Positions 1 to 64,000 of a stretch of 64,000 bases of DNA are shown here, piece after piece. The notes under the pieces are model-generated. The model searched no databases. It was not told the DNA's origin and was given only the letters and a program-made list of their open reading frames with translations. This DNA comes from Gekko japonicus (taxonomy: Eukaryota): positions 124,001-188,000 of the forward strand of contig NW_015168689.1 of NCBI RefSeq assembly GCF_001447785.1, given 5' to 3'. Positions within the stretch are counted from its first letter, which is position 1. Each line of letters begins with the position of its first letter. Made by a program: the position numbers and the translations under genes.

Positions 1-1288
1 ACTAAACTTGCCCCCTGATGCCCCGAACAAACTGCATGCAACTGTTTTAATTGAGGGGTCCCCCTGTAAAATGGAACTGGATACTGGGTCCTCTTTTTTG
101 ATAATTTCAGTGGACACCTTGAGAAAACTCTGCCCCCGGGGGGGACCCCTCTTTAAAAAGCCACAGGGCCTCTCCTTATGAGATTTTCAGAAGAACCCAG
201 TCGCCATCAAAGGATGGGGAAATTTCAAGGTGCAATATAAGAGTTTTAATGGACTTTTGGAACTATTGGTGGTGGAAGGGAGGCTCACTAGCCTACTGGG
301 TCTCTCGTGGTTTGGGCCCTTGGGTTTTGAGGTAACGGGGGTAAACTAGGTGAGGTCCCATGACTTTAACAGGGTGTGCAATGAATTTCTGGAGGTTTTT
401 GATGGGACGCTCGGGCGTTACACTGGTCCTTCAGTCTCCCTTGACTTAAACCCCCTAGTTAGGCCCATCCGCATGAAAGCCAAGCACTCCCCCCTCACAT
501 TATGGCCAAAAATAGAGGCGGAGCTGGATCGCTTGGTGGCCCAAGGGGTTTTAGAGCCAGTACCCCACACCAAATGGGAAACCCCAATAGACACCCCGAT
601 GAAACCCAACGGGGATGTCCGCATCTGCGCGGATTATAAATGCACGCTCAACAAGGCACTGCAAGACCATGCATACCTGGTCCCTGTGGTCAGTCAAGTG
701 TTGGCATCATTGGCAGGGGCCCAGGTTTTTTGGAAACCGGATTTGGCCCAAGCCTACCAGCAACTTCCAGTGGATGATGCCACCGCAGAAGCCCAGACCA
801 TTGTGACACACTGGGGGGCTTTTAAGGTGACGTGAATACAATTTGGTGTAAGTGTGGCTCTGGGGATTTTTCAGAATTTAATGGACTGTCTCCTTAAAGG
901 AATTCCCAGAGTCCAACCATTTTTTGATGATGTTCTGATTGCCGCACCGGACTCAGACTCCTTCATGGAGCATCTCAGGACTGTACTCATGTGCTTCAGC
1001 GAGGCGGGGCTAAAGGTGAAGAGGGAGAAATGTCTGCTGGGGGTTCCACAGGTGGAATTCCTGGAGTTTGCTGTGGATTTCCAGGGCATCCATCCCACTC
1101 CTGAGAAGGTCCGAGCTATCGTCGAGGCCCCTACCCTGTCTTCCAAATTGGAGCTACAGGTGTTTCTAGGGCTTCTGAACTTTTATCATGCCTTCTTGCC
1201 CCACAAGGCAATGGTGGCTGAACTGCTCCACAGGCTTCTGGACCAGCACACCCCTTGGTCCTGGGGCACCAAACATGCTGTAATGTAA
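1..1288 (+). mobile_element. Ty3/Gypsy LTR retrotransposon pol fragment (protease-RT-RNase H linker), pseudogenised
   Basis: Aspartic protease motif MELDTGS at 71-91. RT motifs KWETPI, VRICADYK, DLAQAYQQ and FFDDVLI, then FLGLLNFY. In-frame stops at 347-349 and 833-835. Truncated near 1288 and runs off the left window edge. Confidence 0.93.
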
Positions 1289-1629
1289 CAGCTATTGTTG
1301 TACTTTTTAGAATCAACAGTATATTTCCAATACGTCACCAAGAGAAATGAATTGTTGAAAGACAGTTTATGTAAGGTTTCATACTACTTTTATTCATATA
1401 TTTACACATTGTTATATATATTTTTAAATGAGACTTGTATTGTTATATTTGATAAGGTACACATCCTTGTTCAGAAGAAGATCATTGTCGAAACGGCACA
1501 CCATTCCGGAGACCACCATCTACATTCACTATATATATTACTTATTTTCTGTTATTGTATATTATGATTTATGAATATATTACCAAGCGCTAAATTGTCA
1601 CAGTTCTTTTTCCTTTTTTCATCCATCAT

Positions 1630-1940
1630 GGCCCCAGACACAATCTTCTGTATCATTGTGGACTGCCAGCTGCACACATCTTCACGTATCAAACTATTAC
1701 CCCTTCGGCCACACTTACTTACTAATAATCTTAAAACTGTTCAATATCTTCTTAATGATGTTAATACTGATACTACAGTTATGGTTGCAGAATTCTTAGC
1801 TAATCAGCCACACTTAGATACAGTCTTTTTACATAATACACATATTTTATTGTCTAAATTTACTTACTGGAATTCAATGTATCTTCTTAAATGTATTTAT
1901 TATATACTACTATGCCATTAAAGGTGTCTGAATCTGGATA
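1630..1940 (+). mobile_element. 3' end of an RTE-X-like LINE
   Basis: Translation DTIF.IIVDC...QYLLND...TVMVAEFL resembles the C-terminus of the LINEs at 7.7-9.9 kb and 25.5-28 kb. Ends in an attaaaggtgtctgaatctg tail. Confidence 0.5.
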
Positions 1941-2609
1941 GACATACATGTAAAGAGTCGGACTCGACTGGCTTTCAAGCAAGGGAACCTTTACCTTTAA
2001 AGGAGGGTTTAAGGTGAGTATCAACTCCCCAAACTGTTAGTGAGAAAAACGAGGATAAGTTTGTCTTGTTTTAGTGCCCTTTTTATCAGCTCATGCTTAC
2101 ACTTAGAAATAAACATAATATGACATTGATTTTAAAATGTGAAACAAGTCAAAGAACTGTTTTGCTTGTTAACAGTAATAGCTCACTGTATCAGCTTTTT
2201 AACAGGCTCATAGAAAACCCTTCCAGATTATCAGAATGGACAGATGGAGTGCATGTGTTGCTTGTAGATGCTCTTCCAGGTAACGTTTCTGTGCCTTTAG
2301 ATGTGTGGCCCCCCTACCAGCAGCAATTCATGCTTGAGTTTTATCACTTTGCTAATTTCCCCATCAGTCACAGTAGATATTGATTGTCCCCGTTTAGAGA
2401 TGCACCCAGCATCTCCAAATGGAAAGTTATTTACACGCACAGCATGGCATTTCATTCCTTAAACAGACAATCAATGTCTGCTACACCAAGAGCCATATTC
2501 TAGAGGTGGTAACAAAACTACAAAACTCAATAAAAACTCCACTTGAAAGATTTTTGGCACTACAAATATTACAAGCTGATGTACTGGAGGGAAATCTGCC
2601 CTGTTTGGT

Positions 2610-2835
2610 ACCAGGTTGTGTGTGCCTGTTGCTTCTGACTTATGGTGACCCTATGAATTAATGTCCTCCAAAACATCCTGTCTTTAACAACCATTCTCAG
2701 GTCTTGCAAACAGAGGGCTGTGGCTTTGTTTATTGAGTCAATCCATCTCATGTTGGGTCTTCCTCTTTTCCTGCCGCCTTCAACTTTTCCTAGCATCAGC
2801 ATCTTTTCCAGTGACTTTTTGTCTTCTTATAAAGC
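2610..2835 (-). mobile_element. BovB (RTE) LINE 3' end
   Basis: Minus-strand ORF LMLGKVEGGRKRGRPNMRWIDSI is the characteristic BovB C-terminus. Confidence 0.85.
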
Positions 2836-4149
2836 ACAATAGACTCCTGTGATGGACAAGCCTTAAAACAGGCTTCAAAATGCAGCACCGAGTACCGGGA
2901 GGTGAAGAGTTAAATTTCCTCAAGAATGGAGAGCTTTGAGTGAGAGGCTACTCCAAGCACTCTGATTGGACAGCTCTAGCTAAGGGCAGAATTTTTTATT
3001 AGCTGGGTGCTGAGGGGGGAATTGGCACTCAAACAGATTCCTGATTTGAGAGAAGAGAGATGATTCTGTACCTTAACTGTTGGAAATCTTCTCTGAGGAA
3101 GAATTCAGTGGAAGAACTAAAAAAGCCTGAGACTCAGCCTATGCTGAAAGCAGTTTTACACAGACACAAGAATTGGGAATGAGATTTGGCAAGGTTGTTG
3201 TAGTGAGACGAGATTCCCATTCAGGCCAAAAGAAAGGGGATATATCTTCTAGGGAAATAAGAAGAATCCCTGCCCAACTAAACAGGTAGAGTTATCTCTG
3301 GGAGGAGGAGATCCCTGGTCTGCTGTGGAAGGAAACTGCTTGAAACACCTCAAGAGCTAGATAGATATTAGTGAATAAAAGGAAAGGAGTTAGGTGCTGA
3401 AAGAAGGTACCAGCCTCAAGGAAATAAGGGGAGAAATGGGAAACTCTACAAGTGGGGACCCGCAAGAAACTTGCGGGAGTGGCTATCCCATTCCCCCCAA
3501 CCTGTGCTTCTTCCCCTCTCTCCCTACTTCTCTCACCTCTTTCTCCTTCCTTCCACCTCTTTTCTTACCCACTCTCTCTCCCCTCCATGCCTGTCACTTC
3601 CTTTCTGCCCCACCCCATCACTCTTACTGTCCCTGTCATCCTCTCAACCTCCCATCTACTTCCTCTTGTTGGAAAACTGGTAAAAATAGCTAAATATTCA
3701 AAGTTTGCAATGGATCTTTTTCACTGGAGAGGAGGCATTTTCTTTCTATGTAAAAATCTTCATTTCTAAAGGGAAGGATACACAGGAAATTCTACAAAAC
3801 AACAAACACTTAAGAGTACATGCTTGCAACAACAGACACACCAAATAATAATGGAGATTCTTCCTTTCTTCTTGACCTCTAGAAGGAAATTACCTGAATG
3901 CATTAACCAATGATTGTTAGTAAATAGGCTTCAGTTTCCCCGCTTTCTTTCCATTGGCTTTCTGCCAGGTTCCCTTCCAGGTCAGTCTAAACAATAGCAC
4001 ACAAAGTAAGCACATTAACCCTATAATGACTAAATTTTAGACCTTGCAACACACATATTTCCAACACCTCTCCCCCCCACAGCAGCAGTGGCAGAAGCTG
4101 CTCTCCAGGAACCACAACGGATTGCTGAAATACAGAGATCAGTTCCTCT

Positions 4150-4512
4150 TAGGGTTGCCAGCTCCATATTGGGAAATTCCTGGAGATTTGGGGGTGAAGC
4201 CTTGGGAGAATGAGGTTTGAGCTTGGAAGTGGCCTCAGCAGGGTATAATACTATAAACTCCATCCTTCAAAGCAGCCATTTTCTCTGGGGGAACTGATCT
4301 CTGTCCTCTGGAGATCAGTTCTAATTCCAGGAGATCTCCCACCCTCACCTGGAGGTTGGCAACATTACTTCCCCTGGAGGAAATGACTGCTTTGGAGGGT
4401 GTAGTCTATGGCATTATATCTGTCTGAAGTCCCTCCACACTTCAATCCCCAATATCCTCAGGCTCTACTCCTCAAATATCCAGGAATTTCCCAACCCGGA
4501 GTTGGCATCCCT
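4150..4512. mobile_element. Two adjacent ~200-bp hAT-type MITE copies (TAGGGTTGCCA...TGGCAACCCTA family) inside Helitron copy A
   Basis: Terminal inverted motif agggttgcca/tggcaac. The body recurs at about 6570, 11320, 17390, 23605, 36520, 43200, 43900 and 55895. Confidence 0.7.
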
Positions 4513-4614
4513 ATCTCCTTCCCACCCAACAGCCAACCTACCTTTATCTGCCCCTCTGTCTTTAGCTTTCCATCTTCTTTCCCCCTGCAGCTTCAACTGA
4601 GGAAAACTACGATC

Positions 4615-4812
4615 TTTCTACACAGTAGGGACTAAAGCAGTTTACATTATTCTCCCCTCCTTTTTATCCACACAAGCACCCTATGAAGTAAGTTAAGCTG
4701 AAAGTATGTGACTGATCCAAAATCACCTAGTGAGCTTCCACAGCAGGATGGGGATCTCAACCTGGGTCTTGCAAACCCTACTCTGAAGCTCTGACCATTA
4801 TACTACACTGAC
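4615..4812 (-). mobile_element. tRNA-derived SINE inside Helitron copy A
   Basis: Reverse complement gives a tRNA-like head plus the aacctacctcacagggttgttgt-type core also seen at 14340-14570, 23420-23600 and 43510-43735. Confidence 0.7.
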
Positions 4813-4879
4813 CTTTACAGGGTGGCTGCTGTTGAACAGTAGCAAACAGCCAGGCCTAGGTTTGCCAGCCTCCTTGAGG

Positions 4880-6543
4880 CAGTTTCATTGACTTACCTGG
4901 TAATGGCAATGACCCAGCCCACAGTTGTGGGTTGGCTGCAGATAGAAAATGCTTTCTCTCCAGTTAACTCCCTAGCTGATTTTTTGTGGAATGATAAGAG
5001 GCACAGAAATGTAATGAAATTTTCTTCTCCATGTCTAGACAACATGATTGCAATATGGGATAAAAGATGGAAAAAGATATCTCCAGGGAGATCTTTACTA
5101 TCTTCGATTCAGAACCAGAAATGGCTCCCTCCTGAAAATTCATTGTCGGCAAGTTGCACCTGGAAATCAACTAGAAACCTACGTTTACTAGATCTACTTG
5201 ATAATGGACTACTGAAATTAAAACAGAATGTAGAGGAACTCTTGCAACAGCCTCTTTTGTGGTGGCAGTATCATCGAATTAGACATCTGACACTGTTAAA
5301 GAGTCAATCTCAAGGCCTCTCACGGACTTTGAAATTTTGCTCAAAAATATACCCGAACATACATCTTGTCTACTTTTTAGATTATACAATATCCTTTTAC
5401 GATCAGAAATGCTGAAAGCTTATTCCTACCAACAGCTTTGGCAGATAGACTGTCAACAGCAAATCTCGGAGGAGGATTGGCCAGGTATATGGGAGGCAGT
5501 GTGTTTCAAATCAAATATATATTCTCTTAAATACCAATATATTAAGTTACTGACAAGATGGTATTTACCGCCTACAAGAACGCATCACATCAATAAAAAT
5601 AATTCTCCCGGGTGTTCAAAGGGATGTGGTTGTGTAGCACATTTTCTCCACTGTTGGTGGACTTGTGAACAGGTACAAAACTTCTGGAGAGGTATCCTCT
5701 TACACATCAAGAATATCACAGGAAGGTCTTCCACTTCTGCCAGAGGTTTTGCTATTATATTATTGGAAAATGCCATATGGGAAACTGAAACGCGACCAAT
5801 TGACCTCAACTCTAATTTCAGCAGCTAGAACATTGTTAGCCTCAAAATAGAAAGATCAGAAAATGCTGACAATAGATCAATGGCTCCGAAAGTTGTGGCA
5901 CTTTTATATTTTAGGTAAACTTATGAATAATACACAACTGAGTAGATCAGATCAACAGAAACTAGCATACACTGAATTGTGGTCTCCTTTTATTCATTAT
6001 TTGATGGAAAAGGACATTGTAGTGTATTCTGAAGCTGCCAGGAATACCTAAGATGTAATGTGAAACATCTCATAAGGAAGCAATGTTAAGCTTCGTCTTG
6101 AACAGGGATTGAAGTTCAAGACTAATGCGTCCAATCAGGTTCAAAGGTATATAAGCGGGAAAGACTCTGATTGGTCCTTATTCGCTCAACCTGATAGGTT
6201 GATAACTGTATAGTAGGAGTGGCTACATTAGCCCGGAATGTTTAAATACCGAGCAGCTGCAATGGAATAGCTGTTCGGGCTATCAGAAGTTGTATCGTGT
6301 TAGAGAAGTGATCGTCGAGCTGAAATAAACCTGAGTTTTGCTGAAATCACTCTCTGACTAATTTGTTAAGCATCGGACTTAACAGACATTATACCAAATG
6401 ATGATAATTATGTGGACTTGAAATGAATATAAGCAGAGCTTTTTGTTTTGATGGTCAATCAGGGCTTATTCATCTTAACCTCATGGCCTTATTTGCTTCA
6501 TTTATAGTTTTAATATATTTGATGTGATATAATTTTTTAAAAA
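4880..6543 (+). mobile_element. 5'-truncated L1-clade LINE (ORF2 C-terminus and 3'UTR)
   Basis: Frameshifted ORFs with KLLTRWYLPP...CSKGCG...FLHCWWTC..VQNFW (L1 Cys-rich domain). AT-rich 3'UTR with an A-rich end near 6540. Confidence 0.85.
6084..6384 (+). mobile_element. Solo LTR inserted in the L1 3'UTR
   Basis: Perfect 7-bp inverted termini TGTTAAG...CTTAACA, CCAAT and TATA-like boxes, AATAAA at 6324-6329, CpG-rich. No TSD match. Confidence 0.7.
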
Positions 6544-7204
6544 AGTCACCCAAAGGGTGCTGCTAAGCCTTGGTTTGCCAGCCTCCAGGTGGGACCTGGA
6601 GATCCCCCAGAATTACAGCTGACATCCAGACTGCAGAGATCTATCCCCCTGGAGAAAATGGGTGGACTCTGTAGCATTCTATCCAGGTGAGGCCTCTCCC
6701 CTCCCCAAACTCTGCACTCCTCAGACTTACTCACAGAATCTCCAGGAATATCCCAACCTGGAGCGGGCAATTCTAGTCCCAGGCTTGGCTCCAAAATACG
6801 CCTGGAAAGTGCCCTGCCCCCTACCCCTGCCTTTTTAATGCAACCCTCCTGCTATATAGCCATTCATACTGCAGGAAGAATCCTCCCCATCCCAGCTCCA
6901 GTTTTGCTTTTGCTTCCTGTCCTCTTCTTCCACTCATAATCTCTCTCTGTCTCTCTAGCTATCAGCCAATCTATCTCTCATGGTCGATGCTGTGGGGCCT
7001 GGAGTAGATCCCTGCAACAGCTATTTCAAAAAGTATGGTTGGGGGGGATTCAACCCTCCCCGAGTTTTTTTTAATGTTTTTGATTTTTCTGCAAACCCAC
7101 GAAGCTCCCTGAGTCTGTAGAAAAATCTGTTGGGGGAGAGTGTACCCTCTGCGAAAATAAGTATCCACACACAGAGGGGACTGTTGAGAGTTAGATATAT
7201 AAAT

Positions 7205-7352
7205 TAAAACTCTCCTCCAACACCACATTTCAAAAGAATCTACTTGCTTCCTGTCAGCTTTCTTCATTGTTCAACATTCAGGTCTTCATTGTTTTCTGTT
7301 AGTAATGTGGTGTCACCTGAATATCTCATATTATTAATGTTCCTTCCATGAG
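7205..7352 (-). mobile_element. BovB LINE RT fragment
   Basis: Translates to MKKADRKQVDSFEMWCWRRVL plus a degenerate NINNLRYADDTTL-like block, joined by an internal deletion. Confidence 0.8.
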
Positions 7353-7486
7353 TTACTGGATGAAAAAGACAGCCAAACTAATAAAATAAAATAAAACCCA
7401 GTGCAGGGTTTTCCCATTGCACCATCTGCAGGTATCTTATTGGTTTCAGTATTGAAACTATTTGATGAAGTCCCTCAGCTCGGAAG

Positions 7487-7656
7487 TAGGGGTATGCGTT
7501 TGGCATAAACTGAACCAAAAATATACCTAGATAATACCTTATTGGTATTTTTCGGGTATTATTTGGCTACCAATATAGCCGAGCCTGAAAAAAGCTGATT
7601 TTTTCTGGGTTTTATTTAGGTGTATCAGCTATATCAGGAGCCATCCCCAGCTCCAT

Positions 7657-7701
<45 letters not shown>

Positions 7702-10645
7702 CTTTACTGCTTTTGCAACCAGAGTCATAAACAGCAAACCCTCATCCCACAATAAACCTCATTCCACAGGAAAACATGGAAGAATTTAAAGGTTGCTACT
7801 GCAAAAGTTGTCATGTGATTTGACAACAGCTGCTAGAAATTTTGCCACGTGCAGAATAGTTTGTGTCTCTAAGTAATCAGGATAATTTTGCTTCTGGGGA
7901 GAGGAAGTCCTGATTAAATAAAGGAGAGATCAGCTCATCTCTTAGAGCCTAAAATTTGGGACAATCAAGCAAAAAATGATCCACAGAGTCCATCTGAGTA
8001 TGAAATCCCATTAAATCTTCCTGACATCACAGCTGAAGGTAGGGCATTCAGGCAAGCTAGCATGGATGCCCTTCTATATTTGGAAGAATTATCTCAGATA
8101 AGTAGCTTGGCATGGTTGTTGGAGGCTGAATGCCTACAGAAAAGGGTGAGCACACTCTGTGGGCTCTAATCGATGTACTCTCGAAGTCAAAGTCTCTCAA
8201 ACGTCTTCTAATGAGCTGTGACAGTTCTTGTCTACTCGTGACTTCTATCACGTCATGGGTGATACCCAGCCATAATAGTCTACGGTCAAGTAATCGGTCC
8301 CAGTCACTTGTGTGGTGATCCAGTTTGACTAGTCCAAGGTGGTTTAGATCTGGATTTGATTTTAGAGTTCTGATTTTCAAATTGAATGCTCTTCCTTTGC
8401 TTCGTAAGACATCTCTCCAACTTTGGCTCTCAGGGCTATTCTGGACACACACTGAGGTGTTTCCAGAATCTGTGTAGAATCTGTTCCCAGAATCTGTGTA
8501 GGAATCTTAATAGAGGTCTGTTGATATTGTCTGTTACTGCACTGATCCAGACCCTGGTGGCATATAGCATCTGCCCTGCAACTTTAGCGTTGAATACTTT
8601 GACTGCCTTGAGATGGCCTTCCCAGTACTCATAGTGACTCTAAAGGCAGAATTCACATATATCTTCCAGGAAAGATTTGTTTGAAAGATTATTCCTAAAT
8701 ATTTAAAATGCTCTATTTGTTCCATAGGTTGACCTGCCACCGACCACTTATACTTCTTTATCTTCTGTTTTTTTAATAAAAAGAAGTCACATAGGCCAAC
8801 CACAGATCTTGACAGTATCATCTGCATATAAGAGACAGGGTAATTTAACATGAGCCAGGCAAGGTGGATGAAATTCATTTCTTGATATATAAGAAGTTAA
8901 GTCATTACAGTATATATTGAATCATAGCAGAGCAAGGATGCATCCTTGCTTAACTGCTCTGTTCAGTGGAATATCCCTGGTCGGTTCGCCATCAGGACCA
9001 CATCTCATCTGAGCAGTAGACTGAGCATATAATTGTTGTATCAGGAAGAGGAGGTTCTTGCCCAGTTTATCCCATAGTTTTTGTCTAGGCACTGAGTCAA
9101 AGGGTGCTCTGAGATTCATGAAGGCAACAGCTAACATGCCATCTCTTGAGCTGGTGTACTTATCTACAATAAATTGGAGAGTGTGGCATCAGCCAACTGC
9201 ACTAGCACCTCTATGGAATCCAGCTTGCTCTTGATCCAATATGGCTTCATCTTCCATCCAAAGAATTAGCTTCTTATGAAGCAAACAAGTGTATAATTTG
9301 CCCACCACTGCTAGTAAAATTATGGGCCAGTAATTGTTTGGGTCAGTTGGATCACCTTTTTTGTAGATGGGAACTATTACTGCATGGTACCAAGAGGTAG
9401 GCATAATACCTGTCTCATTGATTCATGTGAATATTGGTGCCAATATCTCCACCCATCACTCAGCATTTTCTTTGAACAGCTCCGCCTAGTGTCAGGTCAG
9501 GTCCAAGATTTCATTTGAGTTATTAAAGATTTAATTTCTGATGCTGTGATCGGGGGGCATTTCTCAACCATCGAAGTAGGAGCCGTTTGGGGAAGGATAT
9601 TATTAGCACATGAAATCACAAATAAGGCATTAAAATGTGGCTCCCAACAATTGGCAGAAGTGTAACAAAGGAGCGGAGATCTGGTATTTAGTTCATTTGC
9701 AATCATATCCCAAAAGGTTTTAATATATTTCTGTTTGAAAACCCAGATCATATGTTTCCAGGAGGAAATTAAAGCAGCACTTTTTTTGCTTTTGATGAGC
9801 ATTCTGAATTCACATTTAAAAAATGTGCCTCTGTCATTGCATAGTTTGAATTGTCGGTGCATGTAGCAAATTGCCCTTTTAAGTGCCCTACAATCACTAT
9901 CAAATCAATTGTCTTGCCTGCCCAGGCCAAAGTCCCTGGTCAGTCCATAGGATATATATAACAGTTGGAAAAAATTGTATTAATTCACTCATTAGACTTA
10001 TCTTCTCCAGGGAAGAATGAATGGAGATTTTAGCTTTAAATTGACAGGCTTTAGGACAGTTTTTAAAGGCTGTTTACTTCCTTCATGATCTCATTATTTT
10101 AGCTCTGAGCTGCAAGAGAGGAGCTCTGAGCTCCTGCCACACAGGCTGATCCAAGCCACAGAGTCACACAGCTTGGAGAAGGCATTTAAAGGGACTGCAA
10201 TCTCTTTAAATGCCTTTTCCCCCTCCATTGGTTTCAATAGAAGATGGGGGCACCTATTATGGGGGCCCATAGAATTGGACCCCCGGTCCAATCTTTTTGA
10301 GACTTTGCAGTCTTTTTGAGGAGAGGTACCAGCAGCTGTGCTGCAAATGTAATGCCTCTACCTCCAAAAAAAGAAGAAGAAGAAGAAGAACCCAACCCTC
10401 CAGAGCCCCAGAAATTCTCAGATCAATTCTCCATTATGCTCTTTGGGATTCATTGACTATAATGGTCCCCACAGGGTATAATGGGGCCAAAAAATTCAAC
10501 AAACTCAAATATTTCCCAAATCCCAATACCATGCTGGTATTGGGATTTGGGAATATCGGGTAATACCGATGTTTTTGGAGCTCAATATACCTGAACCCAA
10601 AAATACTGAGGGGTTCCCCCTCCCCTTTTTTTTTGCACAGCCCTA
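7487..10645. mobile_element. hAT-type non-autonomous element split by an RTE-X-like LINE
   Basis: Termini TAGGGGTATGC...GCACAGCCCTA. Flanking 8-mers CTCGGAAG and CTTGGGAG match 6/8. Related to 37302-37802. Confidence 0.55.
7657..9950 (-). mobile_element. RTE-X-like LINE copy 1 (RT to 3' end) with a (GTA)n tail
   Basis: IVPIYKKGDPTDPNNYWPI, QEQAGF, FDSVPRQKLW, VKQGCILA, FKYLGI, with many frameshifts. The (TAC)n run at 7657-7700 is its tail. Confidence 0.85.
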
Positions 10646-11637
10646 CTTGGGAGAGGTGTTTCTCTACTAGGATTTTGACAAAGGTCAATATCCAGTGTAG
10701 AATAAAATGAATTTTCAAATTTCAACATTTGGATTTTGACTTTGAAATTTGATTGTTTTAGAACACTGGGCAGTTTTTCATTACGTAGGTACTGTTATCA
10801 GTTTCTCAGATAGATGATTTTATTTGCAAACCATCCATCTACACACAAGAGCATGCATCTTTCATCCCCATTTTGTCCAGTCAGAAGAGAAAGCCTCTGT
10901 GAAGCAGATGTTAGGGTACTGGACTATTATTGGGAAGGTCAGGTTTCAAATCTCACTCTGCCATGTAGCTTGTTAGCCTTAGGCCACTCACTATCTCTCA
11001 GATTAATCTTACTCACAGGTTTTTTGTGATGATCAAATAGGTCTGAAGACCATCTCAACTGCTTTGAGATCCTAAGAAGAAGGAGAGGGTAAAATTACAA
11101 ATACATTTCCTTAATACGGACCTTGTCTAGGGGGTTCTATTTGATATTATTTTCAGATACAGATTGGCTCTGATCTGGCGGTATTCCAGCCAGATCCAGT
11201 CAACTCTGCTTTCAAATAGCATCATAAAATACAGACTACTAGCTACTGATTACGGATAACAAATGTATAAACTATTGCAATGAATATATATATGAAGTTC
11301 CTCAGTTGTGGGTGTGGCGTTTCCCCAGAATTACAACTGATCTCTAGACTATAGAGGTCACTTCACTCCAGGGCAAATGGCAGATTCAGAGAGAAGTCTC
11401 TGTGGTATCACATCCCTGCTGAGCACCCGCCCCAAATTTCCCCACCCCAGTCACCGCTGCCCAATCTTCAAAAATTTACTAAGCCAGCGTTGGCATCCCT
11501 GGGGAAAGATCTAATGATTAAGTCTGTTGGAAGAAGGAATCCTTCTCGCAATGGAAGAATGCTAGCTTAGCAGAAGGGAAGCATTGGCTCCAAACCCATG
11601 GAGTACATCACACTGTTCCCCTAAAAGATACAGAATA

Positions 11638-12032
11638 CAGGGCTCTTTTTGTAGAAAAAGCCCAGCAGGAACTCATTAGCATAATAGGCCACACCCAACA
11701 TCAGAAACTCATTAGCATATTGGGCCACACCCCTGACAGCACAGCTCATTAGCACATTAGGCCGCACCCCCATGTTACCAGAAGTGTGGTTATCCAGCCA
11801 CACCCACCTTTTGCTTGTTATTCTGTTTTGCTTGTTTGTTGTCAAAACCCGGGGCTTTTTTGTAGCAGGAACTCCTTTGCATGTTAGGCCACACACCCCT
11901 AATGTAGCCAATCCTAATGAGTTCCTGCTGTTGGGTGTGGCCTATTATGCTAATGAGTTCCTTCTGGGTGTGGCCAACTTGGGAGCCAGCTGGAACTCCA
12001 TTCCTGTGCGTTCCTGCCCAAAAATAGCCCTG
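11638..12032. mobile_element. hAT MITE fragments (CAGGGCTTTTTTGTAG family) with ATGCTAATGAG subterminal repeats
   Basis: TIR-like cagggctctttttgtag...aaaatagccctg and repeated ctcattagcat. Related to 32125-32257. Confidence 0.7.
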
Positions 12033-13604
12033 CAAATGAAGCTTCCATTGTGGCCCCTTAAAAATAATTGACCAGACATACATAATTTTTATACAACCAA
12101 GAATAAGCCTGATGTTGTTTTAAGGAGGAGAGTGTGCACTCTGCACTCCCTGACACTTTTCTGGTTCCTCCTTGTCCACTGTCCGTGTTCATCTCATTCC
12201 TTAGGATTATGCCTAGGCCATCTGGAGGTGCCTTCTGAAAATCATCCGATGATAGTCAAGACAGAGCCATCTGAGTCAACTTTTTGCAAGGATGACAGCC
12301 GTCCTCTGCACACAAACAACACTTAATGCTAGGCTCCAGGGAGCCTTCTCTGCCCCTATACTTGTTAACATTCATTTATAGGACTGTAAATACCAGCGAT
12401 AGAAATGTTGTGTCACCAGTGGCCCTACAGAGACCTCAGATGCTATATAATGTGATGACTCAGTCCATCACTTGCACTGGAATTTGTCTGTTTCAGTGCT
12501 ACAGTAATTGAACACCTTGGGCCTAGGTCAACTCATCTCATATCAGAAAAATTAACTTTTAGGAGATTTTTGTGAAAGGCACAAGCACTAAAACTCTCTC
12601 TCTCCCCCCCCTCTTTTCTGCCCCCTCATATAGAAAACACTTGGAAATAAAGCTCATAAATACATTTTGGGATAAAGGCAGATACGTCATCGAAAGATGA
12701 TCCAGGTGGGCTGGAAGCAGTCCCACCATTTCAATCAAGGTACTGTCTCCTCTCCCAGAGAGAGCACTATTGTGTCGCTTTTTCAGAGTGATAGATTTGA
12801 ATGGGTGAAAGCTAGCGGTGGGCAGCACTGATTGCCTAGAGCCCGTGTGCCTCCTCCACTCCCTGGATCAAGGGCAAATACAGCAATCGGTGCTGCTGGG
12901 CTGTATGTAGCTGAAAGGGATGGTCACAAGTTGTACAGGACTTGTGACACACTAATTGTGTTTTGCTAGAGACTATAACACACTGAGTATGTTAGTTTTA
13001 TTGCGCAGTTGGACATGTCCTCACCTTTCCGTAATTAAGAACGCAGCATCTTCCAGCCTAAATTTCTAGTCTGGATCCCAGGAAAAACTGTCACCTAGCA
13101 TACAGCCATGTAGGAAACGCACACAAAATACAAGATCGGTACCATACTGTATAAATAAAAATTGGATATTTTATCTTCAAATAATGGCTGCTTGTCCTTG
13201 TGGTTTCAAGGGGGCAATTTAGGCACATTTCTTCCTACCACTGAATATAGAGGCTTCCGTTGTGTATTAACACACAGACTCACCACCCCACTGATGATAT
13301 TCGGTGTTCAAAGCAGATCCGTCACTTGTTTGTCCCTATAAGGCACTTTATTGCAAAATTTCAAGAAACGGCACATGAAAATTTCATGCCTCCAGGTGCT
13401 CCATGGATTATTCATGAAGCTTGTGGCGCTGTCACCATGGGAGCCAATGGGCGACAATGTATTTAGCATATTAATGCCTTTTTTTTATTTAGAGCAAGAG
13501 GAGCTATATCACGCCACCTGGAATGCGAGTGGCAAACTGCTGTCTCTAATAGCTTTGCAATGTGAAATAAGGAATGGGAATATTTTCTGGAGGCAACCTC
13601 TGTG

Positions 13605-13629
13605 GTGTGTGTGTGTGTGTGTGTGTGTG
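13605..13629 (+). repeat. (TG)n microsatellite
   Basis: Read directly from the sequence. Confidence 0.95.
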
Positions 13630-16017
13630 ATACACACAGAGACAAACTCCCCTTCCCAAGCACAGTCTTTCAAATGAAATGTGAACTTCCTCAAGATTTG
13701 TTTTCATAATAACGCTTTCTCCTTATCTGCTGTGAGCCTGGGCTCATTACACGGTCTGTCCTACTGCTGGAGTACAGGCTCTGGAAAGATTTTAATAGGC
13801 AGCCCATGTGATTTGCCAGACATTACATCAGAATGATTTAATACACCAAGGGCAAGATTGTATGTCAGGTCCAGCTGCTATTACAGTTTCTTCGGCAGGT
13901 TAGCTGGATGGGTTTTAGAAAGCTGCTACTAAACGATTGCCATTCATATTCTGTTTGTGATTCTTAGTGGGGATGGAGCTCTCACAATGTGCTTTCTTTG
14001 TCCATCTTTTCAGTCATTTGCACTGGAGGTCTCTCATGCGGCTGCCAAAGGAGCTTTAAACATTTCATTGAAATGAAACTGCCGAGGAAAAAGGAAGCGA
14101 ATGGGTGTGTGGAATCAGAATTTATGAACTGGATGTATAAAGCCATCTTAAACATTGATAGCTTGAGCATTAGCGATTCACTTTGATATGCACACCCCAG
14201 CCCTAATTCAGCTTTTCAAGATGGAGCTGGAGAAAATGTCTTCTTCTTCTTCAGAGGAAAGAGGAACATGCCCCTGGCATTTTAAAGAGAGGTAATATGG
14301 ATATATCGGTGCCCATCTCAATGAAGTATAGAGAGACATTATAGTGTACTTGTCAGGATGCTGGACTAGGATCTGAGAGACCCTGATTCAAATTCTTACT
14401 CTGCCACAGACACTTGCAGTGTGACTTTGGGCCAGTCACATTCTCTGAGCCTCACCTACCTCACAGGGTTGTTGTGATGATAAAATGGAGGAGAGAACAA
14501 TGTAAGCTGCTATGAGTCTCCCCCCCCCCCATTGGGGAGACAGGGTGTAAATAAAGTCAATACAATAAATAATGAACAAACTAGGAAGTCCCTAGATCAA
14601 ATTTTACCTCTGCCACGATCTCATCAGGTAGCCTATTGCAAGCTACTTGCGCTGTACTACCCCCTCCCCACATCTGCAGAATAGGGGAGAATAATACAGG
14701 CATACCCTACTGGTTAGTAGAATGATATATTCAAATGTTTTTGGCAACTGGAGATGCACTATAGCAATATAAAGTGTTAATACTATCAAATTGGCATTTA
14801 ATTCAAATATCCAGGTTCTCAATCTATAAACATTCCTGACAGATTAGTTTACAAGATGCTTATTACAGTGTGCAAAGAATAAACTGAATAAAAATAACCC
14901 AGGATCAAATGTGAGAAAATGTACTTTTCTTCAGGTCAGTAAGGTCCTCCAGAATCACTAACTAATCTCACCTAATTCAAATTGCTTTTCTGCCTCCAAA
15001 TGCTTAAATTGTTCCCTCTTAAACCAGAAACAAATCCTGTGTACCTAAGTGATAAAACCAGAGGGGCAGCTGTGTTAATCCCATTGCAGCAAAAAATCAG
15101 GACAGCTTCAATTTTTTTTTAATCCTAGCATGCAGGTGGGCAAACTCTGAAACTTATGCTGAAGGGTGCCACACCGCACCATGTTGCTTGGCCCAGTGGC
15201 CTCCTTTCACAGTGGAACAGTGCTTGGCACAATGGCTGCCATCTCCAAAAGTGGGGTTGTGGTTGAATCAGGCAAGAATGGAGCATAATTCTGAGGATGC
15301 TTCTTTGTGGGTGGGGGCACCTGGAGCAGTAATGGCACCATCTGGACATTACTCTCAGAGAGTGACACCAGTCCTGTCCCAATGGATTGGTGCTTTTCTT
15401 CACAAGTGCACCTTTGTTGCGCAGTTTGCTCAGACCTTGAGGCAGGTGTCTGTCTGAAGAACACCATCTGTCTGAAGAACAGACCCCCCCCCGTGCCACT
15501 GCCTCCCCTCAGGAGGAGACTCCTCTATGACAGGCACAGCCCTCATCCCCCACTTTTCTTGCTGGCACATTAACACTTTTTAGATGTTGTGTTTCTTTTG
15601 ACATTCAGGCCAAAAAGATTGCCTACCGCTATCTAGCATAAGATTTCATGAACTAGAGCCCATTTGTCAGATGCATGTTGTGTGTCCTCACCAGGCAGAC
15701 ATTTGTGTGTCCTCACTAGGCAGATATTTGGGGGTAGTTGCAAACAGCAGAGTCCAAGAACCATGAAATGTAGGCAGTACAGGGTGACAAGGTTCACATG
15801 TAACCAAAAAAGTACAATGATCCTTCACAATGGCAGCAATTTGGTCATAGTGCAGTCTCTCTCCTTTTGCTGAACTGTTTTAATAGTTGTTTTAACTGTT
15901 TTAACACCCCTCCCCCTTTGTTCTTGGGGGAGATAGTATTCAAACTTCTTGTTGAATTCTAATTCAGCAGTTTTACACTGGAGTCTCTCTTTGCATTTCT
16001 TTTATTGTGCTTTTTTA

Positions 16018-16330
16018 TTATTAATTTTTTTTTTATTCATTAACACAAATTGTTACTACATCATCATGAATATTTTTCGTTTGGTTTACATAGTTATAAC
16101 AAGTTGAATGAATCACACTGCATTACCCATAACAATACAAAGCTTATAATTTCAGTATATATATTTATCATAGCTTGGGCTTTTGGTGAAAAGTTGAGTC
16201 TATTTTAATGATAGAACAGACAACAATGTATCTACAGCTGATAACTAATTTTGTGTAACACTAAACATTTGTAGAGATGTGAGAAGAAACATTCAAACAA
16301 TTAAAGAGAAAAGACATAAATGAGAGCGGG
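16018..16330 (-). mobile_element. Short poly(A)-tailed retroposed insertion (probably L1 3'UTR) with 18-bp TSD
   Basis: TTTTATTGTGCTTTTTTA at 16000-16017 and 16331-16348. T-run at the left end, which reads as AATAAA/poly(A) on the minus strand. Confidence 0.8.
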
Positions 16331-18274
16331 TTTTATTGTGCTTTTTTAGATCAGCAACATAAAGTCCTGGGACTTTGCCATGTTCTTCCACTGATTTATG
16401 AATATTGCAATTTTTATGTTAGATTTATGCTTGTTATTCTTTTGCTTAGTTACTTATCTGTTTGTAGGGTTTCCACCACTGCTTTGGGGAATGCTGGATA
16501 TTTGTGGGGGAGGATGCCGGGGGGGTGGAGTTTGGGGAGGCGATACTCTACATTGTTTCCTGTAGTCTTTATGGTCATTACCACAGAGAACAGGGGAAAT
16601 CCTAGAGCATCACTATGTGGAGGCCATTTCCCCCCCCACTCCTCAGTTCTTCTGAGGGGGAAAATTGGGGCTGGAGGTTAATAATGCCCTGTCCTGGTCA
16701 GGTAAACATTTGTCCTGTATAGAAAGGAGAAGGGCATTGTTGACACATGGTGGGATATATTACATTGATGGATGGATTAACAAGTGGATGTGCCCAAGAT
16801 AAGATGGTGGAAATTGTTAGGTCCTACAATAATGTTGCTTGAGCAGAAATGCGGGAACAGAGTGGACCTCTGGTTTGTTTCAGGGTCTACTTAGACTGGC
16901 CATATTTGGGCTGTACTGAATCTTCTAACACACATGTGTCAAATTATGTATTTAGCATTTTGTGATCAATTCTTCACTTTCAGGATTGTTTCCAATTTTG
17001 GCTTTCAGGTTCTCAGAAAAAATGGGGAGTAAAAATTAAACAGACTGTCATTTTTCACTCAGTTTCAGCAGGCAGTGCCTAATTGAATGGCATACATTAC
17101 ACAAAAACTAACCCCCAATAAAGTTCCTTTCCAAAAAGATGAAAGGTCATATTTTGAAAAGGAAAGACCGTGATCTTGGCAATTACAAACAGGTTAAGCC
17201 AAGACTGATTTTAGGGGAATGGAAAAGCTAACATGAGACCAGTTAATTAGGTTTTTACATGACCAATGCATGCCTAAGTGAGCATTCATGGAAGCTGCGG
17301 AAAAAATCTGGAACACAAAAGAGATATATATTCAAATGCATATGACAGATTCATAAAGGTTATAAAATAAGCTGCGGTCCAGAACTTGAGTTTCCAACCT
17401 CAAGGTGGGCCTGGAGTTTTCCTGGAATTACATATCATCTCTAGATTTCAAAAATCAGTTGCCTTTGAGAAAATGGCAGCTTTAGAGGGTGGACTTTATG
17501 ATATACCATAGAGGCTAGAAGAAATGCAAGTCCTACAGCTCCCTCCCCTCCCAAAACTCTGCCCTCCCCATTCACTGACCCAGATCTCCAGGAATTTTCT
17601 GAGCTGGAATTGGCAGCACTATTCAGAACATATCCCCTCTAACCCACAGATTTCTTGCAAGTGCAGGAGTTCCAGTGGGGACAGCATAGATGTTCTTTAT
17701 TTGCATCTGAGTACACATGGAATTGTATTGCGGCCAGTGTCTGAGTAATATAGCTGACCAACATAACCTTTACTCCTAAAGTGAGCTTTACCAGGTGGAA
17801 AAGTGAATTTAGCTACACATTAGATCCTTTAAAAGAGTGTATGGGCTCTGTGTTCATTGAAAGTAAATGAAGCCTTACCCAGTGGGATGGTTTCCATCAT
17901 TATCAAATCAATACTATCTGCCTATCAACTAATAGTATTATTGTGAACTTCTTTGAAATCCATTATGTCTGAAAGAGGCATGCAAATACTATAAATAAAC
18001 AATACATTTACTTTCTATCCATAATGAATCCGTATTGCTTGGCTTAAGTGTTCGATAAGCTGAGTTACCATATCCAACATTATATTTAGTTAGTACATTT
18101 ATATCCTCCCTCCCTGCCTCCAAGGAATTCATCAGCAGAGCAAATCATTCTCCTTTCCTCCATGTTATCTTTACAATAATGGTGTGATGTAGGTTAGGCT
18201 GAGAAAGAGTGAATATTCTCAGGTTACCCTGTGACCTTCATGGGCAGATCTCCCAGATTCTCATCTGACACTCT

Positions 18275-18509
18275 GACTGATTCCCCACAAGCAGCTGTGC
18301 CGCCCTCGCTCTTCTGTTTCCCCCACTTGCATTGGTCAATTTCTATTCTCTGCGCGGCTGCATTTTGACCCACAGCTCCCCCTGATTTCCCCCCCCCCTG
18401 TGTCTTCTCGATCTCAAAATGCAGCTGCACAGCAGATAGTGTGAAATTGACCAATGCAAGCAGGGAAAACAAGAGCGAGGGCAACACAGCTGCTTGTGGG
18501 GAATCGGTC
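18275..18509. mobile_element. PIF/Harbinger-type fold-back MITE inserted in a SINE
   Basis: Long inverted arms gactgattccccacaagcagctgtg/cacagctgcttgtggggaatcggtc and a 3-bp TSD TCT. Confidence 0.8.
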
Positions 18510-18609
18510 TCTAACTACTAGTATACCATGCTGCTTCTAACACTAAGCAGTGTAGGCTCATTGAGATCAATGGGTTTAGACTGATGTAACTTTGCTTAGG
18601 ATTGCGCTG

Positions 18610-18770
18610 TTCCATCTGCTCAGACTGGCAGCAGCTCTCCAGGCTCTCAGCCTGAGGTCTTGCACATTCCTTTTGCTACCTGACCTTTTCATCTGGAGAT
18701 GCTGGGGACTAGACCTGGGACCTTCTGCGTGACAAGCAGATGCTCTACCAGTGAGCCACAGCCCCTCCTC
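18610..18770 (-). mobile_element. tRNA-derived SINE (second family; another copy at 45165-45345)
   Basis: Reverse-complement tRNA-like head ggctgtggctcactggtagagcatctgctt...aggtcccagg. Confidence 0.7.
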
Positions 18771-19020
18771 AAAAGCAACCCCGAGTCATCAAAAGCAACA
18801 CATTTGGGGGGCTTCTAAGCACCCATTTGGTGAGATTGGATCACGTTGCCCAGACTGGCATCATGCCTGGTTGGATATAATGCGAGCATCAAAAAAAATG
18901 TAAGAATGGGGTGAATCCTCCCCCTTTCCTACCACTTAACTGAGCAAAGTTTATTTACTTTTTTGTTTATTAAAACAGTTATACCCCACATTTTCTTTTT
19001 GGCTCAAGTTCAAAGCCAAA

Positions 19021-19661
19021 AAGTTCTGGTCACCACACCTTAAAAAGGATATTATAGCTTTGGAAAAGGTGCAGAAAAGGACAACTCGAATGATAAAGGG
19101 GTTGAAACACTTTCCCTATGAGGAAAGGTTAAGGCGCTTAGGGCTCTTTAGCTTGGAGAAACGACGACTGAGGGGTGACATGATTGAGGTTTATAAGATT
19201 ATGCATGGGAAAGAGCAGGTAGAGAAAGAGGTACTTTTCTCCCTTTCTCACAATACAAGAGCTCGTGGGCACTCCATGAAATTGCTGAGCGGTCGGGTTA
19301 GAACGGATAAAAGGAAGTACTTCTTCACCCAAAGAGGGATTAACACTTGGAATTCACTGCCATAGGAAGTGGTGGTGGCTACAAGCATGGACGGCTTCAA
19401 AAGGGAATTAGATAAGCATATGGAGCAGAGGTCCATCAGTGGCTATTAACCACAAGGTATAGATAGGGACTCTGGGGCAAGTGATGCTCTGTCATCTTGG
19501 TGCTTGGGGGGGGGGGGTCAACAGTGGGAGGGCTTCTAATGTCCTGGCCCCACTGGTGGACCTCCTGATGGCACTGGTATTTCTGGCCACTGTGTGATAC
19601 AGAGTGTTGGACTGGATGGGCCTTTGGCCTGATCCAACATTGGCATCTCTTATGTTCTTAT
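19021..19661 (+). mobile_element. CR1 LINE 3' end
   Basis: [44 protein letters not shown], with a ttatgttctta tail. Confidence 0.93.
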
Positions 19662-21009
19662 ATTCAAAGCCACCTTCCAATCTAAGGAGGCTTCTTCCAA
19701 TGTAAGTGGAGGAAGAGCCACTTAAGTAGAGGAAGGCTCTTTAGACTAGAGGAAAGCTTCTCGGAGGATGCTTTGATCCACCCAAATATCCTTTCAGCCT
19801 TACTTACATGTCAACTTGAGTACTGATCTAAGCACAGAGTTTTCTAAAAGGCATCTGAACGCCAAACCAAGCATTGCCTTCAAAGCAGCTGAAAACAGCA
19901 GAGTGCATTGAGTCAAGTCTTTTCCATGTAATATCTCATAGAGCTCACTTTGTGTTGTAATGATATGCAACATTTCCCCCAAGGAGCTGAAGGCAAGGAA
20001 TAAAGTTTCTCTTCCTCCTGCTTTTATCCACCACCACAACCATATATGATAAGTTAGGCTAAAAGGCAGCCCAAAATCGCCCAGGTGCAGTCCCGAGCAA
20101 AGTGCCACCTTCTAAAGTCCATTGATTTCAATGGAGTTAGAAGGGCGCAACTGTACTTAGGATCCAGGTTTCTCCATTCTCATGTGGACCAAGATTCTTC
20201 ATTTGTGTTGGGAAAGGGCTAGTTTACATAAAGTCCTACTCAACATGCATTGTCAGTTCTAGTACTGTAAATAATGTTAACTGGCAAGCAAGCTACTGTG
20301 ATAGAACTTTAAATTAAAAAATACTTTAGAGAGTTGGATCTTTATATGCTCCAAAATGACTACCAATGTAACACACACCATACTCAGGGCAGCCCTATTT
20401 AAAGCTGTCCTTGCACAACAGTGCCACTAGGAATTTTCTTGACTTAATTCAGCACTGAATTTGGTTGGAGAGTTTGTGGAATGTCATCGGAAGGGTTCCA
20501 TTGCCAAAATATAATGCAGTGCTACCCAAGCCTGTTACTTTTTCCTAATGTACAACTCCCTATGCAAATCATTTGTATGCATGTCCCTTCTTTAATTAAA
20601 AGGCTTTGCTTTTATGTTTTTGTTTTTATAGCGAGAAAGGGAAATACATGGAAATATGGTCTTCTAGTGCAATTCAGGATAGAAGTGTCCACAAAGAGAG
20701 TCCAAAGGACAGAAACCTGGGTTTAGTTCTATATAACATCAGTAGCAGCTAATGCAATCTTGCTCTGATGGGCAGTGGATTTTTCAGATCTCAGTCATAT
20801 TGGTTGAAATTATTTATCGGGAAATGCCAGGAATAAAACCTGGGATGCGTTTCAAGCACATGGTCAGTTAACTAAGCTCTAGCTCCTTCACTGTGAACCA
20901 GAAACTCCATTTCTTGCTGCTGCCCCAACTGAACTAGATGGCAAGCTGTCCCCTCTTTGTATCGGTTCCCACCACCCATTTCTTTTCTTTTCAGTTTTTT
21001 TTTTAATTT

Positions 21010-21226
21010 TGTGTGTGTGCACCTGGTAGTCATGGCAACCCCTGGTGACTGACCCCTACTGGGGTCCTGGAGGATATTCAGGTAGGTGGCTGAATAAAGG
21101 CTGCCCCCACCTCCTGACTGCTGGTATTCCAAGGAGGTCTCCCATCCAAGTACTTGCCAGGCTTAACCCTGCTTAGGTTCCAAGATCTGGCGAGATTGGG
21201 CTAGCCTGGGCTATTCAGGTCAGGGC
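21010..21226 (-). mobile_element. 5S rRNA-derived SINE (SINE3-type)
   Basis: 21120-21226 is the reverse complement of a degenerate 5S rRNA (ctaagcagggt...agtacttggatgggagacc...gaatacc), followed by a non-5S tail. Confidence 0.8.
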
Positions 21227-23379
21227 ACCACCACCCATTTCTGAGGCAGACAGGGAACTTAAGATCTAAGTGTGATGACATGAAATTTGGGCCGGACAGC
21301 ACAGAAAGAAAACCCTTGTTCCCTTCAGCCCAGATAGGAAAGAATGGCTGGAAGGTGCACGATGTGACAATCTAGTTGAAAACAAACAGTCTGAGTCTGG
21401 TCAGTGCCGGGATGGAGGACCACCTGGGAACTCTGTAAACACTGCCGGGTGTTTCATGTTGCAAAAGGTGGGGGAGGGGTAGAAATGTGATAACTGGTTC
21501 TTCCTTGTTTCATTTAAGCCAGGCACTATTTCAGTGCCTACTGCACTGTATCAGTGCAATGCTTAAGTAATGAGATGTTTAAGTAATGCAAGCCAATTAA
21601 AGAAAGGAGGATATACAGTTTCTGATGTTGCTGTTTCTCTGGTGTTAGCATGTGCAACCGTCCTTCCATTGAAACAAAGGTCCTTAGATTCATGCATATA
21701 ATTGACTCACCTACCAAAGGAACAAGAGTGCTGGTCAATGCTGCTTCTGTCAGACAGGGAAGGAGCATGAAGTAGAGGGAATTCAAAAGATGGCTTTAAG
21801 TTCTGGTCTTTCCTGCTGCTATTCTATTGTGGGTATGCAAACCACAAAAGAGTATTGTATGTTTCAGAGAACTGCAGGTTTATAGTCACAAGGACATCTA
21901 AAAAAACCAACACTACATTTATTGTGACTAGTGCACAAGAGGCTAGTTGCTTGCTCTCTGTAACCCCACTAAAAACAAAGAGAGCTTGCCATACTTTAAA
22001 TGACAGCCTCATTAAAACTAAAGGAACATAACTGCTAAGATAAAGATCAGAGAATCTGGGGGGGGTAGGGTTTGAATAAATCCACCACAAACATTTTGAA
22101 ACACATATTTTTCCAATTAATATGATTTGGAGTGCCACACCGACATGTTGCTCTAATTAGACAATTGTACTGTTCAAAAATAAATACTGACATTTGTCAG
22201 GCGTGCCGCATTTGGTCGGTGGATGAAATGTTCCTGTGCTTTGCATTTCATTTGGATATCTGTTTCTCCTTTAAAAAAAATCCTGCTTCAGTTCCCCAAA
22301 ACTGGACTTACAGAGTCATAGCTAACTGATTCTATATTGTTTTGTTTTGCATCATTGAGAGCATCCAGGTAATCTACTTTTTCCAACCTTCCCTTCCCTT
22401 ATTTCCTTCAGACAGGCAACCATCAAAATGTAAAGGAAAAACCCTTTTGAGGGAAGAGAAACCTACTTCTTCCATGGTGGTCAGAAAAAAATGCAATGTA
22501 GATATACACCAACTGGTACACTTAGGCTTGCCAACTCACCCACTGTGACAGCAGATCTCTTGCCACTGCCCCAGACCCCTGCTGCTGCTGCTGAAATAAG
22601 CTGTATGTGGGGGAGGATGTTGTATAAATGTTGGCATCACTGCTGGCTCCAGTCCTGAAGTAACATTACTGGCGCTCTAGAATTTCACAGATCTCTGTAG
22701 TTTATCATAGATACTGGCGAAATTCTAGAATGTCAGTGATGTTGATGCGTGCATGATGTCTGTAGGACTGGAACAGAGATTCTCACCCGGGGGATCTACA
22801 ACAAACCTTTTTGGAACTAAAATATCCACTTGATTAAGTCAAGAAACAGATTAACGAAGCCAGATTCTTTCTCAAGAAGTGCTTTAACAATTCCTTGTAT
22901 AAATTATTTTCTGGAACCGATCTCCATCCTTATAACAACATGTGCACTTTTCCCATGGAAAAGCTGGAAACGGCTTGTACATCCAGGGAGCCATCAGATC
23001 GCTTCTCCTGCAGTGACAGGATTGTGGATCGCTTCTCTCACAAGTAGCAAGTTCTGGAAGAAGAATACTTTTGGATTATTCATTTGCAGTAGCAGGACAC
23101 GTAGAAAAGAGAATCCCTGCACTATTTATTTCCAGTGATATTGTCTCTTGTTTATGTATGAACTTTGTGGTGCATCAGAATTTATGAATTTATTTCCACA
23201 TTGTATACATTTTGACTACATTTGCTTATTATTAGGATTATTATATTTAAAATATTAAGATATATATTATATACATTCTTTATAGTTTATTAAGAACATT
23301 TACTTTCTTATTTTTAGATTTTTGTACACTGTTTTCTTTGTTTGGATATGTTCCACCGTGGTCCCTATTTTTGTCTCAC

Positions 23380-24184
23380 CTGGAGATTGGCAGCAATGGT
23401 CTCCTTGGAGGAAAAGGGCAGTCTTTCTCTGCAATGGGGACCAAAGCAGCTTACATCATTCTCCTCTCCCCCTTTTGACTTGCACAACGACCCTGTGAGG
23501 TAGGTTAGACTGAAAGTCTGTGACTGGTCCAAAATCACCCACTCAACTTCCACAGCAAGAACCTGGGTCTAGCAGACCCTGCTCTGAACTGCTAACTGCT
23601 ATGCCTAGGGTAGCCAACCTCCAGGTGGAGCCTGAAGATCACCGGGTATCAAAACTGAACTCCAGACAACAGATCTCTCCCCCCCAGGAGAAAATAACTG
23701 CTTTGGAGGGTGGGCTCTATGGCATTCTATTCAGCTGAGGCCACTCCCCTCCCCAAAATCTGACTTCCTTAGATTCCACCACAGAATATCCAGGAATTTC
23801 CCAGCCTGGAGCTGACAACCCTAATCAGGACTGGCTCCAATGAGTTCCCCACAAACACCTGGAAAGGGCTTCCTTCCTTTGCCTTTTTACTGACAGAACC
23901 AAGCTTGGTTGCCTAGCAACAGCCACTGAGGGAAAAGTTAGTCTCACAGGAGCCAAGCAGCAGAAGTGTCCATCAGGAGAGACAGCCGTTTTGATAGTTT
24001 GTTCTGTGAGGGAAGAGTGTCCAGGCTGGCAATGGGCGGGGATGAGGAGCGGACTCTGCACTCAGCCAATGGCATGCGTGTACTCTTGAGTGGTGGTTGA
24101 TGGGCCAATGGCTGATGGAGTGCACTGCACAGCCAATGGGAGAGCTGGAAATGGCCAATACATAAGGGAATTATATATATAGGA
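23380..24184 (-). mobile_element. Non-autonomous Helitron-like element, copy C (3' truncated)
   Basis: Minus-strand start A|TCCTATATATATAA at 24184. 23830-23925 aligns inverted to 43083-43197. The same MITE and SINE cargo follows. Confidence 0.65.
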
Positions 24185-24299
24185 TTTGCTTCACTATGTT
24201 TTCCCCCGTAATTAAATCCAAACAAATAGTGACCATATAAACTAAGCTTGCTATTCCTGTTTGGTCCTTGCATCTGTTAAACATCTTCATTATGTTGTA

Positions 24300-24465
24300 A
24301 GCTAATTTGCTACTAACATGTTAACTTCCATTTCAATGTATCTGAGGAAGTGTGCATGCACACAAAAGGTCATACTTTGACTAGAACTTTGTTGGTCTTA
24401 AAGGTGCCACTGAACTAGAATTTGTTCTTTTGCTTCAGACCAACATGGCTACCCACTTGAATCTA
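24300..24465 (+). mobile_element. Penelope-like element terminal repeat remnant with hammerhead core
   Basis: ctgaggaagtgtgcatgcacac(a)aaag...gttggtcttaaaggtgccact...cagaccaacatggctaccc, which I recognise as the usual sauropsid Penelope pLTR end. Confidence 0.75.
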
Positions 24466-25871
24466 TTTTTAAAGAACACTGAAATGAGTGAGGAGAAGCT
24501 TCACAGATCTGAGACCCTCCCTTTACTTTCCTCAAAAGCCCAGGCTCACACACATTGTAGAAGGCAGAATTCTCTGTGCCTTCTGCAGAGCACTGGGTTT
24601 CTCTCCCTCCCTGAAGGAACAAAAATGTTGAATGAGCAAATAAGTGAATGTAACATTGTCACCAGACTGAATAAATGATAAGAGCCAATTTCCACAGCTA
24701 ACAAGTAGCACTTCTTCATTTCAGGTTTCTCAAAATCTTCAAAGAGATGTATTAGCTGCTCCTGTAACTTCTTTGTTCTCTTCTGAGAAAACAATTATGG
24801 CCCAATTTCTTCTTGTTTAGGTTGTGTGCCTTGATTAGAGCCATGCAATCTTGCTTTCACACAAGGGATATAATTTTGTGTGGGACAAGCATTCAGCCAT
24901 CCATCTCTGAATTACAACAAATTGCTCAATTTTGGCTTTGTAGTTATGGGCATTCAATATACCTGCTCTTTTCCCTTTTTTTGCCCTGACATATGCGTTA
25001 GTGCTCTTACTAATGAATGCCATTTTAATGCCTGGAGCCTGAAGAAAAAAAATGTTTTGATCTGGTATCCCTCACTTAGCTAAGGAGTACAGGCTGAGAA
25101 ACTAAAGGCCTAAAATGAGATGTAAACTCTCCTATTTGCTGTGTAATACCACTGGAATAAAATAAAAAAATCAGAAGATTCATATTTCTCTGTGGATGTT
25201 CAGTTCTCAAATAAAGACAATGTGACTCTTTGGTAAGGGAATGAAAACTCACAGTAGTTTAAACTGGAGGTGGGAAGAAGGATGCTGTAATTGTTTTGGG
25301 TCCCCACTGGGGAGGAAAGTCAAGTACAAACATCTAGATAAATAAACACATTCTGGTCTTGTAATGGCTATGTTATAATAATAATCATATGCAGTAATCA
25401 CATATGGTATACTTGGTCTCCTTAAGAGTAATGTGCAAGAGGAATTTGACAAACCCAACTTGTCATGCAAGACTCCACATAAGAAATATTGCACCAGGTG
25501 GAATTCCTAATTCTGCAGAATGGAAGATTGTTCTATTGCTAAGTCTAAAGTTCTTTTTAGTAAAAAAAACCCCAACAACCCAAGATAAAGAAGTATAAGT
25601 GTTCGGTGGCAGGTCAACCTATGTAGCAAGTACAGCATTTTAAATATTTAGGAATCACCTTTCAAGCAAATCTTTCCCGGAAATTATGCTTGAATTCTGC
25701 CTTTAGAGCCTCTATGAGTACTGGGAAGGCCATCTCAAGATTTTATTATTCTACGGGTGGCCAATATGTTTCTGTGGCAGTCAAAGTATTCAACGCTAAA
25801 GTTGCTGGGCAGATGCTATATGCCGCCAGGGTCTGGATCAGTGCAGTAACAGACAATATTGACAGGCCTCT

Positions 25872-26158
25872 TGTTATGTATTGGGATTGAATCATCCCTG
25901 ATTGAATCACCCCAGAGACTGGCTGAGCTTGGAGCACAAGAACAATAGCCTGCCAGGATTCTGAAAGTAACCCATCTAGTAGTAATGTTATGTAAATAGC
26001 CTATCACTGGGAGTGGGGTGTGTTTGGGTGTGGCAATTGCATGCTATTTAACAGAGCTGAGGCTCTGGAGTCTTGTCTTGCTGTTTCTGAAATAACAATT
26101 AAAGTTGAGCTGATCACTAGACTCGAATCTGCTCATCCATGGAACCCACTATTTAACA
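25872..26158 (+). mobile_element. Solo LTR, 287 bp, 5-bp TSD
   Basis: TGTTA...TAACA termini. TSD CCTCT at 25867-25871 and 26159-26163. Absent from LINE copy 1. Confidence 0.9.
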
Positions 26159-26565
26159 CCTCTATTAAGATTCCTACACAATATTCTAGGAGCACCTCAG
26201 TGTGTGTCTGGAATAGCCCTGAGAGCTGAAGTTGGGGAGATGTCTTATGAAGCAAAGGGCTGGGGAAGAGCATTCAATTTGAAAATTAGGACTCTAAAAT
26301 CAAACCCAGATCTAAACCTCCTTGGACTAGTCAAGCTGGACCACCACACAAGTGATTGGGACAGATTACTGGACCGTAGACTATTATGGCTGGGTATCAC
26401 CCATGACATGATAGAAGTCACGAGTAGACAAGAACTGTCACAGCTCATTAGAAGACGTTTGAGAGACTTTGACTTCGAGAGTACATCGATCAGAGCTGGC
26501 AGAGTGTGCTCAACCTTTTCAGTAGGCATTCAGCCTTCAACAACCATGTCAAACTACTTATCTAA

Positions 26566-27001
26566 GGCTCCGGTCACACAAGAGTTTTTGGGCCGGGAGA
26601 GGGACGGATCGGGGCCACAGCAAACGGGCGCGATCCCACCGCAACATCTGGGAAGCGTTGCATGCCCGTTCCCGATCCGGCCCTTCCGCCCAAAACCCCA
26701 CAGCAAAAATGAACCACCTACTATGGTGGTTCGTCCGGGAAGGCCGCATCAAAGCCGGCCGTGGGATCGTCGGCGCGTCCTTCCGCCGGCGCATCCCCGG
26801 CACCTAGCCAAACTGCACATGCTCACACATGCGCAGTTCGGCAGGCTCCCCGTCAGGGCCGTGTTTTCTCCCCGGGATCCCGCCGCGCCGTTTCAACTTT
26901 GGTGCGGCTTTTAAAAGCCACGCTTTTTGGCGGCTTTTCCCCTGCCGTGTGGCACGTGCGCGCACTTTGGCCGGTGTTTTTCCTGCTGTGTGGCAGAGAC
27001 C
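26566..27001. mobile_element. CpG-rich PIF/Harbinger-type MITE
   Basis: Imperfect TIRs GGCTCCGGTCACACA/TGTGTGGCAGAGACC. 3-bp flanks TAA and TGA where LINE copy 1 has a single TGA. Confidence 0.8.
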
Positions 27002-27286
27002 TGAGATAATAATTCCAAATATAGAAGGGCATTCATGCTAGCATGCCTGAATGCCCTACCTTCAGCTGTGATGTCAGGAAGATTTAATGAGATTTCATAT
27101 TCAGATTGACTCTGTGGTTCATATTTTGCTTGATTGTCCCAAATGTTCAGCTCTAAGAAATGCGCTGATCTCTCCTTTATTTAATCAGGACTTCCTCTCT
27201 CCAGAAGCAAAATCATCCTGGTTATCATCTCCCCAGAAGCAAAATGATCCTGGACACAAACTACTCTGCCTGTGGCAAAATTTCTA

Positions 27287-28016
27287 AAGACAACAATGGA
27301 CAACGGAGTCAAAGAGCTGCTGTGATCAATGAAAAAACTCCAAAAATGGGCTGCCTGCCAAAGACTCCCAAACGTTATGAAAGTTATACCAATAACAATT
27401 ACCCACTGAAACTTCTATTGAAAATAATAGGAGAACTTTCCATCTTTGAATGTTATCAGGCTGTGCCAAATTGACTGTAGAGTATATGTTCCTTGTTCAT
27501 GGATATATAAGCTTCATATCCTGGACGTGAGACCAGAAGGTTATCACCCAGGCCACTTCTGTGGGAGGTTTGAAAAGATTTGCTCATGGTTTCATTCAAT
27601 ACAGAATTATTGTTCTGTAATAGCAACTGAGGAAGAACGTTTAAGGAAACAAGGGAAGTAAACTGGGACCTTGTATCACTGTTACTTGCTTCTTTACTCT
27701 TCATTGTTGATGTTATTTATCCTCATTGTGATTGTTATGTCTTCATGTAATTACTCTGTATGTGTTTATAGGATGTTCTAGCTATTTCTTTATTTGATTG
27801 TTTAACTACATCCTTTTGGATTAGTTGGCAACTGGTATCTTGTAACTTGTGAATTTATTAGTATTGATGTTATTATTGACTAAAGTATTGTACAGCCTGA
27901 TAACATTCAAAGATGGAAAATTCTCCTATTATTTTCAATAGAAGTTTCAGTTGGTAATTTTTATTGGTATAACTTTCATAACGTTTGAGAGTCTTTGGCA
28001 GGCAGCCCATTTTTGT
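27287..28016 (+). mobile_element. Truncated Penelope-like element with inverted duplication and 16-bp TSD
   Basis: TSD TGTGGCAAAATTTCTA at 27271-27286 and 28017-28032. RLCQ...WIYKL..L...P.G resembles the end of the GIY-YIG domain. Hammerhead core at 27617-27685. Inverted arms at 27341-27466 and 27890-28015. Confidence 0.75.
27617..27685 (+). ncRNA. Type I hammerhead ribozyme motif (degenerate)
   Basis: Stem I gtaatag/ctgttac, CUGAGGA at 27627-27633, GAAA at 27646-27649, stem III ACAAGG/CCTTGT, GUA cleavage triplet at 27673-27675. Stem II pairs poorly. Confidence 0.65.
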
Positions 28017-29675
28017 TGTGGCAAAATTTCTAGCAACTGTTGTCAAATCACATGAAAAGAAAAACTAAAATGCAGCTACACACATAGTGCTAATTTAATT
28101 ATACAAACGTGCTAAAATATCATTTAAAAATTGCAATGCTATGGTTCTGCATATGAGTACCTAATCCTAATATAAAGACAAACGTCCAATCATATAAATA
28201 CAGGTTAAAAGGTATAAATTATATCCATGTACAAGAAGCAATACCAAACGTGTTTTGGCTAAAACCCTGGAGAGAGGGGGGGAAACCCTGATTTTTGGTT
28301 GATTCTTTTCTATTTGTACCTCAGCACTCCATTGGAGTTTTGAGCATTGCAGATAGGCCCTAAGTAGGTCCACTCTGTGTATTAAGAGTTTTATGTATAT
28401 TTTTTTGTTAAATTTCTGGAGTTTGAATTTTACCAGTGAGGAAGACTTTGATGAATTGGTGCCCTTTGTTGCAGGAAGCAGCAGAATCTTTCAGTTAAAC
28501 CCAAGAACAATGTCAGACAGAGTGATTACTCATAGAGTGTTTCCACAAAACATTTCTTATTCTCAAAAACTCAAGAAATCAAATTTACCACTCTACATCA
28601 GTTTAGCAGTTTTTGCAGTTGAGGCCTAACAACTAGCTGGTGCAACTACATTGAAGTCAGTGAAGACATGCCAACAGTGTGTTTGCCTTTTGAAATGTCA
28701 GGAAATGCCAGTCATGGTTGAAAGCAGAGCAACACAACCAGAGTTTTGCATACTTTCTCACTCTCATACAGCTCAAGGGAATTTACCGAGGAGAAATTTG
28801 GAAAGATTCAGAAATAACTACTGCAGCTCTCAAAGTATCTAAAGAATGTTTTATCTTTATAACCGGTACAAAGTGTTTACTGTTAAGAGAGCACACATTG
28901 GATTTCAGGTAAATGTTTCTTTCATGATATGATCCTGTACATAGTCATCCAGAAGAAATTTCTATTGACACTACTGCAAACTAGAAATAAACCTTACATA
29001 CACATTTATGTATTTCCAGCACAACACAGAAGTGGAAAGTAATACCTTAATAAATATAAAATATAACACTAAATAAACAGTAAATTTAGTAGTACCCCAA
29101 AGACCTGATGTAATAAATAAGGTTTTGGCTAACCTCCAAAACTTTGTGGAAAAAACCTGGTGGGACTGTTTGGGGAAGGCACTCACTGACTAGGCGAAAA
29201 CTGATTTGCTTCAGTATGCCATAGATTTTCTAAGGATGAAACCCAGAATAGATGATTGCTGTAATGGAGGATCTTTGTCTGGAAGAACATGGTGGCTTTC
29301 TAAGGTGGATGGTTCATGCTGACAATATACCAGCATTCTGGGCATGTGTATGCTCAAGTGTCATTATAGGTGGATCATGCATCATTTAATTTCAGCTGCA
29401 TTTGACAGAGTGTTTTGCTTTTGCAGCACTGTGGTCAACAGGATTAATCCATTAGCAGTATTCATTGTGTTGGTGCATGATCAGAATTTACCAGATTGAT
29501 TACAGTTCCCAGGTGGCAATGTTTGTGATCTAATTTAAAATACCCCAGTAGCATGAACACAGTGGGGTTGGGAGTCAGGTAGACAAACAGGGCAAGGCTG
29601 GAATAACACTGTTAAGACACAGAGCTTCTGCCCCCCACCCACCCACCCACCCATATGGGCCAGAAGACCCCAGGC

Positions 29676-29863
29676 TAGGGCTGCCAAGCTGCAGCGGGGG
29701 ATCCGCACGTCTTCACAGGATCCCTGACGCGGGGGACAGTGATACACATTGCATCACCGTCACCAGGATGTGACGCTACGTGTCACTCTGGCAACCCGTT
29801 GTCCCCTGCGGCAGGGATCCTGTGAAGACGTGTGAATCCCCCCGCCGCGGCTTGGCAGCCCTA
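29676..29863. mobile_element. hAT fold-back MITE
   Basis: ~65-bp inverted arms from TAGGGCTGCCAAG. 8-bp TSD CCCCAGGC/CTCCAGGC. Confidence 0.85.
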
Positions 29864-31204
29864 CTCCAGGCAGCCAAGGAAAGCACGTTTTTAAAAGTTA
29901 AGATCTGTCCATTCTGTAGGTTTGCTAGATGACCAATGGCAGAAAGGAACAGGGACAGCCAAGGGAAGGCAGTGACAGAAGATAAGTCCACAAAACATTT
30001 GCACTACAATTGAGAACCATTTCCAGCATTCAAAAAAGAGAACGTTGAGGTTCAGCCTTGAAAAAATGGAAGTTCTAGTTTTTATGTGTGGACCAGAGAT
30101 TTGCAAAAGAGAAGCCATTTTGTATTATTTTTAAAATATCTTAACTCTTTGATGCATGACAACTGCTGCTTATACAGCTTTTAGCACTGTGGAACCCCTG
30201 ATGTAATGTCTCTTTAAGCAAAACATCAATAGTCTCTGAGGGAAGTACTAAGTACTTGAACGGCAATGCAAACAGAACCAGCTGAAATCTGAAGAGGCAG
30301 ATGGCTCTTCCATGGAAATTCGTTGCTCAGGGCCTGGAAAATAGAACTGAACATGGCAGATTTCACATCTTTAGTACTTTTAAAATGAATGGCTCCTTTT
30401 CAGAAATGTTTTCCCTCACTGTTATAAAGCTCATGTCCTTGGCATAAAATAGGGTCTTTTTTTCCTTTTAATACATTTTTCTATGTAAGGTTGACCATAA
30501 CCATTTGAACTGATTCAATCCTATCATTTAATATGCATGTAATTGAATTACATTCCTTTCCTCCTCCCCTTTACAGCTTTTCATAATGAAGTGTTTATAT
30601 TTTCAGCAGAATATTTAGGCTACTCATTCTTTCCCCATCCCATTTCCAGAGATACATCTTAAATGTACTCTAAAATAAAATCTGTGGACTGAAAGCAAGT
30701 GATCTATAGCAGGCTTTTAAAGGACTCCACTGTTGCTGCTACTATTAATTCTCTTTATCACTTACACTAAGCTCAATGTATGGCACAGACTGTGGAACAC
30801 AGAACTCACACGAGAGAGGGCTCAGGCTTGGTTCAGATGCTTGGAGGATGGAGGAGTAGGTACATCCTCTCGATCACGCACTTAATTTATCCTGTTTTGG
30901 GAGATTCCAAATGGAGGCTTGTACATATCAAAATCTAATTGATGTGATTTTTCTCCTCCAAAAAGGGGCCAGGAAACAATCTGAATCATGTGCACACACA
31001 AACTATCCACATTATATGTTAGGTGTCTCCTGTAAGGGAGGGGATGTACCTACGGCACTCCAGAAATTTTACTGCTGCCCAGTAAATATTGACTCTGGCC
31101 TTAGAATCTCTGTGCTGTACTCACATAGACATAAATAAACCACACTAAGTACTTTTTGATGGTTAACTGGTGGTGGCGGGGAGAACAGGGACATCTTGTT
31201 TTGT

Positions 31205-31818
31205 GTGCAGGAATCCATAGACATTGCAGAGCTGGAAAACATACAGAAGAGGGCAACCAAGATGATCAGGGGGTTGGAGCACCTTCCCCATGAGGAAAGG
31301 CTGAAGAGTCTGGGACTTTTCAGTTTAGAAAAGAGACTGGGGGGGCATGATAGAGATTTATAATATTATGCATGGGGTGGAGTGGAGAAAGCTGACACAA
31401 AGAACTTTTTCTCCCTCTTCTGAAATACTAGAACTTGAAGGCATCCAATGAAGTTGATGGGCAGTAGGTTCAGGAAAGACAAAAAGGAAATACTACTTTA
31501 CACAGAGAGTGATCAGAAGGTGGAATTCACTGCCAGAGGGTGTAGTGATGGCCACAGGAATAAAGAGCTTTAAAAGGGGATTAGATAGATTAATGGAGGA
31601 TAAGTGGCTACTAGCCATGATGACTGAGGGGAATCTCCACATTTAGAGGCACTAAGTCTCTGAATCCCAGAGCCAGGTAGTAACATCAGGGGAAGGCCTC
31701 AGCCTCTGGGCTCTATTGTTGGCATTCCAGAGGAACTGGTTGGCCACTGTGTAAGACAGGATGCTGGACTAGATTGACCATTGTTCTGATCCAGCAGGGC
31801 TCTTCTTATGTTCTTATA
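31205..31818 (+). mobile_element. CR1 LINE 3' end
   Basis: Same C-terminal coding pattern as 19021-19661, with a tcttatgttcttat tail. Confidence 0.9.
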
Positions 31819-32629
31819 GTGTTATGTTACCTATCCATTTGTTTTTGATCTTGCAGGGAATCACACATATCAAGCCTATGTCTTTACCGACAATAGCTTC
31901 ATTGTGATGAATACACATTAATTAAATATCTAGTTATGAACATAGTCCCAGAATGTGGATCAAAAAATCTACACAATGAGGCTATACAAAGAAAAGGAAT
32001 GTTTCTGCTGAGCAGAGAAAGTAGAAGCCAGACCAAGAGGACCACAGGAATGGCTGGAGGGTTAGGGGGAAGGAGGATGAGATGGCAGGAGCAGGGGTGG
32101 GGAAGAGAGGTGAAATGGTAGCTAGCGGGCTTTTTTGTAGCAGGAACTCCTTTGCATATTAGGCGACACACCCCAAATGTAGCCAATCCTCCAACAGTTT
32201 ACAGAGCTCTACTTACCGGGCCTGCTGTAAGGAGTTCCTGCTACAAAAAGAGCCCTGGCCCCCCAAATCAGCTAGGCATCAAGAGGGGATACAGGAAGGT
32301 TGAAGCAGAACTGGGGGGCATTGGGGAGTGGGGTGGGGGAGAAGGAGCCAGTTGCAGTTCATCTCCTATCATGCTGGGGAACTGAAGAGCATGTGGTTTC
32401 CTCACTGTTGTATTATGGGAAGTTGTGGATTTGGCAATGTTCCCTTACTGAGCTGTATAGTTATCTTCCCCTGGTCCCTTAGGGCCAAGTAAAGCATGTG
32501 CTGCAGTTTTAGTTTTATTTTCCTATGCTGGTTGTTGGTTGTTAGTTTGTGTTCCAGCAGAGGCCAGGAAGGCCCCTGCTTTGTTCTAATAAACCTGCAA
32601 TTGTTCTGGCATGGTGTCCTTGTGGAGGA

Positions 32630-33258
32630 GGAAGAGGAGATTGGATTTATACCCCGCCCTTCACTACCCAAAGGTGTCTCAGAGCAGCTTACAAACACCT
32701 TTCCCTTCCCCTCCCCCACAACAGACACCCTGTGAGGTAGGTGGGGCTGAGAGCCAGTTTGGTGTAGTGGTTAAGTGCGCGGACTCTAATCTGGGAGAAC
32801 CGGGTTTGATTNNNNNNNNNNNNNNNNNNNNNNNNNNNNNNNNNNNNNNNNNNNNNNNNNNNNNNNNNNNNNNNNNNNNNNNNNNNNNNNNNNNNNNNNN
32901 NNNNNNNNNNNNNNNNNNNNNNNNNNNNNNNNNNNNNNNNNNNNNNNNNNNNNNNNNNNNNNNNNNNNNNNNNNNNNNNNNNNNNNNNNNNNNNNNNNNN
33001 NNNNNNNNNNNNNNNNNNNNNNNNNNNNNNNNNNNNNNNNNNNNNNNNNNNNNNNNNNNNNNNNNNNNNNNNNNNNNNNNNNNNNNNNNNNNNNNNNNNN
33101 NNNNNNNNNNNNNNNNNNNNNAAACTGCTCTTTTTCAAGAACAGCTGTGCCAGAACTATGGCTTGCCCAAGGTCATCCAGCCAGGTGCAAGTGGAGGAAT
33201 GGGGAATCAAACCTGGTTCTGCCAGATTAGAGTCCGCGCACTTAACCAACCTGGCTCT
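32630..33258. mobile_element. Young tRNA-SINE copies in opposite orientations flanking an assembly gap
   Basis: agagccagtttggtgtagtggttaag head at 32750-32811, with reverse-strand pieces on both sides. A further copy lies at 62150-62370. Confidence 0.8.
32812..33121. other. Assembly gap (310 N)
   Basis: Run of N. Confidence 1.
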
Positions 33259-36200
33259 CTTGTGAAATTATTACACCCACTTCTGTCTTTCCTTGTAGGA
33301 AGACAAAGGAGCATGCTGGGCCGGACTTTTTTTTTCTGAGGACCTAACACAACAGAACTTTAGTCTCTCTAGTTTGGGGGTCCCCAACCTTTTTGAGTCC
33401 ATGGGAAGATCCTTGTGCTGCGGTGGTAGCTGCTGTCAAAGCGACATTTTGAAAAGTCTGTGCAGCCAACCAAATCTCCAATAGTCTGTGCTGGGCAAAA
33501 GCCCTACCTGGCCCTGCCCAGTTTCTAAAAATATTTGGCGGGCACCAGAGAAAGTGTCTGAGGGTACCATGGGCACCACATTGGGGGATCCCTGCTCTAG
33601 TTCATATATCTTCTATCAGAAGCTGAAGGCCCCCATCCTGTTCTCTTGCATCCTTTCTTCTGTTAGGGAAGACAGCGGGTGGAGCAGGGAGCTGGGCTGT
33701 GTTCCCTCTGTCCTTTAGAATCTTCTTGTCTCTAGTGCATGCTCTGCGGTCAGCATGCACCTTCCCTCAAATGACCTAGCCTAAGGTGTTTTGCACAAGA
33801 TGGCGATGGCCCACCACCTGTTAAGCGTAACCTTTGAGATGAGTTGCATCTTTTGCTGGAATGAAAATGTGAAGTAGAGGAAGTTCTGCTGGTGAATAGC
33901 CACCTGTCAGACAGCCGTAAAGGGCGCAAAGCCTCCACCGGGGGGGGGGGAGTTTATGCCTGTTTGCTGCAATTATCTGCCCCATCTAGTCATATTACAT
34001 CCTGTTGACATCAGCAGGATTTGTATGCATAAAATTGAGTTTAGGATTGCCGTAGTAAATTGCAAAGTGTTTGCAGTGAAGGCCATGTAAAATACATCTA
34101 CTCAAAAATTTCATCCAGGCAAGATTCTCTCTTTGCAGAATGCCCCATGTAAATCAAAAGTGGGCCAGTGGGCTGCTGAACTTGTGATTTTCATGTGGTT
34201 TGTGTGGTTAATGTGAAGAGTAAGGGACATTATATTCCTAATCCACATATGGTGTTCTGGTTACTCCTGAGAGGATTTAACTGCCCTGACTGGACTCTTT
34301 TAAAGAGGCTTGATTGGCATAAACATTAGGCCCAGTTGTCTTCTATTTATTAAATAAGAAGAAATAAATAAAATGTGAATTTCAAAATCTGGTTTATATT
34401 ATACCCTTGCATGCATATTCTTCTTTTTTTTGGGGGGGGGGGTGGCTAGCTGTATTTGTTCCACTAATTATCACTGAAGTGTGATGTACAATGCGGCTTA
34501 CAGTCCTATCATGTAGCTAGAGAGCCCACTGCAGATGTTATGGTTTACGGAGTGGGAGGGGAATTTCAGGTCTCTCTCTGAACTTTTGAAATTTAATATA
34601 TACTGGATCTATCTAAACAAGGACCATCAGTAATTGTTCTGCTAAGGGGGTAACCAAATGCAGAAGACGGTAGGGCTCTGGCTCCTTTGTGCATCTTTCC
34701 TTGAAGTACAGCAGGCTGTTCAGAAATTACAATTTCCTCTTCTGTGTGATCACTGTACAATGCCTAGCATTCATAGCCAGTGTTTTAAAAAGCAACCAAT
34801 TGTAAATTAGAATTGGCATCCTCCAAACCAACATCATTTGTAAACGTTTCATAGAAAACAGGCTGCCACCAAAATGGCAGACTTTTGTTGAATTATCTTT
34901 TGTTGTTTAACATCTAGTAAAGTGATCTTTAAACCATGGATTGGGACCATGGACGGGTGGCAGAGCCCTGCTTCAACTTGTTCCTCACTACAGTTTATCT
35001 TCTGATGCTTGGCTTGCATTTCCTGTTCCTAACTATCTTGAGAGGCTTCCGTCTTAAAATTGCCCCCTCAACTGCAATGGTTCCTTTGGAGAATCCCATA
35101 CAGCACTGTATATGTAGTTCCTAGGGTTGCCAGACCCCCGGTCGGGGTTCCCCCAATTTTGGGGGCTCCAATGCACCACTGGCCAGCTGGCTGGTGTGGG
35201 GAGCCCCACCCCCAAACAGCCCCCTCCCGCATCAACATCATCAGCACAATGACATCACACAAAAGGGACCATCATGTCAGGCATGTCACATGGCAAAACT
35301 CTAGCATTTTGGCCAAAACTCTATTGTAACCATATAGTTTTGACCAAAATGCTAGTGCATCACCACATGACATGTCCAGCATGATGATGTCACTTCCACA
35401 TGATGCCCTCATGCTGAAGACGTCACACACAGCAATGCCGTCCCCCCACTCCCCACTCCCAGAAAAATGATTTAAACTCCCAGAAGGCTCCCTCCCACCC
35501 CCTAAGGGGCTTGTGCCAGGATTCTTGAAGGACTTCTTCCTCCCATATTGTCGATCCTGCCAATTAAGATCTGTCTCACAAGCCTGCTCCCTGTGTCCCT
35601 GCCCAAGCCTGCTCCCTGTGTCCCTGCCCAAGGGTGTAGACTTTCTGGGCCAGAGGCATTGCTTTGCTAGGAGCAAGGGTGGCTCCCGGGGGAGGCTGAG
35701 CACCTTCCTGAAAATTTCGGCGGGGGCTGAAGCCCCGCCGCCCCCAAGTGAGGTGGATGGCAACCACCAAGAGGGCCTTTTCAGCTGTGGCACCTCATGT
35801 GTGGAATGCTCTTCCCCTTGAGGCTTGCCTGGTGCCTATACTGCTTTCTTTGAGGTGCCAGTCCAAACATTTCTGTTCACCCAGACTTTCAATTAAGGGG
35901 TTGATCTCATAATACTATTTTAGTTAGGAAAAATGATTTTAAGCTTTTTGTGGTCTGTTTTATGATCGATGGTTTTATGCTAGGCTGGGTTTTTATGCTG
36001 GATTATTATTCATAGTATGTAAATTGCCTCGAGCAAGTTCCTGGAAAGGCAACGTAATCCCCTCTGTCTGCCACTCACCCTAGCACTGCCGGTGGACTTT
36101 CCCCCAGATTTATTTTGTTTTTCGCTGCTGTAGATAGATCACTAGTGTCTTCACACTATAGTGATATTCATACTACCAATTAAGGTAAAGGTAAAGGTTC

Positions 36201-37301
36201 CCGCAAACAGCCCATGTGAGAGAAGGGAGGGGGGAATGACCGGGGCAAGGGGATTGCATGGGGGAAGCCCCATGCAGAAGCTCTACTGCTACTGGGAGTG
36301 CCTCTGCAGCAGCAAGGAGAACAAAATGGGGAATCACCCCATGTGGAAGCTTCCAGCAGTCTGCTGCCCACTGCCTTGACACTGCTGAGATCATAACTCT
36401 GGCTCTCCTGTCCTGTCACATGACCAATGCCACATACTTGCAGGTTAGTGGGTCCTATGATGTCACAGCGGCTAAAGGTGCTTCTCAGGTTTGTTGAGAT
36501 TAAAGACCAGTATCAAGAGCTGCTAATTCTAGGTTGGGAAATTCCCGGAGATTTGGTGGAAGAGCCTGGGGACTGGAGGGCTGCATGGGGAGGTGAGGGA
36601 GCTAAGCAGGTCTGTGAGGCCATTGGGTCTCCTCTCCAAAGCTATCATTTTCTCCAGGGAACAGATCTCTGTAGTGTGGACAGTTGTAATTCTGGGAGAA
36701 CTTCAGGTCCCACCTAGAGGTTGGCAGTATTCCAGCAGCCCATCTTCCAGCCTTATCACACTAAGCATTTCCTTGCTCTTCACTACAGAATTGGCTGCCA
36801 TTGTGGGAGCAGAGGAGCACAACTACACAATGTTACCAAGATACAGGATGAATTGCAGGAGAGGCGGTGGGAAACTTGATACAGATCTGCCCTTTTCAGA
36901 TGTCCTTCCCTGAGATTTTCAACAAAGGCAAACCTAATCAGATGTTGTTTCCCTAAAGGATTTTGCAGTTGGACTTCTACACTGTAAGTGGAAGAAAAAC
37001 GTGGTGTAAATAATTGCAAGAAACGTAACCTAGGGTCATGCTTAGTGCCAACTGCACAGGTGCAAAAGCAGGGTGTGCAGTCTGACTCAGATGCTTTAAA
37101 AAGAGACATCCCACAATGCCCTAGGTCAGAGTGATCAGGCACGTCTAATTAGACATGACCCAGCCAATATACCAAATCCTGCCACTGCATAGATAAAGAA
37201 CTGCTTGCAATGTTTCTTGCAAACAAGTCTGTAAGTGATCCCAAAAGAGGCTTGTCGTGACAAAAAAGGACATGTTGAAAAAAGTAACTCTGAATATTGG
37301 T

Positions 37302-37802
37302 TAGGGGTGTGCATTCAGGTATACCTGCACTGAAAACATACCTGAAAAACACCCTATTGATATTTCGGGGGTATATTTTGGCATCCCCAATGTATCTAGG
37401 ATTTTTTGGGAGAACTGGGAAAAAATCCCGGATATATTCAGGAAGTTTTAAACTAGTCTGCTCCTCAGAATCCCAGCTCAGCTTGTGGAGAGAGTTCTCC
37501 CCATAGGATCAGCTCCTTTGCAAGCTCTTTTGGGCAGTCCAGTTTAAAGGGATTGCCCCAAAAAAACCCAGCTGAACCGGCCCCCTGCTATTTTTTGCGG
37601 CTTTGCCACTGCTTTTTTTCCCTCTGTATTTTTTGGTTTGGGTCTATTGGATCCCCACAAACTCCAGGATTTCTGAGAAATCCTGGGTCCAAAGACTTTA
37701 CTGGTATTGTGATCTGGGATTTTTTGGGGGGATCCCAATTTTTGTTCAGGTCAAATAGTCCCAAACCAAAAATATTGAGAGAGAGAAAATGGCACATCCT
37801 TA
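37302..37802. mobile_element. hAT-type MITE
   Basis: Termini TAGGGGTGTGC...GCACATCCTTA. Confidence 0.6.
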
Positions 37803-38092
37803 ATATCAAGTGTAATTTTTGTGAAGTTTTCAACATCCCCAGTTACTTGCAATTCTAAACAGCAGGCAGCCTGAGTTATGTTTTTTCTCAACATCAAAAC
37901 AATGGTGTGAGTCTATTCACAGCAAACAGAACTTGTGCACATGCAATCAAGTAGTATTATCGAGTTATATAAAAATAGACATTTGAAAGCAGCTCATTTG
38001 TCATTTGAGTCATTTACTGTCAGAATTAAAGCTGGTCATATTACTAATTCATCCTGATAGTCATTTCTACCAGTTTCACTGGGAAAAGCATA

Positions 38093-38440
38093 AGGTAAAG
38101 GTTCCCTTGCTCGAAAGCCAGTCGAATCCGACTCTTGGGTTCCGGTGCTCATCGCCGTTTCAAAGCCAAAGAGCCAGCGCTGTCTGAAGATATTTCCATG
38201 GTCATGTGGCCGGCATGACTAAACACCAAGGTGCACAGAACACTGTTACCTTCCCACTGAAGTGGTACCTATTTATCTACTTGCAATTTCTTGCTTTCGA
38301 ACTGCTAGGTTGGCAGGAGCTGGAACTAGAGACCGGAGCTCACTCCGTCATGCGGCACACTCGGGTCTCGATCTGCTGAACTACTGACCTTCCACAGCCT
38401 GCAATTCAGCGTCTTAACCACTTGAGCCACCGCAGCTCCG
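38093..38440 (-). mobile_element. Full-length Sauria SINE with 12-bp TSD
   Basis: aggtaaaggt tail, gtcatgtggccggcatgact core and tRNA-like head. TSD GGGAAAAGCATA at 38081-38092 and 38441-38452. Confidence 0.9.
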
Positions 38441-38558
38441 GGGAAAAGCATATATCCCTGTAAATAAGTCTTTACCTCTGAACTCAAGGGAACAAAATTC
38501 TTATGGGTTGTTTCCTTCAACCAAGAAAGCTTCCTGCCCAATTTTCAGGCAGGTAGGA

Positions 38559-40527
38559 TGAAATATACTGGGTTCAGACGTGTAGAGTGATTAGCTCATG
38601 TTTATTAAGTGGTTTCAGCTCCAAAACTAAGACAAACTTGCAGGGTCAGAGCCCTGCTTATATTCATGAAACACCCCACACCCAGCACACACCCCACACC
38701 CCACAATAGGCCATTTACAGAGTATTGTTTACCAATTCGCTACTACTAGGATCCGGATCTATCTATTGGCTCATTCTAGGATCCAAGCCTTCTATTGTGA
38801 TGCGCTCCAAGCTATGCTATTTTGCATGTTTGCTTGCAAGCCCTTTCACAAGTACGGTTCCGTCGCAATACAGAACACCCCTCCCCCCAAGGTTTAGACA
38901 CTCTCAGCAGATTTAAAGTCTTTTAAATAAGCGGGGCGGCACTGCTTGCGGGATGAGCGGCGTGGCTCTGCTGGTGGGGTCGAGGGTTCACGGGCCGCGT
39001 CGGCGGTCAGTCCCACCGAGGAATTGGGGACCAGAGGTGGTGTTGGCACCAAGTCAGGGCCCTCAGCAATGGCTGGCTCTGGCAGAACGTTCCGCTGGCT
39101 GTCTCTGATGGCTGTTCCCTGGCGGCCAGCTGCTCACTTCTAGTAGGCGAGTTCTCCATGGGTTCCGGTGTTCCAAGACTTGGTAGGTCCTCTTCACTGT
39201 CCTCTGGCTGGGACGCAGTTGACCTGGGTTCAGCAGGGAGGAGGTGGCTGCAGAGCTGGTCGATGTGCCAACGGAGCAGCTGTCCTTCTTCCGTGGCAAC
39301 TTCATAAGATTAAAACATATGCACCCGAGCTATAATTCGATATGCTTGAAAGGATGTGGTGGTCCTGTTCCGAGATACAATCTTTCTGGGTACAGATACT
39401 GGAGGAAACCAATAAAATAACAGGCCAAAACATCCCGTTAGAGCTGGCTATTATATTATTAAACTGGTGCAGGGCACTTGAGTGGGTCACTCCGGCGGTG
39501 GCAGAATGCCATGAGTCACAGTGAGCTGGGCGACAGACCTGGTGCACTTCATCTGCATCTGAGACGTTGGAGACCGGGGAGGCTGAGGCCTGATGTGTGG
39601 TGTGGCCCCAGCGGTCGCGTTGAGATTTTTCAAAAGCTGTGGCCTCTTGCATTGCTTTTTCTAGAGTCAGCTCCACGTGGCTGATGAGCTTACGGCGGAG
39701 CTTCTGTTCCCTGATGCCCGCAACAAATTGGTTAAGGAGGGCGTCTCCTAGGTCATGGAATACACAGTGGATGGCCAGCCTGCGGAGTTTGACCATGAGG
39801 TCGGTGGCTGTTTCTTTGGACTTCTGGCGCACAAAGAAGTCCATGCACCTCGCCATCTTGGTTGGTTGAGGTGTGAAATGGTTGGTGAGTGCCTTGACCA
39901 ACTTATCGTAGGTGGCCTCATCCAAGGTCTTGTGTGCGATGAGGCTCTGGATGAGGCATAAGGTGGCGATGCCACAGGCGCTGTGCAGGAGCGACTTCTT
40001 TTTGTCGGCATCAGCGATGTCCTGGAACCTGATGAAGAATTTTAGGCACTCCACCCAGGTTTCCCATAGCTCGGGGTGAGCAGAGTCGAACTCAGGAAGA
40101 TGTCCCAGAGCAGCAGCCATGACCCTGGAAGCGATGTGAGGAATGAAGGGCTGGGGTTTGTTGTGCGGGGGTTTGTTGCGCGGTGCGGTGCTGGTGCCGG
40201 AGGTCAGGTCAGGCTCGCTCATCGGGATCCCACCTTCGTTGCCAGTGAAATATACTGGGTTAAGACATGTAGAGTGATTAGCTCATGTTTATTAAGTGGT
40301 TTCAGCTCCAAAACTAAGACAAACATGCAGGGTCAGTGCCCTGCTTATATTCATGAAACACCCCACACCCAGCACACACCCCACACCCCACAATAGGCTA
40401 TTTACAGAGTATTGTTTACCAATTCGCTACTACTAGGATCCGGATCTATCTATTGGCTCATTCTAAGATCCAAGCCTTCTATTGTGATGTACTCCAAGCT
40501 ACGCTATTTCGCATGTTCGCTTGCAAG
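38559..40527 (-). mobile_element. Internally deleted Gypsy LTR retrotransposon (LTR-PBS-gag-[L1 piece]-IN tail-PPT-LTR)
   Basis: Direct repeats at 38559-38877 and 40246-40527. PBS TGGCAACGAAGG next to 40245. PPT at 38878-38890. gag ORF (LPEFD..ELWETWVE..L.NHF.PQP..QFVAGI). Integrase tail GQLLRWHIDQL near 39250-39290. Confidence 0.93.
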
Positions 40528-40678
40528 TGTTTCCAAAATTTCAGCTGAGCAGGGATCTTTTGGGGCTGGAGCACGCCAGAGTGCTGCTCTGGCAGCTCAG
40601 GAGCTTGCGCTAATGGGGGTGACAGCGAGCCCCACCCCTAGCTCCCCGTGCCGAAAGCGCTGTGCTTCGGGGGAGGCT

Positions 40679-41285
40679 GGAGAGCCCTGCCGCCACATCT
40701 CCCGGGCCTACACAGGAGCACTGCGGCTTGGGGGACACCGGAGAGCCCCGTCGCCGCATCCCCTGGGCCTGTGCAGGAGCGCTGCGGCTTGGACACCAGG
40801 AAAGCCCCCTCTCCACATTCCCCAGGCCTGCGCAGGAGCATTGCGGCTCAGGGGAGGCCAGAGAACCCTACCGCTACATCTCCTGGGCCTGCACGGGAGC
40901 ACTGCAGCTCAAGGGACACCGGAGAGCCCCGTTGCCGCATCCCCCGGGCCTACGCAGGAGCGTTGCAGCTTGGGGGACGCCAGGAGAGCCCCCTCTCTGC
41001 ATCCCCCGGGCCTGCGCAGGAGCATTGCGGCTCAGAGGAGGCCAGAGAACCCTGCCGCCACATCCCCCGGGCCCGCACAGGAGCACGGCAGCTCGGGGGA
41101 GACCGGAGAGCCCTGCCACATTCCCCAGGCCTGCGCAAGAGCACTGCAGCTCAGGGGAGGCTGGGCCGCATCTCCTGGGCTCGGGGGACGCCAGGAGAGC
41201 CCCGTCCCTGTGTTCCCCAGGCCCGCGCAGGAGTGCTGTGGCTCAGGGGACACCAGGAGAGCCCCGCCATTGGCTTCCCCGGCCC
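40679..41285 (+). repeat. GC-rich ~61-bp minisatellite, about 10 units
   Basis: Unit ggagagccc...ggcctgcgcaggagcactgcggctc.gggga starts near 40679, 40740, 40799, 40860, 40921, 40983, 41045, 41105, 41194 and 41256. Confidence 0.9.
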
Positions 41286-41355
41286 CTGCCGAAGTGGTAA
41301 GTAAGGGATCCGCGGGGGTGGGGGTGGCAGGGGCTTGATGGGTGGTGGTGGGAGA

Positions 41356-41628
41356 GCCTCCCTCCCTCCCTCTATCTCTTTGCCATCTTTCCCTCCTTTC
41401 CTTTTCTTTCCCTCCTTTTCTTTCTCCTTCCCTTCTCTTCCTTCCCCTCTTTTCCTCCTTTCCTCCTTCTTCCCTTCTCGCTTTCTATCTTTCTTTCCTG
41501 CCTTCTTCTCTTCTCTTTTTTCCTCCTTTCCCTGTTTCCCTCCTTCTTCCCTTCTCTTTCTTTCCCTCTTGCATTCTTTCTTTCCTTCTCTCTACTCTCT
41601 CTCTTTCCTTCCCTCTTTCCTCCTTCTG
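41356..41628 (+). repeat. Polypyrimidine low-complexity tract
   Basis: Almost exclusively C/T. Confidence 0.95.
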
Positions 41629-42967
41629 TGGCCCAACTCTAGTGAGAAGAGGGTTAAACTTTAAACCCCTTCTCTCTTTGCTCCCCCCCAGGCCAGCTGA
41701 GGAAGGGAAGGGGTGGCTTTTGAAGATGCCTCCCCCCTTTTGCTTCCCCTTCTGACATCACTTCCGGTTATGTCAGGGGGCATGGCATATGCTAATAGCC
41801 TAGTAGCTCATTAGCATATCATATGCTAATGAACTCCTGCAGCTCTTTTTCTACTAAAAGACCCCTGCAGCTGAGTATTGCTTGAGTTGGATCTTGATTG
41901 GTACATTTCTGACTAAACATCTCTATGATGCACAGTTTCCATTTTGAATAAAAGCCAGCTTGATTAGGCATTCAGAGCAAGTCAGTTGCACCAATCCATA
42001 CTGCCCTTTGGGTGTATGTAATGCTATTTGTCTCTGGAAATGTGAGACATTGATTTTTTCCCCTATCTTACTCCCCTTCCCCATATAGGACTACAAACAG
42101 CTTTCTCCTATGGGCTTGTTCTTAATTTAAGGAAAGCCAGGATCCACCCTCAATAATCTTTACCATTGTGACTGTGATTCTGCTCCTCACTCCATATTTT
42201 AATCACTGCACTTCTTTTTTGTATTCTTACATCTTCTTCCCCGAGAGTAGTCTGCAGAGAATCTGACATGCATAGACTAAACACATAAATAATTTCAATT
42301 CCACAAGGGGGGGGGGAGCATTTGAGGCTGTGCATTTCTCAGGTGGATTAAATCAATCAGATCTAAACTGCAGAATTGTTACAAACCTGAAACAAATGCT
42401 TGGAAAGTGATACAAGAGAATTAAGCATTGTTAGTATTATTACTATTGATTAAACAATTGCCTGGCTTTCCTTTGCTTTGGCATCCTGTTGCTTTGAAAA
42501 AGGCAATATAACTTTGAAAGCAGTAATACAATTCATTATTTGTCCATCTTCTCAATGATCCTCAAAGGTTTTCTAGGGAACTTGAAGTGCAGGAAAACAT
42601 ATAAATTGGATACCAAGAAAGTACTTGAGATGAAACAGAGGGCTTTCCCCAAGAGTACTGGGCAAAGTAAGGGTCAGATAAATTCTGTCTTAGCTTTGTT
42701 TACTGTGCCTTCCACAAATATTCTCGGATGCTCCTAAGTCAGGACATACAGATATTCCCCTTTTTCTTTTATTCACCTATGCCTCCTTGTGAGCCTTTTC
42801 ATTTCACCCATTTCCATCGTTAGTGTTTCTGATTTGCACATCCCTTTTGTGCCATTTTTAAACCATTTATATGCCACTTACTTATCTTATATTCTAATAG
42901 CAAAGTCCAGATATCTTTGGATACTTAAATCTGGTGACTAGAGCTGTGAACAGGCAAGACAGATCAT

Positions 42968-44307
42968 TCTATAAACTTGTAAAGGGCCCCAGGTTTGCAG
43001 AAAAATGTGAAAACTAAAAAATATATACTGGACAGCTTTAAAAAAAATCCAAAAATGATAAATGGAGCCCTTGCAGCTTTAAGGCAGTTGCTAGGCAACC
43101 ACAGCATTCCAATCCTGGCTCTGTCAGTAAAAGGCAAGGGGAGATCTTTTTCCAGCCCTATTTTGGGCTTTGATGGAGAACTCATTGGGGCCAGGCCTGC
43201 TAGGGTTGCCACTTCCATGTTGGGAAATTCCTGGAGATTTTGTGATGAAGTCTGAGGCGGGCAGGGTTTAGGGAGGGCAGAGGCCTCAGCATCGTATAAG
43301 GCCACAGAGTCCACCCTCCAAAGTAGCCATTTTCTCCAAGGGGAACAATGTCTGGAGTTCAGTTGTAATTCTGGGGGATCTCCCCAACTGGAGGTTGGTA
43401 ACCCTGGGCCTGGCAGCACCTTCTGGGTGACTTGATGCCACCTGACTTGTATGACTCAAGTAGACCTGGCTGCTTGCTACTGTTCAACAGCAGCCACCCC
43501 ATGAAAGCCAGTGAGGTGCTGCAGTTAAAGCTTCAGATTATGCTCTGTGCAACCCAGGTTCAGATCTCCATCTTGCTGTGGAAGCTGACTGGGTGATTTT
43601 GGACCATTCACATACTTTCAGCCTTACCTACCTCACAGGGTTGTTGTGTGGATAAAAAGAAGGAAAAGAGAATAATGTGAGCTGCTTTGGTCCCCACTGT
43701 GGATAAAGGTGGGGTATAAATGAAGTGAATAAAGAATAAACATAGCTGAAGATGGGAGGCAGATAAAAGGTAGGTTGGTGAATGGCTGAGAAGGAGAGAA
43801 TGAGGCAGGGAGAGGATATAGGGATTGCTAAGAGGAGGGAAAGTGGTTAGGAAATTCCTAGAAATTGGAGGGGAGCTGGGAGGTGGGAGGTTGAGGAGGG
43901 GAAGGATTGCAGGTGGGGCTTGGAGATCATCAGGAATTACAACTGATCTCCAGCTGACAGACATCAATTCCCCTGGAGAAAATGGCTGCTCTGGAGAGTG
44001 GACTCTATAGCATTATACCCTGCTGAGATTGCTTTCCTTCCCAAACCTTGCCCTCTAAAGACTCCGCCCCCAAATCACCAAGATTTTCCCAACCTAGAGC
44101 TGGCAACTCTAAGTAGTAACTGATCTTTGTAGTTGGAAGATCTGTTGTGATCCCAGGAGATCTCTAGGCCCCACCCAAAGGTTTGTAACCCTATAAGGAG
44201 AGAAAGAAACAGGAAAAGGATAGGGGACTTTCAGGAAAGTGAAAGAGGAAATAGTGGGGGAAGGGGAAATGAGATGCTTCCCACAAATAATTGCAGGTTC
44301 CTGCTTG
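42968..44307 (+). mobile_element. Non-autonomous Helitron-like element, copy B (apparently complete)
   Basis: 5' TCTATAAAC..TAAAGGG. 3' CpG-decayed hairpin cccacaa/ttgcagg, then CTTG|T at 44304-44308. Contains a MITE (43201-43406), a SINE (43510-43735) and further MITEs (43900-44195). Confidence 0.7.
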
Positions 44308-45586
44308 TATATAATTAATGCAAAAATCACGTTAGACATTGTATATGTTTAACAGGAAACATTAGGTAAAAGAAAAATTCTACCCACCCCCCCGATTTGA
44401 TTCACGCAGAGAAAATAAAGCAGGAATTTTGTGAGTCAAAACAGTGAAGTGTGAAATTTGGGAGCATTCCTCATCACAAGTGAATTAGCTTGAAGGGGGC
44501 CACATACATTTTGGGCACCACATAGCAATATGGCAGGTACTGTTTCGTTTTCTACAACAGAAGTATGGGAAGCAGGACAAAACATACCTCTGTGAAGTGG
44601 CTTTGCTTTCTTTGAAAGCCCTGCAGTTAGCTCCCATTGGAGCTGATGGAAGGACTAGTGATATGTATGGGGGCAGGGGTTGCAGATATATTTCCATTAG
44701 TTTCAGATGACAGGCAGGTGAGGCTATTGGTTTATATACCTTAATCAGACTAATGAAGGGCTGGCATGCAGCTACACTTGTTGAATCAGATCTTGTCATT
44801 TGTCTGTGTAGTATATCTATGCTGTATACATGTGACCATCAACTTTTTAGGCTCAAGTTCTAACATGGGATCCTCTTTTAATTTTTTAATCGCATAATAT
44901 TTACCCTTACTGTGGCCAGAATTTAAAAGTCTATGAAGCTCCCCTTTATCCCCACAACCCCTCTGAAATATCACTCCTGAAGACTGTGAAACCATGGGGC
45001 AGCATTTGATGTGCAAGGGACTTCAAGTGCTCTTGGAATAATCATGGTGATTTCTGGTTCCTAGCCTGTATCTGTGTGCGCAGATCTGCCTTTTTATTTA
45101 CTCCTTCATGCCCATCTCCATTCTTCTCTTTCTGTCTTTCACATATGAACAGAGGTGAAGTGACCTTATGCTGAAACAGACCATCAGTCCTTCAAGGTCA
45201 GTGTTGTCTACTCAGACCAGCAGCAGCTCTTCAGGGTCTCAGTGGAGGTCTTTCACATCACCTGATTCTTTTACCTGGAGGTGCACAATTGAATCTGGGA
45301 CCTTCTGCATGCAAAGCAGAGGCTCTTCCACTGAGCCACAGACCCTTTCTCCTTCTCCCTCCTTTTCTCTTTTTGCTCTCCAGAAGATGTTTGCATTACC
45401 ATCAGTGCAACCCACATTAGAGTAGTCACAACCAAATGAAAAATAATGGTGTGGATGTTATTGTGCCATATGAAAGCACATTCCCTCTCCCCCATCCCAT
45501 TTGAAATGCAGTCTCATGATATTGTACTGCATATATGTGAATATTCCTAAGCCTTTGGACTGTCCCACAGTCTCCAGCTCATGGAA

Positions 45587-45690
45587 ATAGAATCATAGAG
45601 TTGGAAGGGACCTCCAGGGTTGGACTAGATGACTCTGGAGGTCCTGTCTAGCTCTATGGTTCTATGGTTCTATGATTCTATGATTCTATG
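45587..45690. mobile_element. Two CR1 3' tails joined in inverted orientation
   Basis: atagaatcatagagttggaagggacctcc is the inverse of ggaggtcc...ctctatg(a/g)ttctatg repeats. Confidence 0.75.
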
Positions 45691-48087
45691 AAACGCAGGT
45701 TTAGATAATTGTGGCGCAAGCAGAGAAGGCATCAAATTCTGTATTGTATCGCTTTGGCTTCATTCTTTTGTTCATTTTCTTTCTTTTTTTGCACTCAGAT
45801 TTCCCCTTGTAACTTGTGAAATGAGCAAAGCTTCCCATCTCACAAGGGTGTTGTGAAAAGAACATAACATTAAAAAAATTACTAAACACTACAGCACTAT
45901 AGCGATTCAGCACCTATAAAAATATGGAGAAAGAACTCTTTTATGACAAGTGCACCCGACTGGTGCCGCATGAATAATGCAAACTGATGAAGCAGAGGCA
46001 GCCACTCTCAAACGAATATTCAGATGATGGAAAGTTAAACCTTCTATATGGGAGTTGAAAAAAATTAAGATCAGCTCAACTACATACCAATATTTGGGAC
46101 TTCTGCTGAGAAGCTGGAATGCTCAATGCTGTACTGCTACGAAAGACACCATTTAACATCAATTTTGAGATTCAGACAATACAAGGCAAGAAATACACAA
46201 CATTTCTCAAGTGCGTGCTGGATGTAATTATCCCAAGGGCCATCAAAGGAAAATAGAAGCAAAAAATTATATACATTTCTGCAACAGCAACCTTGGAGTT
46301 TGAACTTGAATTCCGCATACATTGAAATGTCTTTTCACATAGCTCTGCTGGGTATCAAATGAACTTTATTTTGAGTGACAATCTGCTATTTTCTCCTCCA
46401 AATTTTCAGTCTAACTCTATTTCATGGTGTGTCGACTCCCTATATGATTGCTCCAATATTCAGGTGCAGAGAAGTAAATGTTTCATGAAAGTGGTGTCCC
46501 TGTCAGTAGTGTGCATATCATCTTGGCCCCCTGAGCTGTCAACGAACAGATTGTCGAATTACCATTAGAATACAGGAGCCCATCGCTGCAGGCAGTAAAT
46601 GGAGAGCCGGTAAGCATATGTCGGCAGCATGATATTTTAGCTTCGTATGAATTTGTAAAGTGGAAATAAGCCAGCAGTACTGCAGCAACTGCTAACTGTT
46701 CTGTCGGCCCATTTCTACATTACACCATATGTTTGTGAAATTTGCTGTACAAGGATTTTTTTATTTTTTTTAAACCCACTATATTTCTCATTTCTGATAC
46801 ACAGTGTTAGAAAATGGGTCTTGGAGTAACATTTCAGAACCCAAATCACATGTCAGTATCACTGGGGCATTAAAAAAAAAGAGTTCTTGAAGCCGTTTTG
46901 GAAGTCTCCTTTAAAAAGGCTAAGAAAAGGCATGGTCCATTTAGATATCTGTGTGGAAAAGGATACTTGAAGATGTGACAGTGAATGACTTCTTTCCCTT
47001 AATATTGGATACCATTTTGCCAGAATGCTATGAATTTGGGCCTTTGGGATGACTGAAGATTGCCATTCATTGTTACGTACTACCATGTTTGTTGAATTCC
47101 CCAGTACTAGAATCCTATTTAATTTATTGCTTTTAATTAAACTGAACAGCCTGTGATAAAAGGATGCTTTTATCCTAAGCACCAATCCCTAAGTCATAAA
47201 TATGCAGATTTTTCTTTTCCTGGCCTTTGCTGATACAAATTCCAAGTTTTAATATATGGTTAAAGTTAAGAGGAAGCAGTTGTCATGAGACCTTTTCACA
47301 CTGTAATGGAAAGTGAATCATATTAACATAAACAGGATTGATTATGGTTCTGACTGAGGCATTGTGACAGGAACACCTGCTGGTTTGGGGGAGGAGGAGT
47401 ACTATTGTACTGCCTCTCGATACAGGACACCTTGGCCTATTGAACGGTTTGAAAAAAATCCATCTAGCACTCCTTAGAGGAAAACGTAGGGCCAGTTGGC
47501 TGTGTTCTTCCTTTCTCTGCCAATCTTCCTGCTTATTTCACTTCCCTCCTCAGATGATACGTTCCTCATTCCAGAGGACACAACCAGCCTCATAACTCCA
47601 GGGCTTTTCTATCATAAAGACACACCAAAGGCATACAGAATGCTAATGCTGGCCTGGGTTGAATAGCAGATGGCAGTACAGTATGCCCCACTGTACTCAT
47701 TCCTAAAGAAGTGAGCTTCCCTAGAGACTGTGATTTTTCTCCCTGACCCATCACACCATGTACCTTGATCACAGTCCATTCATTTCCTAATCGGAGAATT
47801 TGGGGGGTGGGGGGTGGAATGTGTGATCACCTCTTTATATTTCAGGAGGAGGAATGTCAGGCCTGTAGCCATGCGTGGAGGGCTGACAAGGGTGATGCCC
47901 CCTTATGAACGTGCCCTGTCTCCTCACTAACCAGCCATGCTTTCTCCCCCCGCCCCCGCTTCTCAGCAAGGTGCGAGCCAAGCCAGAGCCTCCTGTGCGC
48001 AGGGGAGGCAGCCTGGAGGCAGGTGCTGGCAGCTACGTGCTGCTTCAGGTGCAGCCACCATGGAGAGAGGACAAAGGCTGTCCTGAG

Positions 48088-48293
48088 CAGTGTTCCCTCT
48101 AAGCTGAGTTAGTGTGAGCTAGCTCACAGTTCTTTAGCCTCCGGCTCACACGTTTTTGTCCTAGCTCAGGAAGGATGGCTCCAGAGCACACTAATTTATG
48201 CAGTAGCCAAATCGCTCGCTCACAACTTTCATGCCAGGAGCTCATAAAGTAGAATTTTTGCTCACAAGACTCCACAGCTTAGAAGGAGCATTG
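48088..48293. mobile_element. hAT MITE with 8-bp TSD
   Basis: CAGTGTTCCCTCTAAGCTG/CAGCTTAGAAGGAGCATTG. TSD GTCCTGAG at 48080-48087 and 48294-48301. Confidence 0.9.
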
Positions 48294-49832
48294 GTCCTGA
48301 GTTGCCTGCACAAGTAGGAGGCGCTTGACGAAATGCCCACATGGCTTGCCCAGGGAGGGGAAGCATGTCTCATCCCTCACTCCGCTTGCTGCTGGCTGAC
48401 CACAGCCCTGGGGAGCATGGGTGACGGGTGGCGTGTGCCCTTCCCTCCACTGCCAGAGGCAGCCAAGGCCTCCCTGCCTGGGTCTCTGGCAGTCCAGAGC
48501 TGCATCATTTGCCATCAGAAAGGAAGAGCCCCGAGTGAGTGACCAACCTCCTCCTGGCAGTGCAGCAGCAGGTTCCTCAGGAGGGCAGACCAGCCAGCAC
48601 GTCCCATCATCAGGCAAAAGCTGCATTTCACCCGCTCATTCCGGGGGGAAAGGGAGGTGGGCAGCGGCCACAGTCACTGAGAGGCAGTTCAACTTCCCCT
48701 GGTCAGGGAGGTACTCCAACCGATCATCTGAGTAGCACTTTTTGCAGCTCTACAAGAGATCTTGGGGATCTCTCTCTCTCTGTTTCACACACACACACAC
48801 ACACACCACACACACACACTCCTGCTATCTCTGTTGCAAACTCTCCTCCTCTCCGTCAGCCTCTTTCATTCTGTATCACCCCAGGCTGCTCCAAGGACAG
48901 TGCCGCCAGGGGAAGGGAGTCTGAGCCAGCTTCCTCGGGAGTCAGCTCCACTGTACCAAACTGCCCCTGAGTTGCCCTGCTAACAAAAATTTCTGGCTAT
49001 ATAACCTTCATATATTATTTTGAGAAATAATGCTTCCAAAGTGTATTTTCAGGGTCCCCCCCAATATATATATATCTGGGGTCACCTGAGATGGAAATCT
49101 TCCCTTTCAAATTTTAATTCTCCTTCCCTAGCTCAGCAGTTCTTGATGAATGAGCTTGCCAAATCCATGGTTCCAGCTCAATGGAAATGACAGAAATCAG
49201 CATTGTGCCTGCAGCAGAAATGTTCATTTCCATCTATACTTCATAGCCACAAACAGGGCTGCTGATGACCTTTTGTTTCCAACCTGAAGAGCTCAGCTGC
49301 ACCTTAGCATGCATTCTAAGAACGTTTCTCAGATACCGTGGGCTGACCATCTCATCAGTTTGGATGAAAAAAGTAAATTTTACATTCATCAGTTCTTAAG
49401 CTTCACTTATTACAATGTCCAAATTGCTTCTGAGCTGCATTTATGCCTTTTCTTGCTGAAAAGCCCCTCTCATGAGTCTGCTTCTTCTCCTTTTCATTTC
49501 ATAGTATTTTGTCACCTTCTTGAATCCTTTCCTTCCATACATTTCCCAGCCTCTTACTATGTCAGTGTGTCATATCTTTATAAATGCTTTTCATTGCACA
49601 AAAATTAGTCTGAATGTCAAAACAGACAAAATGTTAGAAGGCCAGGGAATTTTTTTAACTGGCACAAAGCCTCACTGAGAGGAATTCAGTTTGGGGCTGT
49701 GGGGATAGGTGCCAACTTTTCCCCTTCTGATGACATCTTACTGGTCTGTAATGCTTCCCCTGAACTGGCATTTGCCCTCCTGAGGGAGACAGATAAATTG
49801 CCTGTATGTTTACTGTTAGTCTCCTAAAGGTG

Positions 49833-51330
49833 TAACATAAGAACATAAGAAGAGCCCTATGGACCAGGCCAGTGGTCCAACTAGTCCAGCCTCATGTCTC
49901 ATACAGTGACCAATCAGTTCCTCTGGAGGGCCAACTACTGGGCAGAGAGGCCAAGGCCTTCCCCTGAAGTTGTCTTCTGTTACTGGGATTCAGAGGTCTA
50001 CCGCCTCTTAACATGGAGTTTCCCTTTAGTCCAAAACCAAACAAAGGTTTAGTGGAAAAGAGGGCCAATATTAAAACCCATTAGTCACCATGGCTGATAG
50101 ACCTATCTTCCATGAATTTAATCCCCTTCTAAATTGTCTATGTCTGTGGCCATCACTACACCTTCTGGCAATGAATTCCACATTTCAATCACTCTCTGTG
50201 TAAAGGAGAATTTCCTTTTGTCCATCCTGAGTCTACTGCCCATCAGATTCATTGGAAACCCTCAAGTTCTAGTATTTTGGGAGAGGGAGAAAAAGTTCTC
50301 TTTGTCTATCCATTTCTGCTACCTCCATCAGTTTAACTATTATTTCCTTTCTTGTTGGGAATCTCTCCCCTTTCCAATATTTAGCCATTAAAATTCTAGC
50401 CGTAGTCACTATATATGTTATTATATATTTATCATTTTATTTGTACTCCTCTGGTACCATATTTAGTAATGCTATCTCCAGAGTTAACACCACATTTAGC
50501 TTCATAATTTCCATTATAAGTTTTTGTATCATTTTCCAATATCTCTCTACTTTCTCACATCTCCACCACATATGAAAAAATGTCCCTATATTTTTTTTAC
50601 ATTTCCAGCATATTTTGGACATTGACGGGTGACATTTCACTATCTTATCTGGGGACCGATACCATCTATGGTACACCTTTTAGATATTTTTTTATAATTA
50701 ATCACACTTACATAACTAACTATAAGTCTTCAAGGGAAAGAAGGAGGTTTGAGAAAAGATGGGGAAGAGTTTATAAATGGATTAATGAAATATGGGAGAA
50801 TGCAGATTTGACTGTACAATGAATGAATGTTTGTAAGTGTGGACAAGACTCAAGTTATGTGAAGGAAAAATGTTTGTAATTAATTTGGAAAAACGAGAAA
50901 TAAAAGTCTAAAAAAAAAGTTCTCTTTGTCAACTCTCCACCCCATGCATAATTCTATAAACCTCTATCATATCTCCACCTTAGTCATCTCTTTTCTAAAC
51001 TGAAAAGTCCCAGACTCTTCAGTCCCTAATCATCTTGGTTGCCAACTTTTGTGCTTTTTCCCCGCTCTGTAGTGTCCTTTTTGAGATACAGTGACCAGAA
51101 TTGTATATAGTGTTCCAAACAAGGCAGCACTATAGATCTATACAGGGGCATTATAATATCAGCTGTTTGCCCTTTTCACCATTGCAGTACACTGGTTTGA
51201 CACTTTCATTGAACTATCTACTACACCCCCCAAATCTTTTTCCCTCTCAGTGTCAGCAAGTTCAGACCCCAATAGCATATACTTGAAGTTAGGACTTTTT
51301 GTCATGCTGTGCAACACCTCGCACTTACCA
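49833..51330 (-). mobile_element. CR1 LINE 3' portion interrupted by an L1
   Basis: aacataagaacataag tail. Minus-strand KCEVLH...EREKDLGGVVDSSMKVSNQC. Confidence 0.88.
50307..50913 (+). mobile_element. 5'-inverted (twin-primed) L1 insertion with 17-bp TSD
   Basis: TSD AAAAAGTTCTCTTTGTC at 50290-50306 and 50914-50930. 50307 to ~50680 is antisense (HRWY..CWKCKK..GTFFHMWWRC). The remainder is sense, with AATAAA at 50899 and an A-tail. Confidence 0.88.
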
Positions 51331-52133
51331 AAAGGGATGGACATTAACTAGGAAAATGCGGTTCAGTTTGGTTCATGGTTTCTGGTTTGCACAGTTCACG
51401 AACCACAAACCGTCATGAACTTTTAGGGGCTAAACGAACCATTTCAGTCTGTGAGTTTTGCGATGCAGTAGAATGCACCACTTGATAAGCTAGCAACATT
51501 AAACTCACAGAGGATCTTTGGCTGACTCTCCTCTACCTGCCCTCCAAATTTGGTGAGGATTGTATTTATGGGCTTTGAGTTAGAGCCCCCCAAAGAAGGT
51601 GCCCCATCCTCCACTGTTTCCAATGGAGGGGGGAAACAGCAACAACAACAAAAAAGGCAATAGAAGCCCAGCAGAACAGAATCAAAGTCCCAGAAAACCT
51701 CTGCAGTAGAAACTGAAGGGTTTTTTTGGGGGGGGGGTTTGCAAGCCCAGCAGAACCAGTGCCACTGTGACAGTACAAACCCAACAAGACTAAGGTCAAG
51801 CCAGAAAATCTCTGCAGTAGAAACTGAAGGTGGCAACCCCCTGAGCATTTGTTTGTCTTGTGCTTGTGATCTGAATTGGGGCCTCCAACAGCTGCTGTTT
51901 ACCAATTTAAAAGCCACATTAGACAACCATTCATGGATCTTTCATGGTCTCATCTTCCACTGTTTGCCCCTGTCACCATTCACAAAAATACAATTAAATA
52001 AATGCGTCCATTGATGGCTTACACAGGATCAGGTTGTGGTGGACCTTACTAGGAATGATGCAGATTTCACATTAAATATGTTCACTAACTGAACTTAGTG
52101 TGTCAAGTCAGACATGGGTTGATCACTCTGTCT

Positions 52134-52177
52134 NNNNNNNNNNNNNNNNNNNNNNNNNNNNNNNNNNNNNNNNNNNN
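52134..52177. other. Assembly gap (44 N)
   Basis: Run of N. Confidence 1.
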
Positions 52178-52482
52178 TTTGAGTATGTGCAAAACTATGT
52201 GTGCACAAAGGCATGGCCAGTTCAAATCGATCCACAGCCATTAGTGCCACTAAAGACTACTTACATGACCACTAAAGGTTTTATTGAAACACACCATTTA
52301 TTTAGAACCAATTTATATGATTTGTAACTGATTTAATTGTCCATTCAAACAACTGCCTGCTGGGTAGAGTAGTTATACAGCAAGGACAGGGACAATAGTA
52401 AACTCAGCTGGGCAGTGTGAGAATGTGTAAGTGTGAAAAGTCAATTCAGCTGTAGTCCATAGTTAAGAAGGAATATAGTGGA

Positions 52483-52548
52483 GCAACCTGCCAAATAGCC
52501 ATGAATGGGTCGACAAAGCGCAACCTGCCAAATAGCCATGAATGGGTC
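52483..52548 (+). repeat. Perfect 29-bp direct duplication with an 8-bp spacer
   Basis: GCAACCTGCCAAATAGCCATGAATGGGTC at 52483-52511 and 52520-52548. Confidence 0.95.
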
Positions 52549-55500
52549 TACATCAAACTGATCATCGAAAAATCAGCTCCTTGTTTGCAATGGGCAAACA
52601 GAATATGAGCGAAACTGGCAGGTGTTTAAGTATCCCTAGACCCTGCTCCCGCAAACACTACTCCCTCCCACACAGCCAAAGAAAATATGGAGACTCTGCC
52701 CCCCTCACAGTCACACAAGGCTGAAAATCCTGTGCCTAACTTGTTGAGCTTGCGTCACCACCACAGCTCTGCACTCGTCACTGACCTCATGGTTTCCTGG
52801 CAAGCAGCCAATCAGTTGTGTCAACCAGACAAGTGGAGCTGTGCAAGTGGAGCTGTGTAGGTGACAACAAAACTGTAGGCTCCACAAGTTGCAATTCCTT
52901 GAAGATATTTTCCGTCTCACCTAGGCAGACCTTTGATTTGATTGTTATAATAGAGGGTCATTTATGAAATAAATTCTGAAAGGTATCCCAGAAATCTTGA
53001 TTCCCTGCCCCCAATTATAGATATCAGAGTGCAGAAGAATGGTAAATTGTATCTGTGTATGTATTTTGCATGTCCTTCTTTAGGATGGGCAAGTAAAGCT
53101 TGGCAAACAGCTGTTCCTATTTGTGTCTGTATATGTTAAAAGTTAATTGGGGGGGGGAGAGAAATCGGCAGAAAGAAGCCTTGGCTATGCATGCCAAGTC
53201 CTCTGCCAAATTTAGCTGAGGGTTTTAATCCTGTGGCTGCAGATCAAATCCCCAAAATGATGTTTATTCTAGAACTGCTGACAGAACATTACCCATGATC
53301 ACAGAAGGCTTCTGCAGAGTTAGAAGCCTATTTGGTGTATATATATTGTCTATATGTGCATATATAAGCTTTAAGGGAACGGCCATAGCTCTGTGTGCTT
53401 TGCACACACAAAAATCCCTGACTGACAGCTCCAGTTTAAATGATAAGGTGGAGTGAAAGACCCTTACCTGACACTCTGGAGAGCTACTTCAAGTCAGAGC
53501 AAGGCCATAGCCAGCAGTGGGGCTTTAGGGGCAGTGCCCCCATCAGATCCTCAAAGCCCCCTACCTCAATCTCTCCAATTCCCCTTTATTTTTGAAAAAA
53601 AATATTACTTAGTAAGTTCAGCTGCCCAGCACTGCTGATGTGCTGGCCGAAGTGCACATGAACTAGCGGCCCCCACCAGCAGCATTCCTTCCTTCCTGGC
53701 TTGATTCCTTCCTGGCCAGTGGCTTCCTTCCTCCTTCTTTGTTCCTCCTTTAATTGGCCAGTGCAGCCCCTGTAGCCAGCTTGGAGGGGGGCTAATTTCA
53801 CCTCTTTGGATATGCTCAGTAGAGGGGGGGGGTTCTAAGGGGGCGCAGACAAAGGCTGCCACTCAAATATTTAATAAAGAAAGAAAAGAGACCCCAACCA
53901 AATCCTGACTCTTGTCAAGATGCACCAGGTGTTAAACCTTTTCCACTCCAGCTTTTGTAAATCTTCTGTTGGAAGGGGGGGAGGGGAATGCCTGAAATGC
54001 AAACAGCTGGGCTGGAGGAAGAGGTTTTAATTTCTTTTCCTTTTGCCCCCCTGCTATGTATGCAGACCGCCACCAGGGGTCCACGACTAACTTAGGAGCT
54101 TGGTTCTCGGATCATAAACCTCCGTGTGTCCACCAATAGGCCTCTGGCGGGAAATTCAAACCCTCTTATGGGGACCCTGGGTGTGCTGGATGGTGTGTAT
54201 ATAGTTGGCCCTTGCAGGGTCGGTTTCTCTTGTCTTGTGTGTGAAGTACAATAAACGCATCTGAACGCATGTTGTAGTCTGAGTCTCCATGCGGCAAACC
54301 CAGTATGTTACACACACGCACCCCATGGGCTCTTTTTCTTGTAAAGCCTTGGTGGGTTTTTTGTTTGGGTTTTTTGCAATAGATCAATGGAGCAGCAAGC
54401 TTTTAAGGTAGCAAATTATGAGATGGCATGTACCTGCCTCTGTGGGCATGCATCCACCAGAATATTGTTCTCTTGCTGCAAGTTGCAGGTTTCATCCCTC
54501 AAATCTATCTCCAGCCTTATATATAAAGGTGCATCCGATTTTTTTTTTGGGGGGGGGAGGTCTGTGTGTGTTTTTCTTTCTGTTTCAAAGTAATCTGCAG
54601 ATGTAATCAGATGCAAACAAAGAAGGGATCTTTTTCTCTCCCTCTACTTGGATCTCCTCTCCAACTCAAATAACAGCCTCCTGCCTTGAACTCTGCAGGC
54701 AGGAAAAAAGGATCTGATAAAAGATGGGGTAGCAGGGGGTGGTAATTCGGGAGGGTCTTGCTTGTAGGCAACCCGCATTGCTTGTTTCTGTAGCCTAGAG
54801 AATCCTTTGGGATTGACTTCCCCTCCAAGTCCTGCAGAAAGAGCTTGTAAATTTCATTTCTTCCCCTCCCCCTTACCTCTTAAATGGTGTAAATATCCCC
54901 CCCCCCATTCAGCGTGTTCACTCCATTGAAAAAGGGGAAATCTGTCAGGTTGCCTTGGAGGAGGGGGGTGATTACATTTTGATCCAGGCAAGAGAGTATT
55001 TTTTTTTCTTATCTGTATGACCAAACTGACACATAATGACAGCCCCATGAGACAGAGAAAAACAGCCCCCTCAGAAAAAAAATTCCTGGCTATGGGCCTG
55101 AGTGAGTAATCAAGACTGATCTTGATAAACCAGTGGACACAAAGTATTAAGATGCATACAGCGGTGTGGGGTGGTGGTGGTTTAGAAACAAGGATTTAGT
55201 ACAGTAGATACGGTATGTTTTGCAAAGGGGAATATGGCAGTCTTTAATGCATATTAATGGAACGTATATTAAGGAAATTTTGTTTATTTAAGCATTGCTT
55301 TAGCCCCCTCTCTGAAAGTGTGCTCAAGGAAGTTGAAAGTTATAAAAAAATTAATCAACCATGTAAAATTAACCAAACAGCAGCACTACAAAAATCAGAA
55401 AAGAATCTAAAACCAGCATAAAATAATAGCAATAAAGACATGCAATGAACCAAGACAAAGGTATAAATGATATCCTCAGCAAATAATCCGTAAAACAACA

Positions 55501-56590
55501 CCAACAACAAATAGACAAACAAAACAGCTTCAGAAACAACAAGCAGGGGAAAACAGAAAGAAAAATCTACAAGGGGAAAATCAACAAAAGGCCCTGACAA
55601 CTATAATTATCTTTACTTGTTCCAATGGACCATCAGGAAGATCATATCAAATTTCCAGGGGGGGGGGTGAGAGAAATTCACAACCCAGTTGAGACCAGAG
55701 GCAAAAATGTGGCTAGTTCTTTCAAATATTCGCCAAATTTATATTTTTTAAAAATACTTTCAATAAAAACTAAAATGGCTAGTGGCATTGTGAATGCAGT
55801 TATCCCTACCACTCCAGTCATTCAATTAGGATATGAGACCTTATTGTTCTGGGAAGTTAATTGTCTAGCCTCTGGAAAGGAAAGACTTCCTGCTAGGGCT
55901 GCCAATTCCAGGTTGGGAAATTCCTGGAGATTTGGGGTGGAGCCTATGGAAGCTGGGGGTTGAGGAGGGGAGGACCTCAGTGGGGTATAATGCCATAGAG
56001 TCCACCCTCCAAAGCAGCCATTTTCTCTTGGAGAACTGATCTCTGTATTCTGGAGATCTGTTGTAATTCTGGGACTGTTTCCACAGTAGTGAAAAACCCC
56101 GCATTGATGCCTTTATATCCCACAGTATTTCAAGTTTTCTGCAGTGGAATTTCCCTTACCAGGTGCAGACCTGAACTTCCTCCCTCTTTCCCCGTGCTTT
56201 GTGAAGCCCCAATTTTAGCGATTTATTTTTTTTTTTGCCTTGGGTGCGAATGTGCCACTTTCTGGTGGGGAACTCCCTGTGCCTGTGATTTGGAATGGGG
56301 GTCCCATTCCAAATGATCAAAAGCTTTCTGCGCATCAAGAAATGGTATGGCTGATTTTTTTTTTACTAACGTAAATGGCATTTGATATTCTACGTATTGG
56401 ATCTGCTATTTGCCTTTGGGGTACAAAACCCGATTGGTCTGGAGAAACATAATTCTCAATTATAGTGCTCAGTCTGGAAGCAAGGACTTCATGTGAAAAG
56501 TTTTGCATCTTGGTTCAATAATGCTATTGGTCAGTAGGAATCTAGTTGGTTTGTTTGTTTACCAGTCTTTAAAAATCACTGTAATCTTTG

Positions 56591-56799
56591 CAGGGGTCAT
56601 TTGGGGGGGGACGCGGGGGGACGCCATCCCCCCGGGTGAGGTGCGGGAGGGCGGGGCCTGGAGCTCCCTGCTGGTGCCCGCTGGAGGTCGCCGCCGGCTG
56701 TGGGGAGGACACACTTTCGGTGATGTCAGGGGGTGTGGCATATGCTAATGAGTTATGCTAATGAGTCCCCCTAGCTCTTTTTCTACGAAATGACCCCTG
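56591..56799. mobile_element. Young hAT MITE with perfect TIR and 8-bp TSD
   Basis: CAGGGGTCATTT/AAATGACCCCTG. TSD AATCTTTG at 56583-56590 and 56800-56807. CpG-rich. Confidence 0.92.
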
Positions 56800-56819
56800 A
56801 ATCTTTGTGTCTTCCCATG

Positions 56820-59800
56820 AGTGGCTCTTTCATTATTTGGTTAAATAATTTTGTCATACTCTGAATTGTTTGTAAAATTCTGGGCCATAACCATCTATAA
56901 CTGGAGATTTTCAATTTTTTATTTTTTTAATGACCTCATCTATTTCTTTGCTTTCAATTGGTTTGTTTAAAATATTGTTGTGTTCACTTTTTAGTTCAGG
57001 AATATTCAGTTTTTGTAGATATTCATCAATTTTCCCCTCAGATGGATTTTCTGAGGTATATAATTTTTCAAAATATTTAGCAAATTGCTCAGCTATTGGT
57101 TCTGTATTATGTATTTTTTATTGTTGCATTCTATCATTGATATTTTGTTTCTATTATTATGTTTTCTCAAATTACTCATTAATAACTTGGAACTCTTGTT
57201 GCCAAATTTGTAATATTTCTGTTTTAAATATAGCAGTTTTTTAGGTATGGAGTCTATCTCTAAAATCTAATTCCTTCCTTTTATTTACCAAATCCTTGTA
57301 AATCTTTTTTGATCCAGTTTTTTTAATGTTTTGCATCTAATTTTCCTATTTCTGCCTGTAGTTTTAATTTTCCGCTATTAAGCTTCTTCTTTAATCTAAC
57401 CATCTCTTGCATACATATCCCCCTTACTACTGGTTTTAATACATCCCATACAGTATGCAAAGGCATGCCTTCACTTATATTTTCTTTGAGATCATTCTGT
57501 ATACCCTCTTGTATTCTTACTCTTGATTCTGATTTGGTTAATAAAATAGTATTAAATCTCCATGTGTATGCAGTTGGTTGTTCTCCAAGAATATTCAAAT
57601 CTAACCAGACTGGAGAGTTATCAGTTTTTTATACCAATTTCTGCTTTAACTATATTCTGCATTAAGCTTGATGATATCAAAATGAAATCTATTCTGGAAT
57701 ATGTGTTATGTCTATGTGAATAATATGTATAATTTATTTTCTGTGGGTTGTCCACTCTCTAGGCTTCTACAAGATTAAATTCTTGCAGGGTTTTTACCAA
57801 TTTGTTTTCTCCTATTTTCCTTTCTGTATTTTCTTTCCACTTTAGTCGAGGTTTGATCTTCGCAGCAGCGGTTACAGTGGACCGGATTACTGCTACGGCA
57901 GTTCCATGGCCAGACCGCCATGCTCTGAGGGCCCGAGTGAATATGTCACCCCAACCCTGTTTGGGCAGCAAGTGTATTTTGCCTTGCCCACGGAGCCAAA
58001 TGGACCCATAGCGGCTTCAGATGGCTCTCCGGGATCCATTGCCCCCTGGTGGCTCACTAGATGAGCTATTCGAGGACTGGCATAGCTGACTCTTGGCGGC
58101 CATTGACAATATCACTCCCAGACGCCCTCTGCACCCTTGTTCAAAGCTGGCTCCATGGTATACCCAGGAGCTGAGGCTGATGGAATGAAGGCTCAAACAG
58201 CTAGAGAGACAGTGGTGGCGGGCTCATGACGAGGCAACAAGAGCATCCTATCAAACGTTTATGAGGTCGTATGAGATGACAGTCAAGGCTGCGAAGAGGG
58301 AGTTCTACACAGCCATGATTGCATCTGCTAGATCACGCTCGGCACAATTGTATAGAACTATTCGGTCCTTAACAACTCTGCCACAGGGCAGACAAAATAC
58401 TAGAGAATTGGATATAGGCTGTGAGGCTTTTGTGGGCTTTTTTGCAGACAAAGTCCTGTTGCTCCACCGCAACCTCCTGGCCACACTTGAGACAGTGAGT
58501 GAACTCGAGGCTCCATGCGCGTCTTCTGGTCCAATTCGGGATTATTTTGGTCTGCTCAGCCTTCAGGAAGTTGACAGACTGATCTCAACAGTATGCCCAC
58601 CCACTTGCAGCCTTGATCTGTGCCCCTCCTGGCTAATTAAAGCTGGCTGTGAGGGCTTTCGAGGCACTCTTAGGTTGATTTTAAAACTGTATGTAAGCCA
58701 CCCTGAGCCGGTTCAGCGGAAGGGCGGGATAGAAATCTAACTAATAAGTAAATAAATAAATAAATAGGTTATCCATATGAGTACAATTTAAATCTTCCCC
58801 TATCACCACTTCCCTCTCTTTAAATTTATCTAATTTCTTGAGAACATATCTTAAAAATTGGATTTGCTTTTTATGGGGTGCATAGATGGAGGTGAGGGTA
58901 ACTGTTTTGTTTGCATATTGCCCTTTAACAAAAATATAATGCCCTAATGGGTCTCTTACTAAATTACTTTTCTGATTTTTAATCTAATGCTTTTTGTGGG
59001 GGGAAAGTTAGCTTTCTATTTAAGATATATTATAGTCCAAAGGTCATGAAATATGGGTAAGTTTTTAATTATGTAGCATGAGGCTGTATATTCATGCAAT
59101 GTTTATTTTTGTTTTTGGTAAATGAATTCCATTAATCCATTTACACTGTCATGCTCTCTCAAAGGTTTCTGAAAATTATTGTGGGTGTTTGTTCTGTCTA
59201 GATGATATTATCACAGATGCTTGGTTTTGCAGTTCTCAGTCTGTGAACTTGTGTCTGCAGAGATAACATGCCCCTTCTTAACAGCCAGCCTAAATTACTT
59301 TTCTGAAATGGACAGACTGCTGAAAAAAATAATTGCTACCCCCGGCATTTGCTGATGCTGAGTAGTGTTTCCCAAAATATTCCTGTTTTAATAACCTGTC
59401 ATCTTTCTTGTTTGTTTTTCCAAAAAAATTATTTTCTAAAACCTACAAGAAAAATAGGGAGGGGAAAACTATAAACTATGGGAGAAAGTAAAGATAAACC
59501 ACTAAAACCCAAGAGGTGGGGTCATATAATGCTTACAATAAAATAGCTTTGAATTAAAAAAGAAAGTAATTTGTTACATTGTAGGTGATCGTTAACATTG
59601 CTTAAATAATTCAATTCCAGGTATTCTGACTTACTAAGAACACAAGAACAGTTAGATAATAAAAATCAAAAGTCAAACTTCAGAGAAAATTAGCATCTCA
59701 TTTGCCTCTTCTTTTCCTCAATCGATATCCTTCCTTGGGGGCAGCTTCCCCACATTCTGAGTCCGAATCTTCTCCAGTAAGTGCTTCTCTAGTAAGCATC

Positions 59801-60900
59801 ACTCCCCTTGTTGCTCTTCTCATCCTCTTCTCCTGTTGGATCCAATTGTTGCTGCAGAAACTCTTTTGCTTTCAAAGCAGAGTCAATTTTCCCCTCTTAT
59901 CTTTAAATCTGAAGAGTAGGCCTTCGGGTACGATCCATTTGTAGGATATGTTGTTCTTTTGTAGAAACAAAGCCAAGTCTCTGTATTTTTTTCAATTTTT
60001 TCCTTTTTTCAAAGGGAATGTCTTTCAAAACTCTTATCTCCTTGCCATCAATTTGAAGGGTAGTTCCATCTGTTGCTTTTAATATCTGATCTCTCACTTG
60101 TCTTCTGGAGAATCTCACCACCACCTCGTCGGGCAGATTATTTTTCTTTATATATTCTGAATATGACCTATAGATCACATCCATTTCGCCTTGAAGAAAA
60201 TCCGCTTTAAAATCTGCAACTGGTCCCAAAGCATCAATCAAAATCTGTTTAAGATTCTTCCCTTTGGTCTCAGGAACCCCCTGAAATCTCAGTATAAAGC
60301 TTTCCTTTTCTATTTGTAGCTGTAGGAGCTGGGCTTCATCAGAATTTTTCTTCTTTTTCATATCTTGCATTTGTTTTTTAAGCTTTTTAGTGTTGGCATC
60401 CACTTCTTTCAAATTCTCAGCTGTTTGCTCTGTTTTTTTAATTCTCATCCAGTTGCTGTTGCTGTGCAGCAACATTTTAATTGAGTGTCTTCATTTGCTC
60501 CAGCAGGGGTCGCAATGCTTCTGTCAGCATCTCAGAGAAGTCTATGGTTGTTTCCGGTCGCGTGACCACACTCGCTAGGCTAGCACTTCCTGAAGGAAGC
60601 TTAGCTTTTGTTTGCTTATCTTTCTCCATCTTCTTCAGCGACATCTTTGAAGCTGTTTACTTTTTACAAAGTTTGCCAAAAGTCTCTAGTCTGCAAATTG
60701 CCTGTAATTTTCTTGTAAGTTTCTTACTATAGTCCCATTTTGCTCCCTTCACAAAGGCTCCGGGGGGGCACTCACTCTGACAAGACTGACAAGACATTTA
60801 AAAACTCTTCTCAGCTGGCACTGACCAATGAGAGAGAAGGGGGTGTATGCAGGCAGGCAGGTAGTTCGCTCCGGGGCAAACTGTGTTTTACAGTCAGGCA
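56820..60900 (-). mobile_element. L1 LINE 5' half (5'UTR, ORF1, ORF2 endonuclease/linker), decayed
   Basis: ORF1 at 59903-60475 (coiled coil, LRFQGVPE, VVVRFS...RDQIL, IRVLKDIP). ORF2 VNGL near 59135, YSRIDF, WRFNTILL, WDVLKPVVRG. Ends before the RT. Confidence 0.88.
57841..58767 (+). mobile_element. L2-type LINE derivative lacking RT, inserted in the L1
   Basis: LDLIFAA, APWYTQEL, FFADKV and PTCSLDLCPSWLIK, then a jump near 58670 to the tail tgtaagccaccctgagcc...(aaat)n. Confidence 0.8.
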
Positions 60901-61131
60901 TTAACCCATAATCTCCCAGCTCTCTGAATCTGATGCACTAAGCATCCCATTATTACTAACCAATAGTGATGGGCACAATGTGAAGCATGAAGCACAATTT
61001 GTCACAAATTTTGCCCTGTTTGTGGTTTGCAAACCAAAGTTCATAACAAGTCTACGTCATGAACTTCCATGAACTTTTAAAGCAATTCATGGCAGTTCGT
61101 GGCAGTTCATGAATAGAGCAGAAAGCAGGGG

Positions 61132-64000
61132 TTTGAATGAATTTTATTGTTACGGCACCCAGCCAGCAAAATAAAACCATAGAAATACAAATAAACTACA
61201 ATGGCCTAATAGTAAAATTTCCAAAGTGCAACAAGGTACTAAAAAATAACATTATACAATCATTTTGGTCGCTAAAACCAGACTTAAGATTACAATAAAA
61301 CACGATAAAAGGAAAGGAACTAAGATGACTTGGAAAGAGTAAAAGTTAAAATCAAACAGTCCTAACCGAAGTGACAACCAGGGCACTGATGAGCTTTTAT
61401 AACCAAGGAGCAAAATTTTGCAATCTGATGGAGCGCTGTATGTTCAAGGTTAAAAAACAAGTTTTCCATCTTATCCTGATCAGACGTGCCTGCCAAAAAA
61501 GCACAATATTCTAAAAATTGTGTGTCTAAAAATAAGAGAGAAAGACCTTACAATCCGGAGACAAATGACAATTGACCCAGAGTGAAGCAGTCACAGGTCA
61601 GACATACTATGGTCAGCATGCCCCATCATTTTTTTATCCTTAATAGTGGTGGCAACAAATGTTGCCATTTGGAGAAAAATGATTTTGTCTCTGTTTGTCA
61701 TTAAATAACCAATGTTCCCTCTAAACACAAACCACATTTTTCTGGTTCATTTCCATCCCTACAAACCAGGGTGAAAATGGTTTCCTTTAAATATTAATAA
61801 AACTAGTTTATTAATAAACTAATAAACCCAAAGTATGGTTGCCCAGCATCTTTACTTGGAAAATGATGCTGGGATATAATGAAGCTGCCTTATTATATAG
61901 TTATATGTCAGAACATTCAATATATCAAGGTCACAATATTCTAAAAATTGTGTACCTAAAAATAAGAAAGACCTTACAATCCAGAGACAAATGACAATTG
62001 ACCCAGAGTGAAGCAGTCACAGGTCAGACATGCTATGGTCAGCATGCCCCATCATCTTGTTATCCTTAATAGTGGTGGCAACAAATGTTGCCATTTGGAG
62101 AAAAATGATTTTGTCTCTGTTTGTCATTAAATAACCAATGTTCCCTCTAAGAGCCAGTTTGGTGTAGTGGTTAAGTGCACGGACTCTAATCTGGGAGAAC
62201 TGGGTTTGATTCCCCACTCCTCAACTTGCACCCGCTGATGTGACCTTGGGTCAGTCACAAGCTCTGGCACAGCTGTCCTTGAAAAAGGGCAGTTTCTGTC
62301 AAGAGCTCTCTCAGCCCCACCCACCTCACAGGGTGTCTGTTGTGGGGAGGGGAAGGGAAAGGAGTTTGTGGAAAATGGGATATTATGGTCCACAAAAAAT
62401 CTATTATGTTCAACCTCATATCTTGTACACTGAAATGATATAGGAGAGATCCTCAATAGACATTTGATCACAGGATATGGTGATATATGGTATCTTATTA
62501 AAATAGCCTTCCAACACTGCAAGCACTAAAATATCTAGGCATGCCCTGGTAAAGGCCTTTCTGTATTTTCAATTTCTTAAACTGGTAATGTATGCTGAAA
62601 GAGTCAGGAGAGAGGGAGATAGCTGTCTATAAAGTATAGATGTTCTCAAGTTGCCAACAAGACCTACATTGGTTTGCACACTCTGATCTAGCAATCTTTG
62701 TTTTATGAGTAGTTTAGCTGCATGGAATCCAAGAGTCCTCAAGTATTGTACTGAGAAGCCAAGACTAGCCACCAGTCTCAACACAGAACTGTGCCATGAG
62801 TTATCCTTCATCTCTCCATACGCCAATGTCAAACGGCCTGGGGATGTACAGAAGATGATCTTCAGCCAGTAATTAATGGTTGTTTTATAAACTGGAGTTG
62901 TTACTGAAGGTGGAGATAATTCTACTCTAACCACCACAGCTGAAGGTGTTGATAGCAGAACAACGAGCAACTGGTGGACAAATTTGTTTTGAGAAATTTC
63001 TAAAGACTGGAGATTTTCAAAGCCCCATATTAGTGCTCCATACAGAAATTGGGGCAGTAACTTCATTTTGTAAATTTCTATAGTTGGAGGAATCAGGCAG
63101 CTTTCTCTCCTCCTATAAAATCTAAGAAGACCAAGGATGTCTTTTTCAATGTTATGCTTAGCATAGTCAATATGAGTTGTCCAAGAGCCTGATGAAACAT
63201 CACCCCTAAGCATTTAAAGCTGGAAACCTGTTCTAATGGTTTCTCATCCATTGTCCATTTATAATAATACAGTCTTCTAGCAAAAACCATGATCTTGGTT
63301 TTATCATAATTAACATTTTAAGTAGATAATTTTTACAGTAAGAGCTGTACGGCCTCAGTAGCCCTCTGAGACCAATTTGGGTGTGGGAAATTGGTAGTGT
63401 ATCATCTGCATAGAGTTGGATTGAAATGGTTTTCCCACCTACTTTGACTGGGAAGAAATGAGGACAGGACAGGAAATCTACTATATCATTTATGTATAGA
63501 TTAAAAGGCAATGGGGCCAAAATGTAACCTTGGCGGACCCCTTTTGTGGTTTTAACTGGGCTAAACAATTGGCCATGGGCACTTAGTCTGATCTTTAAAC
63601 TGGTGTTCGTACAAAGGCCTTTTTATACGCTCTAACAACCTATGGTCTATATTCACATTACTTAGTTTTCTCCATAAATGATATCGTGAGATGGAATCAA
63701 ATGTGGCTTTAAGATCAATAAACACCATATATACTAATTCCTTAGACGAACCATCTGAGTATTAATTAATAAGATGTTGCAGTAGGAGACAGTGATCCAG
63801 GGTGGAATGACCCTGCCTAAATTGCTAAATTACTAACAAATTATTTTCAATTACCCAAGTCTCCAGCTTCAAAGGAGATGTCTTGCATAAAGTTTTCCTA
63901 CTGCATCCAACAGGCTTATTGGTCTGTAGCTAGCAGGGTTGGTATGATCTTCTTTCTTACAAATTGGGACCACAGTAGAGGAGGTCCATTCTTGAGGGAA
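61132..64000 (-). mobile_element. RTE-X-like LINE copy 3 (divergent subfamily)
   Basis: KGVRQGYILAPLPFNLYIND, LYADD, LEQVSSFKCLGV, NYRPISLLD. Runs off the right edge. SINE inserted at 62150-62370. Confidence 0.85.
61502..62150 (+). repeat. ~220-bp direct duplication (61502-61724 and 61932-62150)
   Basis: Base-by-base match with a few substitutions and small indels. Confidence 0.92.

What the first reader, a model, noticed from the sequence alone, without database searches (positions are those of the whole stretch)
42968..44307. Helitron-like composite vehicle carrying a SINE and hAT MITEs (three copies in 64 kb)
Seen in sequence: what look like independent SINE and MITE insertions share the same unique spacers in the same order at three loci (3449-7203 minus, 23380-24184 minus, 42968-44307 plus). 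Shared spacers include ggctgctgttgaacagtagcaa (~4824 vs ~43475 inverted), ccaacctacctttatctgcc (~4533 vs ~43757 inverted), aagtcaccca.a.ggtgctgc (6543 vs ~43413 inverted) and ggtttgcagaaaaat (42992 vs ~7084 inverted). The units start with TC(C)TATA-type sequence and end with an 8-bp GC hairpin ~10 nt before CTTG|T, with no TSD. Established: a 5' TC, a subterminal hairpin, a CTRR-like end and no TSD mark Helitrons, which capture host DNA. Inference: a rolling-circle family amplified other TE classes as cargo, so standard masking would fragment it and overcount SINE/MITE activity. CTTG departs from canonical CTRR.
Basis: partly seen in the sequence, partly recalled or inferred. Interest (0 to 1): 0.78.

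Follow-up and report, generated by a model that had tools for sequence, protein, structure and literature searches.

The report
Old composite Helitron-like lizard repeat
Two decayed full copies and one fragment of a non-coding mobile element sit in this lizard-type window; it is built mostly from pieces of other repeats, its ends look like those of a rolling-circle transposon, and this kind of element is already known in lizards.

Summary
The shared order of MITE-like and SINE-like pieces and "unique spacers" is real. It holds fully for two loci, not three. L1 (7195 to 3449, minus strand) and L3 (42893-44307, plus strand) are collinear at about 67-80% identity. Their outer flanks are unrelated.

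Homology starts at TTATAT(A)|TCTAA. It ends at a subterminal hairpin followed by CTTG|TA. L2 (23930 to 23375) is only an internal fragment and has neither end.

MITE copies group by their position in the composite, so the pieces were already joined before copying. That fits nested insertion into a progenitor better than "capture".

The ends suggest a non-autonomous Helitron: 5' TC, an 8-bp GC-rich hairpin 6 nt before CTTG, no terminal inverted repeats, an AT-rich target. But CTTG is not CTRR. One junction is T|T with TATAT on both sides. No RepHel gene is in the window.

I could not get copies from outside the window. With two full copies, one old duplication is not excluded.

The scan has flagged the same kind of composite on other DNA of this genome. 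Lizard Helitrons carrying SINE fragments are in print (Anolis Helitron-2N3). Ordinary; low interest.

The parts
42893..44307 (+). L3: full copy of the composite element (1415 bp), from TC to CTTG
   Evidence: The limits of homology with L1 are set. The outer flanks are not alike (163 of 500 and 391 of 500 shuffles as good).
42893..43082 (+). L3 5' backbone. It holds the shared 10-mer (42918) and the decayed arms of a 5' subterminal inverted repeat (about 42962-43007, including the shared 15-mer at 42992).
   Evidence: The fold of the L3 version is not better than shuffles (z +0.4).
43083..43200 (+). Backbone stretch next to the first MITE. It is shared with L2 (23930-23826) and partly with L1.
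   Evidence: E 2.7e-9 against L2.
43201..43405 (+). Family A MITE-like copy, 'rev' orientation, with TAGGG...CCCTA-type ends
43406..43506 (+). Spacer 1, shared with L1 on both sides of L1's private insert
   Evidence: 43452-43516 vs 4867-4803, E 2.9e-9; 43396-43433 vs 6580-6543, E 0.007.
43507..43741 (+). Family B SINE-like piece with box A- and box B-like motifs. The label is not confirmed by any tool.
   Evidence: ARAGORN found 0 genes on the L1 copy's head. Rfam found 0 matches.
43742..43892 (+). Spacer 2 plus a degenerate partial family A piece
   Evidence: 43735-43912 vs 4576-4424, E 3.9e-4.
43893..44111 (-). Family A MITE-like copy, 'fwd' orientation (inverted relative to 43201-43405)
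44118..44195 (+). About 75 nt end fragment of a further family A copy
   Evidence: seven family A matches, E 3e-7 to 4e-4.
44196..44307 (+). Purine-rich tail, decayed terminal hairpin (about 44279-44298) and CTTG (44304-44307)
3449..7195 (-). L1: full copy (3747 bp), with extra private sequence at about 6870-7060 and 3500-4100
4898..6542 (-). Private ~1.65 kb insert in L1, absent from L3 and of unknown nature
   Evidence: no other copy in the window. Pfam gave 0 families for its two ORFs.
3449..3477 (-). L1 3' terminus: an 8-bp stem and 3-nt loop hairpin (3477-3459), 6 nt, then CTTG (3452-3449)
   Evidence: DNA fold -15.1 kcal/mol, z -4.4, 0 of 200 shuffles as good.
7082..7129 (-). L1 5' subterminal inverted repeat (~15-nt arms), about 65-110 nt from the 5' end
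   Evidence: E 0.0013; z -2.9, 1 of 200 shuffles as good.
23375..23930 (-). L2: internal fragment of the composite. It holds backbone stretch + A(rev) + a 5'-deleted SINE-like piece + the first ~25 nt of A(fwd), and has neither terminus.
   Evidence: Its flanks match nothing else in the window.

Best explanation
L1 and L3 are two old, decayed copies of one non-autonomous, non-coding element that most likely moved by the Helitron (rolling-circle) route. L2 is a truncated or deleted remnant of a third copy. The progenitor was a short backbone: a 5' end beginning TC with a subterminal inverted repeat, and a 3' purine-rich tail with a GC-rich hairpin and CTTG. A hAT-type MITE (several times, in both orientations) and a SINE-like retroposon had inserted into that backbone. 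The whole mosaic was then copied as one unit by a RepHel enzyme supplied in trans, into AT-rich sites. Afterwards the copies diverged by about 12-19% each, and L1 took up further private insertions.

Shown: the collinearity, the common limits of homology, the hairpin, and the lack of TIRs. Inferred: the rolling-circle mechanism, the trans-acting enzyme, and the order of nested insertion followed by amplification.
For: Collinear homology over five blocks plus both ends.

Homology stops at both ends. The outer flanks are no better than shuffles (163 of 500 and 391 of 500), and the masked self-comparison shows no other L1-L3 flank similarity.

The left limit in both copies is TTATAT(A) followed by TCTAA. 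The right limit in both is ...CTTG followed by TA.

L1 has a perfect 8-bp hairpin ending 6 nt before CTTG (z -4.4). Only about 20 distinct 8-bp hairpins occur in the 64 kb (29 overlapping entries), and 8 entries have 5 or more G/C. One within 20 nt of a given point is therefore expected well under 1 time in 100.

L3's hairpin differs from L1's at three arm positions by G/A changes (the L1 G follows a C at two of them), and by one C/A change.

There are no TIRs (391 of 500 and 339 of 500 shuffles as good).

Family A copies group by position in the composite: Arev of L1, L2 and L3 at 64/92; Afwd of L1 and L3 at 55/90; 0 of 200 label shuffles need as few changes.

L1 and L2 share a replacement of the SINE-like tail that L3 lacks. 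That suggests subfamilies, and so more than one round of copying.

Precedent: Anolis Helitron-2N3 contains Poseidon and SINE fragments (PMC3014272). Bat Helitrons amplified nested retrogenes (PMC4224331).

Leads only, not tested here: earlier notes on other DNA of this genome describe the same MITE-SINE composites and CTTG-ended Helitron-like families, said to be in thousands of copies.
Against: Only two copies carry the ends, so shared limits are also what one duplication would give.

CTTG is not CTRR.

The L3 junction is T|T, not A|T, and has TATAT on both sides, which could be read as a 5-bp duplication.

The exact 5' limit is uncertain by about 6 nt, because TTATAT before the TC is also shared.

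The ends are less alike (first 30 nt: 20 of 33 columns; last 30 nt: 21 of 31) than the interior (72-80%). Both are below the 80% family rule quoted in PMC4224331.

No RepHel domain was found in 19 of the 21 ORFs of 130 aa or more that I scanned. The 2 across an N gap were not scanned.

No further copy of either end exists in the window.

No outside copies could be obtained.
Confidence: 0.6

Rival explanations
1. Local segmental duplication. A repeat-rich patch, formed by MITEs and a SINE nesting into one another, was duplicated once or twice within this 40-kb neighbourhood by a non-transposon process. The TC, hairpin and CTTG at the limits are coincidence.
For: All three loci lie within 41 kb. 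Only two carry both limits, and any single duplication gives two copies with identical limits. L2 has different limits. No copy from elsewhere could be obtained.
Against: A perfect 8-bp GC-rich hairpin 6 nt from the exact limit is rare by chance. Both limits lie in AT-rich sequence, with TC at the start. The copies are inverted and dispersed with unrelated flanks. L1 and L2 share a derived change that L3 lacks, which implies at least two events. Unchecked notes from other pieces of the genome report like composites.
Confidence: 0.2
2. The element is mobile but of another class. It could be a TIR-less element of an unrecognised or tyrosine-recombinase type, or these could be fragments of a longer element whose true ends lie elsewhere. 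It could also be a Helitron2/Helentron-like variant that inserts between T and T.
For: CTTG is not CTRR. L3 sits at T|T with TATAT on both sides. L1 has a 5' subterminal inverted repeat as well as the 3' hairpin. No RepHel was seen.
Against: There are no TIRs, asymmetric or otherwise, between the first and last 60 nt. Homology ends at both limits. Nothing in the window codes for another transposase associated with it.
Confidence: 0.12
3. Independent insertions. The MITE and the SINE landed next to each other three separate times because of target preference, or the outer MITE pair mobilised the interior as a composite cut-and-paste transposon.
For: Family A is frequent: 10 pieces in 64 kb, 4 of them outside the composites. 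The two main A copies are inverted, like the arms of a composite transposon.
Against: Non-repeat spacers and junctions are shared. Homology extends about 300 nt beyond the outer A copy on the left and about 200 nt on the right. A copies group by position, not at random.
Confidence: 0.04

Closest known systems
Helitron-2N3_AC of Anolis carolinensis (Novick et al. 2010, PMC3014272; passages seen)
   Same: It is a non-autonomous lizard Helitron of about 2 kb with a composite structure containing SINE and Poseidon fragments, amplified as a unit.
   Different: That family is young (about 2% divergence), exceeds 1,000 copies and is derived from a known autonomous Helitron-2_AC. Here the copies differ by about 20-33% and no partner is known. 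The cargo is a hAT-type MITE plus a SINE-like piece, and the end is CTTG. No sequence comparison was possible, because consensus sequences and supplements were not available to me.
Helibat exemplars with nested retrogenes, and chimeric Helitrons (Thomas et al. 2014, PMC4224331; passages seen)
   Same: Retroposed sequence inserted into a Helitron and was then propagated with it. Structures are mosaic, with conserved ends and variable interiors.
   Different: Those have vetted TC...CTRR ends, empty sites and hundreds of copies. None of that could be tested here.
Heli1Xen1 of Xenopus (PMC12001565; passages seen)
   Same: It starts with TC, has a TA-rich left end, and has a CCCG...CGGG-type hairpin in the right end. 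The paper states horizontal transfer to squamates.
   Different: It ends in CTAG and captured coding exons. No sequence similarity was tested.
hAT-type MITE (family A on its own)
   Same: Ends of the YARNG type (TAGGG...; the motif name is recalled, not from a call). An 8-bp flanking repeat matches at 7 of 8 positions in one solo copy.
   Different: The composite is not bounded by these ends, so hAT transposition does not explain the unit.

Membership tests
Helitron (canonical) | 5' terminus TC | tested here: met
   TC (TCTAA) stands at the left limit of L1-L3 homology in 2 of 2 full copies. The limit is uncertain by about 6 nt, because the preceding TTATAT is also shared.
Helitron (canonical) | 3' terminus CTRR | tested here: not met
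   CTTG in 2 of 2 full copies. The pattern was derived from these two copies, so it matches them by construction.
Helitron (canonical) | Short hairpin about 10 nt upstream of the 3' end | tested here: met
   L1 has an 8-bp stem and 3-nt loop ending 6 nt before CTTG (z -4.4, 0 of 200 shuffles as good). L3 has a homologous but decayed version. So it is intact in 1 of 2 copies.
Helitron (canonical) | Insertion between A and T without target duplication | tested here: inconclusive
   L1 is A|T with no duplication beyond TA. L3 is T|T with TATAT on both sides. No empty site is available.
Helitron (canonical) | No terminal inverted repeats | tested here: met
   First 60 nt against the reverse complement of the last 60 nt: 391 of 500 (L3) and 339 of 500 (L1) shuffles score as well.
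Helitron (canonical) | An autonomous RepHel-coding partner with the same ends | not testable with these tools
   None in the window: 0 of the 19 scanned ORFs of 130 aa or more hit Rep or helicase families, and 2 of the 21 were not scanned because they span an N gap. The rest of the genome is out of reach.
Helitron (canonical) | Many dispersed copies sharing the ends; paralogous or orthologous empty sites | not testable with these tools
The protein routes were blank. The metagenome pattern gave 0. Profile searches of the window found only L1 and L3.
One Helitron family in the sense of Yang and Bennetzen (rule quoted in PMC4224331) | [quoted passage not shown] | tested here: not met
   21 of 31 columns (last 30 nt) and 20 of 33 columns (first 30 nt). 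The rule is meant for consensus or young copies, and these are old.
hAT-type MITE (family A) | Short TIRs of YARNG type and an 8-bp target duplication | tested here: inconclusive
   TAGGGTTGCC...GGCAACCCTA ends in the alignment of 8 copies. The 8-bp flanks match 7 of 8 in solo copy 17385-17625 and 5 of 8 in 36516-36730. The third solo copy is truncated (read by eye).
tRNA-derived SINE (family B) | tRNA-like head with pol III boxes, A-rich tail, own target duplication | tested here: inconclusive
   Box A- and box B-like motifs and an A-rich tail (in L3) are seen by eye. ARAGORN found 0. Rfam found 0. There is no free-standing full copy in the window: 3 of the 4 pieces lie in the composites.
Segmental duplication | Homology continuing into unique flanks, or copies confined to one locus | tested here: inconclusive
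   Flank homology is absent. Confinement to this locus could not be tested.

The most novel reading that the evidence does not exclude
These copies belong to a very abundant, old lineage of CTTG-ended, non-canonical Helitron-like elements, specific to this lizard or gecko clade. Its body is almost wholly other transposons, so a sizeable share of what is annotated as SINE and hAT-MITE copies in such genomes was in fact spread by rolling-circle copying. In this window that would be 3 of 4 SINE-like pieces and 6 of 10 MITE-like pieces.
Probability: 0.3. Interest if true: 0.35.

Novelty: new member of a known kind. Interest (0 to 1): 0.18.

Why it matters
The value lies mainly in repeat annotation. 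If the unit is a Helitron-type vehicle, then masking it as separate SINE and MITE hits inflates the apparent copy number and activity of those families and hides a rolling-circle family. In this window 3 of 4 SINE-like and 6 of 10 MITE-like pieces lie inside the composites. The principle is already established: mosaic non-autonomous Helitrons that carry other repeats are known in Anolis, bats, frogs and plants. This case adds an example, not a new mechanism.

Tried and rejected
Reads. So there is no depth profile, no loose ends and no empty-site test.

Paralogous copies by way of spurious ORFs. The 76-aa ORF over the 3' tail had no candidates. The 151-aa ORF over the 5' region plus MITE had 25 word-sharing candidates, none at E <= 0.01. 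The third protein search and the representative search were not spent, because one search showed that even the abundant MITE has no relatives in that collection.

A degenerate 3'-end pattern scanned against metagenome contigs gave 0.

Candidate extra 3' ends were rejected. 12080-12233 (E 0.014) shows no composite context when read. 17643-17661 (2 mismatches) has no CTTG end.

An apparent likeness between L3's upstream flank and L1's downstream flank is chance: 86 of 500 shuffles do as well.

With strict scoring the tails showed no match. Softer scoring restricted to the last 60 nt did show one. A global alignment with free ends failed to align the 5' regions. MAFFT and nhmmer did align them.

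The ESM Atlas search on the L1 insert ORF gave only weak hits (0.84), which I did not use.

Supplements of the cited papers (consensus sequences, tables of ends) were closed. They might hold a lizard Helitron with these ends.

Full report
**What the window is.** The window is 64 kb at about 38-46% G+C, apart from a G+C-rich patch at 38-42 kb. It has two N runs and many decayed interspersed repeats. They include a reverse-transcriptase fragment and a weak L1 ORF1-like match. This is a vertebrate, lizard-type landscape. Earlier notes of this scan call the genome a lizard or gecko. I did not identify the species.

**Checking the observation.** A BLAST of 42700-44600 against the window, of the two other loci, and sensitive pairwise runs show two repeat families.
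- Family A is about 210 bp with TAGGG...CCCTA-type inverted ends. It has 10 pieces in the window, 6 of them inside the three loci.
- Family B is SINE-like. It has 4 pieces, 3 of them inside the three loci.

L3 (plus strand) and L1 (minus strand) are collinear over five blocks at 66.7-79.8% identity. The order is: 5' backbone; A in 'rev' orientation; spacer 1; B; spacer 2; a partial A 'rev'; A 'fwd'; a short further A fragment; tail.

L1 carries a private insert of about 1.65 kb (4898-6542) exactly where L3 has 28 nt. It also has extra sequence at about 6870-7060 and 3500-4100.

**Were the pieces joined before copying?** They were. The junctions and non-repeat spacers are shared. In a maximum-likelihood tree of nine A pieces, the three 'rev' copies of L1, L2 and L3 form one group (support 64/92). 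The two 'fwd' copies of L1 and L3 form another (55/90). None of 200 label shuffles needs as few changes. Individual supports are modest because the rows are only about 220 columns long.

The 'rev' A copy is flanked in all three loci by similar short sequence on both sides (read by eye). That looks like the MITE's own target duplication, inherited by all copies. This argues for ordinary insertion of the MITE into a progenitor, followed by copying of the whole, and against Helitron-style capture of host DNA.

**Where the unit ends.**

Right end: the last ~50 nt of L3 and L1 align up to CTTG-TA (score 15 against a shuffle mean of 6.3 and maximum of 11; 0 of 500 as good). The next 300 nt do not align (391 of 500 shuffles as good).

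Left end: homology does not start at 42968.
- nhmmer aligns 42914-43043 with 7171-7048 (E 4.3e-4; alignment).
- An exact 10-mer is shared at 42918 and 7167.
- The stretch 42886-42967 aligns with 7204-7122 better than 499 of 500 shuffles.
- The 300 nt further out do not align (163 of 500 shuffles as good).

In both copies the limit reads TTATAT(A) followed by TCTAA. This gives L3 = 42893-44307 (1415 bp) and L1 = 7195-3449 (3747 bp), with about 6 nt of uncertainty on the left.

L2 is different. Its homology runs only from 23930 to 23375. It lacks the 5' backbone, spacer 1, the head of B, most of spacer 2, nearly all of A 'fwd' and the tail. Its flanks match nothing else in the window. So L2 is an internal fragment, not a third unit with TC...CTTG ends.

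L1 and L2 share a replacement of the tail of B that L3 lacks. They also pair weakly in the tree (57/79). This hints at subfamilies.

**Anatomy of the ends.**
- L1 has a perfect 8-bp, G+C-rich hairpin with a 3-nt loop, then 6 nt, then CTTG. As DNA it folds at -15.1 kcal/mol, z -4.4, with 0 of 200 shuffles as good.
- The window holds 29 overlapping entries of perfect 8-bp hairpins with 3-8 nt loops, about 20 distinct. Of the 29 entries, 8 have at least 5 G/C. One within 20 nt of a given point is expected in well under 1% of cases.
- L3's version aligns with L1's. It differs at three arm positions by G/A changes (the L1 G follows a C at two of them), and by one C/A change. Its own fold is not significant (z -1.9).
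- L1 also has a 5' subterminal inverted repeat at 7082-7129 (E 0.0013, z -2.9). In L3 it is decayed (z +0.4).
- Neither copy has terminal inverted repeats.
- The junctions are A|T for L1, with no duplication beyond TA. For L3 the junction is T|T, with TATAT on both sides.
- Profiles of both ends find no further copy in the window.

**What it most likely is.** The unit has no TIRs, no LTRs and no poly-A end. It starts with TC, has a hairpin just inside its 3' end and sits in AT-rich sites. That fits a non-autonomous Helitron best. I put this at about 0.6, and it stays well short of certain for these reasons:
- With only two full copies, identical limits are also what a single duplication produces.
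- CTTG fails the CTRR criterion.
- One junction breaks the A|T rule.
- The ends (61-68% identity) are less alike than the interior (72-80%).
- None of the 19 ORFs scanned (of the 21 of 130 aa or more) shows a Rep or helicase domain.
- Every route to copies outside the window failed.

Against the duplication rival stand the hairpin at the exact limit, the unrelated flanks, the inverted and dispersed arrangement, and the signs of more than one copying event.

**Earlier findings of the scan.** Notes on other pieces of the same genome describe the same kind of MITE-SINE composite, often 'three copies in 64 kb'. They also describe CTTG-ended Helitron-like families. Three follow-ups called them ordinary lizard Helitrons or a Helitron-like 3' end with thousands of copies. 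I treat these as leads. They agree with my reading and speak against a purely local duplication, but I could not test copy number myself. One of them reports the same cassette inside elements with different ends. My L2, which has the cassette without these ends, is compatible with that, but it is equally explained by truncation.

**Comparison with what is known.**
- Novick et al. 2010 (PMC3014272; passages read) describe six non-autonomous Helitron families in Anolis. [quoted passage not shown]
- Thomas et al. 2014 (PMC4224331; passages read) give the TC, stem-loop and CTRR definition and the 80%/30-nt family rule. They also describe retrogenes that inserted into bat Helitrons and were then amplified with them.
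- The Xenopus study (PMC12001565; passages read) describes TC starts, a TA-rich left end and a CCCG...CGGG hairpin, and reports transfer to squamates.

So a composite, SINE-bearing, non-autonomous Helitron in a lizard is a known kind of thing. What differs here is the age (about 12-19% per copy, from the tree's terminal branches), the hAT-MITE content and the CTTG end. I searched papers four times and found nothing specific to this family. The closed supplements might hold matching consensus sequences.

**Labels.** 'hAT MITE' rests on the end motif and on a 7-of-8 flanking repeat in one solo copy. 'SINE' rests on box-like motifs and an A-rich tail seen by eye and on recall of squamate SINEs. 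ARAGORN and Rfam gave nothing. I worked beside it and left it out of every later search.

**Verdict.** One boundary needs correcting by about 75 nt. The Helitron reading is the best available but unproven. The phenomenon is already known in lizards. Interest is low.

Noticed in passing
window 38559-38840 and 40246-40527, with ORF 39302-40222 (minus): Two 282-bp direct repeats at 96% identity flank a 306-aa ORF. The ORF has a weak PNMA (gag-like) match, E 0.0012, below Pfam's cutoff. It looks like a small LTR-bounded gag-only element or a domesticated gag gene in the G+C-rich patch.
   Followed up: no
window 40664-41268: G+C-rich internal tandem-like repeats at 68-77% identity with offsets of about 120-430 nt, overlapped by long ORFs that have no Pfam match.
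   Followed up: no
window 7834-8785 vs 25551-27286; 27341-27464 vs 27892-28015: Two inverted copies (78-90% identity) of another repeat. One of them abuts the Penelope-like insert that another note places at 27287-28016. That insert has 124-nt inverted arms at 96.8% identity.
   Followed up: no
window 4898-6542: A private ~1.65 kb insert inside L1 with two overlapping ORFs on the plus strand (175 and 163 aa). There is no Pfam match and only weak Atlas hits, and no other copy in the window. It is possibly flanked by a degenerate 8-bp repeat.
   Followed up: partly
window 23931-24184 (minus strand reading): The sequence upstream of the L2 fragment holds four CCATTGG-type motifs within about 120 nt. 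It matches nothing else in the window.
   Followed up: no
window 11660-12060: Another palindromic MITE-like repeat with reiterated short motifs in both orientations, seen when reading.
   Followed up: no
window 854-1288 and 59903-60475: A reverse-transcriptase fragment (RVT_1, E 3.1e-7) and a weak L1 ORF1-like match (E 0.0016, below cutoff).
   Followed up: no
window 61502-61724 vs 61932-62150: A pair of 223-bp direct repeats at 95.5% identity, 430 nt apart.
   Followed up: no
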